Origin: Kiritimatiellia bacterium
Lineage (GTDB): Bacteria > Verrucomicrobiota > Kiritimatiellia > RFP12 > JAAYLN01
Reading direction: 5' to 3'
Length of the DNA: 64,000 nt
Assembly: GCA_017962605.1 (NCBI GenBank)
Contig: JAGCUY010000007.1
Coordinates: 752 to 64,751 of the forward strand
A program made the translations under genes and the position numbers. The notes under the pieces are model-generated. The model worked only from the letters and a program-made list of their open reading frames with translations, had not been told where the DNA came from and did not search any database. Positions 1 through 64,000 of this stretch are shown here, in pieces; positions within the stretch are counted from its first letter, which is position 1, and the number at the start of each line of letters is the position of its first letter.

Positions 1-1
1 C

Positions 2-1579
2 GAGGGCGAGGCGATACGGAAGACCATCGAGCGCATCTTCTCGTCAGGCTACCCCGAGGAGAAACTGGAGGTGGTCTGCGTCAACGACGGTTCTAAAGAC
101 GACTCCCTTGTCCACATGCTAGCCGCGCAGACGCGCCACCCGCATCTGGTGGTCGTCAACTTTGAGAAGAACCGCGGGCTATGCCACGGCTGGGGCGTGG
201 GGACCTTCCTCGCGCGCGGCGAGTTCATGGTATGCGTCGATTCCGACACCTTCGTCTTCCCCGGCTCGCTGCACAAGCTCATGCAGGGCTTCGTGGACCC
301 GTCCGTCGGCGGCATTTCAGGGCACTGCGACATCGAGAACGCCGACGTCAACACTCTGACGCGCCTCCAGGATGTCCGCTACTATTTCTCCTACAAGATC
401 ATGAAGGCGGCGGAAAGCGTCTTCGGCGTGGTGAGCTGCCTTCCCGGATGCTTCTCTGCATACAGGCGCACTTGCGTGTTGGCCGTAATGGACAAGTGGA
501 TCAACGCCACGGTCTTTGGCGAGCACGGCAACTTCGCCGACGACCGCTCCCTCACAAACCAGATCCTCCGCGACTATCGGATCATCTACGACGACGAGGC
601 GCTGGCGACGACGATTTGCCCGGAAAACTGGCGGCAGTACATCCGCCAGCAGGCACGCTGGGAGCGCTCCTACCTGCGCGAAATCTGGAAGACCGGCAAG
701 TTCATCTGGCGCAAGCACCCCGTTCCGGCCCTCTCGTGGTATGCCATGATGTGGATGCCTATCATAGAGCCGTTCGTGATGCTCGAGGCCCTCGTCATCC
801 TTCCCGTCCAGGCATTCTTGAAGGCCCCGGATCAATACTCGTCCAACCTCGCCGCATGGACGGCGGGCAAGATGAAGGCCATGACGGCAGGCTTGGACGT
901 GTCGGCGGGCTTCATGGGAAGCGTCGCCTCGAAACTGGGATACTCCCTGATCAAGGCGATTGTCGCACCGGAGTCGCTTTTGGCGCTTGCCCTCGTATTC
1001 GCCACCCTCCACTTTTTCCGCCGCGAAACGGAAAACCCCTCGCGTTCGCGTCTGCCCGGCGTCATTCTCTCCGGGGTGTCCCTGGCCTTCTTCGCCGTCC
1101 AGGCGCTGCCGCTTCTCCAAGACATACCCCTTCTTGCCGCCACGGTAAGCGCCGACTATCTCAAGGGCGTCGTCGGCTCTTCCGCGAGCCTGGCGGTGGC
1201 CGGCATGGTGATTCTCGGCGCGGCCTTCTTCCTTGAATGCACGCATGGCGTGAGGCGCTGGGGAGGGTGGGGCTTCGTTCTGCTGTTCCTGCTCTACCTG
1301 CTGTGGAAGACGGCGGCCGTCATGCCGCCGAACATGGAGCCGGGCAACATCTCCATGCCGATCTTCTACCTCTCCGAGGCGCTTCTCGTCCCGCGCACCT
1401 TCCTTATCGGCGTAATGGCCATCACCGCAGTGTGGTCGCTTCACTTCCTGGCCACGACGGGGCGCCGCTGGTGGAAGGCGGGCTTCGCCTTCACGATGTC
1501 ATACATCCTCTTCTTCAGCTGGCAAATCTACTGGGCGATGTACACCATCCGCGGCAAGGCATGGGGAACACGAGGGTAG
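2..1579 (+). CDS. Family-2 processive glycosyltransferase (PgaC/hyaluronan-synthase/cellulose-synthase-like exopolysaccharide synthase), 5'-partial
   Basis: The frame is open from the window edge and continuous with the 71..1579 ORF. Motifs seen: 'CVNDGSKDDS', DxD-like 'VDSDT', and the QxxRW signature 'QQARWERS' of processive GT2 synthases. Multiple C-terminal hydrophobic segments are present. Confidence 0.8.
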   Translation, partial: EGEAIRKTIERIFSSGYPEEKLEVVCVNDGSKDDSLVHMLAAQTRHPHLVVVNFEKNRGLCHGWGVGTFLARGEFMVCVDSDTFVFPGSLHKLMQGFVDPSVGGISGHCDIENADVNTLTRLQDVRYYFSYKIMKAAESVFGVVSCLPGCFSAYRRTCVLAVMDKWINATVFGEHGNFADDRSLTNQILRDYRIIYDDEALATTICPENWRQYIRQQARWERSYLREIWKTGKFIWRKHPVPALSWYAMMWMPIIEPFVMLEALVILPVQAFLKAPDQYSSNLAAWTAGKMKAMTAGLDVSAGFMGSVASKLGYSLIKAIVAPESLLALALVFATLHFFRRETENPSRSRLPGVILSGVSLAFFAVQALPLLQDIPLLAATVSADYLKGVVGSSASLAVAGMVILGAAFFLECTHGVRRWGGWGFVLLFLLYLLWKTAAVMPPNMEPGNISMPIFYLSEALLVPRTFLIGVMAITAVWSLHFLATTGRRWWKAGFAFTMSYILFFSWQIYWAMYTIRGKAWGTRG

Positions 1580-1600
1580 GACGAGTTTAGCAAATCAGCC

Positions 1601-4600
1601 ATGGACAACAAGAACGACAATCCCGACCGGCAGGGGGCGCCGCAGGAAAACGACGCCTTCAACAAGAACTCCACCTGGGCGCGCCCAATGGCGATGGCCC
1701 GCGACACCAACGTCGCCGCATGGTTCGCGCTTGCTGGTGTGATACTTCTCGTCGTCGCCCTGTGGGCCCCCATCTCCCGCGCCTACTGGAACGTCCGCAA
1801 CGCCAGCGCGAACAAGGAGAAGGACGTTCCGCGCACCGAAAAATGCTTCCTGGCGATCGCCTACGAGGGCGTGTCGCATCTGCCGGACCCATCTGGCAGG
1901 TTCATCTCCGCCGATGCCTTCCGGACGCACATCCAGGCGCTACGCGACGCCGGCTACCACCCAATCGGCCTTGAGGACGTCCGCGCCTTCTTCTACGAAA
2001 ACAAGCTCCTCCCGCCGAAGGCCATCCTCCTCACCTTCGACAATGCCCGCAAGAGCACCTACTTCGAAAGCCGCGAAATCATCGACGAGCTGGGCTGGCA
2101 CGCCGTCATGGGCGTCGTTACCAAGAAGGTCGGCACCAAGGACACCGACGTCATCCTCACCCCCTACCTCAAGGGCATGGTGCTTGACAGTCGCTGGGAT
2201 CTGGCGTGCGAATCCAACCAGGGGCTGGACTTCGTAACAGTCAGCCCGCAGGGGCGCAAGGCGCCGTATCTGTCCGCCCCGCTCTGGCTTGCCGGCGAGA
2301 AGCGATACGAGCGCACCGACGAGTTCAAGGCCCGTATCGAGGAGGACCACCAGTCCGCACTTGAAATCTTCGACTCCAAGCTTGGAACCAAGCCAATCGC
2401 CTTCTTCTTCCCCCTCGGGAACTACGGGCAGTTCGAGCAGTCGAACCGCCTCCTGCGCGACGCCAACCTCAACGCCGTGGCCAGCCACTACCCGCTCGGC
2501 TTCGCCCTCAACAACCAGGCCCTCAACGAGGCCTCGACAGACCGCCGCCGCATCAACCGGGCGCTCATCCCGGCGAACATGACCGCCAAGACACTCCTCG
2601 CCACGCTCGATAGCGCATGGCCCTTCGACTCCAACGGCGAGACCGGCTCCAAGCCGATCGACGTGATACGCTGGGTCGCCGACTGGGGCATCATCGAGAA
2701 GGAGTCGGAGTCCTTCACCCTCCGCGCCATGACGGCGGAGGACCAGCGCTTCTCCGACGCAGGGGCGACCATCGGCGGCCGCGCCTGGCTGTCCGGCAGC
2801 AGCCAGTTCTCCGACGGGACCTTTGAAACCCTCTTCGAGCTTGTGCGCGGGGAATTCCACGTCTATCTGCGCTATCGCTCCGAAGACGAATGGGTCAAGG
2901 TCGCATTGACGGAGGGTGGCCGCGCCACTGTCGGCCAATGCCGGTTCGGCGGAGAGCCCGAAATCGTCGCATCCGATGCCATCCGGTCCGACATCGACTT
3001 CCGCACCGTGCACAACCTCTTCATCACCATGCGCGAAAACCTCGTTTACGTCCGCCTCGACGGCGCGCTCCTCTTCAAAGGGCCGGTGCTGCTCCCAACC
3101 GCCAACGAAGGGCCGGCCGCGCCCGGCCTGATAGGCATCAGCGTGCAGGGACCGGATCCCGGCCTCGCGCAGAGCCGCGTCCGCGAATGTCATGTCAGGC
3201 CGCGCGTCAACGGCGTCATCACCTGGCCGGCATCCCTCAACAGGGAACCATCCTACCTGGTGTCGCAGCTCAACGAGTCCGTCTTCCGCTACACGGTCAT
3301 TTCGCCGCCGTGGCTGGACGTCAACCCCTCAGCGCCGCTCGCGTTCCCGTCGATTGACGCCGCCGCGATGCGCGTCGTCGCCACGGCGAACCGCGCGCGG
3401 GTGTTCCCGTTGATCACGCTCCACGCCCAGGCCCCGCTGCCGGGCATTGAAAGGTCCAGGCTGGCGAACCAGCTTGTCGATGAGGGCGCCGACGGCGTGT
3501 TCATCGACGCCAGCGACTTCCCGGTTGACCGCATCTCGCAGTTCAAGGCATGGCTCGACGAGTTGGACAATCTCCTCTCCGTCCGCAAGCTCGGCCTCGC
3601 CGTGAAATTCCCCTCGTCGGTTTCCCACCTCGCCTCGCTGTCGTCGTCCCTTGGACTGGACTCCAACCACCTTCTCGTGGTCGATGACGCCACCGTCCCT
3701 TCTGGAATCGACGCCAACAACACCCTAACGCGCATCGTCATCCCGCCGCCGGCGGACGAGGACGACATCGCCATCGTCTTCCAGCTCTCCGACTACGAGA
3801 ACGTGGCCGAGGACGAGCTTCCCGAAATCGACATGCTTCGCAGCAAGGGCTTCAAGGCCTATGTAGCAGGCGACTACCATGGTGCGACGAACTTCTTCAC
3901 GCGCTGGCGCTCCCTCGAACCCTCCAACTCCGAGGCGTGGGCCATGCTCGGTAACGCCCTCGCCCGCATACCCGACCCGAAAGGCGCCATCGCCGCCTAC
4001 AATGTCGCCCTGCGCCTCAATCCCGGCCAGGTTGACCTCATGGTCGAGTGCGCCCGCCTTCTGGAGTTCAACGACCAGCCCGAAAAGGCCGCCGAGCTGC
4101 TGGACACCTACGCCCGCGCCTTCCCTGAAGACGCCAAGATCGCGATTGCCCAGGCGAACTGGCTTGAGCGCCACGGCAAGCGCAGCGCCGGGCGCGAGAT
4201 CCTCACCAGCCTCATCGCCCGCCACGACAACGACATCCTGAGCCGCCTCGCCCTGCACAACCTGCTCGAAGCCCCCGCCGACAGATACATGAACATGCAC
4301 GCGCTCCTGAAAATCGGCTCCAGCGGCGGCCCATCGCGCCTGCTTGGCTTTGGCCACGACATCGCCGAGTCGGAAATCCTCACCATGCCGGAGTCGAGCG
4401 TATTCTTCGACTTCATCCGCGACACCGCCTCCTCTGGCGACACCGAGGCCCTGCGCACCCTCTATTCCGAGTTCCTGCCCCCGCTCACGCCGATAACGGA
4501 ACGCTTCGATACAGCCGATCTCTCCGACCACTGGACGGCGCGGGGCACGCCGCGCGCCGCCACCGCCGGCACATACGACATCCAGGCCGCTGCCGACATG

Positions 4601-5764
4601 GCCGAGGCATCCCTGCGCCTCAATCAGTCGGAACTCTTCCGCGACGGCTACATGGAGGTGCATCTCGGCGAGTCCGTAGGCGCCTTCTGGATCTACGCCC
4701 GGCGCTCCGGCCGCGCCATGATCCGCTTCGGCTTCAACGACGACGGCTACATCCGCATCCAGTCGTGGAAGAACGGCGAGATACGCACCGGCGACAGCGC
4801 CTCGTGGATCCGCCCGTCGGGCGACATCGTCCTGCGACTGGAAATCCGCGGCGACGGCGCCATGGGATACGTGGACGGGCATCCGATGTTCCACGCCCCG
4901 CTCATGATCCCGCACGACATCGCCTACGGCTGGTGGAGCGTCGCGCCCTATTCCTCGGACCTCGGCAGCGCCCGCGCCCGCATCAGCCTGATTTCGGCCG
5001 GCCCGCAAAACCCCGCCCTCGTCCTCATGCGCGAATACAAGCCGGAAAAAATCGTCGATGCCCTCGACTCCCTCCGCGCGAAGACGCGCTACATCTCTGC
5101 GCTGGCGCCGGTGATGTTCGAGCAGGCCCCGGATGGGACAGTCCTCTCCACGCCGCTTGCAGACTTCATGCCCTTCCGCATGTTCTGCTCCTACCACCGC
5201 ATACGCCTGATGCCGGCCGTGGCGCTTGACTACTATTCCGACGTCAACTCCGAAACGCTCGTCAAGATCATCCAGGAGCACAACCTGTCCGGCCTCGTCC
5301 TTCTTGTGAGGACCATGCCTGATGAGAAGTGGTACAAGAAGACGACGAGCCTCCTCGAGAACACGTCGGCGAACCTCGTCATCGTGCAGCGCGAGTTCCC
5401 GGTATTCTCTGAAGAACCGCCCAAGCCGGGCGAGGAAGTCGCGACCATCCGCGAAATCCAGCGCGGCTCCACCCTCTTCCAGCCCAACGAGCTCTCGTGG
5501 GGCCTGGCCATCCAGAGTTTCGACGAGTGGTATCCCGCAACGGCGATTCCGTCGGCGTCGCCGCAGGTCGTCCTGCTAGGCGGCCCCAAGGCCCGCGCCG
5601 TTGAGGAGGAACCCGTTTCCGCGCCGGAGGAAAGCCCGGCGAAGCCGGAGGAAGAACCCGCCCCCGCGCCGGAGGAAAGTCCGACGGAGCCGGAAAAGCA
5701 AGAAGACGCCAATCCTCCGGCACCCCGGGATGGTTCCGAGGAAACTGACGAAGACAACGCCTAG
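1601..5764 (+). CDS. Large membrane-anchored multidomain exopolysaccharide-modifying protein (CE4 deacetylase-like + TIM-barrel hydrolase-like + TPR repeats + acidic Pro/Glu-rich tail); PgaB/PgaA-like
   Basis: ATG start; N-terminal cytoplasmic stretch followed by one TM ('VAAWFALAGVILLVVALWAPI'). NodB-like motif 'ILLTFDNARKSTYF'. TPR-like helices ('SNSEAWAMLGNALARIPDPKGAIAAYNVALRLNPGQVDL...'). C-terminal repeats 'PEESPAKPEEEPAPAPEESPTEPE'. It lies directly downstream of the GT2 synthase. Confidence 0.6.
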   Translation: MDNKNDNPDRQGAPQENDAFNKNSTWARPMAMARDTNVAAWFALAGVILLVVALWAPISRAYWNVRNASANKEKDVPRTEKCFLAIAYEGVSHLPDPSGRFISADAFRTHIQALRDAGYHPIGLEDVRAFFYENKLLPPKAILLTFDNARKSTYFESREIIDELGWHAVMGVVTKKVGTKDTDVILTPYLKGMVLDSRWDLACESNQGLDFVTVSPQGRKAPYLSAPLWLAGEKRYERTDEFKARIEEDHQSALEIFDSKLGTKPIAFFFPLGNYGQFEQSNRLLRDANLNAVASHYPLGFALNNQALNEASTDRRRINRALIPANMTAKTLLATLDSAWPFDSNGETGSKPIDVIRWVADWGIIEKESESFTLRAMTAEDQRFSDAGATIGGRAWLSGSSQFSDGTFETLFELVRGEFHVYLRYRSEDEWVKVALTEGGRATVGQCRFGGEPEIVASDAIRSDIDFRTVHNLFITMRENLVYVRLDGALLFKGPVLLPTANEGPAAPGLIGISVQGPDPGLAQSRVRECHVRPRVNGVITWPASLNREPSYLVSQLNESVFRYTVISPPWLDVNPSAPLAFPSIDAAAMRVVATANRARVFPLITLHAQAPLPGIERSRLANQLVDEGADGVFIDASDFPVDRISQFKAWLDELDNLLSVRKLGLAVKFPSSVSHLASLSSSLGLDSNHLLVVDDATVPSGIDANNTLTRIVIPPPADEDDIAIVFQLSDYENVAEDELPEIDMLRSKGFKAYVAGDYHGATNFFTRWRSLEPSNSEAWAMLGNALARIPDPKGAIAAYNVALRLNPGQVDLMVECARLLEFNDQPEKAAELLDTYARAFPEDAKIAIAQANWLERHGKRSAGREILTSLIARHDNDILSRLALHNLLEAPADRYMNMHALLKIGSSGGPSRLLGFGHDIAESEILTMPESSVFFDFIRDTASSGDTEALRTLYSEFLPPLTPITERFDTADLSDHWTARGTPRAATAGTYDIQAAADMAEASLRLNQSELFRDGYMEVHLGESVGAFWIYARRSGRAMIRFGFNDDGYIRIQSWKNGEIRTGDSASWIRPSGDIVLRLEIRGDGAMGYVDGHPMFHAPLMIPHDIAYGWWSVAPYSSDLGSARARISLISAGPQNPALVLMREYKPEKIVDALDSLRAKTRYISALAPVMFEQAPDGTVLSTPLADFMPFRMFCSYHRIRLMPAVALDYYSDVNSETLVKIIQEHNLSGLVLLVRTMPDEKWYKKTTSLLENTSANLVIVQREFPVFSEEPPKPGEEVATIREIQRGSTLFQPNELSWGLAIQSFDEWYPATAIPSASPQVVLLGGPKARAVEEEPVSAPEESPAKPEEEPAPAPEESPTEPEKQEDANPPAPRDGSEETDEDNA

Positions 5765-6963
5765 TTCTGCCCGGCGCGCTCGCGGCGCCATTCGCCGGGA
5801 GAAACGCCAAGGCGCTTCTTGATGAGGTGCGAAAGATAAGGGCCGGAGGAGAAGCCGCATTCTTCGGCGATGGCGCGGATTGAGAGCGGCGTCGTGGCCA
5901 GCAGGGAGCGGACGCGCTCCATCCGCGTATCCTCTATTTGCTGGCGTATAGTCTTGCCCGTGGAGCCGAAGAGGCGTTCTGCCTGACGGCGCCCCGTTCC
6001 CATTGCGGCGGCGACGTCGCGCACCCCCAGCAGCGGGTCGGAATGGTGGTCGGCGATGAAGTCCAGCCCCGCCGCGATGCGCGGGTCGGTTTCCGCCGCG
6101 CCGCCACGCGTGCTGCCACGCCGCGAGATGCCGACGACGCCGAAGCGGACGATTGTCGGCCGTGCGGGCCGCGTGGACTTCCGTCTCGCCATCAGCGCCG
6201 CAAGCCGCTCCACGGCCATTCGCCCCGCGCCCTCGAAGTCCAGGCGGATGCTGGAAAGGGCTGGCGTGGTGGAGAGGCAGAGGGTTCCGTCGTCGTCGGT
6301 CCCCAGGATCGCGGCGTCGCGGGGGACGTCCAGCCCCGCGCTCCGGCAGGCACCGAGCGTGAACTTGGCGAGGAGGTCGTTCCCGGCGAAGATGGCCATC
6401 GGGCGCGGCAGCGACGAAAGCCATCCCCCAAGCGCGTCGCGCTCCTTCGCCCAGCCCCATTCGGTTTGCGGCTCGTAGAGGAAGGCCTCGCGGCCGGCCG
6501 CGAGGATTCTGGCGATAAATGGCTTTGCGCGGTAGTCGGTCCATGTGCGCGGCCTAAGCGCTGGGACGAAGACATGGCATTGCCGCCCGAGGGCCAGCAG
6601 TTCGTCGGCCGCGGCCACCGCCACCGCGTCGTGGTCGCATAGGACGATTCCGCGCGGCGAGTCCGCCGCCTTGCCAGATGGCGCGAAGTCGGTGTCCATC
6701 TGCACCAGCGGGGTGCCGGGGCGCATCATGGGGAGCACGCCCGACACCTTCGGCCCTCCGCGGACGAGCACGCCGTCGGCGGCGGCTATGAGGGGCGCGA
6801 CTGGCGAAAGGTCGAGGCCGGTCTGCGCCGGGTCGATTGTCTCAAGCGCCCAGCCCGCGCGCGTTGCGGCGCGTTCGATTCCGCGGAGTTCGGCGCGGCC
6901 GACCTCGGCGTTCGTCGAAACCACTGCCACGACAAGCCTTGTTTTTCCCTCGCCGCCTTCCAT
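5761..6963 (-). CDS. AraC-family transcriptional regulator with periplasmic-binding-protein-like sugar-sensing domain (XylR-like)
   Basis: The C-terminal AraC HTH is 'IRAIAEECGFSSGPYLSHLIKKRLGVSPGEWRR'. The N-terminal ~280 aa form a LacI/PBP-like fold. ATG start confirmed on the minus strand. It is divergent from the GH gene cluster. Confidence 0.75.
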   Translation of the reverse strand: MEGGEGKTRLVVAVVSTNAEVGRAELRGIERAATRAGWALETIDPAQTGLDLSPVAPLIAAADGVLVRGGPKVSGVLPMMRPGTPLVQMDTDFAPSGKAADSPRGIVLCDHDAVAVAAADELLALGRQCHVFVPALRPRTWTDYRAKPFIARILAAGREAFLYEPQTEWGWAKERDALGGWLSSLPRPMAIFAGNDLLAKFTLGACRSAGLDVPRDAAILGTDDDGTLCLSTTPALSSIRLDFEGAGRMAVERLAALMARRKSTRPARPTIVRFGVVGISRRGSTRGGAAETDPRIAAGLDFIADHHSDPLLGVRDVAAAMGTGRRQAERLFGSTGKTIRQQIEDTRMERVRSLLATTPLSIRAIAEECGFSSGPYLSHLIKKRLGVSPGEWRRERAGQN

Positions 6964-7150
6964 GAATGCTCTCCTATTGAAAATGATAGCCTTTTCCCCG
7001 CATCAAGTCAAATAAGAGGCCCCCTCCCCACTATCATCATTTGCGATTTCCATGTCGCAAAAACGCATAATAAAACATGTCGCAACATTCCGTATTTACA
7101 ATGAAAAGCCCTTTTGGGATAATTGATGCCGTCTTTTTCTGGAGTGCCAA

Positions 7151-9037
7151 ATGAATTCATCCGACAAAACCTCCCATGCGGCTCCCGCCGACGCGATGCT
7201 CGGCCCGGCGCTCCGCGACGTGCGCCTCGAAGGCTGGCTGGGCGCAAAGGTTGACCGCTTCATCGCGCGGCGTCTCGTCGATCCCGTCATGCGCGAGCAA
7301 GTCTTCGACGAGGCGCGGCAGGCGTTCGAGTTCCGCGACGACGACGAGGACCGCGTTGGCGGGCTCTGGCGCGGCGAGTTCTGGGGCAAGGAGATGATGT
7401 CCTCCGCCCGCGTCGCCGACTACCTCCAGAACCCGGAGTTCCTTTCCTTCGTCCGCGACGAGTGCCACCGCCTGATGAAGTGTCAGGACGCCGACGGCTA
7501 CCTCGGCAGCTACGCCGACAAGGACTTCATCAGCATCCGCGACCCCGCCGCATGCAAGGCGAAGTTCAACTGGTTCCCCAACTGGAACCTCTGGAACCGC
7601 AAGTACGCCATCTGGGGCTTCCTCATGGCCTACAAGGCGACCGGCGACAAGGCCATCCTCGCCTCCGCCGAGGCGCAGATGGACAACTGGATCGAAATCG
7701 TGCGCCGTTCGGGCGTGTCGCTCCTCGACGCCGGCAACCCGGCCATCAACGGCCTCGCGCCGATGTCGATCCTGAAGCCGCTCCTGATGCTCCACGAGGA
7801 GACGGGGAAAAAGGCCTATCTGGACTTCGCCTCGGAAATCGTCTCGCTCTGGGACCGCGACGACGGGCGCTGCCCGAACTTCCTCCGCAACGCCGCCTCC
7901 GGCAAGGCGCTCCACACCTGGTATCCCGAGCCGCAGTCGTGGGCGAAGGGATACGAGATGATGAGCTGCCTCGACGGCCTTCTCGAATACTGGCGCGTCA
8001 CGGGCGAGCGCCGCTGCCTCGACGCGGTCGTGCAAATCCGCGACCTCCTCGAACGCTACGAGACGAATCCCCTTGGCGGCATCGGCTTCGTGGACAAGTT
8101 CGCCTGCGCGGCCTCGCGCCCGAACGGCATCTCGGACATCTGCGACGCAATCCACTGGATGCGTCTCAACATAGATCTCTACCTCATCACCGGCGAGGAC
8201 CGCTACCTCGACCCCGTGGAGACATGCTGGTACAACAACTTCCTCGCCGGCGTTGACAGGGACGGCCTCTTCGGCGCCTTCGCCGTCCGCGCCTCGGGGC
8301 GGCACGAGCACAAGGTGGCGTGCGGCTACGCCTACAGCCACTGCTGCCTGAACAACGTCCCGCGCGCCTTCATGGACTTCGCCTCAACGGTCGTCACGCG
8401 CGACCGCGAAGGCGTCTTCCACGTGAACCAGTACCAGGACGCGACCGTGATGCTGGACGGTGTGACCTTCACAATCCGCGGCGGTTATCCCGTGGATGGC
8501 CGGGTGACGGTGGAGGTGTCGGACCCAAGCCGCAAGGTCGTCTTCCGCAAGCCCGCGTGGTGCCCGCGCCTCGACGTGGCGCGGAAGGACGGCGTTTACA
8601 CGCTTGCCTTCGACATGAACCCGCGCCTCATCCCCTCCGCGCAGGTCGCGAACCCGCAGGACGCCGCCACGCTGTCCGCCATGGAAAAGTGGGCGGAAGG
8701 CCGCCACGCCATCGCATGGCAGCCGGATGTGGCCAGGGACGTGCGCCGGCTATACCGCAGAACGCCAGCGCTCGCGCTCTGGAACGGCCCGCTGCTGCTG
8801 GCGAAGTCGCGCCGCCTCGGCATGACGGGCGAACAGCTTGAAGACGCCTCCTCCGTCATCGGCCAGGGCTACCGCCCCGTCCTCACGCGCATCGCCTCTG
8901 ACCGCGTCATGGCGGCATGGGAGGCGCGGCTCGTCAAGGACGGCGCGCCCGACGTCACGGCTAAAGTCTGCGACTACCAGTCCGCCGCAGACGCCCGCCT
9001 CGGCGAAGACTTCATCTGGTTCTCCATCTGGTTCTGA
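7151..9037 (+). CDS. GH127/GH146-family (DUF1680) six-hairpin glycoside hydrolase, putative beta-L-arabinofuranosidase-like
   Basis: 628 aa. The Cys-rich motif 'CGYAYSHCCLNNVPRAF' matches the Zn/catalytic Cys-Cys pair of GH127. The size is typical of DUF1680 proteins. Confidence 0.5.
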   Translation: MNSSDKTSHAAPADAMLGPALRDVRLEGWLGAKVDRFIARRLVDPVMREQVFDEARQAFEFRDDDEDRVGGLWRGEFWGKEMMSSARVADYLQNPEFLSFVRDECHRLMKCQDADGYLGSYADKDFISIRDPAACKAKFNWFPNWNLWNRKYAIWGFLMAYKATGDKAILASAEAQMDNWIEIVRRSGVSLLDAGNPAINGLAPMSILKPLLMLHEETGKKAYLDFASEIVSLWDRDDGRCPNFLRNAASGKALHTWYPEPQSWAKGYEMMSCLDGLLEYWRVTGERRCLDAVVQIRDLLERYETNPLGGIGFVDKFACAASRPNGISDICDAIHWMRLNIDLYLITGEDRYLDPVETCWYNNFLAGVDRDGLFGAFAVRASGRHEHKVACGYAYSHCCLNNVPRAFMDFASTVVTRDREGVFHVNQYQDATVMLDGVTFTIRGGYPVDGRVTVEVSDPSRKVVFRKPAWCPRLDVARKDGVYTLAFDMNPRLIPSAQVANPQDAATLSAMEKWAEGRHAIAWQPDVARDVRRLYRRTPALALWNGPLLLAKSRRLGMTGEQLEDASSVIGQGYRPVLTRIASDRVMAAWEARLVKDGAPDVTAKVCDYQSAADARLGEDFIWFSIWF

Positions 9038-9040
9038 CCA

Positions 9041-9150
9041 ACTACGCACTAACCACTACGCACTTTGAACTTTGAACTCTGCACTACGCCCTCTGCACTA
9101 CGCACTACGCACTTTTCAACCTTTCAACCTTTCAACTTCACTAGAACCCC
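9041..9150. repeat. Intergenic degenerate tandem repeats (ACTACGCAC)n followed by (TTTCAACC/TTTTCAAC)n
   Basis: Direct reading of 'actacgcactaaccactacgcactttgaactttgaactctgcactacgccctctgcactacgcactacgcacttttcaacctttcaacctttcaacttcac'. It belongs to the same family as repeats at 23663, 24901 and 62585. Confidence 0.8.
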
Positions 9151-9157
9151 AACAAGA

Positions 9158-11455
9158 ATGGCACACAAAATGAAACACCGTTTCAATGTCCATTCCAATA
9201 ACGCTAACTCCGCGCGCAAATCCGCCGGAAGCGCAGTCGCGCTGCTCGCTGTAGCGCTCGCAACGGCACCAGGCGCAGCCTATGCCGATGATCCGCTCGT
9301 CATCGAGCCGGGATCGCCAAAGGTGATGACGGCGGCGGAGCCCGCCGCCTACTACACAATTGCCAGAGGACCGGACTGGGTACCGGTAGATTACAGAAGG
9401 GATGTCATCCCAGGTTCGGCGCTCGATTTTTCGCGTTTTTCGAATGACACACCCGCCGGAAGTCACGGCTGGCTTCGCCGCGTCGGCGGGCATTTCGAAT
9501 TCGAGGGTCGCCCAGGCGAAAATGTGCGTTTCTACGGGGCGAACATCTGCTTCGATGCCTGTTTCCCAACACAGGAGGAAGCGGAACTTCTCGTCAGGAG
9601 ACTCAAAGCCACAGGATACAATTCGATCCGCCTCCACCATCACGACGAGGCGTGGGCGAAAGCCCACGCCAGTCGAAAGGTTGAAAAGTCGAATAGTGCG
9701 TTTTACGGCGACGACATCGACCGCTTTGACTATCTTGTAGCCACCGCAATCAAGGCCGGACTCTACGTCACGACCGATCTTTACGTATCACGTAGTGTGA
9801 AGTGGCGCGACATCGAAATCGACCGCGACGGTGAAGTCCCCAAGGCCTGGTTCAAGGCCCTGATCACTTTCCACGAACCGGCATTCCGGAATTGGCTGGC
9901 ATTCGCCACGTCTTTCATGGAACACGTTAACCCCTACACCGGCAGAAGATATGCCGACGAACCGGGAATGCCGCTTGTCTGCCTGGTCAACGAAGGCAAC
10001 TACCGGGTGAATTGGGCGAAAACCGCGCAGTTGCCGTGCGTCCGGGAGGCGTGGAGCCGGTGGGCCGCCGCAAAACTCGCCGAGGATCCGTACTTCGCGG
10101 GCGGCGACGACATCTCCGATCCGGCTCGCCTCAAATGGAACAAGCTGGGCCGCTTCACGCACACGGCGCTTGCGACATTCATGGCCGAAATGGAGGAAAA
10201 AAGCTACGCGCGGGAACTCGCCGCGATGCGCGAAATCGGCGCGAAGGCGCTCTTCACCTCGCTCAACCACCCGCCTTTCCATGCGCCCGACCATGCCGTC
10301 CGGCAGCGCCTCTACGACTACTTCGACGATCACTGCTACGTTGACCAGCCGTTTTGGCCGCAACGCAAGTGGCGGCTTCCCGCCGGGCTGAACAACCTCA
10401 ACCCGCTCCTGGACCCGGAGTTCCGCCTCCCGAAAGATGCCTTCAACCGGCTCTGGGGGCTTCCGACAACGATGAGCGAATGGAATTTCGCGGGGCCGAA
10501 CGCATGGCGCGGCATGGGGGGACTGCTCACGGGCGCGATGGCCGCCGGCCAGGAGTGGAGCGGCGTCTGGCGCTTCGCGTACGCGCACCACCGCGATGTC
10601 CTGAGGGACGGCGCCGGGGGATTTTTCGATATCGCCAAGGATCCGCTGAACATGCTCGCGGAGCGGACGGCCGTGCCGCTCTTCCTGCGGGGCGACTTCG
10701 CCCCTCTCCCTCGCAAGATCGCACTGATGATCGATGAAAAGGCGCAGCGTCCGAAGGGGTCGCAAATGCCTGCGTTCTTCCCCGAATGGCGGGCGGAGGC
10801 GGTTTGGCGCTCGCAGGTCGGCGTGGCGTTTCCCGGAACCGAAGTGTCCGGCGCCGAGGCGTTCGACCTCACGTCGGTGATGGACGACGCCGTGCCGCCG
10901 CTTGATCTCGGGAACCCTCCGCAAATGCGCATCGACCGGGAGGCGGGGACGTTTGCCGTTGAAACGCCGCTCACCTGCGGGGGCTTCGCGACGAATGGCA
11001 CGATTTCGGCGGGCGCGTTGACGGCCACTGTCGTTCGCGGCGGCCCGACGACCATCGCGGCCACGTCCCTCGACGGCAAACCGCTTGGGGAGTCCGGCCA
11101 TGTTCTCGTCACGCACCTCACCGACGCGCAGGCCGAAGGCCGCCAGTTCGGCGATGAAACACGGACGCGGATGCTCGCCTGGGGCCACCAGCCGACATTG
11201 ATCCGCGACGGAGAGGCGGAGATCGCACTGCAAGCACCATTGGTGAACAATCCATTCCAGGTGTGGGCCCTCGGCACCGACGGGAAGCGGGAGGGGATTG
11301 TCGCGTCTCGCTTTGAAGACGGCCGCCTCCTTTTCACTGCCCGCGTCCGGGGACCCAACGGCGCATGCATGGCATACGAAATCGACGGTAACGTCAACGA
11401 CACCGGTTTTCCGATGGCGGCGGGTGCCGCCACGGCTTCAACAACAACAAACTGA
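9158..11455 (+). CDS. Secreted TIM-barrel glycoside hydrolase (clan GH-A, GH5-like)
   Basis: ATG at 9158 gives the signal peptide 'SAVALLAVALATAPGAAYA'. GH-A-like motifs 'RFYGANICFDACFP...GYNSIRLHHHDEAW' and 'LVCLVNEGNY' (NE acid/base) are present. Confidence 0.45.
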   Translation: MAHKMKHRFNVHSNNANSARKSAGSAVALLAVALATAPGAAYADDPLVIEPGSPKVMTAAEPAAYYTIARGPDWVPVDYRRDVIPGSALDFSRFSNDTPAGSHGWLRRVGGHFEFEGRPGENVRFYGANICFDACFPTQEEAELLVRRLKATGYNSIRLHHHDEAWAKAHASRKVEKSNSAFYGDDIDRFDYLVATAIKAGLYVTTDLYVSRSVKWRDIEIDRDGEVPKAWFKALITFHEPAFRNWLAFATSFMEHVNPYTGRRYADEPGMPLVCLVNEGNYRVNWAKTAQLPCVREAWSRWAAAKLAEDPYFAGGDDISDPARLKWNKLGRFTHTALATFMAEMEEKSYARELAAMREIGAKALFTSLNHPPFHAPDHAVRQRLYDYFDDHCYVDQPFWPQRKWRLPAGLNNLNPLLDPEFRLPKDAFNRLWGLPTTMSEWNFAGPNAWRGMGGLLTGAMAAGQEWSGVWRFAYAHHRDVLRDGAGGFFDIAKDPLNMLAERTAVPLFLRGDFAPLPRKIALMIDEKAQRPKGSQMPAFFPEWRAEAVWRSQVGVAFPGTEVSGAEAFDLTSVMDDAVPPLDLGNPPQMRIDREAGTFAVETPLTCGGFATNGTISAGALTATVVRGGPTTIAATSLDGKPLGESGHVLVTHLTDAQAEGRQFGDETRTRMLAWGHQPTLIRDGEAEIALQAPLVNNPFQVWALGTDGKREGIVASRFEDGRLLFTARVRGPNGACMAYEIDGNVNDTGFPMAAGAATASTTTN

Positions 11456-11459
11456 ACAC

Positions 11460-14153
11460 ATGGAGAAAACCATGAACTTCACAAAAACAACATCAAAGGC
11501 GCTTGGCCTTCTCGCAAACACGGCCGTCCTCGCCGCTTCGCTCACTGCGGGTTCCGTCCTTGCGGACAATCCCCGCGTCATGAACGGCACCAATGGCTCC
11601 GGTACAACCGGCGCCGGCGGGACGTCCGCTAGCGCCGGTGCTCTCACCAAGGCCATCGCCTGGACAGCAGCAGACGGCGGCAACGTCGTCACGCCGTGGA
11701 GCGCCAACAGCAACACGTGCGTCTATGTCATCCAGAGTGCCGCGAAACTGTCGTCAAGCTCGTCGTTTCCTGATGTCCCGGTCGAACTGGCGAATTCGAC
11801 AGTCATCGACACGTCCGCCAAGACAATCACATTCCCGCGGATGACCGTGAAAAGCGGAGCGAAGGGAATCAGAATCAACGACAATGGGACGTTGACGCTG
11901 AAAGGCGGCTACACGGTGCCGTCGGGCGTCACGTTCCCCCTCGCCGCCAACACGGCCGGTGGCAACGCCGACTTTCCCCGCAACGTGACGCTGAACGCAA
12001 CTCTGACGGGTGAACCGGATTCGATCGTCAAGTACTCATTTGGCATCTCAAGTACTCCCGCCGTCAATCCCGTGCCGTCAACCTTCACGGTTTCCGGCGA
12101 CGCCTCGGCCTTCAAGGGCAAGTATGTTGTCGCCGACGCGCCGACGAGAACCATTGGCGAAACCAACTATGTCGGACAGGCGCATCTCGTGTTCTCTTCC
12201 ACCACCGCTTTCGGCGACCCCACTTCGGAACTTGCCGACGCCGTGACACTCGGCAATAGCGCGTATCTCTCGCTCGGCGCAGGCGTCGTGCAATACGCGA
12301 CGCGCGGCATCACAATCGCCAACAGCGCGACGGGCGGCGTCGAGGTCGCAAGCGGGGAGTCTTTGACGTTGACTGCGCCTGTCGCGACCGGCACAGGCGC
12401 GACCTTCCAGAAGATCGGCGCGGGTACGGTGACGCTTGACGGCGACTGCACCGGCGTGGGCGCGATGGACGTCACGGAAGGGACGCTCGTCCTCGGCGTG
12501 AACGGCCAGTTTGCGAACGGCCTCGCCGTCACGGTCAAATCTGGCGCGACGCTCGTCCAGAACAAATACGTCGGCAACATCGCCGTCACCTGCGAGGAGG
12601 GCGGAATCTACACGCAGGACATCCAGTATGTCGTCCCCTATTCCGACGCAACCGGCGCTTCGACGCCGCTCGACTTCACCGCAGCAGTGCCGGAACTGCC
12701 GCTTTCGGTCCGTCTCACGGAGTCCGTCGAAATCGCCTCCTTCGCGGACAACGGCTACACAGCCAAGCGCATTACGGTCGCGCGCCTTCCCGTCGCGACA
12801 ACGGCCACGGCGGCTGACTTCGCCGACGCATCGGAGAAATACTGCGGCCTTCCGAAGACCTCGTTCGAGATCGTGAACGGCGACGGGTATAAGGAACTCG
12901 TCCTTGTTGCGAAGCCCGTCGTGTGGTCGGTGAAAGATTTCGACAACCAACCTGCGAATGACATCACGCTGAACGGCCTTGCAGGCTACTGGTCTTACGG
13001 CGCCGCCGCTCAATCCGGCTACGACTATTTCGTCACCAATCTGCTTAGAAGAACGGGTGCCAACTCCCTTAATGCGACACCCGGCTTCGACGGCGACTCG
13101 TTGACCGTCTGCGGAACCAAAATCCTCCTTACGACGCCTGGCGTTGATGTCGGTGACATGGCGTGCCACGGCACTGTGGACATTTGGTACAACAACGGCT
13201 CCGTAAAAGGGGACGGCTACACCGGCATTACAAGTGGAGCAATCGAAATCTCCGATGGCGCCACGGTCAACCTCCAGACGCGGAAAAGCACGAGCGGGGT
13301 CGTGATGACAAACCGCATCGCCGTGGCAGTCTCGGGAAGCGGGACTCTCGCTCCCCAGAGTTATACCGCCATCGAGGGTGGCATGCCGGTGTATATTACG
13401 GGCGACAACTCCGACTTCTCCGGCAAAATGCTCGTGACTTGCACGGAGAACGGTGGAGTTTCGGCGGCGGAAACGACGGGCACGACGCTTCACCTCGGCC
13501 AGGGCGCAAGCTTCGGCGGCGCGATGCCTGCGGCGACGGCGGATGGCGTTCTTCTTGAGAAGTATTCATTCCTCATGCCAGAGCAGACGATGACGCTTTC
13601 AGCGGCGAACCGCGGCATAACGATTACTTCTGGCGGCTTCGACGTGCCGGACGGCGTTGCGCTCACGGTCGCCGTCCCGCTCACTGTGGATGGCACGGCC
13701 ATCAAGCGCGGCGCGGGCGAACTCGCACTCGGCGGCGCGGCGGCGTTCGCAAGCGGCAGCCTTACGGTGAAGGAAGGCTCCGTCCGCGCGCTTTCAGATG
13801 CCGCGGTCGCGGGCGACTTCTCGTTCGCGGACGGCACGACGATTGTCCTCGATCCCGGCGCGGCTCTCGTAAACGGCTTCTGCGGTTCGTTCGCCGTCAC
13901 CGGCGAAGGATCGCCGAAAGTGACCATCGCCGTCGATACGGCGAGCGCGGCGTTCAGCGCCGACGGCGCGGCGACGCTGCCCATCTGCACCGTCCCGGCG
14001 ACCAGCCCAGACCTGACCGGCTCGTTCACGCTCGCGAAAGTTCGCGGCTGCAGCGCCGAAATCGTCAAGGGAAATGTCACCGTCGATGGCGTCGCATGCG
14101 TCCGCTACTCGGAACACTTCTCCAAGGCGGGAACCGTCATCTACATGCGATAA
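11460..14153 (+). CDS. Large secreted protein with autotransporter-associated beta-strand repeats (TIGR02601-like), putative surface/adhesin protein
   Basis: ATG at 11460 followed by the signal peptide 'ALGLLANTAVLAASLTAGSVLA'. The protein is G/T/A/S/V-rich, with repeated 'G.GT(L/V)TL.G.N.YTG.T.V..GTL' units such as 'GAGTVTLDGDCTGVGAMDVTEGTLVLGVNG'. No recognisable C-terminal barrel was seen. Confidence 0.5.
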   Translation: MEKTMNFTKTTSKALGLLANTAVLAASLTAGSVLADNPRVMNGTNGSGTTGAGGTSASAGALTKAIAWTAADGGNVVTPWSANSNTCVYVIQSAAKLSSSSSFPDVPVELANSTVIDTSAKTITFPRMTVKSGAKGIRINDNGTLTLKGGYTVPSGVTFPLAANTAGGNADFPRNVTLNATLTGEPDSIVKYSFGISSTPAVNPVPSTFTVSGDASAFKGKYVVADAPTRTIGETNYVGQAHLVFSSTTAFGDPTSELADAVTLGNSAYLSLGAGVVQYATRGITIANSATGGVEVASGESLTLTAPVATGTGATFQKIGAGTVTLDGDCTGVGAMDVTEGTLVLGVNGQFANGLAVTVKSGATLVQNKYVGNIAVTCEEGGIYTQDIQYVVPYSDATGASTPLDFTAAVPELPLSVRLTESVEIASFADNGYTAKRITVARLPVATTATAADFADASEKYCGLPKTSFEIVNGDGYKELVLVAKPVVWSVKDFDNQPANDITLNGLAGYWSYGAAAQSGYDYFVTNLLRRTGANSLNATPGFDGDSLTVCGTKILLTTPGVDVGDMACHGTVDIWYNNGSVKGDGYTGITSGAIEISDGATVNLQTRKSTSGVVMTNRIAVAVSGSGTLAPQSYTAIEGGMPVYITGDNSDFSGKMLVTCTENGGVSAAETTGTTLHLGQGASFGGAMPAATADGVLLEKYSFLMPEQTMTLSAANRGITITSGGFDVPDGVALTVAVPLTVDGTAIKRGAGELALGGAAAFASGSLTVKEGSVRALSDAAVAGDFSFADGTTIVLDPGAALVNGFCGSFAVTGEGSPKVTIAVDTASAAFSADGAATLPICTVPATSPDLTGSFTLAKVRGCSAEIVKGNVTVDGVACVRYSEHFSKAGTVIYMR

Positions 14154-14247
14154 TGTTCGACCATTTTTCCGCAAAACGGCTCTGTGCCCACAGGGGACTG
14201 AGTGCCGACATTCCCGAAAACCGATGCGCCAGAAAAAAGCCTGCCGC

Positions 14248-16041
14248 ATGAAAGACGCATACCAAGCCGACCTTCTCTGGACGTTCACGGACGGTTCGCG
14301 GAAGCGCGAAACGACCCCGCTTGCCGCTCGCGACGCAGGAACTGTCCACTCCCTCCGCATCCCAGCCCTTCGCCTTCGTGCGTCCAGCGCCGTCTCGCTA
14401 CGAATCACGCCTTCCTTCGGCCATGCGGAAAAGGGGGAAGCTGGATTCTGGTTCTCGCCGTATGGCTACTACGGCGAGTGGGACCGCGAAGAGGGCTTCT
14501 TCAAGCCGTCGGCCGACCGCATGAACATGCCGATGTTCGGCTGGGCGACGCCGCGCGGCGCATGGCTCGCCGTCATCGAGTCGCTGCGACTCTACCCGCG
14601 CATGGTCGTGGAAGCGCACGACGGACACTACGCCGTTTCCTGCGAACTCGACGAGGAACTTTGCCGCGACCCCTACGAGGACTTCGAGATTGTCTTCCTT
14701 CCCTTTCCCATCGGGACTGGCTACGCGACGCTTGCGCGGCGCTACCGCGAACTCCAGCTCGCGCGCGGCATCGTGAAGCCGCTCCGAGAACGCGCGGCGG
14801 AAAATCCCGCGCTCGCCTACGCCGCTACAGCGCCCGAAATCCGCATTCGCCAGGCGTGGAAGCCCGTGCCTAGTCCGGTTTTGCACCAGCAGCCGGAGAA
14901 CGAGCCGCCCATCCACGTGGCCGTGCCTTTTTCGCGCGTCCGTGACATTTCCCGCGCCCTTCATGCTGCGGGCGTAGAAAGGGCGGAATTCTGCCTCGTC
15001 GGCTGGAGCGTCGGAGGCCCCGACGGGCGCTGGCCGCAGTCGTTCCCGGCCGAATCGCTTCTGGGTGGCGATGATGCCCTGCGCAAGGCCATCCGCTCCG
15101 TCCAGCGCGACGGGTACCAGATTGTCCCGCACGGGAACTTCCGCGATGGCTATGAAATAGCCAATGCCTGGGATGCCGAATGGACGGTCAAGACGCCGGA
15201 CGGGCTTCCGTCGTTCGACCACGGACATGCTTGGGGCGGAGGATTGCCCTACTACGTCTGCCCGCAACGCGCCTTCGAGCGCTTTGCGACGAAGGACATT
15301 CCGCGCATGGCGGCTTTCGGCTTCAGGGGACTGGGTTATTTCGACTGCGTGTCCATCGTCGAGGCCCCGCGATGCCACGATTCGCGCCATACGTGCAGCC
15401 GCGCCGATTCGACCCGCTGGTGGGAACGCTGCGCCGAGGTATCGAAGCGCGAACTCGGCGGCTTCGCAAGCGAAGGCGCGATGGATTCCTTTGCCGGATC
15501 GCTCGACTCCGTGCTATACGCCTCGTGGGACACGCCGCCGCAAATCGAGGGAGGCAACGAGGAGGGTGGCGGTCTCGCTTCCCGCCATGTTCCGATTGTC
15601 CAACTCGTTTACGGCGGCATCTGGCTTCAGAACCCTTTCACGCTCACCGTCAACGCATCGCTGCGCGACCGTTACTGGCTGCTGAAACTCCTCGAATACG
15701 GCGGACGGCCCACCTTCTACTTCCATTCCAAGTTCATCACAAACGCGAAAAACTGGACTGCGCAAGGCGATCTCTCCTGCGCCACCGACGCCGACTTGGC
15801 CGCCTCTGTGGAAAAGATCAAGGAGGAGTGCGAAATCTGGCGGCCATTCGCGCACCTACAGTTCGAGTTCATGGACGGCCACGAACGCCTCGCCCAGCAC
15901 GTCTTCCTTACGACCTGGAGCGACGGCACCCGCCTCGTCACCAACTACGGCCCCGAACCATTCACCTTTGAAGGCCGCACCGTCGCGCCGATGGACTTCG
16001 CCTTGCAACCTATCGTGGCGGATGTCATGAATATCAATTGA
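14248..16041 (+). CDS. Hypothetical protein, possible glycoside hydrolase (fold unassigned)
   Basis: Long ORF in a GH cluster with no signal peptide. Start is ATG at 14248 or 14224. No family motif was confidently recognised. Confidence 0.35.
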   Translation: MKDAYQADLLWTFTDGSRKRETTPLAARDAGTVHSLRIPALRLRASSAVSLRITPSFGHAEKGEAGFWFSPYGYYGEWDREEGFFKPSADRMNMPMFGWATPRGAWLAVIESLRLYPRMVVEAHDGHYAVSCELDEELCRDPYEDFEIVFLPFPIGTGYATLARRYRELQLARGIVKPLRERAAENPALAYAATAPEIRIRQAWKPVPSPVLHQQPENEPPIHVAVPFSRVRDISRALHAAGVERAEFCLVGWSVGGPDGRWPQSFPAESLLGGDDALRKAIRSVQRDGYQIVPHGNFRDGYEIANAWDAEWTVKTPDGLPSFDHGHAWGGGLPYYVCPQRAFERFATKDIPRMAAFGFRGLGYFDCVSIVEAPRCHDSRHTCSRADSTRWWERCAEVSKRELGGFASEGAMDSFAGSLDSVLYASWDTPPQIEGGNEEGGGLASRHVPIVQLVYGGIWLQNPFTLTVNASLRDRYWLLKLLEYGGRPTFYFHSKFITNAKNWTAQGDLSCATDADLAASVEKIKEECEIWRPFAHLQFEFMDGHERLAQHVFLTTWSDGTRLVTNYGPEPFTFEGRTVAPMDFALQPIVADVMNIN

Positions 16042-16060
16042 CCATCAATGACACAAATGA

Positions 16061-16140
16061 AAAACTCCGTGCCTCCGTGTCTCCGTGCGAACCCCAACTT
16101 TCGCATTCTCTGCGCAACCCTCTGCGCTCTCTGCGTTGAA
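16061..16140 (+). repeat. Related (ctc[ct]gtg)n element at the 5' end of the SGNH-hydrolase ORF
   Basis: 'ctccgtgcctccgtgtctccgtgcg...tctctgcgcaaccctctgcgctctctgcg' has arms similar to the 54631/55331 elements but in direct orientation. In-frame translation 'ILCATLCALCVE' resembles 'NLCGSVSLCEE'. Confidence 0.4.
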
Positions 16141-17274
16141 ATGAACTCCCTCGCTTCCACCTCGGCCTCTCCTCCTGCGTCGCAGAACGACATCGCAAAG
16201 TGGGATCCGAACATGGCGGCGGACAGCGCCGCCGTTGACGAAAACGGCGTAAGGTGGATCGACGGAACGGACCTGCCACTCGAGGGGCGAGTCTTCGACG
16301 ACGTGGAGCACTACTTCGACCGGCTTCCCGCGAACGTCTCGACGAACGTCAACGCCGGCGTCAGGAACATGAAGCACCACACGGCAGGGATGCAATTCCG
16401 GTTCCTGACTGACTCGAAGAAGCTCCGCTTCAGGTGGACGCCGTGGAACGCCGGGCGCCTCGCGATGGGCCACATGCCTTCGACGGGCGTGAGCGGACTC
16501 GACATCTACCGCTGGAACGCCGGCAATGGACGCTGGGTCCATGTGAAATGCTTCCGTCTGCCCGATGAGGCGAAGGAGGACTTCTCCTTCGACCTCGACT
16601 GGAAATACGGCGGGCCGTGCCTCGTCTATCTGCCGCTCTACAATGGGCTGCGCTCGTTCTCGCTCGGCATCGACATTTCGGCCACTGTGGAGCCGCTACC
16701 GTCGCGCGCGAGCGGCGTTGAAAAGCCGGTGGTCTTCTACGGGACGTCCATAACCCAGGGTGCGTGCGCCTCGCGTCCGGGGATGTCGTTCGTGAACATC
16801 GTCGGACGCGACCTCGACGTCCCCGTCGTGAACCTCGGCTTCGCCGGTTGCGGACGGATGGAACTTGAAATGAGCGAGCATCTGGCGCGCATCGACGCAA
16901 GCTGCTACGTCCTGGACTGCCTTTGGAACATGGGAAGCGCGGCCGGCGGAAGCCGCCCCGGCCGCAACGTCGAGGAGAACTACGAGCCGTTCATCCGCAA
17001 CCTCCGCTCCAAGCGTCCCGGCGTTCCGATAGTCATGGCGGGCCAGTGCAACGTCCGCAACGACGAGCCAAACGCCAAGGAGCGGTTCATCAAGGCGCTT
17101 TATGACCGGCTCGTGGCTGAGGGCTGGGGCGACCTCTTCTTCCTCCCCGGCTCCGGGATGTTCGCCGACGACTCCGAGGGCTCCGTTGATGGGTGCCACC
17201 CGAACGACTACGGCATGATGTCGCTCGCACGGGCCTACGGCACCGCAGTCAAAGCGGCCCTTGGATTGAAGTAA
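16141..17274 (+). CDS. SGNH/GDSL-family hydrolase (carbohydrate esterase-like) with N-terminal accessory domain
   Basis: SGNH block I 'VVFYGTSITQGACAS' and downstream D/H blocks ('DGCHPND') are present. The start is uncertain: ATG at 16141, or upstream in-frame codons that would span a repeat element. Confidence 0.6.
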   Translation: MNSLASTSASPPASQNDIAKWDPNMAADSAAVDENGVRWIDGTDLPLEGRVFDDVEHYFDRLPANVSTNVNAGVRNMKHHTAGMQFRFLTDSKKLRFRWTPWNAGRLAMGHMPSTGVSGLDIYRWNAGNGRWVHVKCFRLPDEAKEDFSFDLDWKYGGPCLVYLPLYNGLRSFSLGIDISATVEPLPSRASGVEKPVVFYGTSITQGACASRPGMSFVNIVGRDLDVPVVNLGFAGCGRMELEMSEHLARIDASCYVLDCLWNMGSAAGGSRPGRNVEENYEPFIRNLRSKRPGVPIVMAGQCNVRNDEPNAKERFIKALYDRLVAEGWGDLFFLPGSGMFADDSEGSVDGCHPNDYGMMSLARAYGTAVKAALGLK

Positions 17275-17299
17275 CCGAAGGTCAGACTTGCGGAAAGGA

Positions 17300-17400
17300 T
17301 AACCGAAAATGAAAACCAAGGCAATCGTATTTGAGGATGGCGGCTGAATCCGCCTCTCCGATGTCGCGCTCCAGCCGTGCAAGCGGCTGCAGTGGCTACT
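17300..17400 (+). pseudogene. 5' remnant of a zinc-type alcohol dehydrogenase gene (MKTKAIVFEDGG*, then degenerate)
   Basis: An RBS 'ggaaagga' plus ATG at 17300 encodes 'MKTKAIVFEDGG' and then a stop. The following ~60 nt remain ~80% identical to 18277..18350 (out of frame). Confidence 0.4.
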
Positions 17401-17995
17401 GCGCGGTGACTATCTGCATCAGGTCGAAGAACATCAGGCGCGTGTGCAACGGCCCGTCGCCAGCGATGTTCCGATATTGCCGCTCCTGCTCCTCGGTGCT
17501 GAACATGAAACTGAACCCATTGCTGAGATAGTATTCGCAAGGCGCAGGTTCGTTATAAGCATCCACGACAAGGTAGCGGCATCCCGTCTTGTTGTCATCG
17601 TCAATGAACCAACTCTTGATGCTGTCCATCAGTTCGGTTCCGACATGCTTGCGCATGAATTTGCTGTTGACGCCAAGTCGTCCAATCAACACCGCAGGAT
17701 AAATCATGTCGCGCTTTTGCTGTGGAACGTCCTTGCCAATGCGCTTCCTCCTCGCGTTTGGGAGGTGGTTTGTGAAGATGCTTGCGTTGGAAACGGTAAA
17801 TGCGCAGACAATCTCCTTGGGATTCGCAATTTCAAGGAAAGCGTAAGTTTTCCCCATCAACTGGCGAGCATAGCCAAGATAGTCAACGGAGAAGAACTCG
17901 TCGAGATCCTTGTTCCCGCAACTGAAGGGTTCACATGCGGAGATGATGCGCTCGGAGAGCGGAACGCGTATGCACTTGTCTTTCAAAAAGGCCAT
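17396..17995 (-). CDS. GNAT-family N-acetyltransferase, toxin-like (TacT/AtaT-type candidate)
   Basis: Acetyl-CoA motif A 'IGRLGVNSKFMRKHVGTELM' is present. ATG at 17995 was confirmed. It overlaps the small upstream ORF by 13 nt and has lower G+C than its surroundings. Confidence 0.55.
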   Translation of the reverse strand: MAFLKDKCIRVPLSERIISACEPFSCGNKDLDEFFSVDYLGYARQLMGKTYAFLEIANPKEIVCAFTVSNASIFTNHLPNARRKRIGKDVPQQKRDMIYPAVLIGRLGVNSKFMRKHVGTELMDSIKSWFIDDDNKTGCRYLVVDAYNEPAPCEYYLSNGFSFMFSTEEQERQYRNIAGDGPLHTRLMFFDLMQIVTAQ

Positions 17996-18177
17996 TTGCC
18001 CGCTTTCTTCAATGCTTCTATGCGGCGGTCGTTGTTGACCTCGAAGTCGCGCCATTCGCGCCGCACGGACGCAAAACCAACGCACCCGCGCCGACGGGCG
18101 TTCTTTTCCGCATCACGGACGAACCGCCGGGCGGCTTCTCCAGACAGGACGGGTATGTTGCTTATTGCGAGTGCCAT
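17983..18177 (-). CDS. Small upstream partner ORF (possible antitoxin of the GNAT module)
   Basis: 64 aa, basic, with ATG confirmed. It overlaps the start of the GNAT gene in the typical antitoxin-toxin arrangement. No recognised family. Confidence 0.3.
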   Translation of the reverse strand: MALAISNIPVLSGEAARRFVRDAEKNARRRGCVGFASVRREWRDFEVNNDRRIEALKKAGKWPF

Positions 18178-18276
18178 TTCTTGTTAGCCTTTCTTCAAGA
18201 TTGCGTCAAGAATTATACATAATCCAGCAGAATGATGCAAGTTCCCTTTGCGCTCAAACGGCAAAAATCACCCATC

Positions 18277-18900
18277 AAAACCAAGGCAATCGTTTTTGAG
18301 GAGGGTGGCGGAGTCCGCCGATCAGATGTCGCACTCCCGCCATGCGGGCCGACGCAGGTCCGCGTGCGGACGCTTTTCTCGTTCGTCTCCCCCGGCACTG
18401 AACTGAGGATGCTGGGCGGCCACTACGGCGCGGAGGGGCGCTTCCCGTTCGTTCCTGGCTACGCAAGCATCGGCCGCGTCGAGGAGGTCGGTGCGGAGGC
18501 GAAGGGCTTCCGCGTGGGCGATCTCATCTCGTGCCGCAACTCGGTCTCGTTCGCCAACTGCACCGCCCTCTACGGCGGACACGCCGGGGCGCACGTCTTC
18601 GAGACAGTCGGCGAGGATGTGCCGGTACTGCTTCCGCCCGTCGCGGACGACGAGGCGCTGCGCTACGCCGTGGCGGAGTTCGCCGCAATCCCGCTGCGTG
18701 GCGTCGATGCCGCCGCGCCACGTCCAGGCGAGAACTGCTGCGTCGTCGGCCAAGGTGCGATCGGGCTTCTCTCGGCGCGTCTCGTTCTGCGCCTCCTGTG
18801 TTTGCGCCGCGCCGCCGAGGCCATCTGCGAAATAGACTCCGAGACGCCCATCATCATGGAGACGAATCTCCTCGACCATTCCGAGGCATATCCGAATACG
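18277..18900 (+). pseudogene. Truncated zinc-type (MDR) alcohol dehydrogenase fragment lacking its start codon and C-terminal half
   Basis: Encodes 'KTKAIVFEEGGGV...PGTELRMLGGHYG...GYASIGRVEEVG' (GroES-like domain) and 'CCVVGQGAIGLLSARL' (GxGxxG). There is no ATG and the Rossmann domain is truncated. Confidence 0.5.
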
Positions 18901-19107
18901 GCTGGGACTGGACCTGCCACGCCTTCCGCGAGTCGATCGTGTGGGATGTCGAAAAAGCGGGAAATGATTGGAAGGGGATTAGCCCATCCGTATCGATTGC
19001 GAGGGCGGCCGGGCCACGCGGGGAGTTATCCGAGAAAAATTAATCCGATTTTTCTCGGATGTTTCTTGCGCGATGAAGTTGATTGTGGTATATTCATTTG
19101 CGAGAAA

Positions 19108-20265
19108 ATGAGCAAATTGAAAAACAACGACTTCCCCTTCCATTTTGGCACTGTGGCATCGGGTGACTTCTTCTATGACCGTTCCGATGACGCCGTGAAA
19201 CTGCACGACCTCGTGGCGGGAGGCCAGAACGTCGTTCTTTACGCGCCGCGACGCTACGGGAAATCGTCACTGGCTTTGAAGGTCGCCGAGTCTTGGAAGA
19301 AGGACGGCTTCATCTGCATATACTTCGACTTGATGCGCGTCGAATCCATGGATGAGTTTATCCGGTCATACGCCAACGCCGCCATTGCCGCAGAGGGACG
19401 GACCGAGCATGGCATTAGGGCAATCCTCGCCGCATTGGCGTCGATTCATCCGAAAATCACAATTGGCGACGATGGCAAGCCTGCAATTGAAATCGACTTT
19501 GGCCGGAAAGGACCAACGGCAAAATCGCTTGAGGAAGTCCTGTCTCTGCCTGAAACTCTTTCTTCGTCCAAGCGGCGAATCATAGTCATTTTCGACGAGT
19601 TCCAGGAAGTGGCAACCCTCTCCCGCCGTCTTCCCGCAGAGCGGATTTTCAGGAGTGTAATCCAGCAGCAAAGGAAAACCCGCTATCTTTTCCTGGGCAG
19701 CAAGACGCACCTGATGAGAAGGATGTTCAACGACAGGGCGCGTCCATTCTACAATTCAGCCTCCACCATACTGCTGCCGAAGCCGCCGGAGGAAGAAAGC
19801 GCGGCCTTTCTCAAGGCACGTTTTCTCTCATCTGGGATGGACATTTCCGACGATGTGGTTGCCGGGATAATCCGCGCTTCGGACAACATCCCCTATTACA
19901 TCCAAGCCATAGCGCTCCAGATTTGGCTCCTGGCGAAAAGGCGCGGGGCGGCCAAGCCTGCCGCGGCCGATGTGCCAGCGGCCATGGACGAGCTAGTCGA
20001 AATACACCGAGATGTCTATGAGGCGATTGCCGAGAGATTGAGCGAGACATCGCGCAGGCTTCTTTCCTCTATAGCCCAAGAGCCGACCATCCGTTTCGAT
20101 GCCGACTACAGGGCGCGCCATTCCCTTCCAGGAACGACGACAATAGGCAGCGCGCTTACCAAACTTGTCAATGACGGACTCGTGGAAAGGGACGCGCAAG
20201 GCTGCCACATCGCAGATCCCCTCCATGCGCGATACCTGCGCACTTCAGCAGCAAGGATTCTATAA
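19108..20265 (+). CDS. AAA-superfamily ATPase (Arch_ATPase/DUF234-like ATP-binding protein)
   Basis: The track fuses it in frame to the ADH fragment upstream. It has its own RBS-less ATG at 19108 after an AT-rich promoter-like stretch 'ttgattgtggtatattcatttgcgagaaaATG'. Walker A 'APRRYGKSSL' and Walker B 'IIVIFDEFQ' are present. Confidence 0.55.
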   Translation: MSKLKNNDFPFHFGTVASGDFFYDRSDDAVKLHDLVAGGQNVVLYAPRRYGKSSLALKVAESWKKDGFICIYFDLMRVESMDEFIRSYANAAIAAEGRTEHGIRAILAALASIHPKITIGDDGKPAIEIDFGRKGPTAKSLEEVLSLPETLSSSKRRIIVIFDEFQEVATLSRRLPAERIFRSVIQQQRKTRYLFLGSKTHLMRRMFNDRARPFYNSASTILLPKPPEEESAAFLKARFLSSGMDISDDVVAGIIRASDNIPYYIQAIALQIWLLAKRRGAAKPAAADVPAAMDELVEIHRDVYEAIAERLSETSRRLLSSIAQEPTIRFDADYRARHSLPGTTTIGSALTKLVNDGLVERDAQGCHIADPLHARYLRTSAARIL

Positions 20266-20267
20266 AA

Positions 20268-21020
20268 ATGATTGAAGATTGTTTCAACTTCTCGGCTAAC
20301 GGCAACCCTTGGCGCGGGAGGCGCGTTGCCTTTTTCGGCGATTCGATTACGGATCCCGCCCATATCGGCTGCTCTGAAAACTACTGGGGCGTGCTTGAAC
20401 GCGCAATCGGCATTGTCCCCCTCGTCTATGGCGTAAATGGCCACCAGTGGTGCGGCATCCCCGGCCAAATAGAGGCCTTCTCCGCCGAAAATGCCGAAGG
20501 CCCTGACGCCATCTTCGTTTTTGCCGGAACCAACGACTTCAATTCCAGCATCCCGCTTGGCGAATGGTTCTCGGTCAGCGATGTCGTCGTCAGGCGCAGC
20601 AAGGGCGACACTCCCGTGCGCCGCCGGGATTTCATTTTCGACGACTCCACCCTGCGCGGCCGCATCAACATCGCGATGCGCATGCTTCAGGACCGCTGGC
20701 CCGGCGCCCCGAAATTCCTGCTCACGCCAATTCACCGCGGCTATGCGGAGTTCTCTTCGGACAACGTCCAGCCCGACGAAACCCATTCCAATGAACTGGG
20801 CCTTTTCATCGGCGACTACGTCGATGTCGTTAAGGAGGCCGGCGGCATCTGGTCGGCGACGGTCATAGACCTCTTCTCGGAATCGGGGCTGTTTCCGCTT
20901 CTGCCATCCCACGCCAAGTTCTTCAACCAGACGGGCACCGACCGCCTCCATCCATCTGACGCGGGGCACAGGCGCATCGCCGCCGCGATTCTCCGCCGCC
21001 TGGGCTTCCCCGCTTTGTAA
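20268..21020 (+). CDS. SGNH/GDSL hydrolase family protein
   Basis: 'VAFFGDSITD' (block I), 'FAGTNDF' (block III) and 'DRLHPSDAGH' (block V) are present. Confidence 0.7.
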   Translation: MIEDCFNFSANGNPWRGRRVAFFGDSITDPAHIGCSENYWGVLERAIGIVPLVYGVNGHQWCGIPGQIEAFSAENAEGPDAIFVFAGTNDFNSSIPLGEWFSVSDVVVRRSKGDTPVRRRDFIFDDSTLRGRINIAMRMLQDRWPGAPKFLLTPIHRGYAEFSSDNVQPDETHSNELGLFIGDYVDVVKEAGGIWSATVIDLFSESGLFPLLPSHAKFFNQTGTDRLHPSDAGHRRIAAAILRRLGFPAL

Positions 21021-21095
21021 AGCGCCAGCGCGGCGTCTGCGTTGCAATTTGCGCGGCAATCCTGTAAACTGGATTGCTGTAAAATTTCCACATCC

Positions 21096-22574
21096 ATGCA
21101 GTTTCCGACCGCCATATTCGCCTGCTTTTTCGCCCTTGTCCTTGGGCTGCACTGGACGCTTCCCGAGCGGGGCGTCACGCGCAAGTGGGCCTTGCTCGCG
21201 GCAAGCGTAGCCTTCTACGCCTGGTGGAGTTGGAAGTTCGCGCTCCTCACGCTGGCCTCCGCGGCGCTCAACCATGGCGCGGCCCTTCTGATAGCCTCCG
21301 TGGAGGACGCGAGGAAGCGCCGCGCGCGCCTCGTCGTGGCCGTCGCCGCCAACCTGCTCCTTCTCGCATTCTTCAAGTATTCCGGATTCCTGTTGACCCA
21401 GGTGTTCCACCCGCTTGCCGTCATCTGCTTCCGGCAGTTCGGCGCAATCGAGAACCTGCTTGACTTCGAGGACAGGATACTCCCCTTTGTCGAAAGCATC
21501 ATCCTGCCAATCGGCATATCGTTCTACACCTTCCAGGCAATCGCGTATGTCGCGGACGTTGCCTCTGGCAAGGCGCGTCCGGCAGCGTCGCTGCTCGACT
21601 TCGCGAACTACCTCGCCTTCTTCCCGAAACTCTGCGCCGGCCCAATCGTGCGCCCCTCCGCGCTCCTGCCGCAAATGGAGTCGCTTCCCGCGCGCTCAAC
21701 CGAAGTCGACACCGGCCGCGCCGCAACGCTTGTCCTTGGTGGGCTCTTCAAGAAGGTCGTCGTGGCGAACTGGATCGCACAGCACCTGGCCGACCCCGTC
21801 TTCACCGACCCCGAGTCATTCGGCGCCGCCGACGCCCTCCTCGGCATCTACGGATACACGATCCAGATCTACTGCGACTTCTCCGCCTATTCCGACATCG
21901 CCACGGGCTGCGCGCTCCTCTTGGGCTTCAAGTTCCCCGACAACTTCCGCGCCCCATACGTGGCGAGCTCGCTCCAGGACTTCTGGCGTCGCTGGCACAT
22001 CACTCTCTCGTCCTGGCTACGCGACTACCTCTACATCCCCATGGGCGGGTCGCGCTGCGCCAAGTGGAAGGTCCACCGGAACCTCATAGTCACCATGCTC
22101 CTCGGCGGGCTGTGGCACGGGGCCGGATGGTCATACATACTCTGGGGCGCCATCCATGGCGTCGGCCAGGTTCTCGAACGTCCCTTCAACAAGAAACGCG
22201 CCGCAGACGCGCCGCCAGCTCCTCGCGCGGTCACGCTGCTTCGCGGCATCGTAACATTCCACGTCGTGGCCTTCGCGTGGATATTTTTCCGCGCGGGCGC
22301 AGTGGACGCCGAGGGGCTGACCACGGTCTCGGGCATCCTCTCCGACCTCGGGCACTGGAGCGAACCGGCCACGCTCCTCACGCCAATGGCCATCGCCATG
22401 CTCCTCATCGGCTTCGCCCTGCAGGCGCTCGACGGCGACACGCCGCGCCGCCTCTGGGCCGCCTTCGGGCGCCTGCACCCCGTGGCGCAGGGGCTCGTGG
22501 CCGCCATACTCCTTACCGTCGTCCTCGGACTCGGCCCCGCCGGGGTCGCGCCATTCATCTACTTCCAATTCTAG
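21096..22574 (+). CDS. MBOAT-family membrane O-acyltransferase (AlgI/DltB/PatA-like)
   Basis: 'WRRWHITLSSWLRDYLYIPMGGSR' matches the AlgI/DltB signature with its conserved His. It is multi-TM. ATG at 21096 was confirmed. Confidence 0.8.
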   Translation: MQFPTAIFACFFALVLGLHWTLPERGVTRKWALLAASVAFYAWWSWKFALLTLASAALNHGAALLIASVEDARKRRARLVVAVAANLLLLAFFKYSGFLLTQVFHPLAVICFRQFGAIENLLDFEDRILPFVESIILPIGISFYTFQAIAYVADVASGKARPAASLLDFANYLAFFPKLCAGPIVRPSALLPQMESLPARSTEVDTGRAATLVLGGLFKKVVVANWIAQHLADPVFTDPESFGAADALLGIYGYTIQIYCDFSAYSDIATGCALLLGFKFPDNFRAPYVASSLQDFWRRWHITLSSWLRDYLYIPMGGSRCAKWKVHRNLIVTMLLGGLWHGAGWSYILWGAIHGVGQVLERPFNKKRAADAPPAPRAVTLLRGIVTFHVVAFAWIFFRAGAVDAEGLTTVSGILSDLGHWSEPATLLTPMAIAMLLIGFALQALDGDTPRRLWAAFGRLHPVAQGLVAAILLTVVLGLGPAGVAPFIYFQF

Positions 22575-22580
22575 AAACCC

Positions 22581-22823
22581 ATGCAGCGGACATCTCAAAA
22601 AAGAATTGCCGGAACGCTCCTGGCCGTGGCCGCATTCTACGCGGCGGCGCTCCTCCTGCGTGCGCCGGCGCTTCTTCGAGATGCCGAAAACCTGCCGCAT
22701 GAATCCCCGCGCCGCGCACTGTGCCTCGCCACCATGAAGCCGATCGCGGCATTTTCCCACACCATCCGCCTCGACGCCATTTGCGTCGCGGTGGAAAAAT
22801 TCGAAAGGAAAAACCTGGAATGA
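22581..22823 (+). CDS. Small membrane protein between MBOAT and SGNH partner (hypothetical)
   Basis: 80 aa with one hydrophobic helix. Its position is analogous to small accessory proteins in polysaccharide acetylation operons. It is not an acyl-carrier protein. Confidence 0.3.
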   Translation: MQRTSQKRIAGTLLAVAAFYAAALLLRAPALLRDAENLPHESPRRALCLATMKPIAAFSHTIRLDAICVAVEKFERKNLE

Positions 22824-23572
22824 ACAAGGCAAAATCCAACACCGCCCTCGCCGCCGCGCTGTTCGCGGCATGCTCACTGGCTGGCGCAACGGCCCTTGCC
22901 GCTCCTGCGGAGCAGGCCGAAGAGGTCAAAATCCCGAAGCCCGACACGCCTGTCCTCATGATTGGCGACTCCATGATGCGCATCCTCGGCCGTCAGATGG
23001 AAAAGGCATTCAAGAAGGCCGACGTCCAGCCCGCCGTCGCCTTTTCGTCGCTCGGCTCTGGTCTCGGGCGGCCCGAGGCCTTTGACTGGACGGCGAAGAT
23101 AAAAGAGCTCCTCGAAACGGAAAAGCCGAAGACCGTGTTCGTCTGCCTCGGCACCAACGACCGCCAGGCGCTCGAACTAGAAAACGCCGTCATCAGGTAC
23201 GAGACCGCCGACGTCTGGCGCGAAACCTACGGGAAGCTTATCGGTGGCTTGATGGATCAGCTGCTCGAAGGAGGCGTGACGCGCGTGATATGGATGCTCC
23301 TCCCCGACATGAAGGACTCCGTGGCGCAGGAACACGCGCAGCTCGTGAACGAAATCGTCGGCGAGCAGGCGCAGGTGGAGAGCCGCAAGGACCGCGTAAC
23401 GCTCCTCGACCTCGCGCCGGTCCTCTCCCGCCACCCCGGCAAGTATTCGCAGTATATGATGTCGCCGACGGGCACCTCCCTCTCCGTGCGCGACCCCGAC
23501 GGCGTACACCTCTCCGTTGACGGCGGCAAGCTCATCGCGGAAACCGTCCTGAAGAAATACTGGCGGAAATAA
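22820..23572 (+). CDS. Periplasmic SGNH-fold O-acetyltransferase/esterase partner of MBOAT (AlgJ/AlgX/PatB-like)
   Basis: ATG at 22820 with RBS 'ggaaaggaaaaa'. Signal peptide 'ALAAALFAACSLAGATALA'. 'VLMIGDSMM' (GDS block) and 'VCLGTNDR' are present. Confidence 0.55.
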   Translation: MNKAKSNTALAAALFAACSLAGATALAAPAEQAEEVKIPKPDTPVLMIGDSMMRILGRQMEKAFKKADVQPAVAFSSLGSGLGRPEAFDWTAKIKELLETEKPKTVFVCLGTNDRQALELENAVIRYETADVWRETYGKLIGGLMDQLLEGGVTRVIWMLLPDMKDSVAQEHAQLVNEIVGEQAQVESRKDRVTLLDLAPVLSRHPGKYSQYMMSPTGTSLSVRDPDGVHLSVDGGKLIAETVLKKYWRK

Positions 23573-23612
23573 CTGGACGCCACCCCCGTCCTTTTCTATT
23601 CTATTCCCATCA

Positions 23613-23640
23613 ATCCGGCGCAAGTGCGCCGGATTTACTT
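23613..23640 (+). terminator. Stem-loop terminator candidate after the acetylation operon
   Basis: 'atccggcgc aagt gcgccggat' forms a 9-bp perfect stem, followed by 'ttactt'. Confidence 0.45.
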
Positions 23641-23662
23641 AAGCATTTCAAGCGCAGCGCCA

Positions 23663-23735
23663 AACTTTTCAACTTTTCAACTCCCCAACTTTTCAACTTC
23701 CCAACCTTTCAACTTCTCAACTTCTCAACTTCTTA
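23663..23735. repeat. (TTTTCAAC)n-type intergenic tandem repeat
   Basis: 'caaacttttcaacttttcaactccccaacttttcaacttcccaacctttcaacttctcaacttctcaacttct'. Confidence 0.8.
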
Positions 23736-23887
23736 TACGCGTGAGCGCCAGACATCCTGTGTCTCCGTGCCTATGTGTGAGATTGTCTGCCGTACGGTAG
23801 CACCATGACGAATCCTGTCTGAAAAGAATAGATCATGTCACAAACAGCCCAACAACATCGTAGTTGTGACCACATTTCATCAAATGC

Positions 23888-23917
23888 TTGCCAAAAATAT
23901 CCCAAAAATGGTATAAT
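23888..23917 (+). promoter_or_regulatory. Sigma70-like promoter with extended -10 (TTGCCA-18-TGgTATAAT) driving a leaderless transcript
   Basis: -35 'ttgcca' at 23888, 'tg' at 23909, 'tataat' at 23912..23917, and ATG at 23924. Confidence 0.5.
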
Positions 23918-23923
23918 TGTGCC

Positions 23924-24466
23924 ATGACTTCTTATCAGATTATTTACGATGACGCCATAGGGAATTATGGATTGTTCCCGACTTACAGGGCCAGAGAGCT
24001 GGGCATTTCCGGTGGAACGCTTGTAAAACTCGCACAGCGCGGACGCCTTGAACGGCTGGCGCATGGACTCTATCGCATTGACAAATTCGTTCCGCGCTCA
24101 GACGGGCTTGACGCATACGCATGTGCCGTCGCCTGTTGTGGGAAGGATGCCTATTTGTGGGGGCCATCTGTGCTGGAAATTTATGAGCTATGCCCAACTG
24201 ACCCTTCGCTAAAATATGTCGCCACGCCGCATCGCTTCAGAGGGAAAGTTTCAGAGGGAATTGTCGTCAAGAATCTAATGAAGCCTGAGGAAACAGAAAT
24301 CTATGAGGGGATACGCATTCAGGGGGCGCGACAGGCAATACTTTCCAGTCAGCATATCATAATGCTAGACAGGCTGCTAGAGGCGGTTGATGCTGCAGAG
24401 GAGCGGGGATTGCTTGATTCCACGCAGAAAACGGCCACAATAAGGGAACTTTACAAAAATGACTAA
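23924..24466 (+). CDS. AbiEi-like antitoxin / wHTH transcriptional regulator (type IV TA)
   Basis: N-terminal wHTH 'YRARELGISGGTLVKLAQRGRLERLAHGLYRI'. It is followed by a short nucleotidyltransferase-like fragment and has lower G+C. Confidence 0.45.
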   Translation: MTSYQIIYDDAIGNYGLFPTYRARELGISGGTLVKLAQRGRLERLAHGLYRIDKFVPRSDGLDAYACAVACCGKDAYLWGPSVLEIYELCPTDPSLKYVATPHRFRGKVSEGIVVKNLMKPEETEIYEGIRIQGARQAILSSQHIIMLDRLLEAVDAAEERGLLDSTQKTATIRELYKND

Positions 24467-24750
24467 ACGTCCCAATTCACGCGTCAATCTCGACAAGGCA
24501 ATCGAGCGCAACTTTGGAAGTTATAGGAGTTCAACTGAAATCCGCAGCATAATGGCTGGTGCCATTGTTGGGCAGTTATTGGAGGGTGGATGCAGACTTG
24601 GCCGCCAAAGGTGCTGTCCGGCATTGATTGGGAACCTGTTTATGAGGCCAGTCGTGGAAAGACGGGCATAACGCGAACCCTTGACGAAGCCATTGCGTGG
24701 GCAAATGACCTAATTGCCCGCATTGATGCGGCAAGGTAGGCTCACCGAGC
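24459..24750 (+). pseudogene. Truncated/frameshifted AbiEii-like nucleotidyltransferase toxin remnant
   Basis: A 70-aa ORF 'MTKRPNSRVNLDKAIERNFGSYRSS...' overlaps the AbiEi stop. Translation continues in another frame ('TRTLDEAIAWANDLIARIDAAR*'), so it is far shorter than intact AbiEii. Confidence 0.3.
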
Positions 24751-24780
24751 CGCATTGCGCATCCTGTGAATCCTGTCAAA

Positions 24781-24900
24781 GAACAATAGCCCACGGTGCG
24801 GAAATCTTGTTAGAACACGGTGCGGAAATCTCTTCAAAAGAACGAGCACACCGTGCGAGCCACTAACGACTAACCTCTAACGACTAGCTGCTAACCACAA
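24781..24900 (-). repeat. Left inverted copy (IR-L) of the island-flanking repeat
   Basis: The reverse complement ('gtggttagcagctagtcgttag...gttagtggctcgcacggtgtgc...tttccgcaccgtg...tttccgcaccgtgg') aligns with 39903..40020. Confidence 0.7.
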
Positions 24901-25025
24901 ACCTCTCAACTTTTCAACTTCTCAACTTTTCAACTCCTTGCCTATAACTAACTCCTACACCTACACCTCTTATCTACACCTAACTCCCAACTTCTCAACT
25001 TTTCAACTTTTCAACTTCAAAACAT
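24901..25025. repeat. (TTTTCAAC)n-type tandem repeat block with interspersed CTACAC units
   Basis: 'acctctcaacttttcaacttctcaacttttcaactcc...cccaacttctcaacttttcaacttttcaacttc'. Confidence 0.8.
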
Positions 25026-25119
25026 CCCCTTGACACCTCCCCTGCCCTTTGGTATTCTATTTTCACAATTTCTGATGTGGCGCGGCGGGTGCCACGCTGC
25101 AACCACCAAGGACTAACCA

Positions 25120-25170
25120 CCAAGGACTTTCGACTTTTGACTTTCGACTTTTGACTTGACTTGACAATTT
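25120..25170. repeat. (TTTCGACTT)n short tandem repeat
   Basis: 'ggactttcgacttttgactttcgacttttgacttgacttgac'. Confidence 0.7.
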
Positions 25171-25435
25171 AATTCTGCTTTCTGCATAGCAGTCGTTTAT
25201 CCCGAATCGTCGGAAACTTTTCGTATGGCGACACGATGCAAGACAGCGCGCGACCGCGCGCCTCTTTCTGTGTTTCATACAAGGCCACTTTCCGACGAGC
25301 CCGAGATAAGGACACGGGGAGAGGCCGCAACTTTTTTGTCAGATTTTCGGATTTTTTACGTATATATAGTGAAAAGGGGAATAGCGCAATGTCCTTGACC
25401 AAAGACTACACAACAATAAAGACTGGGGGAACACG

Positions 25436-26110
25436 ATGCACATAGGCCAATTTATAACGAGCCACAAGTTGCTGGTATTTGGCGGCGCGGCCATTGCCGG
25501 TGCTTGCGTGGCCATCGCAACAACGTTTGTTTTGCGGAGGCTGCGCAGAACACGTAAGCCGTCCATGCCGACCTTGCACTCGAAACGGGCAGCGCCAAAG
25601 CCGCTCGAAGCGACGAAAGGACACAAGCCGCCAGTCGCGTTGCCGGCGTCCAACTCGCACGAGCAGCCGGAGCCACAGACTAAACTGCCAGTTACTCCGC
25701 CGTGGCCGACTGCGCCAGCAGTAGGCGGTGGAATTTCGGACAACTGGGCGGAGTTCGTCCGCGACAGACTTGGTGAGCTCGATCCCACTTCATGCGCGGA
25801 CGAAACCAAGTGGGCGCTGGGCGTCGTTGATTTTCTCGATGAACTTAAAGAGGCGGAAGGTGAGGCGTCGCCTGAGGAGCGCAAAGCGTCAGCCACTCTA
25901 CGCACAGCGCTTCTGTCCAGTCTCGATTTCAGAAATTTCAAGCCTGTGGATTCCGATGAATGGAATCCAGAACGGCAACGCGCAGTCGCCGTGGTGCGCA
26001 AACCAGATGCGACGGGGACAAAGATTTTGGGCAAAGGCTCAACGGGACTTTCCCGCAACGGAAAAATCATCCGCAAGCAGGAAGTCAAAATCTCAACAAA
26101 AGGCAACTGA
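25436..26110 (+). CDS. Membrane-anchored hypothetical protein (N-terminal TM, Pro-rich linker, small C-terminal domain)
   Basis: ATG start. TM 'LLVFGGAAIAGACVAIATTFVL'. No recognised domain. It is the first gene of the island. Confidence 0.4.
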   Translation: MHIGQFITSHKLLVFGGAAIAGACVAIATTFVLRRLRRTRKPSMPTLHSKRAAPKPLEATKGHKPPVALPASNSHEQPEPQTKLPVTPPWPTAPAVGGGISDNWAEFVRDRLGELDPTSCADETKWALGVVDFLDELKEAEGEASPEERKASATLRTALLSSLDFRNFKPVDSDEWNPERQRAVAVVRKPDATGTKILGKGSTGLSRNGKIIRKQEVKISTKGN

Positions 26111-26112
26111 AC

Positions 26113-27042
26113 ATGGACTACGATCAATACGACGCGCCCGACATGGCGTTTGGCGCAAACCTCTACGACGACGCATCGCCGGACATCCTCGGCGTCCCCA
26201 ATGCCCAGGCGGACTTTTGGGACATGCAGGAGTTCGCGGACAACTGCGAACCAACTGCCGAAAGCTTCATCATTCGCCAGTTCGGCTATGACAATATCTC
26301 GACAAACGATTTCGCGTACATCTCGAACGCGAACGGATGGTATCAGCCCGGAGGCGGCACTAGCCCCGACGATATCGGCAACATGATGGATATGTTCGGC
26401 ATCGAAAACCACACTTACAGCAATGCCTCCATTGAAAATCTGGCAAGCGAGCTCATGGAAGGACACGGCGTGATTGTAGGCGTTCGCGCAGACCAGCTTT
26501 GGGAGCAGGGGCCGCTGCAGGAACTGTGGAACTGGCTCGCCGACATTTTCGGTTTCGATAATCCAATTGACCAACCGGCCGACCACGCCGTATGCGTGAC
26601 TGGGATAGACATGTCAGACCCTGACAATCCGATGGTCATTCTCAACGACCCTGGACATCCAAACGGGCAGGGCGCGTCCTATCCGCTCGACCGCTTCATG
26701 GACGCCTGGGAGAACAGCAACTTCGTCATGAACGCAACAAACGACCCGCTACCCGCCTTCACGGCGCAAAACGAGGCAATCCGCGACTCCATCTCGCAGT
26801 ATCTTGCCAACAATGACATCGCGCTTCCTTCACCAAATTATACCGTAGCATCTGAGCCAGCAGACATTGACCTGAATGGAATCGCGAATTCCGTCCACGA
26901 GTTTACCACCCCTGTGACTAACATACTGCAAGACATTGCAGGAATCATTGGAGCAATTGCCGGTGTCGTCGTGGCTGGCAATCTTCTTGACAAAGCCCTT
27001 GACGGTTTTTCAGGCGGTGATGACTTTGCCTACTCCCTCTAA
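26113..27042 (+). CDS. Peptidase_C39-like (papain-fold, BtrH/C39_2-type) domain protein with C-terminal glycine-zipper helix
   Basis: ATG at 26113 was confirmed. Cys motif 'NCEPTAESFIIRQFG' and His/Asp region 'DHAVCVTGID...NPMVILNDPGHPNG' are present. The C-terminus is 'IAGIIGAIAGVVVAGNLL'. Confidence 0.45.
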   Translation: MDYDQYDAPDMAFGANLYDDASPDILGVPNAQADFWDMQEFADNCEPTAESFIIRQFGYDNISTNDFAYISNANGWYQPGGGTSPDDIGNMMDMFGIENHTYSNASIENLASELMEGHGVIVGVRADQLWEQGPLQELWNWLADIFGFDNPIDQPADHAVCVTGIDMSDPDNPMVILNDPGHPNGQGASYPLDRFMDAWENSNFVMNATNDPLPAFTAQNEAIRDSISQYLANNDIALPSPNYTVASEPADIDLNGIANSVHEFTTPVTNILQDIAGIIGAIAGVVVAGNLLDKALDGFSGGDDFAYSL

Positions 27043-27072
27043 TCTCAAACCACTCTCATCCCAGTTTTTAAA

Positions 27073-28941
27073 ATGAACACAAACAGCACCCCGACTCTCG
27101 AACAGTTTACCGATGGCGCCACCGCCGTCCTCGCGTTGGAAGCCGCTCTTACGGGCAAACCCGTCGATCCGGAATTAATCAAGAAAATCGCCATGTGGAA
27201 GATGGGCATCTTCCGCATAGTCGTAATGGGCGAGATCAAAAAGGGAAAGTCTTCCTTCATCAACGCCCTTCTTGGCCACAAGAACCTCGTGCCAGTCTGT
27301 TCGGACGTGGCGACATCGACAATCTTCAAGATTTGCTACGGCGAAAAAGTCGGCTACAAGGTCTATTTCTTCCAGGACAGCGGCAAGGCTCCAGTCGCAA
27401 TCCAGGCGGATGAACTCCCCGCATACGGCACAGAGGACGGCAATCCCGGCAACGAGAAGCAAGTTGATTTCATACAAGTCTTCTGCCCGTCGCCGCTTTT
27501 GAAAGCTGGTCTTGTGATTGTCGATACCCCAGGACTTGGAGGACTCTTCAAGCAGCACAAGCGCATTACCTACCAATACGTTCCCAAAGCCGACGCCGTC
27601 TTCCTTGTCACCGACAGCGTTGAGTCTCCAATCGGACAGGCGGAAATTGATCTCCTTGGCGACCTCAAGAAGGTGACAAAGCACATCTTCTTCGTGCAGA
27701 CGAAATCGCGACTTGTCGATGCGGATGCCCGCGAAGCCCGCAAGGAGAACAATATTCGTACCCTCGCGGAACAGGCAGGGTTCGAGAAGGACAAGATCAG
27801 GTATTTCGTTGTGGATTCGGCGACCAAATTCGCCGCCGACGAGGAACATGACTTGAAGAAGCTAGACCGCAGCGGCTTCGGCGAAGTGGCGCGTTTCGTG
27901 AACGGCTACATTCGCCCGAATGTCCACCGGCTCATCATGGCCCGCGCCATGGCGGAAATGCGTCCGAAAATCGACGCCGTATCGCGCGAACTCGACGCCC
28001 AGGCCGCAATCCTAAAGACAAAAAACGAGGAGGAACGTCAGGCCGCTATCAACGAACTGACGCGGGAACAGGAGCAGCTCAAGGCATGGGACTCTACGGA
28101 AAAGCGGGTCGTCTTGGCCATGCTTGAGGATGGCCTTGTCGAAGTCCGCGAGAAAGCGCTTGATACGATAGGCGCGTATAGGCCCAATGGGGCATTCCAT
28201 CAGGAAGTCTCTGCGACTCTCGCTAATCTTGATTCGGCAACGCAAATCGAGGATGCGCTGACAATTATCCAGCAGAACCTCTCCGATACCCTTTCTCAGG
28301 TTCTCTACGACACCGAGAAGGAAATGTCGCAGGGATGCGTGAAACTGCTTTCAGAAATCAGCCGGAAAATCGGCAAGTCTGTGGAACAAGGCGTCCTTCA
28401 GTCCGACTCGAACATTAGCGTTCCGATTTCGGGAGTTCCCGTGGAGATTAATAAATCGACGATGTTTGAGTCTTTGCGAAACGGATGGTTTGGAGGAACG
28501 TTCGGGGCGGCAATTGGTGGAGCCATCGGTAGTATTGTTCCGGTTGTTGGAACGACTGTTGGCGCATGGGTTGGCGCTTTTGTCGGCGGTGCGCTCAGCG
28601 GACTGTCATCAAACAAGCACGAAATGATTGCCGCTCGCAATCAGGCAGGTGCGGTCTTTGGCGGATGGCTTGCCAACGCATACGCCGAGATGTCGCAGAA
28701 AATCGGCTCGGCGCTAGACCAGATCAAGCGCAACGTCACGCGCGGCGTCACGGAAGCGGTGACTTCCGTCATCAAGGAGAAGGCCGACCATATCGCTGAA
28801 CTCAAGCAGATGGGGCAGAAGAGCAGCGAAGAAATAAAGGCGAAGATGGCGGAACTTCAGAAGCGCCAGCAGCAGTTCAAGCAAGCCGTCAACGACATGC
28901 AGGGCGGCGGTGCGGCAGCTGCAGCCGCCAAGGGAGCGTAG
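27073..28941 (+). CDS. Bacterial dynamin-like protein (BDLP/DynA-family large GTPase), copy 1
   Basis: G1 'GEIKKGKSSFINALLG', G3 'VIVDTPGLG', and long helical C-terminal stalk/paddle regions. Confidence 0.7.
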   Translation: MNTNSTPTLEQFTDGATAVLALEAALTGKPVDPELIKKIAMWKMGIFRIVVMGEIKKGKSSFINALLGHKNLVPVCSDVATSTIFKICYGEKVGYKVYFFQDSGKAPVAIQADELPAYGTEDGNPGNEKQVDFIQVFCPSPLLKAGLVIVDTPGLGGLFKQHKRITYQYVPKADAVFLVTDSVESPIGQAEIDLLGDLKKVTKHIFFVQTKSRLVDADAREARKENNIRTLAEQAGFEKDKIRYFVVDSATKFAADEEHDLKKLDRSGFGEVARFVNGYIRPNVHRLIMARAMAEMRPKIDAVSRELDAQAAILKTKNEEERQAAINELTREQEQLKAWDSTEKRVVLAMLEDGLVEVREKALDTIGAYRPNGAFHQEVSATLANLDSATQIEDALTIIQQNLSDTLSQVLYDTEKEMSQGCVKLLSEISRKIGKSVEQGVLQSDSNISVPISGVPVEINKSTMFESLRNGWFGGTFGAAIGGAIGSIVPVVGTTVGAWVGAFVGGALSGLSSNKHEMIAARNQAGAVFGGWLANAYAEMSQKIGSALDQIKRNVTRGVTEAVTSVIKEKADHIAELKQMGQKSSEEIKAKMAELQKRQQQFKQAVNDMQGGGAAAAAAKGA

Positions 28942-28944
28942 CAA

Positions 28945-30555
28945 ATGGGCGATGCGCCATCGGGAATAGGCCGCAAGTTGCAGGAGTCGTTCCGTGACTT
29001 CCTGCACGAGTCGGCGGAGATGTTCGGGGAATACGGGTTCCTCGGCGACTGCGAACGACAGCTTCGTGAACTGGAAGCTGGCATCGTCCGGCCCTTCAAC
29101 ATCGCGGTATTCGGACGCATGAAGACCGGCAAGAGTTCGCTCATCAACGCCCTGCTTGGTCGCGACCTCGCCATCACCGGCGTTGAGGAGACGACGGCGA
29201 CAGTAAACGTCATCTCGCATTCGGATGACCCCGCTATGCGCGGCAAATTCACCGTCCACTGGAAAGACCGTCCGCCTGAAACGTTCCTGCTTGACCGCCT
29301 CACCGTAGACTGGTCAGGCAAATCGAGGGAGGTCGTTGAGAAGGTCGCGAACACGGCCTATCTTCAACTCTACTCGGACGACCCCGCCCTAGCCCTCCAC
29401 GAAATCATTGACACGCCAGGAACAGGTGCGGCGGTCTCTGACCATGAGAAAGTCGCCCAGGCCTTCCTTGATCCGTCCGTGCAGGAGGGGCGCAAGGCCG
29501 ACGCGCTTGTCTATGTCTTTGGCATAAACGGGCGCGAGACCGACGAGGCGAATCTCAAGACATTCCGCGAGGGATGCCTACCCGGATCAAGGCCATACAA
29601 CAGCGTCGGCGTTCTTCACAAATGGGATGCCACCTATTGGAACTCCGGCGGAGACTGGGCGGAAATCCAATCGAAGGCCGAACGCCTAAAAGGGCAGATG
29701 GCTTCCGTCGTGGCGGATGTCATCCCAGTCAGCGCACCAATCGCCATGGCCGCCGCGCGGGCGACCGACGACGACCTCGCGACGGTCATTGCGCTAATCG
29801 GCAATAAGGGCGGCGAGTCCGTGGAGTCGCTGCTACAGGACGATGAAGACTGGAACGACGATGCGGACTGCCTGGCCTTGCGAAAACGTTTCACAATCCC
29901 TTGGATTTGCTTCCGGGTCTGTGTCCGCGAAGCCATCAAACTTGGCGATGGTGCGATGCCGGAGACACTACGCGCCCGTCTCCGCGAACTAGGCGGCATT
30001 GATCGTCTCCGCTCGTTCCTCGACCGGAACTTCTTCAAATCCGCCGCGCTCATCCGGCAGCGCCAGCAATATGCACGATTCCTCCGCGTCAAGGACGAGG
30101 CATACGCCCGCATACAAGACCGTCAGGAGGAACTGGAAACGGACGCCAAAAACTGGGATGCCCTATTTGAGCGGTCGATTGAACCAAGGTCTATTGCTTC
30201 CTGGGTCGAGCGAAAGCGCTTCCATGCAAAATCGGAACTGGAGACGCTCGTTCGGAAATGGACGGATCAGGACGGCCGATACCTCAACAGCGGCATCCCG
30301 AAGATCCTCGACGACCTCAACGCGCTGGACTGGTGCGCCGCCCATCCCGAACGCATATCCGAGACGGAGCTTGCGGCTCTTAATACGATGGCCGATCGCC
30401 TCGCCGGCGATGAAGCTGCCGCTTTGGACGCGGACATGCTCCGCGCCGTAAAAAAGCGCTTTTCGTCGCTCCGGCTCGGAACGCTGGACGCCGCAGGGCG
30501 CAAACTCGCCGATTATCTTTCACGCCGCATTGACGCCGCACTCCGCCTGAAATAA
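28945..30555 (+). CDS. Bacterial dynamin-like protein, copy 2 (paired with copy 1)
   Basis: G1 'GRMKTGKSSLINALLG' and G3 'IIDTPGTGA'. A 3-nt gap separates it from copy 1, the typical tandem BDLP arrangement. Confidence 0.7.
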   Translation: MGDAPSGIGRKLQESFRDFLHESAEMFGEYGFLGDCERQLRELEAGIVRPFNIAVFGRMKTGKSSLINALLGRDLAITGVEETTATVNVISHSDDPAMRGKFTVHWKDRPPETFLLDRLTVDWSGKSREVVEKVANTAYLQLYSDDPALALHEIIDTPGTGAAVSDHEKVAQAFLDPSVQEGRKADALVYVFGINGRETDEANLKTFREGCLPGSRPYNSVGVLHKWDATYWNSGGDWAEIQSKAERLKGQMASVVADVIPVSAPIAMAAARATDDDLATVIALIGNKGGESVESLLQDDEDWNDDADCLALRKRFTIPWICFRVCVREAIKLGDGAMPETLRARLRELGGIDRLRSFLDRNFFKSAALIRQRQQYARFLRVKDEAYARIQDRQEELETDAKNWDALFERSIEPRSIASWVERKRFHAKSELETLVRKWTDQDGRYLNSGIPKILDDLNALDWCAAHPERISETELAALNTMADRLAGDEAAALDADMLRAVKKRFSSLRLGTLDAAGRKLADYLSRRIDAALRLK

Positions 30556-30567
30556 AGGATCACGACA

Positions 30568-32718
30568 ATGACAAACGCAATTGGAATCGACTTTGGAACA
30601 TCAAGGACTATGGTGTCCTATCTGGATTCATCCACGGGCAGGGTGGAATTAGTGACTTTTGGGTGTGATAGGTTCGTGCCCACGACCGTTCACATTGATG
30701 AAAAAGGGCAATATCTTTTCGGTAAAGATGCGGACGAACTGATTGCCACCGATCCCGAAGGCTACTGCCGAGCCTTCAAATTGCATCTTGCGGAGAGTGA
30801 TCCTATATTGCCTCGCGCGGGGGCTACGGCTGAGGATTTGGCGAAGCGTTTTCTTGGCCATATAAAGGAGGAGTGCGAACAGAACGTTTTCCACGGTGAA
30901 CCAATCGGCATGGCGACCATTACGGTTCCGGTATCGTTCTCTCCCGCTCGCAAGGCGGCCTTGAAGCGGGCTGCGGAGGCGGCGGGATTCGCCAAGGTGT
31001 CGTTTCTGCCGGAACCCGAAGCCGCCGGCATAGCCTTTCTGCGCGACAACCCAACGGACAAGTTCTCTCGCGCGCTCGTTCTTGATTGGGGCGGCGGAAC
31101 GCTTGACATAGCGATTATTTCGCGGGATGAAGACGGAACCATCCATGCTGACAGCCATTGCGCCGAGGGGCGTGATGATGTGGGCGGAGAGGAAATGGAC
31201 AGACGGCTCCTTGAAGACATCTCTGCAAAGTGGAAGACCGCTTTTCGGAAACAGCTTTTAAACGATGAGCTGGATGGTGTCCGTTTTTTGCGCAAGTCGC
31301 AAGAAACAAAGGAGAAATTGTCGCAAAAGAGCACGGCTCCCTTCTGGGGCATTCCGCCACAAAAAATAGATGTCACACGGGAGCGATTCAGTCAGCTCAT
31401 CGACGAAATGCTTGATTCCGCCGTCGATTTGATCAAGTCGGCGCTTGCGAAAAACAAAAAACGAGGGAATCCTGCCCCAGACGCCATCCTCCTAATCGGC
31501 GGCACGAGCCAGGTGCCAGCTGTCCGCGAGGCGATGGAGACGAACTTTCCTCAACTCCGTGTTCTTTCCTGGCATCATTCTCACGAGGCCGTCGCCTTGG
31601 GGGCGACAGTGGTAGATGCGGCGGCGAATCCTCAAAAGAACATGCATTCTACTGAAAAGAACACGAATCGAAATCACAAAACTTCTCCAAGGAAGAATAG
31701 AGGTCATTTTGATGTCGTTTGTCCACATTGCGGAAGCATCGAAGATGTGACTGGCAAAGGCCGTTGGAAGTGTGATAATTGCGGCAAACCCTTTGATGTA
31801 GATTCCCGTTCTCATGTTTCAATACCAAAAGAAGAGGAAGGGCCGCAAGCCGACTATTCTGGCAAATGCTTTGAAGAAGCGTTATCCCGCGCAGGTGAAT
31901 TGGCGGAAAATAATGAGTTGAGAAAACTGAAAAAATGCGACGCCGACATTATTGCGAAAGCCGCAGAGAACGGCAATATTCGTGCTGCTGCCATTCTTGG
32001 CCGCCTCTATTCAGAAGGATCTCGTGGCTACCAGGTGGACAACGGGTTGGCGATAAACTGGATGACAATAGCGGCAAATGCGGGTGATAATGACAGTCAG
32101 GCAATTCTTGCTTTGTGGTCTCTTGGTGGCGAAAACAGCCCTGCGCAGAAGAATCGTTCAAATGCACTTAAATGGTCCGAAATGGCTTATGATGGGAATA
32201 GAAGCCTAAAAAACCAAGCGATTCTATTGATTGTTCTGTCGTCTTTTGAAGATCCGGACAAGACACGCATAAGGCGTATAGGCCAAAACATAGATGGCAA
32301 AGTTGCCGATAAAGCCCCGGAAGAATTTTCAACAGCGGAACAAGTACTTCTCGGCATCGTTTATTCTTCTCGAGCTGTTCTGGCTATGAAGTCTGGTAAC
32401 TATGAAAAGGCTCGCCAATTCCTGCAAAAGGGTGCTGACTTTGGAAATCAAGAATCCGTTGACGCTTTGGCGGAATTGGATAGTGAAGCAAACGAAGAGG
32501 AAAATGCCTCAGAAATAACAGATAAACGTACAAATCTGGAAAAAGAAGTAAATCGAAAACCTAAAAAAAACTCTTATACTGATCCCAATGATGCGGCATT
32601 AAGCGGTGCCGCAATTGGAGCCGTCATCGGGACTATCATCCCAGGCGCTGGAACTCTTGCTGGAGCAGGAATCGGTGCAATAGCCGGAAGGCTCAAGGCA
32701 TGGTGGGACAATTTGTGA
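30568..32718 (+). CDS. Hsp70/DnaK-type nucleotide-binding-domain ATPase fused to zinc ribbon, Sel1/TPR-like repeats and a C-terminal glycine-zipper membrane helix
   Basis: Phosphate-1 'IGIDFGTSRTMVSY', phosphate-2 'LVLDWGGGTLDIAIIS' and adenosine 'ILLIGGTSQVPAVRE' are present. Zinc ribbon is 'CPHCGS...CDNCGKPF'. Sel1-like 'AAILGRLYSEGSRGYQVDNGLAINWM'. C-terminal 'GAAIGAVIGTIIPGAGTLAGAGIGAIAG'. There is no Hsp70 substrate-binding domain. Confidence 0.65.
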   Translation: MTNAIGIDFGTSRTMVSYLDSSTGRVELVTFGCDRFVPTTVHIDEKGQYLFGKDADELIATDPEGYCRAFKLHLAESDPILPRAGATAEDLAKRFLGHIKEECEQNVFHGEPIGMATITVPVSFSPARKAALKRAAEAAGFAKVSFLPEPEAAGIAFLRDNPTDKFSRALVLDWGGGTLDIAIISRDEDGTIHADSHCAEGRDDVGGEEMDRRLLEDISAKWKTAFRKQLLNDELDGVRFLRKSQETKEKLSQKSTAPFWGIPPQKIDVTRERFSQLIDEMLDSAVDLIKSALAKNKKRGNPAPDAILLIGGTSQVPAVREAMETNFPQLRVLSWHHSHEAVALGATVVDAAANPQKNMHSTEKNTNRNHKTSPRKNRGHFDVVCPHCGSIEDVTGKGRWKCDNCGKPFDVDSRSHVSIPKEEEGPQADYSGKCFEEALSRAGELAENNELRKLKKCDADIIAKAAENGNIRAAAILGRLYSEGSRGYQVDNGLAINWMTIAANAGDNDSQAILALWSLGGENSPAQKNRSNALKWSEMAYDGNRSLKNQAILLIVLSSFEDPDKTRIRRIGQNIDGKVADKAPEEFSTAEQVLLGIVYSSRAVLAMKSGNYEKARQFLQKGADFGNQESVDALAELDSEANEEENASEITDKRTNLEKEVNRKPKKNSYTDPNDAALSGAAIGAVIGTIIPGAGTLAGAGIGAIAGRLKAWWDNL

Positions 32719-32754
32719 CATCGCAAGCACATTACGTTCAGGTTGAATAATAAG

Positions 32755-35340
32755 ATGAATAATTCTATCGGCATCGACTTCGGCACCACCAAGACGATGG
32801 TGTCGTATTTGAATCCCGTCACCGGCAGGGCGGAACTCGTCGTTTTGGATAAAAATCGCGACCGGCCTTCCATCCCTACGACTATTCATCAGGATGAAGC
32901 AGGGCAAGTCGTTTTTGGTGAAGAGGCCGATGACCAATTAGCCTATGATCCCGAAGGCTATTGCCGCGCCTTCAAACTTCATCTGGGGGAAAACGACCCC
33001 GTGTTGACTCGGACGGGGGCTACGGCGGAGGCACTGACGGAGCGCTTTCTTGAACATATCAAAGAGGAATGCGAACTGAACGTCTTCCACGGAGAGTCGA
33101 TAGACACGGCGACCATCACGGTGCCGGTGCTGTTCTCTCCTTCGCGAAAGGCGTCGTTGAAGCGTGCCGCGGAGGCGGCCGGATTCTCCTCGGTTTCGTT
33201 TCTGCCCGAGCCGGAAGCCGCTGGAACGGCGTTCCTGCGCGACAATCCGGCAGACAAGTTCTCACGGGCGCTTGTCCTCGACTGGGGTGGCGGCACACTC
33301 GACATCGCCATCATTTCCCGGAACGAAGATGGGGCTATCCATGCGGACCGCCATTGCGCGGAAGGACGCGATGACGTAGGCGGAGAGGAGATGGACAGAC
33401 TATTGCTTGGCGCGGGAAATGAATTGTGGCGCGCTACATTCGGGTTGCCCTTGATTGAGTCCGAGGAAAACGAGCCGAAGCTCTTGCGTGAGGCGGAGAA
33501 AGTAAAGATTGGCCTTTCCCGCAAGGATACGGCTACTTTTAGGCGCGTGACGAGGAAAGTCGATGTCTCACGGGCGCAGTTCAAGCAACTTATTGCGGAA
33601 ATGCTCGATTCTGCAGTCGAACTTGTCCAGTCTTCGCTTGCGAAGAACAAGAATCAGGGCAATCCCGCGCCAGACGCCATCCTTTTGATTGGCGGCACTT
33701 GCCAGATTCCAGCCGTCCGCGAGGCAATGGAGACAAACTTTCCTGAACTCCGTGTCCTGTCATGGCATCATTCGCACGAGGCTGTGGCGCTGGGAGCTAT
33801 AGGAACTACCACGGCAAATATCCATTCTGGCGTCAACTTCAAATTCCAAGCCAAATACGATTGGCTCAAAAGAGAGAGGGTGCCAACTCTAGGAGGCGCA
33901 ATTGAATCCGGCATCTACCAGACTCCAGATGGAGGCTGGCAGTGCAACTACGACGGAGATTGGGGGTATGGTTGCGCGATAACGCTTCGTCCCGGCGAAG
34001 CCGAACCCTATGAAGTCCACGGTGAGATCTGCAAACGGTGGTATTGGGAAGGCGGTGCCTTTGACGAAAACGGCAGACGAGGCTGGTTGGGCTATCCTAT
34101 CTCCGACGAAGAGGCCTTTGAAGGCGACGGCGATCCCGCCGATCGCATTTCGCACTTCGAGAACGGGGACATCGTATGGTCGGAGAAAACGAAAGAGACC
34201 CGCATCGTCAACATCAAGGATCTAGCAAAGTGGCGCAACTTCAAATTCCAAGCCAAATATGATTGGCTCAAGAGAGAGAGGGTGCCAACTCTTGGGAGCG
34301 CAATTGAACCCGGCATCTACCAAACTCCAGATGGAGGCTGGCAGTGCAACTACGACGGAGAATGGGGGTATGGTTGCGCGATAACGCTCCGTCCCGGCGA
34401 CGCCGAACCCCATGAAGTCCACGGTGAGATCTGCAAACGGTGGTATCGGGAAGGCGGTGCCTTTGACGAAACCGGCAGGCGGGGCAGGTTGGGCTATCCT
34501 ATCTCCGACGAGGAGGCCTTTGACGGCGACGGCGATCCCGCCGACCGCATTTCGCACTTTGAGAACGGAGACATCGTATGGTCGGAGAAAACGAAAGAGG
34601 CCCGCGTTGTCAACATCAAGGATCTGGCAAAGTGGCGCAACTTCAAATTCCAAGCCAAATACGATTGGCTCAAGAGAGAGAGGGTGCCAACTCTTGGGGG
34701 CGCAATTGAACCCGGCATCTACCAAACTCCAGATGGAGGCTGGCAGTGCAACTACGACGGAGAATGGGGGTATGGTTGCGCGATAACGCTTCGTCCCGGC
34801 GATGCCGAACCACATGAAGTCCACGGTGAGATCTGCAAACGGTGGTATCGGGAAGGCGGTGCCTTTGACGAAACCGGCAGGCGGGGCTGGTTGGGCTATC
34901 CTATCTCCGACGAGGAGGCCTTTGAAGGCGACGGCGATCCCGCCGACCGCATTGCGCACTTCGAGAACGGAGACATCGTATGGTCGGAGAAAACGAAAGA
35001 GACCCGCATCGTCAACGTGTTGACGGATGAAGCTTTGCGCCTATTTGCCGGATTATCCCAAGTAGATGGCGCCTTAAACCAAACGGAAGTTGATTTCATG
35101 GAGAAATGGTATCCCGGTTCCACTACCAAGTCGGCGTGGAACGAAAAATTGCTGTACTCCGACGAAACAATAGAAGCATTAGCCGACAATGCCGCAACAT
35201 CATACAATTGCAACAAACAAGTATTGTCGGCGTTGATGCAGCATCTATGCGAATTCGTTTTATGCGACGGCCTCATGAATTCAAGCGAGAATGCTGCGCT
35301 CTCGTGGATCAACTATTTCTTCTTTACCAAGTATCAATAA
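32755..35340 (+). CDS. Hsp70/DnaK-type NBD ATPase fused to three tandem LGFP-like repeat modules
   Basis: 'IGIDFGTTKTMVSY', 'LVLDWGGGTLDIAIIS' and 'ILLIGGTCQIPAVRE' are present. Then come 3 x ~134-aa repeats containing 'GWLGYPISDEEAFEGDGDPADRISHFENGDIVWSEKTKE'. Start is ATG at 32755 (TTG at 32743 is also possible). Confidence 0.65.
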   Translation: MNNSIGIDFGTTKTMVSYLNPVTGRAELVVLDKNRDRPSIPTTIHQDEAGQVVFGEEADDQLAYDPEGYCRAFKLHLGENDPVLTRTGATAEALTERFLEHIKEECELNVFHGESIDTATITVPVLFSPSRKASLKRAAEAAGFSSVSFLPEPEAAGTAFLRDNPADKFSRALVLDWGGGTLDIAIISRNEDGAIHADRHCAEGRDDVGGEEMDRLLLGAGNELWRATFGLPLIESEENEPKLLREAEKVKIGLSRKDTATFRRVTRKVDVSRAQFKQLIAEMLDSAVELVQSSLAKNKNQGNPAPDAILLIGGTCQIPAVREAMETNFPELRVLSWHHSHEAVALGAIGTTTANIHSGVNFKFQAKYDWLKRERVPTLGGAIESGIYQTPDGGWQCNYDGDWGYGCAITLRPGEAEPYEVHGEICKRWYWEGGAFDENGRRGWLGYPISDEEAFEGDGDPADRISHFENGDIVWSEKTKETRIVNIKDLAKWRNFKFQAKYDWLKRERVPTLGSAIEPGIYQTPDGGWQCNYDGEWGYGCAITLRPGDAEPHEVHGEICKRWYREGGAFDETGRRGRLGYPISDEEAFDGDGDPADRISHFENGDIVWSEKTKEARVVNIKDLAKWRNFKFQAKYDWLKRERVPTLGGAIEPGIYQTPDGGWQCNYDGEWGYGCAITLRPGDAEPHEVHGEICKRWYREGGAFDETGRRGWLGYPISDEEAFEGDGDPADRIAHFENGDIVWSEKTKETRIVNVLTDEALRLFAGLSQVDGALNQTEVDFMEKWYPGSTTKSAWNEKLLYSDETIEALADNAATSYNCNKQVLSALMQHLCEFVLCDGLMNSSENAALSWINYFFFTKYQ
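33835..35013 (+). repeat. Near-identical 402-bp tandem repeat x ~2.9 inside the Hsp70-NBD gene
   Basis: Units start at 33835, 34237 and 34639 ('aacttcaaattccaagccaaata(c/t)gattggctcaa...'), with only a few substitutions between copies. Confidence 0.85.
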
Positions 35341-35425
35341 TGGCATCTGGATGCAGCCAAAAGCACACCATCTAGGAGGAATAACCATGGCCACAACCAA
35401 GACATCCACCACGGAGGACTAATTC

Positions 35426-36592
35426 ATGGGACACACAACCGAACCAACTGGCGAGAAGCCGCCTGTTGAGCAATGGCTCGCAAACACTGGAAAGCATTCT
35501 GCGGAATGGACTTTCCGATCTGTCAAGAACTTCTTCAAATTTGAACACCCAACCGAAACAGAGGTTTCACGATTCGGAAGTGCCGCAGCCACTTTTGAGT
35601 TTTCCCGATTGTTTCCGCTTGCCGTCGTTTGCCTTGGCTTCGGATGGATTGGATCATGGATATGCTCTGTCTGCGATTTGGATGTAGAATCCGATTCCAG
35701 ATGGGCGATATGGCCAATCGCCTTTCTTGCCCTATATGGTGTTATTAGAGCTCTGAAGCATTTCCTGCGGCCAAAGAGCATCGAATGGTGGCCAAATGCG
35801 CTGATCTGTGCATTTACTGCCACAATAGGGTTGCTAACCCTTTTCCTCTTTCAGAGCCTGGCTGACGTAATGGCGGATATTGACGCAAGGCGCGGTTTTG
35901 TGGCATTGGTAAAAATGATTGGGCAATGCTATCGAGCAGTTGACGATCCCGAAGCTGGTCTTTCTGAGAAGTTCATAGGCTATATTGGAGGAGTCGGTCT
36001 TTGTGAGGAATCCGTGAAGATTCTCCCAGTTTGCCTCCTGATGGTCAACAGGAAAAAACTGCCGTTCAGACTTGAATTGTCTTTCCGGTCATTTTTGACA
36101 TTGGCATTCTTCTCCGGACTTGGTTTTGGCATCGGGGAGGCGCTATATAGCTATGCCATTCCTGAAAATGGCGATTTGGATGCCCAATTGTCACGGTGGT
36201 TCGCCTGCGTCCCCTCGCATGCGATCTATACAATGATCGATGCCGCCTTCCTTTGGCTACTGCAACCGCAAATCCAAAGAGCCGCAGACCCCAGAATAAA
36301 AGTAGGTTGGTTTGTCCTTTGCGTGGCAACAGTCGCTGTCTTGCATGGGATCTACGATGTCCTTTGCGTAATTCCATTTGTGGGCGTGCTCCTTGATGCG
36401 GCTTCGTTGGTGCTACTTTGGTGGGCGGTGCGGTTTTCCATTCGGCGCCGCTCCTCGGTTGACGGTTCGGATTCTTCGGGCCTAGAGGACTTCAACGCCA
36501 TGACTTTCAATACTTTTGGCAAATTTTTTGCCAAGACATATCTCATCATTCTCGTCGGCATTATCCTTTATGCCAAGTTCTGGTGTCTTTGA
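35426..36592 (+). CDS. PrsW-family intramembrane metalloprotease (anti-sigma-factor site-1 protease-like)
   Basis: RBS 'ggagga' plus ATG at 35426. Multi-TM. PrsW signature motifs 'CEESVKIL' (EExxK), 'GFGIGEALYSY' (FGxxE) and 'HGIYDVL' (HxxxD). Confidence 0.6.
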   Translation: MGHTTEPTGEKPPVEQWLANTGKHSAEWTFRSVKNFFKFEHPTETEVSRFGSAAATFEFSRLFPLAVVCLGFGWIGSWICSVCDLDVESDSRWAIWPIAFLALYGVIRALKHFLRPKSIEWWPNALICAFTATIGLLTLFLFQSLADVMADIDARRGFVALVKMIGQCYRAVDDPEAGLSEKFIGYIGGVGLCEESVKILPVCLLMVNRKKLPFRLELSFRSFLTLAFFSGLGFGIGEALYSYAIPENGDLDAQLSRWFACVPSHAIYTMIDAAFLWLLQPQIQRAADPRIKVGWFVLCVATVAVLHGIYDVLCVIPFVGVLLDAASLVLLWWAVRFSIRRRSSVDGSDSSGLEDFNAMTFNTFGKFFAKTYLIILVGIILYAKFWCL

Positions 36593-36604
36593 GGAGTATT
36601 CATC

Positions 36605-37381
36605 ATGAAGTTCATCTGTCCGCATTGCAATCAGCATTTGGAGAGTGAAGAGGATGTTGCAGGAATTGGCGTTGAATGCCCCAACTGCGGCAAAACGTTT
36701 GTCGCGGCATCCTCTGGCGCGGAAACCATGCTGGGGGAAGCTCCACAAGAGCGAACGTCTGAAGGCGAACTCGACGCTGCCAATGACTTTCTTGAACGCG
36801 CGATTGGAAACATTCTGCATGCAATCTGGGGCATAATTAGCAGAATCGGCCATGTGATTAAATGGCTTGCAATGCGCCTGTATGATGTTGTCAACTGGTT
36901 ATTCAGAATGCTAATCGACATTGTGAAGTTCTTCTTCACAATCCGTTTCCTGAAGCTTCTGGTTTTGCTGGTAGTTCTTGCGGTCGTATGCGCCGTCTTT
37001 GCGGGTATAATCGCTGCGCCGTTCTTCCTTTTGATTTGGTTCGCTCAGGGGACGCCTTGGGGCACGATGAAGAGTCTGATGGGCATGCCTTTCGTCGACG
37101 CGACCAGAGTTGTTGGGCGGACGGTGTATGCATGGCTCTGCGGAGAAGGGGTCAAACATGGTCTTTACAATGCGGCATGGATTGTTGAGGGAGTTTGGTT
37201 GGTATTGTTTGCAGGTTGGGGTGCCTGGAAGGGCGTTAAGAGCTACAAGCGCGGTGTGATTGCGCGCTGGCGTGAACGTCGAAGGATTCGTAAGGCTGAA
37301 CGCCGTGCGGAAAAGGAAGCCAGACGGGCAGCAAAAGAAGCAGCAAGGCAGGGCGAGGCCCAGCCACTCGCTATTCGCTAG
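36605..37381 (+). CDS. Zinc-ribbon membrane protein (hypothetical)
   Basis: N-terminal 'CPHCNQ...CPNCGK' ribbon, several TM helices, and a C-terminal Arg/Lys/Glu-rich tail. RBS 'gaggag' is present. Confidence 0.4.
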   Translation: MKFICPHCNQHLESEEDVAGIGVECPNCGKTFVAASSGAETMLGEAPQERTSEGELDAANDFLERAIGNILHAIWGIISRIGHVIKWLAMRLYDVVNWLFRMLIDIVKFFFTIRFLKLLVLLVVLAVVCAVFAGIIAAPFFLLIWFAQGTPWGTMKSLMGMPFVDATRVVGRTVYAWLCGEGVKHGLYNAAWIVEGVWLVLFAGWGAWKGVKSYKRGVIARWRERRRIRKAERRAEKEARRAAKEAARQGEAQPLAIR

Positions 37382-37419
37382 CCAAATCGGCGACACAATC
37401 CAAGAAAGGACGGTAAAAC

Positions 37420-38499
37420 ATGGGCACGATACTTGGAGACATGTTCAAGAAGGTCGGGGGTGGCCTTGGAAAAGGCTTTGCGTCATGGCTTGGGCAAATC
37501 TCGACGTGGATTGCGCTTTTAGTCGCAACAGTACTGGCTGTCGCATCTCTGGTTGGCGGCATCTTCTGGATCCCGACAAAAACGCTGGGCGTCCTGATCG
37601 CTGGCATCGGGTGTTTAGCTTCCGGCATTCTCTTTGCCCTCTGTCTGCGAAAGAGCGGAGTATTTGGCTCAAAGGATGCGGAAACCCGTGCTGCATTGCA
37701 GAAGGAAATCGAAAAACTCCGCTGCGAAAAGGATGCCCGCATCGCCGCGTTGGAGGCCGACAACGAACGTCTAAAGCACCAGCGCATCGACGTCAATTCG
37801 TTCGCGCCCATCCTCAAGCTGGGACTTGCCGAGGCTGACATGTCAGTTCGTGATGTGAAAATCGAATGGATGGACGATTTCAAGCCAGGAAACATGTTGA
37901 CGAATGTGATTGGCTACCCCGCGCGCAGCAAATACGTTGGTGTCATTCAACGGTCGTTCAAGGCCGTTTATGGCGTCGATTTGATGAAACTCAAGATTTG
38001 CGAGGATAACGACTGTCTTCGCATAGCCGGTATCGTGCCGGAGAACATCGGCATCAAGGATGACGAAACGCGCTGGCTTCTGCGTCAGACGCAGACTTTC
38101 CGGTTGAAGGGAACTCCTCTGACGCGCGGCGATGGCATCCCGCAGCAATGCGCCATAGGCGACGGCTGGGGCGATGGCGAGAAATTCTGGCAAATCGACA
38201 AGGAAGCGCCGTTCGAGGGCAGTCTCGATCTCAACAAGACTGCGGAAATGGCGAGTGCGCAGGAGCACGAGCTTGGCGAACGCATCAACCGAAGCCAGGG
38301 CGCCGAGTTTAGGATGATGAATGGCTACATCCAGCAAATGGCGCAAGGGTTTGTCAGACTCCTCCTCGCTCCCGCCCACAAGCCTGTGGTCTTCGTACAG
38401 ACTCCGCTTGCCGAAATCGCCGACTCTCCAGCATGGCTCTCTCTGGAAGACTTCGCTGCCGGATTCAACAATAAGTTGCTGGCGGAAAACAAACCATGA
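37420..38499 (+). CDS. Membrane protein with coiled-coil segment and DUF4230-like C-terminal domain (hypothetical)
   Basis: Two N-terminal TM helices, a coiled coil 'ALQKEIEKLRCEKDARIAALEADNERLK', and a region resembling DUF4230 ('VIQRSFKAVYGVDLMKLKI...'). Confidence 0.35.
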   Translation: MGTILGDMFKKVGGGLGKGFASWLGQISTWIALLVATVLAVASLVGGIFWIPTKTLGVLIAGIGCLASGILFALCLRKSGVFGSKDAETRAALQKEIEKLRCEKDARIAALEADNERLKHQRIDVNSFAPILKLGLAEADMSVRDVKIEWMDDFKPGNMLTNVIGYPARSKYVGVIQRSFKAVYGVDLMKLKICEDNDCLRIAGIVPENIGIKDDETRWLLRQTQTFRLKGTPLTRGDGIPQQCAIGDGWGDGEKFWQIDKEAPFEGSLDLNKTAEMASAQEHELGERINRSQGAEFRMMNGYIQQMAQGFVRLLLAPAHKPVVFVQTPLAEIADSPAWLSLEDFAAGFNNKLLAENKP

Positions 38500-39134
38500 C
38501 CAAAACAAGAACGAAGAAGTCCGCCAAGGGTGGGGCCATGAAGCCTTCCCTGCGAGACCGCATCTACACCTCCTTCGAGCAGATGACGGATGCGTACAAC
38601 GAAGTGCGTGATGACCTGATCGCGCTGGGCATTCTTTGGAGGGGCTCGAAGCTCGACAAGGTGGAGTGCTACTATGAATCCATCGCCCCCATTGCCGCTC
38701 TCAAGGGGGGGATGGGGTATTTCAGTTTCAAGGACCACGACATCCATTTTCCCTCCTTATATCTGCCTTTCGGCTGGCTGACCGGCAGCGTTGGCGAAAA
38801 AGATTCTGCATCAAACGTGATCCGCCACGAGTTCGGCCACGCGCTCGCCGATCAGTACCCAGCGGCGCTGAAAAAGGGCGGGCTTTTCCGCGAGGCGTTT
38901 GGAGGAGTCTATTCCGACAAGCCTGCGCCCGACATCGATCCCGACAACTGGGAGTTCGATTGCGTCTCCCCCTACGCCGCAACCGAAACCCGCGAGGACT
39001 TCGCGGAGACTTTCATGCTTTTCCTGAAGCACAAGGGGAAGTTGCCGAAAAAGTTCGCTAATAAACCAGCCATCGCGAAGAAATGGGCCGCTGTGGCTGA
39101 AATCATAAAGCGCGTTCGTGCATTAGAAAACTGA
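38496..39134 (+). CDS. HExxH zinc metallopeptidase-like protein
   Basis: 'IRHEFGHALAD' (HExxH) with a downstream Glu in 'REDFAETF'. Its start overlaps the previous stop (ATGA). Confidence 0.5.
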   Translation: MTKTRTKKSAKGGAMKPSLRDRIYTSFEQMTDAYNEVRDDLIALGILWRGSKLDKVECYYESIAPIAALKGGMGYFSFKDHDIHFPSLYLPFGWLTGSVGEKDSASNVIRHEFGHALADQYPAALKKGGLFREAFGGVYSDKPAPDIDPDNWEFDCVSPYAATETREDFAETFMLFLKHKGKLPKKFANKPAIAKKWAAVAEIIKRVRALEN

Positions 39135-39161
39135 AAGAATACCTAATCAGGAGACCTCATC

Positions 39162-39872
39162 ATGAATAAAACAACAACGAAGAAAAATGCGCCAAAGGCG
39201 CGTAGGGAAACTGAAACCGTAGTCTGCCCACATTGCGATACGGAGTGCCTTGTGTCGGAAAACGGACGCTATGAGTGTCCAAATTGCACAGGACAGTTCG
39301 ATGTAGACTGGTTTGACACGCCGCATGTCCACCAGCCCGACTTGCAGACATGCGGCTGGGCGACGACAAAGTGGCTTCTGTCCGCATTTGGGTGTGAGAT
39401 GCCATCAAACAAGCAACTCGAACGGGAACTGCATGTCCGCAAAGGTCGCGATGGTCTTTCGGGCGCACTTCTCAAGGCTTACAACTACTTTATCGAAGCT
39501 TTCGGCAAGAAGTGGAACTGGCAAAAGATCGACTCTCAGGACATTTCTGGAACTTTGCCCACCGACCTTGTCGCGACACTCAATCGACATGGACTCAAGC
39601 CTGTATTTCCTGGAATCCGCGAACTGCTCCGCTATTCCGACTATAAGAACTACATGAAAGAAGTGTTCGCCCAGCAAGGCCGTTTTGCGCTCTTCTATGT
39701 TAACACGACCCGCGATGGGTCTTATGCACATTGGATCGGGATTGAGAAGTTCAAGAACAGGGTCCGCGTGATGGATCCCATGGACTATGACTACTCGCCG
39801 TTTTCAAAGCACGAAGCCATCCGCAGCAAGCGAATTCGCGCATGCTGCATGATTGGGTTCGTGAGGGCGTAG
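39162..39872 (+). CDS. Zinc-ribbon + Peptidase_C39-like (papain-fold) domain protein
   Basis: 'CPHCDTEC...CPNC' ribbon. C39-type 'QPDLQTCGWATTKWLLSAFG' (Gln/Cys) and 'SYAHWIGIEKF...VMDPMD' (His/Asp). RBS 'aggaga' is present. Confidence 0.5.
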   Translation: MNKTTTKKNAPKARRETETVVCPHCDTECLVSENGRYECPNCTGQFDVDWFDTPHVHQPDLQTCGWATTKWLLSAFGCEMPSNKQLERELHVRKGRDGLSGALLKAYNYFIEAFGKKWNWQKIDSQDISGTLPTDLVATLNRHGLKPVFPGIRELLRYSDYKNYMKEVFAQQGRFALFYVNTTRDGSYAHWIGIEKFKNRVRVMDPMDYDYSPFSKHEAIRSKRIRACCMIGFVRA

Positions 39873-39902
39873 GGCGCTGTCGCGCCTGAGAGGTTTGTCG
39901 CC

Positions 39903-40265
39903 CGTGGTTAGTGATTAGTCGTTAGTCATTAGTGGCTCGCATGGTGTGCATCCCCTATCGAATATTTTCCCGCACCGTAATCTATCGACTTCTCCGCACC
40001 GTGGTCTAGCGACAATTCCTAACCTTAGTCTAGCGACCTTTCCGACCCGTAGTCTATCGATGTTTCCTCGCCATAGTCTATCGACATTCCCGCATGGTAT
40101 AGCCTATCGACTTTTCCGAAACATGATCCAAAGTTTTTCCGAACCATGGTCAGTTTTTCTTTCCGCACCATGGTCTATTTTTCTTTCCGCACCATGGTCT
40201 ATTTTTCTTTCCGCACCATGGTCTATTTTTCTTTCCGCACCATGGTCTTGTGAAACGAATGCATG
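39903..40265 (+). repeat. Right island-flanking repeat (IR-R): 'gtggttagtgattagtcgttag' head plus ~12 degenerate 24 to 27-bp tandem units ending in 4 perfect 'tttttctttccgcaccatggtcta' copies
   Basis: Direct reading. It matches 42030..42310 in the same orientation and 24781..24900 in inverted orientation. Confidence 0.8.
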
Positions 40266-40369
40266 GCGGCGCCGCATCAGCAGCTTGCGCATAGCGGGAG
40301 TGGTTGTGATACTACTCAATCAGATGACAAAGTGTGTAGATAGCAGAATGCGCCTGAGCAGAATACAGG

Positions 40370-40452
40370 TGGTTGTGAAAATGGAAAATTTGGCATATTT
40401 TGTGGTTGTGAAAATGTGAAAATCTGTATGTTTTATGGTTGTGAAAATGGAG
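40370..40452 (+). promoter_or_regulatory. Three ~31-bp direct repeats 'ggttgtgaaaatg' (iteron/operator-like) plus -10-like 'gatataat' upstream of the AAA ATPase
   Basis: 'ggttgtgaaaatggaaaatttggcatattttgtggttgtgaaaatgtgaaaatctgtatgttttatggttgtgaaaatggagcgaatatgatataat'. Confidence 0.4.
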
Positions 40453-40491
40453 CGAATATGATATAATATCTTGAATTTTGGGAGAATCTGC

Positions 40492-41862
40492 ATGATAAAC
40501 AGAAAAATAATGAAGAGGCTTGAACTCCTGCGTACTTCCAATGGAAAGCACGCGCTTCTCATCGATGGCGCGCGACAGACTGGGAAGACTTACATTGTAA
40601 GGGAATTCGCAAAAAGACATTACGAGTCCTTCATTGAAATCAACTTTATCAGAATGAAGAGGGCTCGGGAAATTTTCGAAAACGTCGAAGACGAGAAGGA
40701 CATCCTTGTAAAACTGTCAGCCCTGTTTAAGAAACCGCTGAAGAAAGGCGCAACGCTTGTGTTCCTTGACGAAGTTCAGGAATGCCCGGAGGCTGTCACT
40801 TACATCAAGTTTTTGGTGGAAGAGGGGTCGTGCCATTATGTGTTGAGCGGGTCCCTGCTGGGTGTCGAACTCAAAAACATTCGTTCGGTGCCTGTCGGGT
40901 ATATGGATGAGGTGAAGATGTATCCGCTGGACTTTGAGGAGTTCGTCGAGGCGAACGGTGAGTCCCCTGAATTGGTAGAGGCCGCAAGACAGTCGTGGAA
41001 CAAGCGCCGCCCGCTTGCCTCCGTCTATCACACGAGGCTGCTGAAACTTTTCCGGCTTTACCTTGTTGTTGGCGGCATGCCCGCCGTTGTCCAGAAATAC
41101 ATCGACACCCACGACATCGCCCAAGTCGTGCGCGAACAAAAAAAGATACTTGCGCTCTACCGCCGGGACATAACGCAATACGACGAGGCGAATTCCCTTC
41201 GAATTCGTGCCGTGTTCGACCGCATTCCGGCGGAGCTAAACGAGAAGAACAAGCGGTTTTTTGCGTCTTCCATAAAACCGGGCGTGAAGTTTGAAAACCT
41301 TGGAGACGAGTTCCTTTGGCTGAAAGAGGCTGGCGTGGCCCTTGCCACGGTTAACGTGGAGGCGCCGAAGTCGCCGCTCAAGCTTGCTGAGAAGCCAAGC
41401 TTGTTCAAGCTGTTTTCAAACGATGTCGGACTTCTGGCGGCCCAGTACATGAATGGAATCCAACTTGAGATCTTGAATGGAGCCGTGGATGTCAACTTTG
41501 GGGCCGTTTACGAGAACGCTGTGGCGCAGGAACTCGCCGCGCATGGGTTTGAGTTGAACTATTACGATTCAAACAGGCACGGGGAGATTGATTTTGTTTT
41601 GGAGCGCGAAGGGGGCGTTCTTCCCGTGGAAGTCAAGAGCGGAAAGCACTACAAGCGGCATCGTGCGTTGAACCATGTAATGGCGGACCGTGAATACGCG
41701 ATAAAGGAGGCGCTTGTCCTTGACGATTCGATGCTTTCCGTTGAAAATGGGATATTCTATGCGCCAATCTACATGGTCATGTTCCTGAAAAGGGACACCA
41801 TGCCTGAGAAGATGATCTACTCTGTAGGCACACCGCTGGAAGTGGCAAAAGCCTTGTCATGA
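40492..41862 (+). CDS. AAA+ ATPase (AAA_14 + DUF4143 family ATP-binding protein)
   Basis: Walker A 'GARQTGKTY' and Walker B 'LVFLDEVQ'. RBS 'gggaga' plus ATG at 40492 (the track start at 40471 is TTG). Lower G+C. Flanked by direct repeats. Confidence 0.6.
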   Translation: MINRKIMKRLELLRTSNGKHALLIDGARQTGKTYIVREFAKRHYESFIEINFIRMKRAREIFENVEDEKDILVKLSALFKKPLKKGATLVFLDEVQECPEAVTYIKFLVEEGSCHYVLSGSLLGVELKNIRSVPVGYMDEVKMYPLDFEEFVEANGESPELVEAARQSWNKRRPLASVYHTRLLKLFRLYLVVGGMPAVVQKYIDTHDIAQVVREQKKILALYRRDITQYDEANSLRIRAVFDRIPAELNEKNKRFFASSIKPGVKFENLGDEFLWLKEAGVALATVNVEAPKSPLKLAEKPSLFKLFSNDVGLLAAQYMNGIQLEILNGAVDVNFGAVYENAVAQELAAHGFELNYYDSNRHGEIDFVLEREGGVLPVEVKSGKHYKRHRALNHVMADREYAIKEALVLDDSMLSVENGIFYAPIYMVMFLKRDTMPEKMIYSVGTPLEVAKALS

Positions 41863-42029
41863 ACTTCCAACATCCTGCAGCCCGAACCGCATCCACCGGC
41901 ACGGCCACGGCGGCAAGTGCATCTGGTGCGGCTCAACCTCCACCGGCAGCGGGTGCCCATACTCCCCTACCCGCCGGCATGAACGGTAGAGGGCAGTGTG
42001 AACTTAGTCGCAATACTGTCTGAAGTTAA

Positions 42030-42310
42030 TCATTAGTCGTTAGCCGTTAGTCACTAGTCGTTAGTGGCTCGCACGGAGTGTATTCCCTATCGAATACTTT
42101 CCCGCACCGTAATCTATCGACTTCTCCGCACCGTGGTCTAGCGACCTTTCTGACCCGTAGTCTATCAATGTTTCCGCACTATAATCTATCGACATTCCCG
42201 CACGGTATAGTCTATCGACTTTTCCGAAACATGATCCAAAGTTTTTCCGAACCATGGTCTAATAATGTTTACGCTCCATGGTCTATTGGCATTTCCGAAC
42301 CATAGTCTTG
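42030..42310 (+). repeat. Second direct copy of the IR-R repeat
   Basis: 'cattagtcgttagccgttagtcactagtcgttagtggctcgcacggagtgtattccctatcgaatactttcccgcaccgtaatctatcgacttctccgcaccgtggtctagcgacc...'. Confidence 0.8.
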
Positions 42311-42314
42311 TGAA

Positions 42315-42410
42315 AGGGTGAGCCCTTCGGGCGAAGTTTGGAGGTTTGGCGCAATAGCGCCTTGGATGGTTGAGCCATTAGGGCGAAGTTTAGGAGTTTG
42401 GCGTGAAATC
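42315..42410 (+). repeat. 'gagcccttcgggcgaagtttggag' small repeat element (2 tandem copies)
   Basis: Further copies at 43116..43185 (same orientation) and 49275..49400 (inverted: 'ccaaacttccaaacttcgcccgaagggctcaaac'). Confidence 0.7.
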
Positions 42411-42423
42411 CTTTTTTTGTTTT

Positions 42424-42510
42424 TTTACCATGCGTTTCGTGGAAGTTTACAATTTTTTAACCATGCATTTCGTGGTAATATGACAATTTATTAACCACGC
42501 ATTTCGTGAT
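42424..42510 (+). repeat. Three ~31-bp direct repeats 'ttaaccatgcatttcgtgg' upstream of the truncated ATPase paralog
   Basis: 'accatgcgtttcgtggaagtttacaattttttaaccatgcatttcgtggtaatatgacaatttattaaccacgcatttcgtg'. Confidence 0.6.
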
Positions 42511-42517
42511 TGCTTGA

Positions 42518-43117
42518 TTGGCAAAAATATCGAAATATGATATTGTATTGGAGAGCAGCGCCCGTTTCCGCGAATACGAAGGTGCCTTCATGTGGCTAAA
42601 GGATGCCATGGTTGCAAATGTCGCCCTAAGCGTAACAGATCCGAACATTGGGTTTGACTTGAGCGCCGACGATGCCAAGATGAAATGCTACTTCCTTGAC
42701 ACGGGGCTTCTTGTCAGCCATGCGTTCAGCGAAAACGCGCTTGTCGCCGCCGACATCCACAAGAGAATTCTGTTTGATGACATCGAATTGAATGAAGGAA
42801 TGCTTGTTGAAAATGTCGTGGCCCAAATGCTATCTGCAGCCGGCCACAAGCTTTACTACTACTCAAATTCATCGCGGACCGATAGAGACTCCCGGATGGA
42901 AATTGACTTTCTCCTTGCCAGAAACACCCTGGGCGAGCGGAACAATGTTATTCCCGTTGAGGTGAAGAGCGGGAAGCGGACAACGCACCGTTCGCTAGAC
43001 AAGTTTCGCGCCAAGTTCGCAAACTACGTCCATACCCCTTGCATTCTTTCGCGGCGAGATTTAGAGATAAAGGACGGGATACTTTACCTCCCGCTCTACA
43101 TGACTCCATGTCTTTGA
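42518..43117 (+). pseudogene. N-terminally truncated paralog of the DUF4143 AAA ATPase (C-terminal ~200 aa only, no ATG)
   Basis: The ORF begins with TTG. It aligns to the C-terminal third of the 40492..41862 product ('FMWLKDAMVA' vs 'FLWLKEAGVA'; 'VIPVEVKSGKRT' vs 'VLPVEVKSGKHY'). Confidence 0.55.
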
Positions 43118-43316
43118 GCGCCGAAGTTTGGCGCTTACGCGCCCTTGATGTTTGAGCCATGCGGGCGAAGTTTGGAAATGGAGGATTGCGTGGCAGCGTG
43201 ATGGCAAAGGCTGGTTGCATTATTGCCGCTGTTTGCCTTTGAAGGGGCTTTTTTGATAAAATGAATATGTTGGAATTGCTTTATTTTTGAGAGTGAAAAA
43301 CAACGAGAACCAGGCA

Positions 43317-46300
43317 ATGAATAATTCATCTTTGCACCGCATCCCGCCAGCGGCCGCGCTGGCGCTGGCAGCGTTAGCCCTTTTTTGTGCCAACGCGGAG
43401 CCGCCGCGCTTCCTGGCCCCCATGCCGGGCAAGGAGGAGGAGAAGACGACTACCGACATCCTCCCCATCCCTCCCGAAGCGACCGAGGAGCAGAAGGAGG
43501 AGTATGAGAAGGTCATCGAAAAGGCCCGCACGGACGACGTGTCGGTGACAGACCAGGCCGCCCTCATGTATCGCGGCCTCGCCTGCCTAGTGGACGAGGA
43601 ATATGAGGAGTCCATCCCGTTCTTCGAGGAGGCCCTGCGTCGCGACCCCTCCCTCCAGGCCGCATGGGAGGGCCTTGGATGGGCCCATATCCGCATTGAT
43701 GACAAGAAGACCGCCAAGGCGATCTGGGATTATTTCCGCCGTTTGATGCCCGAACAGCCCCTTCCTTACGCCCTTCTCGGGCAAATGGCCGTCCTCGAAT
43801 ACGACTGGCCCCTCGCCGACAGGCACTTCAAAAAGTCCCTGGAGCTGAAGCCCGACCAGTTCGACGTGCGCTACTGGTACGCCCAGAACCTCATGCGCCT
43901 CGGCAAGGCCAGCGAGGCCGAGGACATCTTCCGCGCCCTCATAAAGCTTGAGCCGGACCGCCTCGACATCGAAATTGACCTCGCCGGCCTTCTCGTCCAG
44001 CGCCTCGAATACAACGAGGCCGTTGAAATATACCGCCGCGTTAACGACGAGATTCCCGACAACCCCCGCTTCCTGCTTGAAGAGGCCCTTCTGGAACTCA
44101 AGGTGGGCGAAGTGACCCGCGCCGACGAACTCTGCCAGCAAGTGCTGGAGCTTGAGCCGTCGAACCTTGACGCCATGCGCCTCCGCGCAGACATCGCGGA
44201 GATCGTCGGCCTGAACGACATATCCCCTCTCCGCGACCTGATCGACCAGACGGACGACCCACTCCAGAGGGCCGCGCTGCGCATCCGCCTCGCCAACCGC
44301 TGCCTCCTTGAAAACCGCAGCAAGCCGGGGCAGTATGAACAGGACATGATCCTCGGCCTGATCCACGACGCCATCAAGGACAACCCGGCCAGCGTGGAGT
44401 ACCGCATTCTCTACGCCCAGCTGCTTGTGATGGACAACCAGTACGCGAAGGCCCGCGCCGTCGCGAACGCCGTCCTCGAGCGCTTCAACCGCGCCAATTT
44501 CGACGCCAAGCAGGTCCTGCTTGAAGTCGATATGCGCGAATCCAAATACGATGACGCCCTCCAGGTTCTTTCCGACCTTTACAGCGGCCTTTCCGCCGAT
44601 GACCCGATGGCCCACTACTACCGCGCCCGCATCTACACCTTGCAGGGCCGCTACGCCGATGCCAAGCGCGAAATAGACTTCATTGAGGCCGCAGCCAGCC
44701 AGGGCGCGGTCCTCTCGCTCGTTTACACCGCCCTCACGGAGAGCGACTGGACGCCCGCCACATCGGTCCGCCGCCTCCACGAGCACATACTCGCCCTCCA
44801 GCAGGAGGGGTGGATACTCGTTCCGCCGGCGGAAATAGAGAGGCTGCTCCGCCCACCGGAAGGCGAGCGGCGCTCCGGCGGCGTGGCGAAGGAGTCAATA
44901 CCCCTGACGGCAAAGCTCGTCGATTACTTCCGCTGGTGCTTCACCGGTAAGAGGAAATACCCATCGGAGGATTCCTCCTCCGCGATCGCCAAGCCCAAGA
45001 AATACTTCACGGTGTTCTTCGACGGCGACCTTCGCTCCTCCCTCCTTCTCGGCAACGAAGTCGCCGAGGACTTCGGCGTGCCATTCGGCATTTTCGTGCC
45101 TACCGGCCCATCCAAGGAATACGTGCCGTCGCGCGCCGGTTGGGACGAACTCCGCGACTACGCCCAGTCTGGCAACTGGGTGGTTGGCAGCCAGCTTCAC
45201 TACGCCTATGAAAAGAAGCCCGTGGACAAGGACAGCCTAGACTGGCGCCCGCCGCTGCCGAACCGCATCTGGCTCCCCGAGAAGAACCGCATTGAGTCCA
45301 TGGGCGAGTGGGACAAGCGCGTCCGCACCGAGTTCCGCATGAGTCGCAACGTCCTCAGACACGAAATGGGCGCGGACGACTCGGCAGTGCCGATGGTCGC
45401 CTATCCCTTCAACGACGTCGGCCAGGCGGGAGCCTGCAACCTCTACTCCGTCCGCGACCCCATAGGCACCATCGTAGCCGAGGCGGCGCGCTCCTATCGA
45501 CTGGGCTTCGTCCAGAGCCAGAGCGGCTACACGCTCTACGGCGACAACCTCCTCCTCTGCCGCCGCTACGCTCCGAGCTGGACCGACGAGGGCGCGGACG
45601 TCGTCCGCCACGCCTACGAGTACCACCCGCTCTTCATCGCGCGCAAGCTACGTGCCGAAGTGGCGATGCTAATGAACCACCCGAACGAGGCGAACGCCAT
45701 GGCAGACGTCCTGAAGCGCGACGGCTATCCCGACGAACTTTGCCGCCAGCTGGATGCGGCCATCCACTCCCACTTCCAGAACAAGCCCACACGCGAGCGC
45801 CCGCCGCTCGTTGTCGAGGAGGACTACTACGACGACAACACCAACGTCGTCATCGCCTCCTCCGTCAACGAGGGGACCGGCAACCCGCTCATCAGATTTG
45901 ACCACCCGTTCGTTGGCGCGCTTGCAATGCACAGCAAGGCCAATGACCAGATAGAGACCTTCGAATACGGCGCCCGCGCCGGCATAGACCTCTCGCGCAA
46001 CACCACGCTGGCCTTCGAGTTCACCAACGGCCGCATGGAGCAGACGGTCCGGCCGCGCTGGGATGCCGTCATCATCACGAACGTCCCATACTCGAAGAGC
46101 AAGTACAAGTTCAAGATGGAAACCCAGACCATCAAGGGCACGCTCACGCACCGCAATGAGAGCGGCACCATCCTCTCCGCCACCCTTGGCATCGCGAAGA
46201 AGTCCCGGGTCTCCACTTCGGTCTCCCTCACGGACATCAACCTCCAGGACGATCTCAACTCGCACGTGTTCACGCTTGATGACGACGACTCAACCGTTGT

Positions 46301-46976
46301 CGGCGCGCTGGGCGCCCTCTGGAACCCCACTGACAACCTCCGCCTCCACTTCATCTACAGCCACGACTACGTGTCATCGGCGGTGAAGAACATCGACTAC
46401 CACGGCGTGAGCGCGAACATGCTGTGGAAGCCGGAGGACGGCTGGAACGTGAACAGCATGGTGCAGTACAGGACCTACAGCGACGACAACGCCTTCTACA
46501 ACGGCATGGTCGAATCCATGTGGGAGACAAGCCAGGACAGTGGCATCTGGGCCGGCCTGCAGCTCTCTACCGTCTCCACCAGCGAACCGCACGACTTCTA
46601 CTGGACACCGTATTGGGACCAGCGCGCCCTGGGCGTCCTCCGCTACACGCAGAACCGCGAGGGCTACCACCTTTCGCTCAGCCTCCTCGGCGGCCTCCAC
46701 CGGGACGAGGCGCGTTCGGACCGCCTTTACGAGACGGAGGTGACCCACGAGAAGGTCGTCGTGGTGGATGGTGTGGAAAATACCGTCAAGGAGACCGGAA
46801 CCGAATACGTGGTCATGGAGACCGGAGCCGCCGGGTGGCATAAGATCTGGGGCTTCTCCGCCAGCTACGAGAAAGACCTTTCCCCGAACTTCACGCTGAT
46901 CATGGAGGGGCAGGTCATGGCGCTGCGCGACTACATCGACCACATGGCGCTCGTCTATCTGCGCGTGAATTTCTAG
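43317..46976 (+). CDS. Single-polypeptide TPR + CE4 polysaccharide deacetylase + C-terminal outer-membrane beta-barrel (PgaA/PgaB-like fusion) exopolysaccharide export/modification protein
   Basis: ATG at 43317 gives signal peptide 'AAALALAALALFCANA'. About 450 aa of TPR helices follow. NodB-like 'KYFTVFFDGDLRSS'. The C-terminal ~400 aa have alternating beta-strand character, and the terminal 'YLRVNF' aromatic residue is typical of OM barrels. Confidence 0.55.
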   Translation: MNNSSLHRIPPAAALALAALALFCANAEPPRFLAPMPGKEEEKTTTDILPIPPEATEEQKEEYEKVIEKARTDDVSVTDQAALMYRGLACLVDEEYEESIPFFEEALRRDPSLQAAWEGLGWAHIRIDDKKTAKAIWDYFRRLMPEQPLPYALLGQMAVLEYDWPLADRHFKKSLELKPDQFDVRYWYAQNLMRLGKASEAEDIFRALIKLEPDRLDIEIDLAGLLVQRLEYNEAVEIYRRVNDEIPDNPRFLLEEALLELKVGEVTRADELCQQVLELEPSNLDAMRLRADIAEIVGLNDISPLRDLIDQTDDPLQRAALRIRLANRCLLENRSKPGQYEQDMILGLIHDAIKDNPASVEYRILYAQLLVMDNQYAKARAVANAVLERFNRANFDAKQVLLEVDMRESKYDDALQVLSDLYSGLSADDPMAHYYRARIYTLQGRYADAKREIDFIEAAASQGAVLSLVYTALTESDWTPATSVRRLHEHILALQQEGWILVPPAEIERLLRPPEGERRSGGVAKESIPLTAKLVDYFRWCFTGKRKYPSEDSSSAIAKPKKYFTVFFDGDLRSSLLLGNEVAEDFGVPFGIFVPTGPSKEYVPSRAGWDELRDYAQSGNWVVGSQLHYAYEKKPVDKDSLDWRPPLPNRIWLPEKNRIESMGEWDKRVRTEFRMSRNVLRHEMGADDSAVPMVAYPFNDVGQAGACNLYSVRDPIGTIVAEAARSYRLGFVQSQSGYTLYGDNLLLCRRYAPSWTDEGADVVRHAYEYHPLFIARKLRAEVAMLMNHPNEANAMADVLKRDGYPDELCRQLDAAIHSHFQNKPTRERPPLVVEEDYYDDNTNVVIASSVNEGTGNPLIRFDHPFVGALAMHSKANDQIETFEYGARAGIDLSRNTTLAFEFTNGRMEQTVRPRWDAVIITNVPYSKSKYKFKMETQTIKGTLTHRNESGTILSATLGIAKKSRVSTSVSLTDINLQDDLNSHVFTLDDDDSTVVGALGALWNPTDNLRLHFIYSHDYVSSAVKNIDYHGVSANMLWKPEDGWNVNSMVQYRTYSDDNAFYNGMVESMWETSQDSGIWAGLQLSTVSTSEPHDFYWTPYWDQRALGVLRYTQNREGYHLSLSLLGGLHRDEARSDRLYETEVTHEKVVVVDGVENTVKETGTEYVVMETGAAGWHKIWGFSASYEKDLSPNFTLIMEGQVMALRDYIDHMALVYLRVNF

Positions 46977-47030
46977 CCATAACCTGAAGATTTGGTAGCA
47001 TACTTAAGTTTTCTACAAGGAGAAGCAGTC

Positions 47031-49271
47031 ATGATTAAAGAAAAGGCAATTGAGATTTGGAGTTTCTTCCGCGCGGCCGGCGTGCTGCAGGCGGTAGTGG
47101 ACGCAAAGGCGTTCCGCGCGCTCAAGGAGCTGCCCAACGAGAACTGGGCCGTGCTGAGCTGCCCGACTACCGGGCTTGACTTCGATGCCCGCACGCTCTC
47201 CTTCATGGACGGCAACGGCGACGGCCACATCCGCATCGAGGAGGTCCTGGGCGCGCTCGCCTGGATGGAGAAGCGCATCGGCGACATGGCCGAGCTTCTC
47301 GACGAGAAGGACGAGGTCGCGCTGTCTTCGTTGTCCGGCACCGACGAGGGCAAGGCCCTCGCCGCTGCGGCGCGTGCTGTGCTGAAGGCCGTAGGCAAGG
47401 ATGGCGCCGCGTCGCTTTCATTGGCCGACGTGCTGGCCCGCTCCGCTTCGTTCAAGGCGGCCGACTTCAATGGCGACGGCGTCCTGGTTCCGGCGGCGGC
47501 CAAGGAAGCGGGCCTTGACGGGCTTATCGGCGAAATCCTCTCGGCCACCGGCGGCGTTTCCGACAGGAGCGGCGCCAACGGCGTGGACAAGGCGACCCTC
47601 GAGGCCTTCTACTCCGACTGCGCCGCATGGCTGGCCTGGCTGGACGCCGGCCGCGCCGACGCGGCGAAGACGCTTCCTCTCGGCGACGCCACCGAGGGCG
47701 CCGTCGCGGCGTTGGATGCCGTGCGCGCCAAGATCGACGACTTCTTCGGCCGCTGCGACCTGATCGCCTTCGACGGCGCGGCATCCGCGGCCCTCAACTG
47801 CGGGGAAGGGGACTACGCGGCAATCGGCAAGGAAGAGGTCGCCGCAGGCGCCGACGCCATCGCCGCCTTCCCGCTGGCCAAGGCCGCGGCTGGCGCGGCC
47901 CTCGACCTCGGCGGCGCCATCAACCCGCAGTGGCGCGCGAGGATCGACGACTTCATCGCCAAGGCGCTCAAGCCGACGCTCGGCGAAAAGGCATCGCTGA
48001 CGCGCGAGGACTGGGCGAAGGTCAAGGCGAACTTCGCTCCCTTCATCGCCTGGAAGGCGTCGGTCGCCGGCGCCCGCGTGGCGGGGCTTGGCGAGGCGCG
48101 TGTCCGCGAGATCGTCGCCGACGCCAAGGCGAAGGACACCCTCGTCGCCCTAATGGACAAGGACCTGTCCTACTCCGGCGAGATCGACCAGCTCGATGAC
48201 CTTGAGAAGTTCCTGCGCTACCACGCGAACCTCAACCGCTTCCTCAACAACTACGTCAATTTCTCCGACTACTACAACCCGGACCGCCCCGAGATATACC
48301 GCGCCGGACGCCTCTACATCGACGGGCGCGTCTGCCGGGAGTGCGTCTATGTGGCCGACGTCGGCGCGCACTCGACCCTCGCCGCGTCAAGCAAGATGTT
48401 CCTGGCCTACTGCAAGGTCACGCGGCCGCAGACGGGCGAGACGCGCACCATCTGCGCGGCGGTTACGGCGGGCTTCTCCTCGACGCTCTGGGTCGGCCGC
48501 AACGGCATCTTCTACGATGCGCAGGGCAACGATTGGAACGCCGTCATCATAAAGGTGTGCGAATGCCAGATCAGCCTGAAGGAAGCCTTCTGGGCGCCGT
48601 GGCTGAAGATCAGCGAGCTTATCAGCGACCAGATCAAGAAACTGCTCTCGTCCAAGGAGACGGCCATGATGTCGGCCGCGACGACCAAGGTCGGCACGAT
48701 TGGCGAGCAGCCGGCGGCCGCGCCTGCGGCGGAGCCGAAGCGCGACGGCGCCGCGATGGCCTCGTCGGTTGCGGCGATCGGCATTGCGATTGGCATCATC
48801 GGCTCGGCGATTGGCGGGCTGGTCTCCGCGCTGAAGGGCATCTCCTTCTGGTATGGCGTGCTTGGCGTGGCGGCAATCGTGCTTGCCGTGTCCGGTCCGT
48901 CGGTTATCCTGGCCTGGTTCAAGCTGCGGTCGCGTGACTTCGCGCCGGTGCTGAACGCATGCGGCTGGGCCATCAACAAGAAGATGCTCATGCCGATGCG
49001 CCTCTCTCGCGTCTTCACGCACGAGGCGGTCATCCCGGTTGGCTCCAACATCAAGCTCGAAGACCCCTATGTCGAGAAGCACTTCTGGCGCAAGACGCTC
49101 ATCGTGGTCCTTGTTCTGGCGGGGTTGGGATTCTGGGTTTGGAAGTGGCACAACAACTGGCTGCCGGAGTCGCTACAGCGCAAGGCCCCCGTCGCCGAGC
49201 AGGCGGCGGAGGCCGCGCCCTGCGCCGACGAAGCCCCGGCTGAACAGCCGGCAGAGCCTAAGGCTGACTAG
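47031..49271 (+). CDS. Hypothetical membrane protein with EF-hand-like Ca-binding loops and C-terminal TM helices
   Basis: RBS 'aaggag' plus ATG at 47031. 'DGNGDGHIRIEE' and 'DFNGDGVLV' are EF-hand-like loops. The C-terminus has 'IGIAIGIIGSAIGGLVSAL' and two further TM helices, plus an acidic tail. Confidence 0.4.
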   Translation: MIKEKAIEIWSFFRAAGVLQAVVDAKAFRALKELPNENWAVLSCPTTGLDFDARTLSFMDGNGDGHIRIEEVLGALAWMEKRIGDMAELLDEKDEVALSSLSGTDEGKALAAAARAVLKAVGKDGAASLSLADVLARSASFKAADFNGDGVLVPAAAKEAGLDGLIGEILSATGGVSDRSGANGVDKATLEAFYSDCAAWLAWLDAGRADAAKTLPLGDATEGAVAALDAVRAKIDDFFGRCDLIAFDGAASAALNCGEGDYAAIGKEEVAAGADAIAAFPLAKAAAGAALDLGGAINPQWRARIDDFIAKALKPTLGEKASLTREDWAKVKANFAPFIAWKASVAGARVAGLGEARVREIVADAKAKDTLVALMDKDLSYSGEIDQLDDLEKFLRYHANLNRFLNNYVNFSDYYNPDRPEIYRAGRLYIDGRVCRECVYVADVGAHSTLAASSKMFLAYCKVTRPQTGETRTICAAVTAGFSSTLWVGRNGIFYDAQGNDWNAVIIKVCECQISLKEAFWAPWLKISELISDQIKKLLSSKETAMMSAATTKVGTIGEQPAAAPAAEPKRDGAAMASSVAAIGIAIGIIGSAIGGLVSALKGISFWYGVLGVAAIVLAVSGPSVILAWFKLRSRDFAPVLNACGWAINKKMLMPMRLSRVFTHEAVIPVGSNIKLEDPYVEKHFWRKTLIVVLVLAGLGFWVWKWHNNWLPESLQRKAPVAEQAAEAAPCADEAPAEQPAEPKAD

Positions 49272-49274
49272 CCT

Positions 49275-49400
49275 GGCGCCTCCGCGCCAGACATCTAAAC
49301 TTCCCAGGCGCGCCAACGCCAAACTTCCAAACTTCGCCCGAAGGGCTCAAACTTCCAGGGCGCGCTAGCGCACACTTCTCGCCCTTTCGGGCAAGGGAAA
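49275..49400 (-). repeat. Inverted copy of the 'gggcgaagtttgg' repeat element
   Basis: 'ccaacgccaaacttccaaacttcgcccgaagggctcaaacttccagggcgcgc' is the reverse complement of the 42315/43116 copies. Confidence 0.7.
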
Positions 49401-49634
49401 CACCCTTCTGTCTGAAAGATTTTTCCATAATATCGCATTTTGAGGAGCGAGGAGGCGAGGCAATTCGCTACGAAAAGTGTGTCGTAGGCTGGATAATTCG
49501 CTACGAAAAGTGTTGCTGGGTGGATGGACCTTAGAAAGTCTGGCGGCGAACTCTACTATAGGCGTGACTATTCCGCCCACCTGAACGAATACAGCGGAAT
49601 CTTCACCATGATGAATATTTCGGTGCATTGTCCC

Positions 49635-49662
49635 TTGACAGAAGGGCAGAAAATGTGATATT
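49635..49662 (+). promoter_or_regulatory. Sigma70-like promoter (TTGACA-16-tgtGATATT) upstream of hipB-like gene
   Basis: 'ttgaca' at 49635 and 'gatatt' at 49657. ATG at 49673 gives a very short leader. Confidence 0.35.
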
Positions 49663-49672
49663 CTTCAATATA

Positions 49673-49888
49673 ATGAAAATTGATGAGATAGGATCGTTTC
49701 TTGCACAACGGCGCAAGTCGCTGAAAGTCTGCCAGCGGGATTTGGCGGCCTTGAGCGGCGTTTCCGAACACGCGCTTGTCAATCTGGAACGCGGCATCGG
49801 CAACCCCACCCTAAAACTTGTCAATGCGGTGGCCGATGCATTGGGACTTGAACTTAACCTTTCCGTGAAGGACCAGGAGGCGACATGA
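49673..49888 (+). CDS. hipB: XRE-family HTH antitoxin (HipB-like)
   Basis: HTH 'LKVCQRDLAALSGVSEHALVNLERG'. It lies immediately upstream of the HipS/HipT-like genes. Confidence 0.6.
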   Translation: MKIDEIGSFLAQRRKSLKVCQRDLAALSGVSEHALVNLERGIGNPTLKLVNAVADALGLELNLSVKDQEAT

Positions 49889-50202
49889 AATGCGTTACGG
49901 TTTATGTGAAGGGGGTCGAGGCCGGTGTGCTTGCCCGCTTTCGAAACGGCAGCTATGAATTCCGCTATACGCGCCGTTATCAGGAAAGCGCGAGGCCGTC
50001 GGTAGCCTTTTCCCTTCCAAAGCGCAAGGCCGTTCATCGCTCGGCAAAGTTGTTCCCTTTCTTTTTTGGGCTGCTTGCCGAGGGCGAGCAGAAGCGAATG
50101 CAGTGCCGGACATTGCGGATTGACGAAAACGATCATTTTTCCCGCCTTGCGGAGACCTGCAGGGAGGGGACAATAGGAGCCGTGTATGTCCTCCCGCGCT
50201 AA
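49885..50202 (+). CDS. hipS: HipS-like protein (stand-alone HipA N-terminal subdomain)
   Basis: 105 aa; RBS 'caggagg'. It corresponds to the HipA_N region and overlaps the downstream kinase by 17 nt. Confidence 0.6.
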   Translation: MKCVTVYVKGVEAGVLARFRNGSYEFRYTRRYQESARPSVAFSLPKRKAVHRSAKLFPFFFGLLAEGEQKRMQCRTLRIDENDHFSRLAETCREGTIGAVYVLPR

Positions 50203-51097
50203 AGTCCCTGATACACTGCCGTTCACTAAAGCGGACCTGAGGCTTCCGGTTATCGCGCGAAAGGGACGGCGAAACTCAATTTCCGGAGTTCAGCCCAAGG
50301 TTTTGCTTTCGATTGTCAAGGGTGAACTTGCGGTTGTGGAGACCGGTGGTGACTTCATTCTCAAGCCCGCTCCGGAGGATTCCCGCGCCAAGTTTCTGTC
50401 GGACATTCCGGCAAACGAGCACTTGACGATGACAATCGCATCACGGCTGTTTCGAATCCAAACGGCGGAAAACAAATGTGTCCGCTTTGCCGACGGGGAA
50501 CTCGCGTACCTTACTCGCCGTTTTGACCGCAGGGGCGGCGAAACCCTCAGACAAGAGGATCTTTGCCAGATTGCCGGGCGCAGCGAGGAAACCCATGGCG
50601 AGTCCTACAAGTATGACTTCAGCTACGAGGAAATGGCCGACATCATCCGAATGGCCTGCCCAGCCTGTCGCGTGGAACTGCCGAAGGTCTTTCGGCAGAT
50701 TGTATTCGACTACATTTTTGCCAACGGCGATGCCCACTTGAAGAATTTCTCAGTCTATGAAAGCAAACTGGGCGACTATGTGATGACGCCTGCCTACGAT
50801 TTGCTCAACACTTTTTTGCATTATCCGGGCGACCCAACATTCATGGCATTGTCCCTTTTTGGCGATCCTGATTTCATGACGCCGGAGTTTGAGCATCTTG
50901 GCTATTACTCGACACCGGACTTTGTGGCATTGGGGCGGGCCTATGGGCTTGACGATCGGGCCGTTTGCAGGATTCTGGATGAATTCAAGACGAATTCAAA
51001 AAAGGTGGAATTGATGGTCAGGGACTCCCTTTTGTCCGAAGATGCGAAAAAGGAATACCTTTGCATCTTCTACGACCGCCTCGCAATGTTTCGCTGA
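50186..51097 (+). CDS. hipT: HipT-like Ser/Thr kinase toxin (HipA C-terminal kinase core)
   Basis: P-loop-like 'ISGVQPKVLL' and catalytic 'GDAHLKNFSV' (DxHxKN) are present. Confidence 0.7.
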   Translation: MSSRAKVPDTLPFTKADLRLPVIARKGRRNSISGVQPKVLLSIVKGELAVVETGGDFILKPAPEDSRAKFLSDIPANEHLTMTIASRLFRIQTAENKCVRFADGELAYLTRRFDRRGGETLRQEDLCQIAGRSEETHGESYKYDFSYEEMADIIRMACPACRVELPKVFRQIVFDYIFANGDAHLKNFSVYESKLGDYVMTPAYDLLNTFLHYPGDPTFMALSLFGDPDFMTPEFEHLGYYSTPDFVALGRAYGLDDRAVCRILDEFKTNSKKVELMVRDSLLSEDAKKEYLCIFYDRLAMFR

Positions 51098-51175
51098 TAT
51101 GCCGGCGAGATGGCGGCACGGTCATGCGGCTGCAATGAAGTGACTTGAGGCTTCCAAAAATCTGCGGGAAATGCC

Positions 51176-52957
51176 CTATTTCGCCGTGAGGGCGGGGTCG
51201 GCGTAGGCCCCTTCGCCTGTCGGCGGGAAATACCAGGTGATGAATGAAGGCGGCGAGAAGTTGACGCCGTCGTCCGCCACGCATATCACGTCGGCTCGGC
51301 AGGACTCGACTCCGAAGGGGGTGGCGAACGGCGACTCGTGGCGCTTGATGTTGATTTCAACCATGCGGCCATTCGGGGCAAGTTCGCGTATGGCGATTTT
51401 GTCCTGGTCGCCCTGTCCCACGAACCAGTGGAAGACAAGGTCCTTGTTGTTTTCGGGGAAGAGGGCGGAGACGACCATCTTGCGGCTGTCGGGCTTGGCG
51501 CGCCAGACGCGCGCGATGGCGAATGGAGAGTCGAAGATCCGTTCGCCGCGCTTGTCGTCGTAGTCGCGGCCGGGGACGAACGATGCGGACTCGTCGGCGA
51601 GGATCCGCAGGGGCGCGATCGGCGGCAGGGCGTTGGTTTCAATCGAGTGGGCGAGCATGGCCAGACGCAGGGTGTCGATGGCTTTGCCGTTGAATATGAC
51701 CGGGTGCGCAGCGGGCGTGAGGTAGTCGGCGCGGCGAACGACATTGGTCTGCGCCATGCGGAGGAGATACTGGAGGGTAGGGGCTATGTGGCCATGCGCT
51801 GCGAGGGCGTCCTTGGTCTCGGGGCGGAATGCTGCGAGGGCGGTTGCGAGGCAGGCGAGGATCGGTCGGTCGGTCCAGGATGAGCCGGGTGCGATGAAGA
51901 GGTATGGCGTGCGGGAGGGGAAGACGTCGCCGTGGATGGAGGGGAGGTAGTCGTGGTGCTGTGGATAGACGTAGGTGGTGTTGGAGAGGTATTGCTGTAG
52001 GAGTATGTGAGGGAATTCGTTCTGGAGCCTGCGGGCGCACGACCCCCACAGCGGGCCGGAGGTGTTGGCCGTGGAGGAGTTGCCGATTGCGATGCGGCCG
52101 GGGAAGTTGAAGAGCGAGACGCCGGTGTCGGTGCCCGCGTCGCGGGATTCCGCGCAGTGCGTGGTAGGAGTGAGGCCGGTGAATGGAGTGACGTCGAGTT
52201 TGGAGTGGCCCCGGTCGTGGTTGTCGTAGAGGTCGCCGGCGTTGCCGGAGGCGGTGCCTTCGGACAGCCATGCGTTGATGGCGGCGCCGGTCTTGCCGGG
52301 GATGGCGGTGGAGCGCGGTGCGTATAGGACTGATGGGGAGCGCGGCGTGAAGAGAGTTGAGAAGCCGCCCGCTTCCATGTTCCATACGGTGTTTGATGTG
52401 GTGATTGGCGCGGTGAGTTCGACCGCGAGGGGATGCGGGGTGCCGGGAACGGTCTCCGGGTGTTCGTGGTTGGAGCGGATGATGGTGAGCGCCCGCTGGA
52501 AGGCCGGATCCCGGCGGAGGAGCGCGAGGTCGGTGTCGGCTGCGGCGCCGTCGGCATCGGAGAAGCCGAGAATCGCCGCGGCGAGGAGCGCGGTGCGGGC
52601 CTCTGGGATTTGGCCGAGGCGGGTCTTGGCGCAGGCGAGGTTGTAGCGCCAGATGGGGTCGCGCGGGAAGAACGATACGGCGTTGGAGCTGATTGTCTCC
52701 ATGGCCGCGTAGTCTGAAGCGGCCATCGCGCGCTTGAAGTCCGCCAGTAAAGCGTTGTGGGCGGGGAATGCCTCCTGGAGTCCAAAGACGGTGGTGGCGG
52801 GAGGAAGGTAGATTGTGTTTTGCGCCTTTGGCTCCTCGGCGGCCTGAGTCGCCTCTGGCGACGATGCCTGGGCCTCGGCGGCCCCAGGCCCACTCTGGCC
52901 AAACGCAATTTGGCCATTGATACAGGCGATGACGAGGAGAGTGGCTGCGAACTTCAT
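51176..52957 (-). CDS. Secreted hypothetical protein
   Basis: ATG at 52957 gives signal peptide 'MKFAATLLVIACINGQIAFGQ' (the track start at 52984 is GTG). No recognised domain. Confidence 0.4.
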   Translation of the reverse strand: MKFAATLLVIACINGQIAFGQSGPGAAEAQASSPEATQAAEEPKAQNTIYLPPATTVFGLQEAFPAHNALLADFKRAMAASDYAAMETISSNAVSFFPRDPIWRYNLACAKTRLGQIPEARTALLAAAILGFSDADGAAADTDLALLRRDPAFQRALTIIRSNHEHPETVPGTPHPLAVELTAPITTSNTVWNMEAGGFSTLFTPRSPSVLYAPRSTAIPGKTGAAINAWLSEGTASGNAGDLYDNHDRGHSKLDVTPFTGLTPTTHCAESRDAGTDTGVSLFNFPGRIAIGNSSTANTSGPLWGSCARRLQNEFPHILLQQYLSNTTYVYPQHHDYLPSIHGDVFPSRTPYLFIAPGSSWTDRPILACLATALAAFRPETKDALAAHGHIAPTLQYLLRMAQTNVVRRADYLTPAAHPVIFNGKAIDTLRLAMLAHSIETNALPPIAPLRILADESASFVPGRDYDDKRGERIFDSPFAIARVWRAKPDSRKMVVSALFPENNKDLVFHWFVGQGDQDKIAIRELAPNGRMVEINIKRHESPFATPFGVESCRADVICVADDGVNFSPPSFITWYFPPTGEGAYADPALTAK

Positions 52958-52988
52958 CGGATGCTGGATGCAGGATCTTTTCACGCTT

Positions 52989-53933
52989 TTACACTTTCAC
53001 GTTTTCCGCCAGGTTCCTTAGTATGGCGGGTGTGACGTCGGCGATGGACGTGCAGGATGAGAGGAGTGCGTCTGCGCCAGGGCCAGTGGCGATCAATGGC
53101 ACAGGGTTGAGGGTGTGGGTCTTCATCGCGATGGCCTCGATGTTGCCATGATCTGAAGAAAGCGCCGTGGAGATGCCCATTTCCGTGGCGAGGGGAAAGA
53201 GTGCGCCCAGGAAGGCGTCGAGGGTGCGCAGGACTGCGCATGCTGCTTCGTATGATCCAGAGTGGCCGACCTGGTCTGTGAGGAAGTATTCGAAAAGGGT
53301 GTAGTCGTAGCCCAGTGCGAGTTGGACGAGATGGTCAGCGGCTTCCTGAGGCGTGACGGTTGGCCCGTCGTAGCCCTTGGAAGCAAGGGATTCGCGGGTG
53401 ATGTCGTGGAGAAGTGCCTGGTTGTGGAGAAGGTCTGCGCGGAAGGAGAGCGTTTCGGGGACGGTGAGCGCGGCCGTGGTGGTCACGGAGCGGAAGCGGC
53501 GGGCGCGGAGTTCATCGGGGGAGTCGGCGAGGTAGGCGTCGGCAAAGCGTGCGCGGCGGCCATCGGCCTTGAGCATGGTGAAGATGTTTGATTCCTCTAC
53601 GAATGCGCGCAGGGTCGGCCCCGGGAAGCCTGTCACGTGGCGGCCCATGAAGGCCGCGGCGTTGCGGCCGCAGAAGAGCGCGGCCTGTCCGGTGGCGCTC
53701 TGGGGAAGTCCGGGAACGCCGAGGCAGGCGTCGAGCGGAACGCAGTGCGAGGCGAGCAGTTCGCAAATGGCGGGGCAGACCTCCGGGCGGATTGGATTGT
53801 CCGCCGCCGGAGCCCCGAGGCCGAAGCCATCTACGAATATGAAAAGCTGCTTCACGGTTGATGTTGGGTTTCTGCTCTGCGCCTGTTCGCCGCGCCGGGC
53901 GACGCGGCTATGTCGATTACAGAATAGCAACAA
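52989..53933 (-). CDS. Alkaline-phosphatase-superfamily metalloenzyme (iPGM/phosphopentomutase-like)
   Basis: 'LFIFVDGFGLG' and 'SSDHGNIE' are metalloenzyme-domain signatures. The start is uncertain: TTG at 53933, or GTG at 53855 ('VKQLF'). Confidence 0.45.
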   Translation of the reverse strand: MLLFCNRHSRVARRGEQAQSRNPTSTVKQLFIFVDGFGLGAPAADNPIRPEVCPAICELLASHCVPLDACLGVPGLPQSATGQAALFCGRNAAAFMGRHVTGFPGPTLRAFVEESNIFTMLKADGRRARFADAYLADSPDELRARRFRSVTTTAALTVPETLSFRADLLHNQALLHDITRESLASKGYDGPTVTPQEAADHLVQLALGYDYTLFEYFLTDQVGHSGSYEAACAVLRTLDAFLGALFPLATEMGISTALSSDHGNIEAIAMKTHTLNPVPLIATGPGADALLSSCTSIADVTPAILRNLAENVKV

Positions 53934-53954
53934 TCCCTTCTGAAGTCAAGAAGC

Positions 53955-53987
53955 TTGGAAAACCGATGCCATGCGGAATGGTATAAT
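53955..53987 (+). promoter_or_regulatory. Promoter with extended -10 'TGgTATAAT' (TTGGAA -35) giving a leaderless start at 53995
   Basis: The 21-nt stretch 'aatggtataatagatgccatga' is nearly identical to 'aatggtataattgtgccatga' at 23907. Confidence 0.45.
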
Positions 53988-56900
53988 AGATGCCATGAGA
54001 CATACCGCGATTGCCATTCTTTCAGCTCTCTACCTGCTCGCTTTTTTCGCGGCTGGCGCGGCTCCCGAGGCCCGCGTCCTGCCATTTGAACGGGCGGCGT
54101 GGGAGAAATACCATCCGCTGGGTGGCGAGTTCGTGGACGGCCGCTATGTCTCGCTGCATGAGCAGGCGCCATCCTTCGAGGTGTCGCGGCTCGTGCCGCC
54201 GTCGGCCAATTTGGCCGTGGAGGCCACCTTCACGCCGGAGCGAAAGGCCGCCAAGGCCGACGGCACCGCCGCGATATCAATCTTCGAGTCGCCAGGCCAC
54301 TACTGGGATCTGGCGCTTTACGAGTCCAAGCCAGGCAAGCGCTCCATCGCCATGTCGGAGCGCAGCGGAACATCGCAAGTGCACTCCGCGCTGAAGATGG
54401 AGGCCGACATCGGCGCTGGCGCCACCTGGGAGTGGGGCCGCGCCTACAGCCTCCGCCTCGCCATCGACGGCAAAGGCGTCCAGGGCGAAGTGCGCGACGC
54501 GGAGAGCGGCGAGCTTCTCTTCCGCCGGCGCTACGCGCTTGCGCCGGGGCATATCGCCTCCGGCCGCCCCGCATTCAGGTTCAACCGCGTCATCGGCAAC
54601 TTCTCGGGCATAAAGGCGACGGTGAATGAAGCAGATTCACACAGAGCCACAGAGGCACAGAGAAGTTCATTGCCCTCAAATCATGAAACAAATCTCTGTG
54701 GCTCTGTGTCTCTGTGTGAGGAGAATAAAAAATTCTATCGCACAACGTGCGCCGAGGACGGGCGCTGGTGGTTCGTGGATCCCGATGGGAAGCGCTTCTT
54801 CCTCTCCGGCATCGGCGTGGTGTCGCACAACGGCTTCTTCAACTCGGCGCTTGGCTACGCCCCATACGCCCGCACAGTCGCCCGCAAGTATCCGACGCTT
54901 GACGACTGGGCCACCAACTCCCTCGCGCGCATCCGCTCATGGGGCTTCAACTTCCTCTCCTCGCCTTCGGCCATCCTCCTGCGGCGCGGCTTCCCGCACG
55001 CCCACGTCATCAACATCGGCCAGAACTTCGCCTGCTACGGCGACGAGTTCGACATCCTCCCCTGCGATGGCGGCCCGTGCTCTGGTTTTCCGAACGTATT
55101 CCATCCGCTCTTCAAGGAATACTGCCGCTTCCGAGTGCGGTCTTTCTGCACGGCCGACCGCGACGACCCCTGGACTCTAGGCTGGTATATCGACAACGAG
55201 CTATCATGGTGGGGCGACAAGCGCAAGTTCAAGACTCCGCCTGCGCGTGGCCTTTTCGACGCCGCCGCCCGCAAGGCGCCCGACCATCCGGCGCGCAAGG
55301 CCCTGGAGGCGTTTTTGGAAGAGTGGAACAATTCACACAAAGATACAGCGTCACATAGGGGTTCATTGTCCACCAATGCCAGTACAAATCTCTGTGTCTC
55401 TGTGTCTCTGTGTGACATTGAGAACATCCCCGTTGAAGTGACCCGCGAGTTCGTGCGGCTCGTGGCCCGCAAGTATTTCGAGGCCACGACAGCCGCGATA
55501 CGCGAGGTCGATCCCAACCACCTGATCCTCGGCTGCCGCTTCGCCGGCTTCGGCTCCGCAGACCCCGTCGTCTGGGAGGAGTGCGGGCGCTTCTGCGACG
55601 CCATCTCGGTGAACAGCTACCCGATGGTCGATCTCGACCGCGGGATTGCGGTGAGCGGCTTCGAGCGGCACGACCGTCCAATCGCCGACATCATCCGCGA
55701 ACGCGCGCGTCCTGCCGGCAAGCCGGTAATCATGACGGAATGGGGCTTTTCGGCGCTCGACTCCGGACTTCCCTGCACGCACGGCGCTGGGCAGCGCTTC
55801 TTCACGCAGAGGGAGCGGGCGGAGGCGACCTCGATCTTCGCCCGCACGATGTGGGCCTTGCCCGAGTGCGCCGGGTATGTCTATTTCATGTGGTGCGACG
55901 AACCGGCTGTCGGCAAGAACGGCCCAAAGAGCGAAAACACCAACTATGGCCTCGTCAACGCCGACGACGAGCCATACGAGGAGCAGGTGGCCGCGCTGTC
56001 CGCAGTGCAGCTGCATCCCGAAGAGTCGCGCCACGCGCCGCTGCCCGAGGCTCGCGAGGTCGTCCCGCCCAGTGCCGCAGAGATGGCCTCGAGGTTTGGA
56101 CGCGTGGAGTCGCAGGACATCTCCATTGGCGTGGCGAGCTCTCATGGCGCGCAGCGTGGCATCTCCATTGGCGGCGGCACGCTCACGCTGGCTCTTCGTG
56201 GGGATGGGAACGGCGCCTTTGAGGCCGATGTGCGCCTCCACCGCATTGCCGGGAGGTCATTTGTCATGGCCGAACTGCTTGCGGTGCGCAACTGCGGCGT
56301 GGAGCCAATGACTTTCGACGCGGCAACCTTCCAGTTCCTGCCCGCCGACGAGGCCGCAGTCGCGGGCACTGCGCCGGCGCGCGGCGACGACGTCTTTGCG
56401 CCGCCGGCCGATGGCCAGCCAACGCCGATCCCGCCAATGCTGTGGCGGCCGTGGCAGTCCGGCGCGTGGGTGCTGCCCGACGGCAACATCCTCGGCATGC
56501 TCTCGCCGCGCACCGTCGGCGTATCCATCAAGTTCCGCAAGGATGACGCCCTCCACGGCGACGCCGAGTATAAATGCGGAAGCCTCACCCTCGCCCCAGG
56601 CAGGGAGTGGAAGCCGCAGCATGCGCCATTCGTGATTGCCGCGGCCTTGTCGGGCGGCGAGGATGCCTGGCGCGACCTCTGCGCCGAAATCCGCGCAGCC
56701 GCCACCTTTCAAACTCCCGCAACCTTTTCCCTAACCATCGACCCCTCCCGCATCCTTGGCCCGGTGAAGCCGGTGAACGGCGTGGGGCAGCCGCCGATTC
56801 TCGGGCTTCGCAAGTATTCGATGTTCCGCTACCTCAAGGAGGCGGGCGTCCCTTTCTCGCGCCTTCATGACGTGGGTGGAATGTTCGGGCGCGGAATCTT

Positions 56901-59625
56901 CGTGGACATCCCGAATCTCTTCCCCGACTTCGATGCCGACGAGAACGATCCCGCCAACTACGACTTCACCTTCACGGACATCTTGGTGAACGCGCTGGTG
57001 GAGAATGGCGTCGAGCCTTTTTTTCGGCTAGGCGTAACTCTTGAGAACTACGCCACGATTCGCCGATACCGCATCGACCCGCCCAAGGACTACGCCAAGT
57101 GGGCGCGCATCTGCGAGCATGTCATCCGCCACTACACCGAAGGCTGGGCCGAGGGCTTCCACCACACCGTCAAGCACTGGGAAATCTGGAATGAGCCGGA
57201 CAACTGGGACGACCCTGAGCAGAACGAATCGTGGCATGGCACCTTCGAGGACTACTGCCGCCTCTATGAGACGGCCTCCAAGCACCTCAAGGCGAAATTT
57301 CCGCACCTCAAGATCGGCGGCCCCGCGAGCTGCGGCGTCGCATACCTGACGGGCTGGGATGTCCCTCGCGCCAAGCACCACCTCGACTGCTTCCACGCCT
57401 TTCTGCGCTACGTCCGCGAACACGATTGCCCGCTTGACTTCTTCTCCTGGCACAGCTATTCGACTGTGGAGAGCACCATGGCGCAGGCGCGCTATATCCG
57501 CGAGAAGCTTGACGAGGCAGGGTTTGCGGGCGTTCCCTCGGTTCTTGACGAGTGGCTGCCGGAGCCAGACCACGACAAGTTGGGCACGGCGGAGCAGGCG
57601 GCTGAAGTCGCGGCGGGGCTGATTGCGATGCAGAACGGGCCAGTTGACGCCGCCGCCATTTACGACGCCCGCTGCTCAATAGGCAAATACAGCGTGCTCT
57701 TCAACCCGCTCACATACGAGCCGCACAAGGCATACTGGGCCTTCGTGGCCTTCAACGAACTTCGCAAGTGCGGCACGGCGGTGGAGATCCACGAGTGCGG
57801 CGCAGACCAGCCTGCGCACGCCCTCGCGGCAGGACGAAAACAAGGCAGTTCCGCTTCCGTCTTGCCGCAAGGGCAAGCGCATGGCGCCGCACTTGCGGTT
57901 TACGCGGCGGCGAAGGGCGCTGATGGCACGGTCGCAGTGATGCTCGCGAACACCGGCGACGAAGAGGCACCGTTCGCGATAGAGAGCGCGGATGACAACA
58001 AGCGGACAACGGCAAGGAGCTGCCGCATCGTCGATGCTTGGCGCACATGGGAGGAGATTCCGCTTCCTGCGGCGCTGCCGCCTCATTCCTTTGTCCTCAT
58101 CTATTTTTCAACCAACCTCACAGGAAAGGCACAAAAAATGAACACACTGAATCCCAATGTCCGCGCGCTCGTCACGGTTGACCAGGCAACCGTAGTCGGC
58201 CCGGTGAAGCCCATGCACGCCGTTAACAACGGTCCCGCCGTGAAGAAGCCCGGCGGCGACCAGGTTCGCGGCAACTTCGATGAATACAAGGCGGCGCGAA
58301 TCCCATTCGCCCGCACCCACGACTCCATCAACTGCGTCTCAGGCGGCGCACACAATTGCGACATCAACGCCATCTTCCCCGACTTCGACGCCGACGAGAA
58401 CGACCCCGCCAACTACGACTTCGTCTTCACCGACCACTACCTCGACAACATCCGCCGCGCGGGGACGCAGGTCTTCTTCCGCCTTGGCCAGACGATCGAG
58501 CACGGGCCGAAGAAATACGGCGTCCTGCCGCCGAAGGACTTCGCCAAGTGGGCGCGCATTTGCGAGCATGTCATCCGCCACTACAACGAAGGCTGGGGCT
58601 GGGGCGTTGACAAGGGCTGGACGACGAAGAACATCGAATGGTCGAACCAGTTCGGCATCGAATATTGGGAAATCTGGAACGAGCCCGATCTCGATCCGTC
58701 CGATGGTGAACCGCCGCGCAACCCGCGCTGCTGGGGCGGGACGACGGAGGAGTTCTTCCGCTTCTTCGAGACGGCCGCGAAACACCTCAAGGCGAAATTC
58801 CCGCATCTCAAGATCGGCGGCCCCGCCCTTTGCGGACGTCTCGACTGGGGCGAGCGCTTCCTAGCCTACTGCCGCGACCACGAGGTGCCGCTTGACTTCT
58901 TCTCCTGGCATGTCTATGCGACCGAGCCGAAGACCATCGCCGGAAGGTGCGACGCCGTCCGGGCGCTGATGGACAAATACGGCTTCGGCAAGGCCGAGTC
59001 GATCCTCAACGAATGGAACTATGTCAAGGGCTGGACGGACGACTTCGTTTATTCGCTTGAAGTGGAGTCGGGGCGCTTCAACCAGAAGAGCGCGGCATTC
59101 GTCATGTCCGCGATGATCGACTGCCAGTGGAAGCCGCTCGACATGCTGATGTTCTACGATTCAAGAGTCGGCAGCGGCATGAACAACCTCTTCAACGCCA
59201 CGACGCTCTGGCCGATGAAGGGCTACTATCCCTTCTACGCATGGTCGAAGCTTGCGGCGCTTGGCACGCAGGTCGCCTGCGAAGTCACGGACGGGGGCGC
59301 CGGCGGCGGCGCCGCTGGCGATGGCCCGGCGACGGGCGTTGTCCTGGATCGCGCCGCCGTCGCGGAGACGCTTGGCCTCCGCGCCGTGGCGGCAAAAGGG
59401 GCTGACGGCTCCGGCGCCGCAATCGTCGCCCGCTATTCCGAGGACAACAACGTGACGGCCACAATCTGCGTGGCGGTTTCCGTTCCCGGCGCAGACCTTT
59501 CCCGGGCGCGCTGCCATGTCACCGACGCCGTTCGGACATTCACCGAGGTGCCTCTCGACATGCAGGAAGACGGCACGGCGCTTCTGCGCATGCAGCCCAA
59601 CTCCTTCGCAGTCGTCGAATGGTAG
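53971..59625 (+). CDS. Giant multi-module glycoside hydrolase (signal peptide + N-terminal domain + clan GH-A module + two GH39-like TIM-barrel modules)
   Basis: It is a continuous ORF. The probable start is ATG at 53995, giving signal peptide 'AIAILSALYLLAFFAAGAA'. The GH-A module has 'WYIDNEL' (acid/base) and 'IMTEWGFSA' (nucleophile). Two homologous modules carry 'FPDFDADENDPANYDF...KWARICEHVIRHY...WEIWNEPD'. An internal RBS plus ATG at 58138 may mark a separate gene (no stop between). Confidence 0.55.
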   Translation: MRNGIIDAMRHTAIAILSALYLLAFFAAGAAPEARVLPFERAAWEKYHPLGGEFVDGRYVSLHEQAPSFEVSRLVPPSANLAVEATFTPERKAAKADGTAAISIFESPGHYWDLALYESKPGKRSIAMSERSGTSQVHSALKMEADIGAGATWEWGRAYSLRLAIDGKGVQGEVRDAESGELLFRRRYALAPGHIASGRPAFRFNRVIGNFSGIKATVNEADSHRATEAQRSSLPSNHETNLCGSVSLCEENKKFYRTTCAEDGRWWFVDPDGKRFFLSGIGVVSHNGFFNSALGYAPYARTVARKYPTLDDWATNSLARIRSWGFNFLSSPSAILLRRGFPHAHVINIGQNFACYGDEFDILPCDGGPCSGFPNVFHPLFKEYCRFRVRSFCTADRDDPWTLGWYIDNELSWWGDKRKFKTPPARGLFDAAARKAPDHPARKALEAFLEEWNNSHKDTASHRGSLSTNASTNLCVSVSLCDIENIPVEVTREFVRLVARKYFEATTAAIREVDPNHLILGCRFAGFGSADPVVWEECGRFCDAISVNSYPMVDLDRGIAVSGFERHDRPIADIIRERARPAGKPVIMTEWGFSALDSGLPCTHGAGQRFFTQRERAEATSIFARTMWALPECAGYVYFMWCDEPAVGKNGPKSENTNYGLVNADDEPYEEQVAALSAVQLHPEESRHAPLPEAREVVPPSAAEMASRFGRVESQDISIGVASSHGAQRGISIGGGTLTLALRGDGNGAFEADVRLHRIAGRSFVMAELLAVRNCGVEPMTFDAATFQFLPADEAAVAGTAPARGDDVFAPPADGQPTPIPPMLWRPWQSGAWVLPDGNILGMLSPRTVGVSIKFRKDDALHGDAEYKCGSLTLAPGREWKPQHAPFVIAAALSGGEDAWRDLCAEIRAAATFQTPATFSLTIDPSRILGPVKPVNGVGQPPILGLRKYSMFRYLKEAGVPFSRLHDVGGMFGRGIFVDIPNLFPDFDADENDPANYDFTFTDILVNALVENGVEPFFRLGVTLENYATIRRYRIDPPKDYAKWARICEHVIRHYTEGWAEGFHHTVKHWEIWNEPDNWDDPEQNESWHGTFEDYCRLYETASKHLKAKFPHLKIGGPASCGVAYLTGWDVPRAKHHLDCFHAFLRYVREHDCPLDFFSWHSYSTVESTMAQARYIREKLDEAGFAGVPSVLDEWLPEPDHDKLGTAEQAAEVAAGLIAMQNGPVDAAAIYDARCSIGKYSVLFNPLTYEPHKAYWAFVAFNELRKCGTAVEIHECGADQPAHALAAGRKQGSSASVLPQGQAHGAALAVYAAAKGADGTVAVMLANTGDEEAPFAIESADDNKRTTARSCRIVDAWRTWEEIPLPAALPPHSFVLIYFSTNLTGKAQKMNTLNPNVRALVTVDQATVVGPVKPMHAVNNGPAVKKPGGDQVRGNFDEYKAARIPFARTHDSINCVSGGAHNCDINAIFPDFDADENDPANYDFVFTDHYLDNIRRAGTQVFFRLGQTIEHGPKKYGVLPPKDFAKWARICEHVIRHYNEGWGWGVDKGWTTKNIEWSNQFGIEYWEIWNEPDLDPSDGEPPRNPRCWGGTTEEFFRFFETAAKHLKAKFPHLKIGGPALCGRLDWGERFLAYCRDHEVPLDFFSWHVYATEPKTIAGRCDAVRALMDKYGFGKAESILNEWNYVKGWTDDFVYSLEVESGRFNQKSAAFVMSAMIDCQWKPLDMLMFYDSRVGSGMNNLFNATTLWPMKGYYPFYAWSKLAALGTQVACEVTDGGAGGGAAGDGPATGVVLDRAAVAETLGLRAVAAKGADGSGAAIVARYSEDNNVTATICVAVSVPGADLSRARCHVTDAVRTFTEVPLDMQEDGTALLRMQPNSFAVVEW
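54631..54720 (+). mobile_element. Palindromic mini-element inserted in frame in the GH gene (copy 1)
   Basis: 'cacacagagccacagaggcacagag' ... loop ... 'ctctgtggctctgtgtctctgtgtg' (arms are reverse complements). It is 90 bp = 30 codons with no stop, encoding '...SHRATEAQRSSLPSNHETNLCGSVSLCE'. Confidence 0.6.
55331..55415 (+). mobile_element. Palindromic mini-element inserted in frame in the GH gene (copy 2, degenerate left arm)
   Basis: 'attcacacaaagatacagcgtcacataggggttcattgtccaccaatgccagtacaaatctctgtgtctctgtgtctctgtgtga'. It shares the 'ttcattg...caaatctctgtg.ctctgtgtctctgtgtga' core with copy 1 and encodes '...SHKDTASHRGSLSTNASTNLCVSVSLCD'. Confidence 0.6.
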
Positions 59626-59636
59626 TGCGCGCGTAT

Positions 59637-59646
59637 GTGGTATAAT
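59637..59646 (+). promoter_or_regulatory. Extended -10 'TGgTATAAT' promoter element upstream of argG
   Basis: 'gcgtatgtggtataatgg' lies 27 nt upstream of the RBS 'ttaggagc'. Confidence 0.4.
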
Positions 59647-59672
59647 GGATAGCGCACTTTTTAGGAGCAACA

Positions 59673-60908
59673 ATGGCACTTACACTTGAATCACTCAAGG
59701 GCTTGAAGGTCGGCGTCTGCGTTTCGGGCGGCCTCGACAGCAAGACTATCGCAAAGCGTTTCACCGAGGCGGGCATCGACACCGTCGCCTTCACGGCGGA
59801 TGTCGGCCAGCCGGACGAGAAGGACATCAACGATGTCGCAAAGCGCATGGCGCCTTGCGGCGTCGAGACTGTCATCGTCGATCTCAAGCCGGAGATGGCG
59901 GAGGCCTGCTTCGACGTCATCGAGGCCCAGGCCATGTATGACGGCGGCTACTGGAACTCCACCGGCATCGCCCGCGCCGTCACCGTCAAGGGCCTCATCC
60001 CCGAACTCAGGAAGCGCGGCTGCACCGTGCTCTCCCATGGCGCGACCGGGCGCGGCAATGACCAGATGCGCTTCGAGCGCTACACCAACGTCCTCGCGCC
60101 CGACATGAAGGTCTTCGCCCCCTGGCGCGACCCGACCCTGCTCAAGCAGTTCCCCGGCCGCACCCAGATGGTCGAGTACCTCGCGCAGTTCGGCATCATC
60201 GCCTTCGTCGGCGGCAAGAAGAAATACTCCACCGACTGCAACCTGGCCGGCCTCTCCCACGAGGCGGAGGACCTGGAGAGCATGCAGACGCCGATGACGA
60301 TCGTCGAGCCGACGATGGGCGTGTGGCCCTTCCAGGCGCCTGACAAGCCGGAGCGCTTCGAGGTCGAGTTCAAGCACGGCCGCTGCGTCGCCATCAACGG
60401 CGAGGCTGTCACGCCTCTCCAGGCGATGCTGCTCGCCAACAAGATCGGCGGCCGCAACGGCATCGGCATGAAGCACGCGCTTGAGAACCGCATCGTCGGC
60501 ACGAAGTCGCGCGGCGTTTACGAGGCCCCCGGCATGGAGCTTCTCGCATGGTGCCTCCGCTACCTCTACCAGGCCACGATGGACAGGCGCGCCACGCTGC
60601 TCTTCCAGCAGCTCTCCAAGCTGGTCGCCGACCAGATCTACGATGGCCGCTGGTTCGACCCCGCCACCCAGGCGGCCCGCGCCGCCATTGGCGTGTTCTC
60701 AAGCAAGGCCACGGGCAAGGTCGCAGTCTCGCTCTACAAGGGCAACATCCTCTTCGAGTCGCTGGAAGGCTGCGCCGCCACCATCTACAACGAGGCCGAC
60801 TCCTCTATGGAGGCCAGCGCCGGCCTCAACCCGGTGAGCTCGCAGGGCTTCGCGGAAATCCAGTCGGTCGAGGCAATCGCCTTGGCCAAGGCCGGGCAAA
60901 TCGTATAA
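59673..60908 (+). CDS. argG: Argininosuccinate synthase (E. coli-type, type II)
   Basis: PP-loop 'VCVSGGLDS'. Motifs 'TADVGQPDE', 'GRGNDQMRFERY', 'YSTDCNLAGLSHEAEDLE' and 'ANKIGGRNGIGMKHALENRIVGTKSRGVYEAPGM' are closely collinear with E. coli ArgG. Confidence 0.9.
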   Translation: MALTLESLKGLKVGVCVSGGLDSKTIAKRFTEAGIDTVAFTADVGQPDEKDINDVAKRMAPCGVETVIVDLKPEMAEACFDVIEAQAMYDGGYWNSTGIARAVTVKGLIPELRKRGCTVLSHGATGRGNDQMRFERYTNVLAPDMKVFAPWRDPTLLKQFPGRTQMVEYLAQFGIIAFVGGKKKYSTDCNLAGLSHEAEDLESMQTPMTIVEPTMGVWPFQAPDKPERFEVEFKHGRCVAINGEAVTPLQAMLLANKIGGRNGIGMKHALENRIVGTKSRGVYEAPGMELLAWCLRYLYQATMDRRATLLFQQLSKLVADQIYDGRWFDPATQAARAAIGVFSSKATGKVAVSLYKGNILFESLEGCAATIYNEADSSMEASAGLNPVSSQGFAEIQSVEAIALAKAGQIV

Positions 60909-60919
60909 GGACCACAGCC

Positions 60920-61387
60920 ATGTCATACCACGAACTGAACGGAACTCTTGAGGCGAAGGGCGTCTCCTTCGCAATCGCGGTCAGCCGCTTCAACAGCTTC
61001 ATCACCGAGCAGCTGGTGAAAGGCGCCCTTGACTGCATCGCCCGCCACGGCGGATCCGACGAGCAGGTGACAGTCGTCCGCGTCCCCGGCGCCAATGAGC
61101 TGCCGATGGTCGCCGACAAGCTCGCCGCAAGCGGCAAGTTCGACGTCGTCATCGCCCTCGGCGCCGTGATCCGCGGCGCCACGCCCCACGCCGACCTCAT
61201 CAACAGCCAGGTCTCGAAGTCGCTGGCCCAGGTCGCGATAGCGCATGGCGTGCCGGTGATCAACTCCGTCATCTGCGCCGACAGCATCGAGCAGGCCGTT
61301 GAACGCGCTGGAACCAAGGCCGGCAACAAGGGCTGGGATGGCGCGCAGGCCGCCATGGAGATGGCAACGCTCTGGAAGAAGCTCTAG
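60920..61387 (+). CDS. ribH: 6,7-dimethyl-8-ribityllumazine synthase
   Basis: 'FAIAVSRFNSFITEQLVKGALD', 'VVRVPGANELPMVA' and 'FDVVIALGAVIRGATPHADLI' are present. The ribH-nusB synteny is conserved. Confidence 0.9.
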   Translation: MSYHELNGTLEAKGVSFAIAVSRFNSFITEQLVKGALDCIARHGGSDEQVTVVRVPGANELPMVADKLAASGKFDVVIALGAVIRGATPHADLINSQVSKSLAQVAIAHGVPVINSVICADSIEQAVERAGTKAGNKGWDGAQAAMEMATLWKKL

Positions 61388-61470
61388 CCCCTAGCCCCTA
61401 GTCCCTGACCCCTAGCCCCTAGCCCCTAGCTACTACCTAGTCCCTAGCCCCTAGCCCCTAGTCCCTACTC
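61385..61470. repeat. (CCCCTAG)n heptanucleotide microsatellite (~11 units with variants) between ribH and nusB
   Basis: 'tagcccctagcccctagtccctgacccctagcccctagcccctagctactacctagtccctagcccctagcccctagtccctac'. Confidence 0.9.
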
Positions 61471-61477
61471 TTCCTGA

Positions 61478-62044
61478 ATGAACAAGTCTTTCAGCAATCT
61501 CGACAGGACGATTCGCCGCCGCCATTCGCGCGAGTGGGCGGTGCAGATGCTTTTCGCCCTCGACTTTGCCCCCCTGGAAGGCGCGATTGACGACTTCTTC
61601 GTCTCATTCTGGCAGCAGCAGGAGGACCTTTTCGTTTATCTGAGCACCGACAAGGAAGCCGCCTTGCGCACCTTTGAGGGCGAGGCGGCAAAACCCCACC
61701 GCGCCTTTGCCGAGCAGATCGTCATAGGCGTCCGCCAGCATCAGGCGGAGATCGACGCGAAGATTGAGTCTTTCCTCGGCGACTGGACGCTTCAGCGCCT
61801 TGGTGGCGTTGACCGCAATGTCCTGCGCGTCGCCATCTACGAGTTGCTCTTCGAGGGCGACACTCCGCCGGCAATCATCATCAACGAGGCGATTGACATC
61901 GCCAAGTATTTCAGCACCCGCGAGTCTGGGCGTTTTGTGAACGGCGTCCTCGACCGCGCGGCCAAGTCATTGGAGCGTCCGGTGCACTACCAGGCCGATG
62001 CTCCCGATTTCAGCCAGCAGGCCAGCCAGGGCGACGACGCCTAG
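61478..62044 (+). CDS. nusB: Transcription antitermination factor NusB
   Basis: 'REWAVQMLFALDF' and 'RNVLRVAIYELLFEGDTPPAIIINEAIDIAKYFSTRESGRFVNGVLD' are present. Confidence 0.85.
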   Translation: MNKSFSNLDRTIRRRHSREWAVQMLFALDFAPLEGAIDDFFVSFWQQQEDLFVYLSTDKEAALRTFEGEAAKPHRAFAEQIVIGVRQHQAEIDAKIESFLGDWTLQRLGGVDRNVLRVAIYELLFEGDTPPAIIINEAIDIAKYFSTRESGRFVNGVLDRAAKSLERPVHYQADAPDFSQQASQGDDA

Positions 62045-62472
62045 CGCGCGATTTCCAGCACGAGGCCGTTGCGGCCGCGCACCTTCGCGCGGTCGCCCGG
62101 CGCAAGCGCCTCGCTGGCGACGGCGTTCCACTGCACGCCGTTTAGCTCCACTTTACCCGGCTTGCCCGGCTCCAGGGCCTCGACGGCGACCACTTCGCGG
62201 CCTATGAAGTCGTCATCGTAGTCAACTGCGGCGTCGGCGTTCTTCTTTGCGCCGTGGCCTATGGCGTGGCGGCGGAAGATGACAAGCGACACGATGGATA
62301 GCGCAAGGAACAGCAATGCCTGGGCGTTGGCGCCCATCTCGGGGAAGAGAAGCGTCGCGAAGGCCGTCAGCACGGCACCCGCGCCAAAGAAGATGATGAT
62401 GAACCCCGGAACGACGAACTCCAGGGCGCACATAACCAAACCTGCGACAAGCCAACTGTAGAACACGGACAT
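62041..62472 (-). CDS. NfeD-family membrane protein (short form, C-terminal OB-fold)
   Basis: RBS 'ggagg' plus ATG at 62472. Two N-terminal TM helices. C-terminal 'GKVELNGVQWNAVASEALAPGDRAKVRGRNGLVLEI'. Confidence 0.6.
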   Translation of the reverse strand: MSVFYSWLVAGLVMCALEFVVPGFIIIFFGAGAVLTAFATLLFPEMGANAQALLFLALSIVSLVIFRRHAIGHGAKKNADAAVDYDDDFIGREVVAVEALEPGKPGKVELNGVQWNAVASEALAPGDRAKVRGRNGLVLEIAR

Positions 62473-62571
62473 TGCTACCTCCATCAGGCGTTTAAAGAAT
62501 ACAATAAGATTATACCACAACTTGCGGTGTCGTCGTAGGGCACGGTTTGCGGGGAACTTTTCATAAATTTT

Positions 62572-62580
62572 TGGTATAAT
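62572..62580 (+). promoter_or_regulatory. Extended -10 'TGgTATAAT' upstream of the 62611 gene
   Basis: 'aaatttttggtataatgttac' is followed by a (TTTTCAAC)2 leader and the RBS 'aaagga'. Confidence 0.4.
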
Positions 62581-62610
62581 GTTACTTTTCAACTTTTCAA
62601 AAGGACCATT

Positions 62611-64000
62611 ATGGAAAACATACTGAAGGAAGTGGCAGACCGCATACGCGAAACCCGCATGGTCTGCGAAATATCCGAGGAGGAGATGGCCGCATGCACC
62701 GGCGTCACCCTCGAAGCCTACCGCGAACTTGAGGCAGGAAAGGCCGACTTCTCCTTCACCTTCATTTACAAGTGCGCCGCGCGCCTTGGCATTGACACCA
62801 CCGATCTCCTCAAGGGCTCAAGCCCCACGCTGAAGGAATACAGCGTCACCCGCGCCGGCGGCGGCCTTCCCATCGCGCGCCGCAAGGGTTTCCGCTACAA
62901 CAACCTCGCCCCCCTCTTCAAGAACAAGATCGCCGAGCCCTTCATCGTCAAGGCCCGCGTCTCAAAGGAGGAGATGGCCGCGCCCATCAAGCTCGCGCAC
63001 CACGAGGGCCAGGAATACGACTACATCCTCTCCGGCAAGCTCAAGGTATCCGTAGATGGACACGAGGAGATCCTCGGCCCCGGCGACTCCATCTATTACA
63101 ATAGTTCCAATCCCCCCGGCATGATCGCATGGGAGGAGGACTGCGAGTTCCTCGCCGTCGTCATCTCCGTTGGCGGCGCCGCCTACGACTACCCCGACGC
63201 CCAGATTGAGCCGGCCAAGCCCGCCGACGTGGCCGACAGGCTGTCGCCACTCCCGCCCGACCCAGTGGCGGCGCGCTTCATCGAGTGCGTCGAGGAGAAC
63301 GGCCACCTCCGGGAAATCAAGTTCCACAACGCCGACAAGTACAACTTCGCCTACGACACCGTCGATGCCATCGCCGCCAAGACGCCAGACAAGTGCGCCC
63401 TGCTGCACCTCGACCGCGAGAAGAACGAACGGCGTTTCACCTTCCGCGACATCTCCCTCCTCTCCAACCAGGCGGCCAACTACTTCGAGTCGCTCGGCAT
63501 CAGGGAAGGGGACACCGTCATGCTCGTCCTCAAGCGCCACTGGCAGTTCTGGGTGGCCTCGATAGCCCTCCACAAGCTGGGCGCCGTGGCCATCCCCGCC
63601 ACGCACATGCTCGTCGAGCACGACTTCGACTACCGCTACAAGGCGGCGAGCGTCAGGGCAATCGTCTGCACCGCCGACGGCGAGACGGCCATGCACGCCG
63701 AGAACGCCGCGAAGAACGTGGAGCAGGAGATCATCAAGATCGTCGCGAACGGCCACCGTGAGGGCTGGCACAGCTTCGACGACGAATTCGGCGCCTTCCC
63801 CAACACATTCGAGCGCCGCCTGTCCGCGGCCGGCGACGCCACGATGTACATGCTCTTCACGAGCGGCACCACCGGCTACCCGAAGATTGCCGCGCACAGC
63901 TTCAAGTATGCGCTCGGCCACTACATCACGGCCCGCTACTGGCACAACGTCGAGCACGACGGCATCCACTTCACCATCTCCGACACCGGCTGGGGCAAGG
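62611..64000 (+). CDS. XRE-HTH + cupin N-terminal region fused to an AMP-dependent synthetase/ligase (acyl-CoA synthetase-like), 3'-partial
   Basis: My own translation from ATG at 62611 stays open to the window end, which is why it is absent from the ORF track. HTH 'CEISEEEMAACTGVTLEAYRELEAGK'. Cupin-like 'HEGQEYDYILSGKLKVSVDGHEEILGPGDSIYY'. AMP-binding motif 'MYMLFTSGTTGYPKIAAHS'. Confidence 0.6.
   Translation, partial: MENILKEVADRIRETRMVCEISEEEMAACTGVTLEAYRELEAGKADFSFTFIYKCAARLGIDTTDLLKGSSPTLKEYSVTRAGGGLPIARRKGFRYNNLAPLFKNKIAEPFIVKARVSKEEMAAPIKLAHHEGQEYDYILSGKLKVSVDGHEEILGPGDSIYYNSSNPPGMIAWEEDCEFLAVVISVGGAAYDYPDAQIEPAKPADVADRLSPLPPDPVAARFIECVEENGHLREIKFHNADKYNFAYDTVDAIAAKTPDKCALLHLDREKNERRFTFRDISLLSNQAANYFESLGIREGDTVMLVLKRHWQFWVASIALHKLGAVAIPATHMLVEHDFDYRYKAASVRAIVCTADGETAMHAENAAKNVEQEIIKIVANGHREGWHSFDDEFGAFPNTFERRLSAAGDATMYMLFTSGTTGYPKIAAHSFKYALGHYITARYWHNVEHDGIHFTISDTGWGK

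Follow-up and report, generated by a model that had tools for sequence, protein, structure and literature searches.

A tandem bacterial dynamin-like pair in a conserved operon with GrpE-like, C39-like peptidase and variable-tail Hsp70 genes

The two adjacent dynamin-like GTPases described here, DLP1 and DLP2, are part of a larger conserved operon in a Kiritimatiellae window (the whole stretch of 64,000 nucleotides that was analysed). The operon is co-directional, and its order is GrpE-like gene, C39-like peptidase, DLP1, DLP2 and one to four Hsp70s. The first-pass annotation had treated the tandem pair as the unit; the pair is real, but its coordinates take in two of at least five conserved operon genes. 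Our preferred model, with a probability of roughly 60%, is a heterotypic dynamin effector at the membrane under the control of an Hsp70/GrpE nucleotide switch whose variable tails serve in recognition. A search of the literature found no description of the combination of GrpE-like protein, C39 peptidase, dynamin pair and variable-tail Hsp70s as one system. All features given with coordinates below lie on the plus strand, and the coordinates are those of the window.

The dynamin-like pair

DLP1 (27073..28941, 622 aa) and DLP2 (28945..30555, 536 aa) both begin with ATG and are separated by 3 nt, so that the two adjacent large GTPase ORFs are exactly as first described. Both are real genes rather than chance ORFs, because each has hundreds of full-length homologues; a DLP2 profile alone retrieves 401 cluster representatives at E<=1e-30 out of 1.84 billion searched. 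The GTPase domains extend over 27205..27876 in DLP1 (residues ~45-268, from homologue column frequencies and the secondary structure of the model) and 29092..29760 in DLP2 (residues ~50-272, from column frequencies of 43 homologues). The intact G1 and G3 motifs claimed for both ORFs are present, and they are invariant among 45 homologues of DLP1 and 43 of DLP2. In DLP1, the motifs read GEIKKGKS for G1 (extended, GEIKKGKSS), ATST for switch I and DTPG for G3 (DTPGLGG), followed by a non-canonical G4, Q-T-K-S-R; the family pattern at this site is T-K-[S/A/C]-x, and the Asp that specifies guanine is missing throughout the 45 homologues. Those of DLP2 are all canonical: GRMKTGKS (GRMKTGKSS), DTPG (DTPGTG) and, for G4, HKWD.

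With regard to family, Pfam Dynamin_N scores 68.8 bits for DLP1 and 61.7 bits for DLP2, the gathering cutoff being 27. Sequence matches in the PDB are led by IniA for DLP1 (9e-20), with Nostoc BDLP (4e-12) and Campylobacter DLP1/2 also found, and by Cj-DLP2 (1.3e-6), BDLP and IniA for DLP2. Structure prediction followed by a Foldseek search, the check suggested in the first-pass annotation, was carried out with AlphaFold2 models (pLDDT 77.9 for DLP1; pLDDT 83.8 and pTM 0.75 for DLP2), and the top 50 PDB matches of both are dynamin-superfamily structures only, BDLP included. The DLP1 model aligns with IniA (1.7e-20 over 644 columns) and BDLP (5.9e-19 over 693 columns), and the DLP2 model with MFN1 (9.3e-10), then IniA, BDLP, Cj-DLP2 and SynDLP. 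The IniA and BDLP alignments are near full-length, and the models resemble dynamins down to the helical stalk, not a non-dynamin GTPase devoid of stalk and paddle helices. By sequence and model together, DLP1 and DLP2 are confirmed as genuine members of the bacterial dynamin-like family of membrane-remodelling GTPases.

The two partners are asymmetric. DLP1 bears a paddle (28483..28596, residues ~471-508), a glycine-zipper hydrophobic hairpin with two hydrophobic 19-mers, a conserved Pro490 at the turn and a sub-threshold match to Pfam Gly-zipper_Omp. Residues G474, G482, G486, P490, G493, G497, G501 and G505 of this paddle are invariant or nearly so, and it is a low-pLDDT part of the AF2 model. 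A hydrophobic tip occurs in 57 of 63 DLP1 homologues, and none was found in 46 of the 54 homologues of DLP2, the paddle-less partner. The stalk and paddle of DLP1 are also fast-evolving, with identities of 22-63% versus 86-91% for the G domain.

Partner and accessory genes

The Hsp70, GrpE-like and C39 partners were absent from the first-pass annotation, and we judge them the more interesting part of the locus. The first of the genes, gene0 (25436..26110, 224 aa), encodes a TM helix near the N-terminus (residues 10-28), then a linker rich in Pro and, at the C-terminus, a conserved domain resembling that of a divergent GrpE; in 21 other loci, homologues are the immediate upstream neighbours of C39. 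The family profile finds GrpE (4ani_A, E 0.0086) as its best PDB match; the alignment spans 19-211 of 213 residues and keeps the motifs in register. Individually, four of the 22 family members match Pfam GrpE (best E 1.1e-8), and the window protein alone reaches E 0.03. These weak-to-moderate scores point to a putative GrpE-like exchange factor, often membrane-anchored across loci. About 380 nt 5' of gene0 lies the best promoter match upstream of the operon, a candidate sigma-70-like element (25030..25058, TTGACA-17-TATTCT with a TG extension) that scores 10/12 in a consensus scan; this is weak evidence, and the PVC consensus may differ.

Next comes the C39-like peptidase (26113..27042), a papain-fold cysteine peptidase of the Peptidase_C39_2 family (Pfam PF13529, 32.3 bits vs a cutoff of 24). 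Its 309 aa are counted from the ATG at 26113, the mechanical ORF beginning at 25960. The catalytic set Q39, C45, H158 and N178/D179 is kept in at least 85-90% of 42-59 homologues, and a hydrophobic segment lies near the C-terminus (residues 268-286). No signal peptide was found in the protein, and searches for a related solved structure, including one by profile, found none.

Downstream of the dynamin pair, Hsp70a (30568..32718, 716 aa) has a nucleotide-binding domain (NBD), after which come a zinc ribbon and Sel1/TPR repeats, and it ends in a glycine-zipper membrane anchor that resembles the DLP1 paddle (E 4.7e-6); the Pfam HSP70 match (8.1e-34) covers profile positions 109-378 of 599 only and is accompanied by Sel1 and Zn ribbon matches. 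In Hsp70b (32743..35340, 865 aa; HSP70 7e-33, LGFP 1.4e-27), three modules containing LGFP come after the NBD, and the similarity of the C-terminal domain to TerB is below threshold (E 0.019). The three modules are encoded by a 402-nt tandem triplication of 95% identity (33828..35016; Tandem Repeats Finder score 2173), which reads as a recent expansion of the tail.

In 62 Hsp70 copies, D8, K70, E171, D194-GGG-T199-D201 and GG341/342 are conserved at 95% or more. A substrate-binding domain (SBD) was not found in any of these 62, the ATPase domain alone being kept, and their tails fall into 36 clusters. Sel1 is the commonest tail domain; Ank, FGE-sulfatase, L7/L12-CTD, TPR, beta-helix, GYF, WG and cyclophilin domains also occur, together with the LGFP of Hsp70b. 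Judged from sequence, the SBD has been replaced in the cassette Hsp70s by unrelated and mostly non-enzymatic binding modules. At two loci, an Hsp70 NBD and a dynamin are fused in a single ORF, and a J-domain activator was found near just one of 83 loci.

Accessory genes follow in the window. A PrsW-family intramembrane metalloprotease (35426..36592; Pfam PF13367, 4.4e-14) is lineage-specific, tblastn finding no counterpart in other loci. A zinc-ribbon and multi-TM protein (36605..37381; weak zinc-ribbon Pfam matches) has a homologue in locus L005. The accessory membrane protein at 37420..38499 has TM helices in its N-terminal part, a coiled coil, and a C-terminal domain without family assignment; its homologues in a Paludibacteraceae cassette (L003/L004) show 46% identity, and it matches the LeoBC paddle region weakly. 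A Peptidase_Mx-type zinc metallopeptidase (38496..39134; Pfam PF15887, 27.5 bits vs a cutoff of 27) recurs in L003/L004, L031, L033 and L084. The co-directional array ends with a gene for a zinc-ribbon protein with no Pfam family (39162..39872); its sub-threshold similarity to C39 (E 0.12-0.25) was considered as a sign of kinship, which was rejected at an hhalign probability of 0.3.

Linkage, spread and mobility

Related loci number 69, mostly from PVC bacteria and including one cyanobacterial plasmid; they are mostly MAG contigs, so single taxonomic labels could be binning errors. The linkage counts, obtained by tblastn, are lower bounds. C39 lies upstream of DLP1 in 58 of 66 loci (missing in eight), DLP2 adjoins DLP1 in 54 of 61, and one to four copies of Hsp70-NBD lie downstream in 48 of 56 (again missing in eight); all four occur together in 40 of 54. 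Gaps between the genes have medians of 23.5, 7.5 and 6 nt. Plasmid pANA01 of Anabaena sp. 90 carries one-to-one orthologues of DLP1, DLP2, C39 and an NBD-only Hsp70 in shuffled order.

As far as sequence can show it, the operon is horizontally mobile, because the window cassette sits in a low-GC island of ~20 kb (~52% vs ~63%), its DLP2 is 79% identical to that of a Paludibacteraceae MAG, and a copy resides on a plasmid. An AbiEi-like gene lies at the edge of the island. In Akkermansia-type loci, the cassette adjoins rho, coaE, NUDIX and Band_7 genes in a conserved chromosomal neighbourhood. In the flanks of 37 cassettes, 111 ORFs in all, no defence-island enrichment was found; the defence-like ORFs are three Ser/Thr kinases and a single AbiLi/AriA-type ATPase, and the rest are housekeeping. 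Relatives were searched for in viral contigs and phage genomes, and none were found.

Proposed function, alternatives and known systems

How might such a cassette work? Paired DLPs act as hetero-oligomers (PMC6104087), a two-gene Leo-type pair of B. vietnamensis gives GTPase-dependent protection against jumbo phages for which both P-loops are needed (bioRxiv 10.1101/2022.05.11.491447), and conflict systems with paralogous GTPases, HSP70, GrpE and NBD-only Hsp70 are known (PMC7159879). The cassette probably serves in conflict or in the response to envelope damage; since defence-island enrichment is absent, this function is put forward as a proposal. In the order of events that we infer, the glycine-zipper paddle of DLP1 would insert into the cytoplasmic membrane, and DLP2 would presumably be recruited via DLP1, by analogy with the Campylobacter DLP1/2 tetramer. 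The variable Hsp70 tails would bind the target, an invader or a damage-associated component, and in response the Hsp70 ATPase/GrpE cycle would recruit, assemble or disassemble DLP1-DLP2 oligomers at the membrane. GTP hydrolysis may then seal, tether or divide the membrane, and the C39 peptidase may process a component of the cassette or the target.

An unlikely alternative that deserves serious weighing is membrane maintenance of the IniA/IniC or DynA type, housekeeping or stress-induced and with no conflict role, in which Hsp70 and GrpE would only assemble or disassemble dynamin oligomers and the tails would anchor to envelope structures. Eukaryotic Hsc70 recycles coats, which offers an analogy. 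In its favour, IniA leads both the structural and the sequence matches, the flanks are mostly housekeeping, with a Band_7 gene in the shared Akkermansia-type neighbourhood, and several of the tails (LGFP, Sel1, membrane anchors) might attach to components of the envelope. In addition, a dnaK-like gene is found in the M. smegmatis ini locus (PMC5760070), and DnaK-domain genes neighbour the BDLPs of cyanobacterial clades (PMC5827413). Maintenance sits poorly, however, with a low-GC island, near-identity across phyla and plasmid carriage, with the rarity of the cassette (the 401 representatives noted above), and with one to four Hsp70 paralogues per locus whose tails are unrelated. FGE-sulfatase, ankyrin and L7/L12-CTD modules are hard to see as envelope anchors, and repair offers no obvious task for the conserved cysteine peptidase.

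It is improbable that the pair alone is the functional unit, as an anti-phage system of the two-gene Leo/Eleos ('Dynamins') type with unrelated island cargo as neighbours. DLP1 does fit the PADLOC models LeoBC (1.7e-26) and LeoA (4.8e-24) over nearly its full length, and the B. vietnamensis precedent and the AbiEi-like gene point the same way; yet DLP2 aligns with both over ~55 residues around the P-loop only, and the NCBIfam LeoA/HP0731 score is 22.9 against a cutoff of 325, a shortfall of more than 10-fold. Across phyla, moreover, C39, GrpE-like and Hsp70 genes stay with the pair at distances of 6-24 nt, if shuffled on the cyanobacterial plasmid, and the Hsp70::dynamin fusions and the flanking genes also speak against such a system. 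The DynA family HMM gives 56 against a cutoff of 1600. By the HMM criteria of these families, the pair is not of the Leo/Eleos, DynA or DO-GTPase type; what survives of its initial description as a BDLP/DynA/LeoABC-type pair is the dynamin-like family, and Leo/Eleos- or DynA-type membership is lost.

A vesicle or secretion machine, in which the dynamin pair would release membrane vesicles and C39 would mature double-glycine-type cargo, seems very doubtful. C39-family peptidases classically cut Gly-Gly leaders, and the M. tuberculosis DLPs IniA/IniC reportedly mediate the release of extracellular vesicles. The accessory membrane protein at 37420 contains Gly-Gly and begins with MGTILGDMFKKVGGG, LeoA boosts toxin release (PMC4159319), and a vesicle role has been proposed for LeoABC. 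This accessory protein is, however, outside the conserved core, neither an ABC exporter nor a conserved small cargo gene was found in the cassette, and the C39_2 protein, besides having no signal peptide, belongs to a Pfam family other than the transporter-linked PF03412. Finally, EngA/Era/MnmE-like ribosome-associated GTPases with unrelated C-terminal extensions, suggested by a Pfam MMR_HSR1 match and by weak P-loop-only matches to Era, EngA/Der, MnmE and HydF that span ~30-40 residues far under the cutoffs (EngA 24.9 vs 306.7), are refuted by Dynamin_N and by both full-length models, which fit dynamin-superfamily structures alone.

The cassette follows the same general logic as the DO-GTPase/GAP1-N2 conflict systems (Kaur, Burroughs, Iyer, Aravind 2020, PMC7159879): both combine a paralogous GTPase pair with Hsp70, GrpE and NBD-only Hsp70, and both have components near the membrane and variable domains of repeat or FGS type. 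DO-GTPases nevertheless belong to a TRAFAC family of their own, marked by a glutamate in Walker B, often by Zn ribbons at the N-terminus, and by GAP1 as an obligatory partner, whereas the window GTPases are dynamin-fold with DTPG; dynamin is nowhere mentioned in that paper. Leo/'Dynamins'/Eleos (LeoA + LeoBC; Millman et al. 2022) has a tandem DLP pair as well, but as two genes in defence islands.

Among the cyanobacterial BDLPs, a GTP-binding gene termed 'HSR1-related' comes after the DLP in an 'HSR1 clade', and a DnaK-domain gene takes that place in a 'chaperone clade' (Jilly et al. 2018, PMC5827413). The supplement lists ANA_P10081, a gene of the Anabaena sp. 90 plasmid, in the HSR1 clade; it would correspond to the 658-aa gene in locus L087. 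The plasmid, pANA01, resembles the cassette in its four orthologues. The downstream 'HSR1' protein was read there as GTP-binding without apparent GTPase function, whereas here it proves to be another protein of dynamin fold, its G1-G4 motifs canonical. That review does not treat C39, GrpE-like and variable-tail Hsp70 genes as one system, nor a distribution outside cyanobacteria.

Mycobacterial IniA/IniC (PDB 6j72; PMC6715688) are likewise paired, give the best sequence and fold match to DLP1, and have the dnaK-like gene of the M. smegmatis locus (PMC5760070). They differ in their 18% identity, in iniB and an IniR-type regulator, which the window does not have, and in the C39, GrpE-like and variable-tail Hsp70 genes, absent from published descriptions of the ini locus. 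Campylobacter jejuni Cj-DLP1/Cj-DLP2 (PDB 5owv; PMC6104087) are adjacent diverged DLP genes in one operon, and both window DLPs match the 5owv chains by sequence and fold. Identity is 12-16%, and Hsp70, GrpE-like and C39 genes are unreported for the Campylobacter operon; that operon does have a downstream Sel1-repeat (HcpA-like) gene (PMC6104087), and Sel1, the top Hsp70 tail here, is fused in the window to the Hsp70 ATPase.

The dynamin pair and how its members differ

Two large GTPase genes follow one another on the forward strand of the window, DLP1 (27073..28941, 622 aa) and DLP2 (28945..30555, 536 aa), both opening with ATG and, in the ORF table, separated by 3 nt. The first-pass annotation had read them as tandem GTPases with intact G1 and G3 motifs, and the homologues agree: GEIKKGKSS and DTPG in DLP1, GRMKTGKSS and DTPG in DLP2, are invariant across the alignments of the two families (n=45 and n=43, respectively), as is switch I in the same column analysis.

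The pair had also been named bacterial dynamin-like proteins, and this identity is borne out. In Pfam, Dynamin_N (PF00350) scores 68.8 bits on DLP1 and 61.7 bits on DLP2, against a gathering score of 27. By sequence, the best relatives of DLP1 in the PDB are IniA (9e-20), the Nostoc BDLP (4e-12), and the Campylobacter pair DLP1/2, and those of DLP2 are Cj-DLP2, from the same Campylobacter pair (1.3e-6), BDLP, and IniA; NCBI lists both proteins, from a Kiritimatiellae MAG, as “dynamin family protein”. AlphaFold2 models built on the family alignments (pLDDT 77.9 for DLP1; pLDDT 83.8 and pTM 0.75 for DLP2) contain N-terminal helices, a G domain, and long paired helices, and the top 50 Foldseek matches of each in the PDB all belong to the dynamin superfamily. 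The DLP1 model aligns with IniA at 1.7e-20 over 644 columns and with BDLP at 5.9e-19 over 693 columns, while that of DLP2 retrieves mitofusin-1, IniA, BDLP, Cj-DLP2, and SynDLP, with full-length alignments to IniA, BDLP, and Cj-DLP2. Both models, then, match BDLP over nearly their full length, and in both the G domain is predicted to be flanked by a helical neck and trunk, the stalk.

Could they be GTPases of the EngA or Era type, which the earlier reading had set out as the non-dynamin alternative, one without stalk or paddle helices, or of the MnmE type? This is ruled out by the dynamin folds and by PDB matches to Era, Der, and MnmE that are confined to the P-loop, at E > 0.02; among the NCBIfam models none reaches its cutoff on either protein, EngA scoring 24.9 against 306.7.

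When their profiles are compared, DLP1 and DLP2 can be aligned only over their first ~180 residues (99% probability, 27% identity), and on this measure the two are deep paralogues. DLP1 carries at residues ~471-508 a glycine-zipper hairpin that includes invariant Gly residues and, where it turns, a conserved Pro490; this hairpin forms the low-confidence tip of the DLP1 model. A hydrophobic tip is present in 57 of 63 DLP1 homologues versus 8 of 54 for DLP2 (absent in 46/54), and a membrane-binding paddle is accordingly recognized in the former and not in the latter. This asymmetry makes DLP1 the predicted membrane-inserting partner and DLP2 the paddle-less one; paddle asymmetry between partners is also known from other DLP pairs.

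The G4 motifs offer a second difference. That of DLP2 is canonical, H-K-W-D (43 homologues), whereas DLP1 has Q-T-K-[S/A/C]-x (27697-27720, residues 209-216), the canonical guanine-specifying Asp being missing family-wide (45 homologues); D216, located three positions further downstream, is 82% conserved. The nucleotide specificity of DLP1 is therefore not to be assumed, and its alteration is a possibility. Among close relatives, the identity of DLP1 is 86-91% in the G domain, 37-63% in the stalk, and 22-59% in the paddle, and that of DLP2 is more even, with 86-92% in the G domain and 63-71% in the stalk. In the helical region of DLP2 past its G domain, an invariant P319 is accompanied by near-invariant W320 and F323 (“LPWxSFRV”; 29899-29913, residues 319-323), which may be a partner or membrane-interface motif.

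The gene array and its relatives

The pair lies within a ~20 kb low-GC stretch (~52%, versus ~63% on both sides), an island delimited by base composition only, and belongs to an array of 11 co-directional genes that extends from 25436 to 39872 with intergenic gaps of -4 to 85 nt. On the forward strand, the first six genes (25436..35340), here called the cassette, encode gene0 (an unannotated TM protein), Peptidase_C39_2, DLP1, DLP2, and two Hsp70-type proteins, Hsp70a and Hsp70b; a PrsW protease, a Zn-ribbon TM protein, a TM protein, Peptidase_Mx, and a Zn-ribbon protein complete the array to 39872. The last gene (39162..39872) was considered as a second C39 peptidase, a suggestion left unsupported by hhalign (probability 0.3) and Pfam (E 0.12-0.25). 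There is no tRNA in the window, and no integrase was seen at the island borders.

The edges of the island have their own features. On the left, an 8/16-nt unit, AACTTCTCAACTTTTC, forms short tandem arrays at 23663-23733, 24900-24935, and 24994-25017, with one more at 9123-9138; its 16-mer is matched 8 times, against 0 expected by chance. These arrays flank an AbiEi-like gene and may mark the boundary of the island or serve a regulatory function. The gene itself (23888-24466, forward strand) is of the AbiEi_4 antitoxin/regulator type (Pfam 27.2 bits, cutoff 25) and is followed, where an AbiEii toxin would be expected, by a short ORF alone (24459-24740), so that the two may represent the remnant of a type IV toxin-antitoxin pair. 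On the right (39966-41862 and 42096-43117) there is a duplicated module made of a 24-nt array, a 33/34-nt array, and an AAA_14/DUF4143 ATPase gene, complete in the first copy (463 aa) and truncated to the DUF4143 part in the second; an AAA_14 gene also adjoins the cassette in L084, one of the related loci described below. The strongest GC skew of the window, +0.15 to +0.25, is at 50001-54000, far from the cassette.

A scan of reference genomes yielded 79 loci, which come mostly from Akkermansia and other Verrucomicrobiota, Planctomycetota, Kiritimatiellae, and Victivallales, with scattered others from Bacteroidales, Cloacimonadota, Proteobacteria, Myxococcota, and Kuenenia; most are MAG contigs, whose taxon labels may include binning errors, and their ORF calls and start sites are mechanical. 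Searching such loci with the window proteins by tblastn places a DLP1 family member in 69 of them. The co-occurrence counts that follow are lower bounds, being based on single-sequence tblastn, and refer to loci with enough DNA: C39 is upstream of DLP1 on the same strand in 58 of 66, DLP2 directly downstream of DLP1 in 54 of 61, and at least one gene for an Hsp70 nucleotide-binding domain (NBD), in 1-4 copies, further downstream in 48 of 56, with all four together in 40 of 54. Median intergenic gaps in these loci are 23.5, 7.5, and 6 nt, and precomputed annotations of independent metagenome contigs give the same gene order.

Plasmid pANA01 of Anabaena sp. 90 has the parts in another arrangement: an NBD-only Hsp70, four hypotheticals, a C39 peptidase, a small hypothetical, and two dynamins. 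Orthology to the window is one-to-one (256 vs 37 bits for DLP1, 151 vs 51 bits for DLP2), and the C39 and NBD proteins match those of the window at 1.5e-42 and 3e-33. A co-occurrence that survives both reshuffling and a jump between phyla argues for a functional unit.

The family is rare: at E<=1e-30, the DLP2 profile retrieves 401 cluster representatives from a set of 1.84 billion. DLP2 is 79% identical between the Kiritimatiellae window and a Paludibacteraceae MAG. Is the cassette derived from a phage or a plasmid? Such an origin is rejected, because the phage, viral-contig, and plasmid collections searched hold no close relatives of it except the cassette on Anabaena pANA01; PHROG matches are limited to the glycine zipper and generic Hsp70. 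Just upstream of the closest cassettes, genes for a Ser/Thr protein kinase and a sigma-70 region-2 protein recur (L003/L004, 1180-3407; L084, 4429-6440); they are lacking in the window, and may be a regulatory module of an extended system.

The Hsp70 partners, gene0, and the peptidase

The cassette Hsp70s, represented in the window by Hsp70a (30568..32718) and Hsp70b (32743..35340), are heads of one kind with tails of many. Across 62 copies, the DnaK residues D8, K70, E171, D194, GGG196-198, T199, D201, and GG341/342 are conserved at >=95%, which indicates that these proteins are active ATPases, as far as can be predicted from sequence. A substrate-binding domain and lid are absent: the Pfam HSP70 match stops at profile position ~378 of 599, and what follows is unrelated. 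The 62 tails, 40-835 aa long, form 36 BLAST clusters, of which 31 have a single member. Their Pfam content comprises Sel1 (11), ankyrin (8), FGE-sulfatase (5), and the ribosomal L7/L12 C-terminal domain (5), in addition to TPR, Zn ribbons, NosD beta-helix, GYF, WG repeats, and cyclophilin.

In the window, the Hsp70a tail is of Zn-ribbon/Sel1/glycine-zipper composition and that of Hsp70b consists of three LGFP repeats. The latter are encoded by a 402-nt unit repeated three times in tandem (33828-35016), and the 95% identity of the copies implies that this recognition tail expanded recently; a TerB domain at the Hsp70b end is sub-threshold (E 0.019) and is not claimed. Of 59 tails, 12 (about a fifth) terminate with a hydrophobic anchor, and that of Hsp70a in the window resembles the DLP1 paddle (E 4.7e-6). 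The L7/L12 domain occurs in one or two copies per tail in five Akkermansia-type loci (L012, L016, L017, L024, and L028) and was verified by phmmer against the E. coli L7/L12 CTD, with E down to 3e-15; in ribosomes, this domain recruits translational GTPases. Candidate ligands of these tails are the G domains of the DLPs, translation factors, or a protein of a phage. In 5 related loci, the Hsp70 NBD is joined to FGE-sulfatase domains (C-type-lectin-like “FGS”; best E 5.5e-57), which are found in 2 flanking ORFs as well. The FGE-sulfatase fold is a classic target of diversity-generating retroelements.

In two loci nature has joined the partners in one ORF: Hsp70-NBD::dynamin fusions are encoded at L041:15741-18929 (Verrucomicrobiales MAG) and L061:4854-8219 (Victivallales MAG), with phmmer E values to the window DLPs of 1.8e-17 and 8.4e-10, and they support a direct coupling of Hsp70 and dynamin. 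Additional DLP-like genes are located downstream in L041 and L063.

Homologues of gene0 (25436..26110) are directly upstream of C39 in 21 loci. In the PDB, their family profile matches GrpE best (4ani_A, E 0.0086); the alignment spans residues 19-211 of 213 and keeps the signature motifs in register, and the conserved C-terminal block aligns with GrpE. Taken individually, 4 of 22 members match Pfam GrpE (best E 1.1e-8), the sole Pfam family matched by several of them, and the window copy alone reaches E 0.03 only. A divergent GrpE-like factor is the likely identity, an assignment of moderate strength. As for a J-domain, tblastn with two such domains gave one match in 83 loci and none in the window. 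The match (L047:242-418, Kuenenia stuttgartiensis MAG; E 6.5e-12 to the E. coli DnaJ J-domain) is just upstream of C39, roughly the position of gene0 elsewhere.

The C39 protein (26113..27042) belongs to PF13529 of clan CA (32.3 bits, cutoff 24). Its Gln/Cys/His/Asn-Asp set (Q39, C45, H158, N178/D179) is conserved in >=85-90% of homologues, so that activity of the enzyme is probable. The protein lacks a signal peptide, and the search for a solved structural relative, by profile included, returned none.

Possible roles and the place among known systems

To our knowledge, bacterial dynamin-like proteins have usually been studied as isolated pairs, their recruiters and regulators being largely unknown. 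Here candidates for these roles can be read from the sequence, namely, an Hsp70 ATPase, an exchange factor, and a peptidase, and the fusions tie an Hsp70 head to a dynamin. How might they work together? Perhaps the ATPase-only Hsp70s with their hypervariable tails serve as sensors or adaptors whose cycle is driven by a GrpE-like factor of their own, anchored in the membrane, and switch on the dynamin pair and the cysteine peptidase at the cytoplasmic membrane, in a multi-component system so far undescribed. The chance that this reading is correct is put at about one in three.

Its steps can be outlined by analogy. Cj-DLP1/2 form hetero-oligomers (PMC6104087); likewise, the paddle of DLP1 would insert into the membrane, and contacts of the G domain or the stalk would bring in DLP2. 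The GrpE-like factor would reset the Hsp70 heads, and these would link what the tails recognize to how far the dynamin oligomer is assembled; the peptidase would process a component or a target. The outcome may be protective sealing, fission or vesiculation, or abortive membrane damage; sealing has been proposed for DynA, and fission or vesiculation for IniA and Leo. If true, the cassette would be a mobile machine for immunity or the response to damage, and would provide the first case in bacteria of an Hsp70 nucleotide cycle mechanistically coupled to dynamin-driven membrane remodelling.

A role in conflict is suggested by the compositional island, the cross-phylum identity of DLP2, the carriage on a plasmid, and the rarity of the family, together with the variation in copy number and the hypervariable binding tails, those with FGE-sulfatase domains included. 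Between them, the tails present a naturally occurring set of exchanged modules for recognition (Sel1, ankyrin, FGE-sulfatase, the L7/L12 GTPase-binding domain). This architecture is seen in NTPase-based immune systems, a likeness that makes the cassette a candidate for a new system of defence or damage response acting at the membrane.

The chief competing reading, in which conflict plays no part, is a module for membrane maintenance that has its own chaperone. It draws on the similarity to IniA, on the dnaK-like gene in the ini locus of M. smegmatis (PMC5760070), and on the housekeeping flanks of the cassettes. Regarding the latter, ~60% of Leo-type systems co-localise with known defence systems (Millman et al.). 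In a rough test, run without a matched control on 111 ORFs (>=200 aa) within 6 kb of 37 cassettes, no defence-island enrichment was found: ~4 of the 111 are defence-like, one an AbiLi/AriA-type ATPase and three Ser/Thr kinases with generic matches to PD-T4-6, and the others are ordinary metabolic or housekeeping genes. The array in the window is flanked by the AbiEi-like gene and two DUF4143 ATPases. Even if only housekeeping is involved, a well-defined new BDLP subfamily emerges, concentrated in PVC bacteria, gut Akkermansia among them. The cassette also offers a tractable bacterial setting for asking how dynamin assembly may be controlled by an Hsp70 cycle, a pairing otherwise known from eukaryotic membrane traffic.

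Where does the cassette stand among described systems? The first-pass label of a BDLP/DynA/LeoABC-type pair is right in its BDLP-superfamily part and does not hold for DynA and Leo. DLP1 covers positions 76-596 of the 601 of LeoBC (1.7e-26), but DLP2 covers only positions 45-100 of the 559 of LeoA, around the P-loop, and the curated LeoA/HP0731 model (NCBIfam NF041922) scores 22.9 against a cutoff of 325; with this partial coverage and missed cutoffs, membership in the two-gene Leo/Eleos system is ruled out. DynA has two DLP units fused in one polypeptide, whereas those of the cassette are separate genes, and its equivalog model (NF052648) excludes both proteins, at 56 and 25.4 bits against 1600.

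Closer in logic are the paralogous GTPases with HSP70, GrpE, and NBD-only Hsp70 described by Kaur et al. 2020 (PMC7159879), where “FGS” domains are highlighted as invader-binding modules. The DO-GTPases of that work have a Walker-B Glu and a GAP1 partner downstream. The GTPases of the cassette have instead a dynamin fold with an invariant DTPG at G3/Walker B, and the genes 3' of them encode Hsp70 NBD proteins, the absence of GAP1 being inferred from domain assignments. Identity is ruled out, since the GTPase family is another and dynamin is never mentioned in PMC7159879; the logic is analogous only. The Hsp70 linked to CoCoNuT/McrB and the DnaK-fused EACC1 protease modules are unrelated contexts.

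Full-text searches of the openly accessible literature turned up no account of a C39-DLP-DLP-Hsp70 cassette, nor of the full GrpE-like/C39/DLP1/DLP2/variable-tail-Hsp70 cassette, its PVC-centred distribution, or the fusions.

Parts of the linkage have nevertheless been seen before. Jilly et al. 2018 (PMC5827413) sorted cyanobacterial BDLPs partly by neighbour gene, with an “HSR1-related” GTP-binding gene downstream in the “HSR1 clade” and a DnaK-domain gene downstream in the “chaperone clade”. A neighbour of one chaperone-clade DLP is annotated SrfB (supplement, PMC5827413), and a gene for “virulence factor SrfB” is upstream of the cassette at L085:4951-6963; SrfB may be related to the Hsp70-like partners. 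The supplement also places the Anabaena sp. 90 plasmid gene ANA_P10081 in the HSR1 clade, and this is probably the DLP1 orthologue found on pANA01. The cyanobacterial “HSR1-related” partner is a second dynamin, and its existing annotation would need correcting.

Follow-up and report, generated by a model that had tools for sequence, protein, structure and literature searches.

Three near-identical double-LGFP repeat units in a predicted cytoplasmic Hsp70-like protein of a Kiritimatiellae bacterium

The repeat-bearing gene and its array

The window, by which we mean the entire stretch of 64,000 nucleotides that was analyzed, comes from a gut/rumen-type Kiritimatiellae bacterium and contains a cassette of four genes, in which two dynamin-like GTPase (DLP) genes are followed by two genes for proteins with an Hsp70-type nucleotide-binding domain (NBD). 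The second of these Hsp70-NBD genes harbors three tandem repeat units (Table 1). Public annotations of this host gene (P0001/P0129) start at its ATG codon; the mechanical ORF starts at TTG 32743, and an exact look-up of the 865-aa product of the latter returned no match.

Table 1. Features of the repeat-bearing gene and of its cassette (positions in the window)
Feature	Positions	Strand	Description
Dynamin-like GTPase 1	27073..28941	+	622 aa; Dynamin_N; Gly-zipper/TM region; first of the four cassette genes
Dynamin-like GTPase 2	28945..30555	+	536 aa; PADLOC LeoA, E 9.5e-11
Paralogous Hsp70-NBD protein	30568..32718	+	716 aa; arm of zinc ribbon, Sel1/TPR repeats and Gly-zipper
Host gene	32755..35340	+	861-aa MBP5542583.1, 'Hsp70 family protein', Kiritimatiellae MAG
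Predicted Hsp70/actin-fold ATPase domain (NBD alone)	32755..33819	+	Pfam HSP70 and DnaK alignment
Repeat unit 1	33829..34230	+	aa 359-492; helix and two LGFP repeats
Repeat unit 2	34231..34632	+	aa 493-626; the unit variable among assemblies
Minimal gene-conversion patch in unit 2	34389..34410	+	offsets 159, 171 and 180
Stretch identical in units 2 and 3	34411..34485	+	75 bp, offsets 181-255; holds the crossover of the two-unit contig (L088)
Repeat unit 3	34633..35016	+	aa 627-754; unique 3' sequence from the end of repeat homology at 35016
TerB-like C-terminal domain	35020..35337	+	about 102 aa, all-helical; Pfam, AF2 and Foldseek

The host protein consists of the NBD, three 134-aa double-LGFP modules and a TerB-like tail, in this order. 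The NBD matched Pfam HSP70 with 114 bits over profile positions 109-377 of 599, and was aligned to residues 35-359 of M. tuberculosis DnaK with retention of the GIDxGTT, EPxAA, DxGGGTxD and LxGGxxxxP motifs. Judged by these motifs, the ATPase domain is intact, and the protein thus has the actin-fold NBD with catalytic motifs that marks a canonical Hsp70. The Hsp70 substrate-binding domain and lid are absent, the profile match stopping at position 377, and the NCBIfam DnaK and HscA profiles yielded about 110 bits compared with cutoffs of 620-1019. For the tail, Pfam TerB (PF05099) gave 15.7 bits (E 0.019) against a gathering cutoff of 24.4; the same profile recognized 7 of the 14 homologous tails, with a best E of 3.9e-5, and at least 13 further proteins of this Hsp70-NBD family have the domain. 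Its AF2 model had a pLDDT of 91.8, and the best Foldseek matches were the TerB-family structures 2h5n and 2ou3 (probability 0.95-0.97 and TM 0.5, with an E of only ~0.2).

The N-terminus of the host protein is the Hsp70 phosphate-1 motif, and we found neither a signal peptide nor a transmembrane or hydrophobic segment in the protein (maximum 19-residue Kyte-Doolittle mean, 1.36). The repeat module also precedes the GTPase domain of dynamin-like proteins and follows a TIR domain; these other carriers likewise have no signal peptides, and the fusion of the module to these domains suggests that it is intracellular. By these features, the host protein is predicted to be a soluble, intracellular Hsp70-like ATPase and not a surface protein, so that the 'surface-repeat region' proposed in an earlier, sequence-only reading does not hold.

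Tandem Repeats Finder reported a single array at 33828..35016 with a period of 402, 3.0 copies, 95% matches, 0% indels and a score of 2173, which is far beyond chance expectation. The three units start in frame within the plus-strand ORF 32743..35340, and the first ~6 bases of unit 1 are divergent because they join the NBD linker. Over the 378-bp core common to all units, we counted 24 differences between units 1 and 2 (93.7% identity), 17 between units 1 and 3 (95.5%) and 12 between units 2 and 3 (96.8%), with diagnostic substitutions peculiar to each unit. Amino acid identity among the units was 88-91%. The dN/dS values between units were 0.18-0.26 (dS 0.08-0.18), and values of ~0.2 indicate purifying selection on all three copies. 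The sequence-only reading had described three nearly identical 402-bp tandem repeats at 33835-35013; this description is borne out, in frame and free of indels, and its coordinates deviate from the true limits by only a few bases. The high similarity that it expressed as a 'handful of substitutions' is also evident, although the count was slightly understated. An antisense ORF (34222-34959, minus strand) was dismissed as a gene, being a by-product of the repeats.

The double-LGFP module, the cassette and their possible roles

One 134-aa unit comprises one alpha-helix and two LGFP repeats and is predicted to fold autonomously. LGFP repeats consist of a helix and a three- to four-stranded sheet, form a stalk and bind the cell wall (PMC11299179). 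The assignment made in the sequence-only reading was confirmed by searching a single unit against PF08310, which gave 44.2 bits (96.3 bits in three stretches for the whole protein) compared with a gathering cutoff of 22. A single-unit sequence search of the PDB produced chance matches only, and a profile of 22 modules was needed to recover the LGFP domain of Corynebacterium glutamicum PS1/MytA (6swz, E 1.1e-13). The AF2 model of one unit (pLDDT 92, pTM 0.85) shows two halves, each of a helix plus three strands, and its best Foldseek match was 6sx4, also C. glutamicum MytA (probability 1.00, TM 0.54, 118 columns). LGYP occupies unit positions 87-90, and L87, G88 and P90 are invariant in the 22 modules; the motif of the first half-repeat is degenerate, retaining 'LGGAIEP' alone, and Pfam does not detect this repeat. 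A word-indexed protein search with one unit returned just eight short fragments, and whole-protein and exhaustive profile searches were more informative. Among GTDB species representatives, which do not include the genome of the window, the full module occurred in just three PVC MAGs, and the remaining matches were generic actinobacterial, acidobacterial and myxobacterial LGFP. The module was found in three contexts: in the dynamin/Hsp70-NBD cassette, in TIR-FGE-sulfatase proteins, and in membrane DLPs that stand alone, with nuclease toxins or patatin as neighbors.

The window units and C. glutamicum MytA (PS1; 6sx4, 6swz) thus share a family by HMM and a fold by Foldseek, and in both each repeat is a helix with a small antiparallel sheet and an LG[FY]P motif, and tandem repeats are carried as an elongated arm on an enzyme domain. 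In contrast to MytA, two repeats and an extra N-terminal helix here form a fixed 134-aa super-unit, and the units are near-identical in DNA. Moreover, MytA is secreted, whereas the hosts here (Hsp70-like ATPase, DLP or TIR protein) are predicted to be cytoplasmic and belong to a diderm PVC bacterium without arabinogalactan.

In the cassette, the first DLP matched Pfam Dynamin_N (E 7e-19) and the PADLOC models LeoBC (E 1.7e-26) and LeoA (E 4.8e-24), and the NBDs of the paralogous Hsp70-NBD protein and the repeat-bearing protein share 68% identity. The four-gene cassette is conserved in the window and in three further contigs (L007, L091 and L090); in every case two Hsp70-NBD genes come after the dynamin pair, and the proteins that they encode have C-terminal arms that are hypervariable among relatives. 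In such a layout, which is characteristic of conflict and stress systems, the NTPase core would be kept constant and the arms, as sensors or adaptors, would be exchangeable; the architecture together with the PADLOC LeoA/LeoBC similarity makes the cassette a candidate for a defense or stress role. Adjacent LeoA-like and LeoBC-like dynamin genes are present as in Eleos, which in contrast contains dynamins alone and no Hsp70 partner. Kaur, Burroughs, Iyer and Aravind (2020; PMC7159879) described GTPase/HSP70 conflict systems with common adaptor domains. Their DO-GTPase systems resemble the cassette in having two paralogous GTPase genes followed by HSP70-ATPase-only proteins lacking the peptide-binding domain, and in having highly variable non-enzymatic arms, membrane-proximal components and nearby peptidases. 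However, the likeness is architectural only; the GTPases here are of the Dynamin_N type, and no GAP1 or tubulin component was identified. Our literature searches for Hsp70/dynamin/TerB or Hsp70-like/dynamin defense systems found nothing relevant apart from this architectural analogue.

With regard to function, the six-LGFP arm may take the place of the substrate-binding domain of Hsp70 and act in multivalent binding, a suggestion made by analogy with MytA, in which five LGFP repeats form an elongated stalk. The arm might then bring the ATPase to its target, either a ligand that is a glycan or derives from peptidoglycan, or else a partner protein with the same module. A cytoplasmic LGFP ligand would extend, by analogy, a cell-wall binding that is documented only for extracellular actinobacterial proteins. 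We also consider, as a tentative possibility, that the double-LGFP module is an intracellular sensor or adaptor shuffled among NTPase immune-like machines, unrelated in other respects, of gut and rumen PVC bacteria, sensing peptidoglycan- or phage-derived glycans or a common partner, with unit number tuning avidity, and that the cassette is an undescribed PVC defense or membrane-stress system.

Alternatively, the module could be a homotypic adaptor instead of a ligand sensor, joining Hsp70-like, dynamin-like and TIR module proteins into one assembly, as effector-associated or Death-like domains do. Its presence in three NTPase/effector protein types of one bacterial clade, the proximity of the window units to DLP modules and the common adaptor domains of the GTPase/HSP70 conflict systems (PMC7159879) are consistent with such a role. 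However, a tblastn search of the unit against the whole 64-kb window detected no other copies of the module, which is carried by only one protein, and therefore there is no local homotypic partner; nor was a second module-bearing gene present in the operons of L002, L004 and L006. In addition, the LGFP fold is documented as a carbohydrate or cell-wall binder and is not known as a homotypic interaction domain. We accordingly regard the homotypic adaptor as rather unlikely, and a multivalent arm for a ligand or a module-bearing partner is the role considered below.

Origin of the units and their variation among assemblies

Orthologs elsewhere in Kiritimatiellae carry three modules at the equivalent position, with orthologous synteny confirmed (L007), and these modules are mutually diverged. 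Neither the ortholog nor the TIR protein has a tandem repeat at the DNA level. The NBDs of the orthologs P0002 and P0003 are 71% identical to the window NBD, whereas the window units share just 42-58% amino acid identity with the modules of these orthologs and 73-78% with DLP N-terminal modules. At the nucleotide level, the units are 81% identical to DLP modules compared with 64-68% for orthologous modules, and a GYGC insertion is common to window and DLP modules. Monophyly of the window units was recovered in 488 of 500 bootstrap replicates, a clade of these units and the DLP modules in 493/500, and nesting of the units within DLP diversity in 374/500. These comparisons support a lineage-specific expansion in which the three window units would share one recent ancestor, and with 75% bootstrap we infer that the module was probably transferred from a DLP to the Hsp70 protein. 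The sequence-only reading had proposed a very recent expansion. A single recent ancestor, unlike the diverged modules of the orthologs, agrees with an expansion; the dS of 0.08-0.18 between units, compared with ~0.0004 differences per site between strains, indicates that the expansion is not very recent. We propose that a single DLP-type module displaced older modules in the window lineage, that it was amplified by unequal exchange into a perfectly periodic array, and that the three copies were then retained under purifying selection.

The same array might have arisen by in-situ concerted evolution alone, in which three old modules were homogenized by gene conversion with neither DLP capture nor new duplication. 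The presence of exactly three modules at the equivalent position in the orthologs, and an inter-unit conversion tract that is seen between strains, would fit this course. We nevertheless judge it unlikely, since the units cluster with the DLP modules and carry their GYGC insertion instead of grouping with ortholog module 1, 2 or 3, and since the units recur at exactly 402 bp, free of indels and with identical linkers, whereas the ortholog modules vary in length (118-132 aa) and have differing linkers. The history may also have been mixed, with a DLP-type module entering one position and then spreading to the others.

Capture followed by amplification and continuing exchange can be compared with the variation that we found among assemblies. 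Four assemblies of one population differ exactly at the array. Two metagenome assemblies independent of the window (L001 and L089) contain three units with identical order and unit-specific substitutions. Near-identical strains showed 99.85% identity over 22.6 kb with 9 SNPs, 4 of which lie inside the 1.19-kb array (P = 8e-4), and three of these four switch copy 2 to the copy 3 state when L001 is compared with the window. Specifically, at the three offsets of the minimal patch (Table 1), the window has C, C and C and L001 has T, T and A, the unit 3 state; the maximal conversion tract is 188 bp (offsets 68-255). A 4.2-kb MEGAHIT contig (L088) has one unit fewer with a clean copy 2/copy 3 crossover, and its protein (P0131) is 727 aa compared with 861, and scaffold L089 contains a 100-N gap within copy 2. 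In public catalogues, the gene appears as proteins of 861 and 727 aa and as a fragment of 283 aa. On either side of the variable sites, the units match perfectly over 75-92 bp. A scan of JGI metagenomes revealed no closer strains and no additional copy-number alleles.

Copy-number variation and assembly fragility are therefore both supported by these short-read assemblies and are not separable in them; that is, either inter-unit recombination is ongoing or the site is an assembly trap. Each of the three differences, namely the conversion patch, the contig with two units and the run of N, could have been produced by errors of short-read assembly. Within these bounds, three expectations of the sequence-only reading find support: ongoing concerted evolution in the SNPs that switch copy state, a difference in unit number between strains in the 727-aa and 861-aa versions, and assembly collapse in the gap and the shortened contig. 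Its proposed slipped-strand mispairing, in the sense of contingency loci, is inapplicable to 402-bp units, and the mechanism that fits is unequal homologous exchange or long-repeat template switching. A contingency locus, with units of 1-9 bp that shift the frame or promoter spacing, was rejected, the unit being a multiple of 3 and the variant dropping one unit in frame. A diversity-generating or phase-variation mechanism was also rejected, there being neither short repeats nor a template repeat, and differences between units being dominated by purifying selection. We propose that the units continue homologous exchange, producing short conversion tracts and a one-unit deletion, and that arm length and sequence would therefore vary in the population; short-read assemblers would falter at such an array.

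A stronger version of the artefact explanation is that the array or its copy number is itself erroneous, so that the true unit number differs and the differences between assemblies are assembler noise. Every source is indeed a short-read metagenome assembly, and the N gap in unit 2, the two-unit MEGAHIT contig and the identical stretches on either side of the variable sites would all be expected. However, the NCBI MAG window, L001 and L089 independently yield three units with equal substitutions and order, and the 12-24 differing sites are close enough for 150-bp reads to phase neighbors. The intact frame and the dN/dS of ~0.2 suggest three separately selected copies, and the L088 junction needs 141-mers linking unit-2- and unit-3-specific bases, which are absent from a pure three-unit template. 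An erroneous array is thus quite improbable.

Comparison with surface repeats and significance

Long near-identical tandem repeats with strain-variable copy number are found in surface proteins such as Staphylococcus aureus SasG/Aap (G5-E repeats) and the alpha C protein of group B Streptococcus. As in those proteins, the units here are in frame, hundreds of bp long and each a whole folding module, with >90% DNA identity; in both cases whole units would be gained or lost by homologous exchange, with the attendant hazard of assembly collapse. In contrast, the array here has just three units, which diverge by 3-6% where those repeats approach 100% identity, and SasG/Aap and alpha C are exported adhesins, in which repeat number sets reach or antigenic masking, whereas the window protein is predicted to be intracellular and belongs to an NTPase cassette. 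Furthermore, Kiritimatiellae are diderm and lack the peptidoglycan-arabinogalactan bound by MytA, which counts against a surface location. Cell-wall-anchoring repeats as in actinobacterial secreted LGFP proteins, with copy number altering surface display, would agree with the LGFP fold of the module and with the extracellular cell-wall binding of characterized LGFP domains (C. glutamicum MytA/PS1 and mycobacteriophage lysins; PMC2447325, PMC3314691, PMC11299179), but are very improbable for a protein that starts with an Hsp70 phosphate-binding loop, has no export or membrane signals, depends on an ATP-requiring NBD unable to work extracellularly and shares its module with GTPase and TIR proteins that also lack signal peptides.

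Taken as a whole, we consider it probable that the locus represents an in-frame 402-bp triplication in a cytoplasmic Hsp70-NBD protein, with a DLP-type origin, purifying selection, ongoing exchange and a multivalent-arm function. It would then offer a clean natural example in which a module of a cytoplasmic protein was replaced, amplified in tandem and further altered by continuing unequal exchange. In practice, short-read assembly and gene calling are documented to go astray at this array. LGFP has so far been treated as a marker of actinobacterial surface proteins and phage lysins; here it also occurs, as a fixed two-repeat super-unit, in ATPase, GTPase and TIR proteins of Kiritimatiellae/Verrucomicrobia that are predicted to be intracellular, for which an automated 'cell-wall-binding' annotation would be misleading. 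We regard the conserved, uncharacterized cassette, in which two dynamin-like genes are joined by two Hsp70-NBD genes whose products have hypervariable arms, as a candidate system for conflict or membrane stress. If the sensor/adaptor reading of the module is true, an extracellular cell-wall-binding repeat would have been co-opted for detection inside the cell.

The repeat array and the module that it encodes

Tandem Repeats Finder reported a single array, with a period of 402, 3.0 copies, 95% matches, no indels and a score of 2173, and the repeat homology ended at position 35016. We counted unit-to-unit differences over the 378-bp core common to the three units: units 1 and 2 differed at 24 sites (93.7% identity), units 1 and 3 at 17 (95.5%) and units 2 and 3 at 12 (96.8%). 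The sequence-only reading was thus correct in describing three near-identical 402-bp tandem repeats, far beyond chance, although its 'handful of substitutions' per copy was slightly generous. No further unit copies were found elsewhere within the 64-kb window. Two long open reading frames overlap the array in other frames; we did not accept them as genes, because the repeat merely propagates an open frame and they have no independent support.

Features of the repeat gene, its neighborhood and the comparison loci, in coordinates of the window or of the locus named
Feature	Locus	Coordinates	Remarks
Glycan-degradation and acyl-modification genes	window	7151-23572	upstream; GH127, DUF5696, GDSL/SGNH esterases, MBOAT plus DUF459 pair
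AbiEi_4-like regulator	window	23888-24466	cassette flank
C39-like (cysteine) peptidase	window	25960-27042	cassette flank
Dynamin-like protein (DLP), 622 aa	window	27073-28941	cassette gene 1; Gly-zipper/TM region
DLP, 536 aa	window	28945-30555	cassette gene 2
Hsp70-NBD protein	window	30568-32718	cassette gene 3; zinc ribbon, Sel1 repeats, Gly-zipper
Hsp70-NBD repeat protein	window	32755-35340	cassette gene 4; 3x LGFP module, TerB-like tail (probable)
Repeat array	window	33828..35016	
Units 1, 2, 3	window	starts 33829, 34231, 34633	in frame within + strand ORF 32743..35340
Other-frame ORF	window	34222-34959	- strand, 245 aa, antisense
Other-frame ORF	window	34412-34786	+ strand, 124 aa, sense
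Helical tail domain	window	35020-35337	~102 aa
PrsW-type intramembrane protease	window	35426-36592	cassette flank
Peptidase_Mx (zinc peptidase)	window	38496-39134	cassette flank
211-bp direct repeat	window	39990-40200, 42099-42308	84% identical
Insertion, 24 bp	window	40154-40177	left repeat copy, relative to L001
AAA_14/DUF4143 ATPase gene	window	40471-41862	bracketed by direct repeat
Four-gene core	L007	1478-7862	Kiritimatiellae
Four-gene core	L091	2128-10352	Kiritimatiellae
Four-gene core	L090	4520-12446	Akkermansiaceae
N-terminal-LGFP membrane DLP and neighbors	L002	10001-19937	
N-terminal-LGFP membrane DLP and neighbors	L006	328-6986	
N-terminal-LGFP membrane DLP and neighbors	L009/L010	7968-11632	
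TIR, 2x double-LGFP module, FGE-sulfatase protein	L004 (and L005)	10001-12136	
DnaJ-TerB (DjlA-like) gene	L002	20797-21618	close to module-bearing gene
DnaJ-TerB (DjlA-like) gene	L004	19864-20709	close to module-bearing gene

The repeat gene is publicly annotated from the ATG at 32755 as an 861-aa 'Hsp70 family protein' (MBP5542583.1, encoded on an 87.5-kb contig of a Kiritimatiellae MAG). A mechanical ORF begins at the TTG at 32743 (865 aa); the ATG is the start in every public gene call, and an exact-sequence look-up of the 865-aa form gave no match. Residues 1-355 constitute an Hsp70/actin-fold ATPase domain (Pfam HSP70, 114 bits), whose nucleotide-binding motifs are intact in an alignment to DnaK. 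Because the HSP70 match ends at position 377 of 599, the protein lacks the substrate-binding domain. With the NCBIfam models for DnaK and HscA it reaches ~110 bits, where their cutoffs exceed 600.

The Pfam LGFP profile (PF08310; cutoff 22) scored 96.3 bits for the whole protein and 44.2 bits for a single 134-aa unit, in agreement with the LGFP identity proposed from sequence, and detected LGFP solely in the second half of each unit. We built an AlphaFold2 model of one unit on an alignment of 22 modules from the window and related proteins. The model was confident (pLDDT 92, pTM 0.85) and comprised an N-terminal helix followed by two halves, each of a helix plus three strands. Its best PDB match was Corynebacterium glutamicum mycoloyltransferase A/PS1 (6sx4; probability 1.00, TM 0.54, 118 aligned columns), the only solved LGFP protein, and the module profile matched the isolated LGFP domain 6swz at E 1.1e-13. 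The LGFP repeat, originally defined in PMC2447325, is described as ~54 residues forming a helix plus a 3-4-stranded sheet (PMC11299179), a description that fits the unit model. Together, the Pfam scores, the predicted fold and the 6sx4 and 6swz matches indicate that each 402-bp unit specifies a helix and a pair of LGFP repeats, of which the first has a degenerate sequence.

The three modules are followed by a helical domain that at least 13 further proteins of the Hsp70-NBD family share. Pfam TerB matched it in 7 of 14 members (best E 3.9e-5), with the window copy at E 0.019; its model (pLDDT 91.8) had the TerB-family structures 2h5n and 2ou3 as top fold matches. The tail is therefore probably TerB-like, though below Pfam's curated threshold. 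Of these family members, P0004 carries this ~102-aa domain twice (aa 389-493 and 801-904).

The N-terminus of the repeat protein is the phosphate-1 loop (MNNSIGIDFGTTKT), export signals are absent, and no hydrophobic segment was found (maximum 19-residue Kyte-Doolittle mean 1.36). Because the modules are attached to an ATP-driven domain in a protein devoid of export signals, and are fused elsewhere to DLP and TIR proteins, we assign them to the cytoplasm, and the 'surface-repeat region' of the sequence-only reading is not supported.

Variation of the array between assemblies

We compared four independent assemblies of essentially one population: the window, L001 (ENA ERZ28653423), L088 (ERZ28018842, a MEGAHIT k141 contig) and L089 (ERZ28653958). 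L001, also with three units, matches the window at 99.85% identity across 22.6 kb; 4 of the 9 SNPs fall inside the 1.19-kb array (binomial P = 7.8e-4). Three of these, at unit 2 offsets 159, 171 and 180 (window 34389-34410), are the exact unit 3 bases, the pattern that gene conversion over 22-188 bp leaves. The L088 product is 727 aa, that is, 861 minus 134: an intact unit 1 is followed by a hybrid of unit 2 (to offset at least 180) and unit 3 (from offset at most 256), joined by a clean single crossover within a 75-bp stretch identical in both units. L089 has three units, with a 100-N scaffold gap in place of unit 2 offsets 123-200; gene calling on this assembly gave a 283-aa fragment (P0130).

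These results bear out the earlier expectations that the array is fragile in assembly, that its length may differ between strains and that it recombines: the differences have the exact form expected of homologous exchange between units, although assembler behaviour as well as biology may have contributed to them. The three-unit state itself is secure, because three assemblies agree and each unit has its own diagnostic sites.

Origin and age of the units

In a whole-protein search, the Hsp70-NBD family spanned Kiritimatiellae, Verrucomicrobiae and Akkermansiaceae, with extremely variable C-terminal arms (Sel1, ankyrin, 4Fe-4S, PP-binding, L7/L12-C, TerB-like and LGFP). The orthologs P0002 (798 aa) and P0003 (837 aa) share the gene order, and their NBDs are 71% identical to that of the window. 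Each has three modules that are mutually only 37-54% identical, and no DNA-level tandem repeat was detectable in the orthologous gene. Membrane DLPs of ~900 aa also carry the 130-aa module, as a single copy at their very N-terminus, and a TIR/FGE-sulfatase protein carries it twice.

We built a tree from 34 modules, among them the three window units and 18 DLP modules, with 500 bootstraps. The window units were monophyletic in 488 replicates, confirming their shared recent ancestry. They formed a clade with the DLP modules in 493, with every Hsp70-ortholog module outside, and were nested within DLP-module diversity in 374. A GYGC insertion is common to window units and DLP modules, and the nucleotide identity of the window units was 81% to DLP modules of other genomes, compared with 64-68% to the orthologous modules. 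In the simplest history, a DLP-type module would have taken the place of the old arm in the window lineage, and unequal exchange would have multiplied it to three units, a route consistent with the exact 402-bp period and with the identity of the linkers. Alternatively, a mixed route may have operated, in which conversion spread a DLP-type module that had first entered a single position.

Between units, dS was 0.08-0.18 and dN/dS 0.18-0.26, and therefore purifying selection has maintained all three copies, far longer than the sampled strains (9 SNPs in 22.6 kb) have diverged. The expansion is lineage-specific, but to call it 'very recent', as the sequence-only reading did, is an overstatement. 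As a whole, we hold this structural and evolutionary account with high confidence.

The cassette, the distribution of the module and a possible function

The four-gene core, in the order DLP of ~620 aa, DLP of ~537 aa and two Hsp70-NBD-only proteins, is conserved with other, hypervariable C-terminal arms in L007, L091 and L090. The window DLPs matched PADLOC models for Eleos, a dynamin-like defence system: LeoBC (E 1.7e-26) and LeoA (E 4.8e-24 and 9.5e-11). Small membrane proteins are also among the flanking genes, and C39-like and Mx peptidases again adjoin the cassette in L091. No published description of a two-DLP/two-Hsp70-NBD cassette was found in the searchable literature. The closest published parallel is the GTPase-centric class that Kaur et al. 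2020 describe, in which paralogous GTPases occur in pairs alongside HSP70-only proteins and variable arms of a non-enzymatic kind (PMC7159879); the likeness is architectural, the window GTPases being dynamin-type.

In other loci, module-bearing proteins adjoin conflict-type genes. The membrane DLP with N-terminal LGFP lies beside a 1088-aa DUF87 ATPase, a colicin-DNase/WHH toxin, SUKH immunity and an HNH gene in L002, beside a small GTPase, M48 peptidase and patatin in L006, and beside a small GTPase and M48-like ORF in L009/L010. Around the TIR/module protein of L004, another Kiritimatiellae-like genome, are three more TIR-domain genes, an Exo_endo_phos gene and an AAA ATPase, likely a defence island.

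An exhaustive module-profile search of 1.84 billion representatives matched 3218 proteins at E 1e-3 or better, 942 at 1e-10 or better and 43 at 1e-30 or better. All 130 positions were covered in only a few dozen clusters (50% identity), the remaining matches being generic multi-LGFP proteins. Among 185,579 species representatives, the full module occurred in only three PVC MAGs, namely L009, a rumen RUG genome, and L008 and L010, titled 'Verrucomicrobia'; all other matches were ordinary actinobacterial, acidobacterial or myxobacterial LGFP. The labels XIEF21, WILK20, TONG22 and RUG on the samples suggest metagenome surveys of gut or rumen (RUG genomes are rumen-derived), and the predicted gene content upstream of the cassette fits polysaccharide-degrading gut or rumen Kiritimatiellae.

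The stalk of MytA, built of five LGFP repeats, binds peptidoglycan-arabinogalactan (PMC11299179). By analogy with this elongated stalk, the six-LGFP arm, in place of the Hsp70 substrate-binding domain, might act as a multivalent binding arm for a glycan or muropeptide-like molecule, or for a partner with the same module, with avidity or reach tuned by unit number. The TerB-like tail could provide membrane or metal proximity, and the cassette might serve in membrane stress or phage defence. We regard this functional account as a whole as tentative and rather doubtful.

The repeat array per se is an ordinary kind of object. What is new, and of moderate interest, is an LGFP super-unit inside cytoplasmic NTPase proteins that appears to have been exchanged between them.

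Follow-up and report, generated by a model that had tools for sequence, protein, structure and literature searches.

A recurrent protease and membrane-hairpin gene cassette following dynamin and Hsp70 genes, a candidate output module of a mosaic bacterial conflict system

Judged from gene order and homology, five adjacent genes of a Kiritimatiellia bacterium form a mobile, reusable cassette that usually accompanies a block of M48-peptidase and AAA+ genes. They lie in a 64,000-nucleotide stretch of DNA that was analysed as a whole (GCA_017962605.1, JAGCUY010000007.1:752-64751; hereafter the window). The genes encode a PrsW-family protease, a zinc-ribbon (ZnR) membrane protein termed g7, a membrane-hairpin protein termed g8, an HExxH zincin (g9) and a ZnR-fused papain-like peptidase (g10). 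We see a slightly better than even chance that the cassette serves as output module in a mosaic conflict system associated with the inner membrane, most likely one directed against phages or mobile elements and carried on a horizontally acquired island.

A first-pass annotation had described five packed genes at 35426-39872, and this arrangement stands. The ORFs (388, 258, 359, 212 and 236 aa in gene order, all on the plus strand) are joined by junctions of 12, 38, -4 (an ATGA overlap) and 27 nt. The operon is larger than had been proposed, however: it comprises 11 genes at 25436-39872, with junctions of -4 to 85 nt, and the cassette is its 3' half (Table 1). A good ribosome-binding site had also been claimed for every gene. 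Clear Shine-Dalgarno-like sequences precede the genes for PrsW (GGAGGA), g7 (GAGGAG) and g10 (AGGAGA), but those of g8 (AAGGA) and the zincin (GGCGGA) are weaker, and the zincin gene is probably translationally coupled. All five genes are real, and each has homologues in other loci in which residues are conserved. PADLOC has no model for any of them.

Table 1. Features of the island and the operon within the window
Feature	Coordinates	Strand	Characteristics
Low-GC island	23500..43400	.	GC ~0.52 vs ~0.63 in flanks (composition profiles); encloses operon and neighbours
AbiEi_4 antitoxin-like gene	23888..24466	+	PF13338 E 4.3e-6
TM224 (224 aa), first gene of operon	25436..26110	+	N-terminal TM helix; ORF called in L001/L002
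Peptidase_C39_2-like cysteine peptidase	26113..27042	+	PF13529 E 1.8e-7; C-terminal TM segment (hydropathy)
Dynamin-like GTPase 1 (LeoBC/LeoA-like)	27073..28941	+	Dynamin_N E 7.4e-19
Dynamin-like GTPase 2	28945..30555	+	Dynamin_N E 1.2e-16
Hsp70 no. 1	30568..32718	+	NBD, zinc ribbon subtype B (residues 385-405), Sel1/TPR, glycine zipper
Hsp70 no. 2	32755..35340	+	NBD, three LGFP-containing 402-nt repeats, C-terminal TerB-like domain
PrsW-family intramembrane metalloprotease	35426..36592	+	PF13367; NCBI name: PrsW family protease
ZnR-TM protein (g7)	36605..37381	+	Zinc ribbon subtype A, amphipathic segment, TM region, basic tail
g8	37420..38499	+	TM hairpin (invariant PTKxLG turn), long helix 54-121, beta-rich globular domain 126-359
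Soluble HExxH zincin, Peptidase_Mx (g9)	38496..39134	+	PF15887
Papain-fold (C39-like) cysteine peptidase (g10)	39162..39872	+	Zinc ribbon subtype B (residues 22-42)
Repeat arrays, 24-nt and 33-nt units	39966..40451	.	Between operon end and next gene
AAA_14/DUF4143 ATPase	40471..41862	+	Pfam; PADLOC candidate defence gene PDC-S01, E 2e-184
Second PDC-S01 copy, fragment	42518..43117		

An HMM check bears out the PrsW assignment made earlier. The protein matches PF13367 at 52.9 bits (E 4.4e-14; cut-off 23.5), its homologues also carry this domain, and residues E194, E195, K198, F234, G235, E238, H265 and H307 are invariant among 27 aligned relatives. Hydropathy reveals several hydrophobic segments. 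Bacillus subtilis PrsW, the site-1 protease of the anti-sigma factor RsiW (MEROPS M82, PF13367), is of the same family and shares the multiple TM segments and the EExxK, FGxxE and His motifs. However, the window PrsW sits in an 11-gene NTPase/protease operon, and no sigma or anti-sigma gene was found among the island genes and ten further ORFs of the window; the analogy with anti-sigma cleavage drawn in the first-pass annotation is not supported. N-terminal zinc ribbons are typical of its subfamily: most close relatives have one and the window protein lacks it, the ribbon being encoded here on the next gene. More distant relatives carry FHA domains. Fusions of PrsW with ZnR, FHA or PilZ domains have been proposed, in the available excerpts of one study, to be signalling peptidases that cleave proteins upon a sensed signal (Zhang et al. 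2012, PMC3482391). The ZnR-bearing close relatives and FHA-bearing distant relatives of the window PrsW share such architectures. Those excerpts name the architecture only, whereas partners such as g7, g8, the zincin and the papain-like enzyme, and engines of the M48/AAA+ or dynamin/Hsp70 kind, were not found described in them.

Besides the peptidases, the cassette encodes two zinc-ribbon or membrane proteins, as had been annotated. In g7, a strong TM segment spans residues 118-136, a second was read by eye near residues 190-210, and the basic tail contains a conserved stretch, SYKRGVIARWRERRR. Homologues of g7 were found by tblastn at loci L011 (39%) and L024 (42%), and a ZnR alignment places its ribbon in subtype A together with those of PrsW homologues. 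Zinc ribbons of the CxxC...CxxC form occur in the second (g7) and fifth (g10) cassette genes.

The hairpin protein g8 belongs to a family with no Pfam model, and a PDB search returned no specific solved-structure match. It had been called DUF4230-like, and it does resemble that family in having a TM anchor ahead of a beta-rich domain that carries a "...YGVDL..." motif. At the sequence level the assignment is not supported: PF14014 matches neither the protein (E<=1), nor 60 family members (E<=0.01), nor six isolated C-terminal domains (E<=10). The N-terminal 20 aa of g8, which include a GGG motif, are a relic of a TerB-DnaJ-ZnR gene and are mostly absent in g8 homologues.

The HExxH peptidase was likewise correctly recognized. 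Its PF15887 match is marginal (27.5 bits; cut-off 27), that of the L011 homologue reaches 31.9 bits, and H111, E112, H115, D119, E167, D168 and E171 are invariant in five sequences of 35-60% identity. The C39-like label for g10 also holds up, by means other than Pfam, for there is no significant match to PF03412 (C39; E 0.24, 11.7 bits vs a cut-off of 22) or to PF13529. Q58, C64 and H190 show no variation, and at least 90% of sequences keep D205. The top PDB match that Foldseek gives for an AF2 model (pLDDT 79) is the C39 domain of PCAT1 (E 1.3e-4), and Josephin and staphopain are also among the best PDB matches. By fold and catalytic set, g10 is a papain/C39-like peptidase. It shares the papain fold and the Gln/Cys/His/Asp catalytic set with PCAT1-type C39 domains. 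Unlike these, it has a fused N-terminal zinc ribbon and neither an ABC transporter nor a double-glycine substrate; no ABC transporter was found among the island genes. Nor is g10 paralogous to the C39_2 peptidase of the operon. Homologues of g10 elsewhere adjoin zincin, vWA/PP2C or M48/AAA genes. Hydropathy indicates no TM segments in the zincin or g10, and all three cassette proteases keep their catalytic residues.

The front half of the operon supplies NTPases and further membrane proteins. TM224 has no Pfam match, and its residues 87-165 are 40% identical to a small gene following the PrsW homologue in L005. The C39_2 peptidase is 38% identical to a C39 gene that precedes a dynamin pair on the Anabaena plasmid pANA01, where this C39_2-dynamin-dynamin module lies in one gene string with DO-GTPases and an Hsp70, and where DO-GTPase models match. 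In PADLOC, dynamin 1 matches LeoBC (1.7e-26) and LeoA (4.8e-24), and dynamin 2 matches LeoA (9.5e-11) over the N-terminal P-loop region only. The GxxxxGKS motif is intact in both (GEIKKGKS at residue 53 and GRMKTGKS at residue 57, respectively). Hsp70 no. 1 matches HSP70 at E 8.1e-34, covering only profile positions 109-378. Hsp70 no. 2 matches HSP70 (E 7e-33) and LGFP (E 1.4e-27), has its tandem repeat at 33828-35016, and over residues 760-863 shares 43% identity with a portion of the L006 TerB-DnaJ-ZnR protein. The subtype B zinc ribbons of Hsp70 no. 1 and g10 are near-identical in the ZnR alignment. The first-pass annotation had proposed that the cassette is coupled to the dynamin and Hsp70 genes 5' of it. 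This functional tie is supported by the shared operon, the shared zinc-ribbon subtype B and the TerB-like domain on Hsp70 no. 2.

Cassette genes stand behind an M48/AAA+ block in at least nine other loci mapped by tblastn, mostly on rumen or gut metagenome contigs of related PVC bacteria, and these loci are partly non-independent. A block of the order M48-x160-x192-AAA+-x128/x135 lies 5' of g8 in L006, L010, L011, L013, L014, L017, L022, L024 and L026/27. In the tblastn maps, g8 has cassette partners in L006, L011, L017 and L024, the last of which has all five cassette genes; PrsW is missing from the g8 loci L010, L013, L014 and L026. Between g7 and g8 the related loci have a gene for a TerB-DnaJ-ZnR protein, and relics of this J-protein gene survive in the window as the 20 codons on g8 and the TerB-like domain on Hsp70 no. 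2. The M48/x160/x192/AAA+/x128 block is absent from the window, where TM224, C39_2, two dynamins and two Hsp70s take its place. Other contexts also occur: g9 and g10 follow an FtsK/vWA/PP2C block in L015, g8 adjoins a MoxR/vWA/kinase block in L012, and variable extra genes near the cassette include those for patatin and FHA-domain proteins.

The operon lies within the low-GC island, between an AbiEi remnant and the PDC-S01 gene. The island has MBOAT/DUF459 genes and a gene for a TPR-rich protein of 1219 aa at its borders, and the partner toxin of the AbiEi_4 gene appears to be truncated. This island of a gut or rumen Kiritimatiellae bacterium is probably of an anti-phage type and was, under our best explanation, acquired horizontally; no strain variant lacking it, as proof of mobility, was found. 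The first-pass annotation had overlooked both the mobile nature of the cassette and the defence-type island around the whole unit.

Several known systems share parts with the operon. DjlA-type membrane J-proteins combine a TerB and a J domain, and TerB domains are found in the validated defence systems Shango and Bunzi, which presumably monitor the membrane. A TerB-DnaJ-ZnR protein of this kind is present in relatives of the cassette, whereas the window has lost the J-protein gene and has no helicase or other Shango/Bunzi partner. Defence systems with TerB or dynamin components are known experimentally (bioRxiv 10.1101/2022.05.11.491447). The anti-phage system Eleos/Leo (Millman et al. 2022) resembles the window in its adjacent dynamin pair, intact P-loops, LeoBC/LeoA matches and defence-island setting. 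However, Eleos has 2-3 genes, whereas the window pair is flanked by C39_2, two Hsp70-like ATPases and the cassette, and dynamin 2 matches LeoA over its P-loop region alone. The conflict systems of Kaur 2020 (PMC7159879), some centred on GTPases (DO-GTPase/GAP1, with or without Hsp70 and tubulin) and others on peptidase cascades, likewise surround constant NTPase engines with variable partners; they too have Hsp70s that lack a peptide-binding domain, several peptidases, TM components and zinc ribbons. The window differs in having no DO-GTPase or recognizable GAP1, and its GTPases match Dynamin_N rather than DO-GTPase1/2; the word "dynamin" is absent from the main text of PMC7159879.

A defence role for the cassette is favoured because of the GC drop, the AbiEi remnant, the adjoining PDC-S01 gene and the LeoA/LeoBC matches of the dynamins. 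The modularity, recurrence and sporadic distribution of the genes and their intact catalytic sites point the same way, as does the occurrence of the C39_2-dynamin-dynamin front end on pANA01 beside Hsp70 and DO-GTPases. Physical coupling of the components is suggested by the shared zinc-ribbon subtypes, the TerB-like domain on an Hsp70 and the J-protein N terminus fused to g8. To judge from this context, the components would assemble at the cytoplasmic face of the membrane through TM hairpins and zinc-ribbon adaptors. An NTPase engine would then answer a membrane or invader cue; here it would consist of dynamin GTPases and dedicated Hsp70 ATPases, and in the relatives of an AAA+ ATPase and a J-protein that would recruit DnaK. 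Remodelling of the complex by the engine would allow PrsW to cut within the membrane, and the zincin and papain-like enzyme to act as proteases in the cytoplasm. They would likely act on the hairpin pair g7 and g8 or on a protein of the invader, and the outcome would be altered membrane function or growth arrest. In this reading the cassette would run a proteolytic cascade. A point against a conflict role is that the window version of the system lacks a toxic effector of the classical kinds, such as a nuclease, an NADase or a pore former.

Dynamins, Hsp70, DjlA-like J proteins and M48/PrsW proteases also serve ordinary membrane homeostasis, which likewise counts against a conflict role. Housekeeping control of membrane-protein quality, or remodelling and repair of membranes, is unlikely but carries appreciable weight: the task of dynamins and Hsp70 would be to reshape or mend the inner membrane, and that of the PrsW, zincin and papain-like enzymes to clear damaged membrane proteins, with no part in conflict. 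Nearly every component is membrane-anchored or has membrane-acting homologues, including the glycine-zipper and TM segments, and quality control is a classical task of M48/HtpX-type and AAA+ proteins. B. subtilis DynA is described as maintaining membrane integrity, and a cyanobacterial dynamin-like group with a DnaK-domain gene on its 3' side has been discussed in terms of membrane remodelling (PMC5827413). However, the genes occupy a low-GC island in which Abi and PDC-S01 genes adjoin them, their distribution is very patchy, gene content differs among close relatives and whole engines are swapped. Such patchiness and swapping are unexpected for housekeeping machinery and argue against this role.

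The two papain/C39-type peptidases of the operon could instead help to mature and export a toxin or a peptide, with C39-type enzymes trimming leaders and PrsW acting as a processing conduit, a role we regard as quite improbable. A PrsW-dependent route for polymorphic toxins is described in PMC3482391, and g8 has its GGG motif. No ABC transporter, PrsW-fused toxin domain or immunity gene accompanies them, however; zinc ribbons and the lack of TM segments indicate a cytoplasmic location for the zincin and the C39-like enzyme, and the GGG-bearing N terminus is a J-protein relic missing from most g8 homologues. Very improbable, in our view, is signalling to transcription by regulated intramembrane proteolysis, in the manner of PrsW/RsiW/sigma-W, in which PrsW would cut a membrane-anchored ZnR-TM regulator and cytoplasmic peptidases would finish the work and release a factor. 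Family membership, intact motifs and the signalling role proposed for ZnR-PrsW proteins (PMC3482391) are consistent with it, and the predicted cytoplasmic zinc ribbon and basic tail of neighbouring g7 could bind nucleic acid. Against this, neither a sigma or anti-sigma factor nor a DNA-binding domain was found in the operon or in ten further window ORFs, g8 loci often dispense with PrsW (L010, L013, L014 and L026), and the PrsW subfamily, at 52.9 bits, is distant from the profile core.

In this operon the dynamin pair is hard-wired to Hsp70-like ATPases, proteases and membrane proteins, which offers concrete partners, candidate substrates and mutable residues for an Eleos-type mechanism. The presence of either an M48/AAA+/J-protein or a dynamin/Hsp70 engine before the same cassette amounts to a natural experiment and suggests that the two are functionally equivalent. 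A broader proposal is tentative, and we hold it to be possible but doubtful: that these loci represent an undescribed family of immune systems, modular in build and surveying the membrane, with swappable NTPase engines, one protease/hairpin cassette and zinc ribbons as docking adaptors. One engine would be an M48 peptidase, an AAA+ protein and a J-protein borrowing host DnaK, and the other a dynamin pair with dedicated Hsp70 ATPases. Were this so, the Hsp70 chaperone cycle would be an integral step of a bacterial immune pathway, and bacterial dynamins would gain a defined downstream proteolytic output.

No published description or name for the M48/AAA+-g8 system was found in the searchable literature, and no plasmid or viral relatives were found. 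A close relative of g8 occurs in only 2 of 185,579 species genomes. The g7, g8 and ZnR-papain families of the cassette are without a Pfam model, as are three of the core proteins that the M48 block encodes; together with the ~270 clusters (at 50% identity) of the wider g8 family, they point to an uncharacterized system of some breadth.

The cassette comprises five genes: a PrsW-family gene, g7 (a zinc-ribbon membrane protein), g8 (a transmembrane hairpin protein), g9 (a zincin with an HExxH motif) and g10 (a zinc ribbon joined to a papain- or C39-like domain). All five open reading frames lie on the forward strand exactly where the first-pass annotation had placed them, and its description of them as tightly packed holds, with junctions of 12, 38, -4 (ATGA) and 27 nt. 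That annotation had also credited each gene with a good ribosome-binding site. Clear Shine-Dalgarno sequences precede three of the five (GGAGGA, GAGGAG and AGGAGA), but the remaining pair have weaker ones (AAGGA and GGCGGA). Because the start of g9 (GGCGGA) overlaps the preceding stop codon, translational coupling is probable for this gene. The cassette forms the 3' half of a string of 11 co-directional genes (25436-39872; junctions of -4 to 85 nt), the 5' half of which encodes six products. The same string is present on several rumen or gut metagenome contigs, and identical proteins are assigned by NCBI to a Kiritimatiellae MAG.

Features of the operon and its surroundings (TM, transmembrane)
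Feature	Position	Strand	Remarks
AbiEi-type gene	23888-24466		left island edge, upstream of operon
224-aa TM protein gene	25436-26110		first gene of operon
Peptidase_C39_2 protein (g1)			operon 5' half; C-terminal TM segment
Two dynamin-like GTPases			operon 5' half; LeoBC/LeoA matches, P-loops intact
First Hsp70			nucleotide-binding domain only, then zinc ribbon, Sel1/TPR repeats, glycine zipper
Second Hsp70			nucleotide-binding domain only, then three near-identical LGFP-containing repeats, C-terminal domain
PrsW gene	35426-36592	+	ORF call
g7 gene	36605-37381	+	ORF call
g8 gene	37420-38499	+	ORF call
g9 gene	38496-39134	+	ORF call
g10 gene	39162-39872	+	ORF call
AAA_14/DUF4143 gene	40471-41862		downstream of operon
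24-nt and 33/34-nt repeat arrays	39966-40248, 40369-40451, 42096-42308, 42420-42508		inverse copies near 24790-24830
8/16-nt and 14-nt tandem arrays	23663-23733, 24900-25018, 25101-25157		either side of AbiEi gene

The window proteins, together with those of the first related loci, were mapped onto all fetched loci from other genomes and contigs (numbered L; percentages are identities to the window protein). The usual g8 locus encodes an M48 peptidase, x160, x192, an IetA-like AAA+ ATPase and x128 or x135, followed by g8 with a variable stretch on either side. L006, L010, L011, L013, L014, L017, L022, L024 and L026/27 all show this arrangement. The variable stretches hold zinc-ribbon PrsW proteins, g7, a TerB-DnaJ-zinc-ribbon protein, small zinc-ribbon proteins, a 389-aa protein, FHA-domain giants, patatin, g10 and g9. 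All five cassette genes are found in L024, which has zinc-ribbon PrsW (42%), g7 (42%), TerB-DnaJ-zinc-ribbon protein, g8 (50%), 389-aa protein, g10-like (29%) and g9 (60%). In L015, the g9-g10 pair comes after an FtsK/vWA/PP2C block, and in L012 g8 adjoins a divergent MoxR/vWA/kinase block. Recurring in full and in smaller groups, the five genes thus constitute a cassette that is reused and reshuffled. Its usual M48/AAA+ engine, the NTPase block upstream of the cassette, has given way in the window to the C39_2 protein, two dynamins and two Hsp70 proteins. Proteins x160, x192, x128 and x135 match no Pfam family and the M48/AAA+ block matches no PADLOC system; the block is worth study of its own.

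Membership of the first cassette protein in the PrsW family, under which NCBI already names the gene, is borne out by a PF13367 score of 52.9 bits (cut-off 23.5). The motifs reported as intact are so: E194, E195, K198, F234, G235, E238, H265 and H307 are invariant in an alignment of the window protein with 26 relatives of identity down to 22%. Most close relatives carry an N-terminal CxxC...CxxC zinc ribbon, which the window PrsW lacks, and the N-terminus of g7 is a zinc ribbon of exactly this type. It is followed in g7 by a conserved amphipathic segment, a transmembrane region and a basic tail, in which the motif SYKRGVIARWRERRR is conserved. In a 2012 paper, zinc-ribbon-fused PrsW proteins are noted as probable signalling peptidases (PMC3482391).

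The g8 protein consists of a transmembrane hairpin, the turn of which (PTKxLG) is invariant, a long helix and a globular domain rich in beta structure, and it matches no Pfam, NCBIfam or PADLOC family. A profile search gathered about 270 representative clusters of similar length. No match to DUF4230 or any other family was obtained with 60 scanned members or six isolated C-terminal domains, and fold searches against the PDB gave only coiled-coil or insignificant matches. Thus, its earlier labelling as DUF4230-like is unsupported at the sequence level. The first 20 residues of the window protein (MGTILGDMFKKVGGGLGKGF) share 80% identity with the N-terminal end of TerB-DnaJ-zinc-ribbon proteins, whose gene sits between g7 and g8 in relatives, and this extension is absent from most g8 homologues. 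In-frame loss of the J-protein gene could account for this arrangement. A double-glycine leader at this position was ruled out, since the peptide is the J-protein N-terminus of related loci and is missing in most g8 homologues. The distribution of g8 is very patchy, with two matches among 185,579 species genomes. No plasmid relatives of g8 or PrsW were found; nor did a phage origin emerge, as g8 and g10 had no relatives on viral contigs and none of the five genes had a PHROG.

Two further peptidases had been proposed, and both are upheld. The g9 product is a soluble zincin (PF15887, 27.5 bits against a cut-off of 27) with H111, E112, H115, D119, E167, D168 and E171 invariant. The g10 product combines a zinc ribbon (C22, C25, C39 and C42) with a papain-fold domain in which Q58, C64 and H190 are invariant and D205 nearly so. 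In structural comparison, its AF2 model (pLDDT 79) comes closest to the PCAT1 C39 domain (E = 1.3e-4), followed by Josephin, staphopain and other papain-like enzymes. Comparison of papain-like g1 and g10 ruled out recent paralogy of the pair. The g10-like gene of L024 (9642-10670) has serine in place of the catalytic cysteine (DSSGWA versus QTCGWA) with histidine and aspartate kept, and its product is either a serine-nucleophile variant or inactive.

The front end of the operon has relatives of its own. On the Anabaena sp. 90 plasmid pANA01 (L033; NC_019428.1, 54300-73235), a C39_2 protein 38% identical to that of the window belongs to the string HTH, Hsp70-NBD, 412 aa, DO-GTPase, DO-GTPase, 479 aa, C39_2, 187 aa, dynamin, dynamin. 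There, DO-GTPase and Hsp70 genes like those in Kaur et al. 2020 (PMC7159879) are joined to a C39-dynamin pair homologous to the window front end. The C39_2 protein and dynamins are a conserved module in their own right. A Hsp70 match on a Pseudomonas plasmid (L032) was set aside because its three-gene context is unrelated. Residues 87-165 of the first operon protein are 40% identical to the product of a small gene directly 3' of a PrsW homologue (L005, 1552-1797), a further link between front end and PrsW. Within the second Hsp70 gene, a 402-nt unit occurs three times at 95% identity (33828-35016), giving the three LGFP modules, in a protein expected to be cytoplasmic. The 85-nt gap between this gene and PrsW contains an 11-codon open reading frame (MATTKTSTTED, 35388-35423) with a strong Shine-Dalgarno sequence, AGGAGGA.

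The first-pass annotation had tied the cassette to the dynamin and Hsp70 genes, and three features agree: the single 11-gene string, a common zinc-ribbon subtype and a TerB-like domain on Hsp70. Subtype A is present on g7 and at the N-terminus of PrsW homologues, subtype B (VVCPHC...G[KR]..C.NC...FDVD) on the first Hsp70 and on g10, and subtype C on the TerB-DnaJ protein and a 431-aa neighbour. By Rosetta-stone-type arguments, PrsW would work with g7, and Hsp70 with g10. Over its C-terminal 105 residues, the second Hsp70 shares 43% identity with the second TerB-like domain of the TerB-DnaJ-zinc-ribbon protein. Thus, a module by which relatives tether a J domain is joined here directly to Hsp70. 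J domains recruit DnaK.

GC content is ~52% over the 20 kb that contain the operon, compared with ~63% for the genome. The AbiEii partner of the AbiEi-type gene appears truncated. The downstream AAA_14/DUF4143 gene matches PADLOC candidate PDC-S01 (E = 2e-184), and a fragment of a second copy lies 3' of it. No island-free strain variants were found, every match to the downstream flank carrying the island.

We lean towards a conflict or defence system as the function of the operon, because it was apparently acquired in an island beside Abi and PDC-S01 genes, because the engine is constant while its partners vary, several peptidases are encoded and whole engines are replaced, and because the distribution is very patchy. 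Eleos dynamins, TerB-containing Shango and Bunzi, and the NTPase/peptidase systems of Kaur et al. (PMC7159879) offer further parallels. In such a system, the components might assemble on the cytoplasmic side of the membrane and be remodelled by the NTPases, after which PrsW, the zincin and the papain-like enzyme could cleave the hairpin proteins or an invader protein. Housekeeping membrane quality control or remodelling is a possible but unlikely role. PrsW-type signalling to transcription, the analogy with anti-sigma-factor cleavage drawn initially, is improbable, as a search for ECF sigma factors found no sigma or anti-sigma gene among the window open reading frames scanned. Maturation of a toxin or peptide is likewise improbable, as there is no exporter, toxin domain or immunity gene.

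PrsW, Peptidase_Mx, papain-like peptidases, dynamin and Hsp70 are individually known families. No description of the cassette, of its association with the M48/AAA+/J-protein block or of its dynamin/Hsp70 variant was found in PADLOC 2.0 or the searchable literature, whose coverage is incomplete; nor did anything relevant on PrsW combined with dynamin/Hsp70, anti-phage, defence or TerB/M48 turn up there. Above all, the finding gives bacterial dynamins and Hsp70-like ATPases concrete partners that can be tested, in what is probably an immune setting.

Systems with PrsW or g8 have an AAA_14-family ATPase gene at their flank in at least six independent loci (the window, L006, L008, L013, L014 and L022). 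These ATPases are AAA_14/DUF4143, PDC-S01-like, with ATPase_2/AAA_14 in L014. Such identities as were measured are low, at only 29-36%, and suggest either a functional link or a common insertion hotspot. Each AAA_14/DUF4143 gene or fragment in the window has, on its 5' side, 24-nt repeats (TTTTCCGCACCGTAGTCTATCGAC, five to six copies) and 33/34-nt repeats, in arrays that look like iterated protein-binding sites. The tandem arrays around the AbiEi gene have 8/16-nt (AACTTCTCAACTTTTC) and 14-nt units. To the left of the island are MBOAT and DUF459/SGNH genes of polysaccharide O-acylation type (21042-23572), and to its right is the gene for a 1219-aa TPR-rich protein (43317-46976). A HipB/HipA toxin-antitoxin module is located a few kilobases downstream of the island, at 49.6-51.1 kb.
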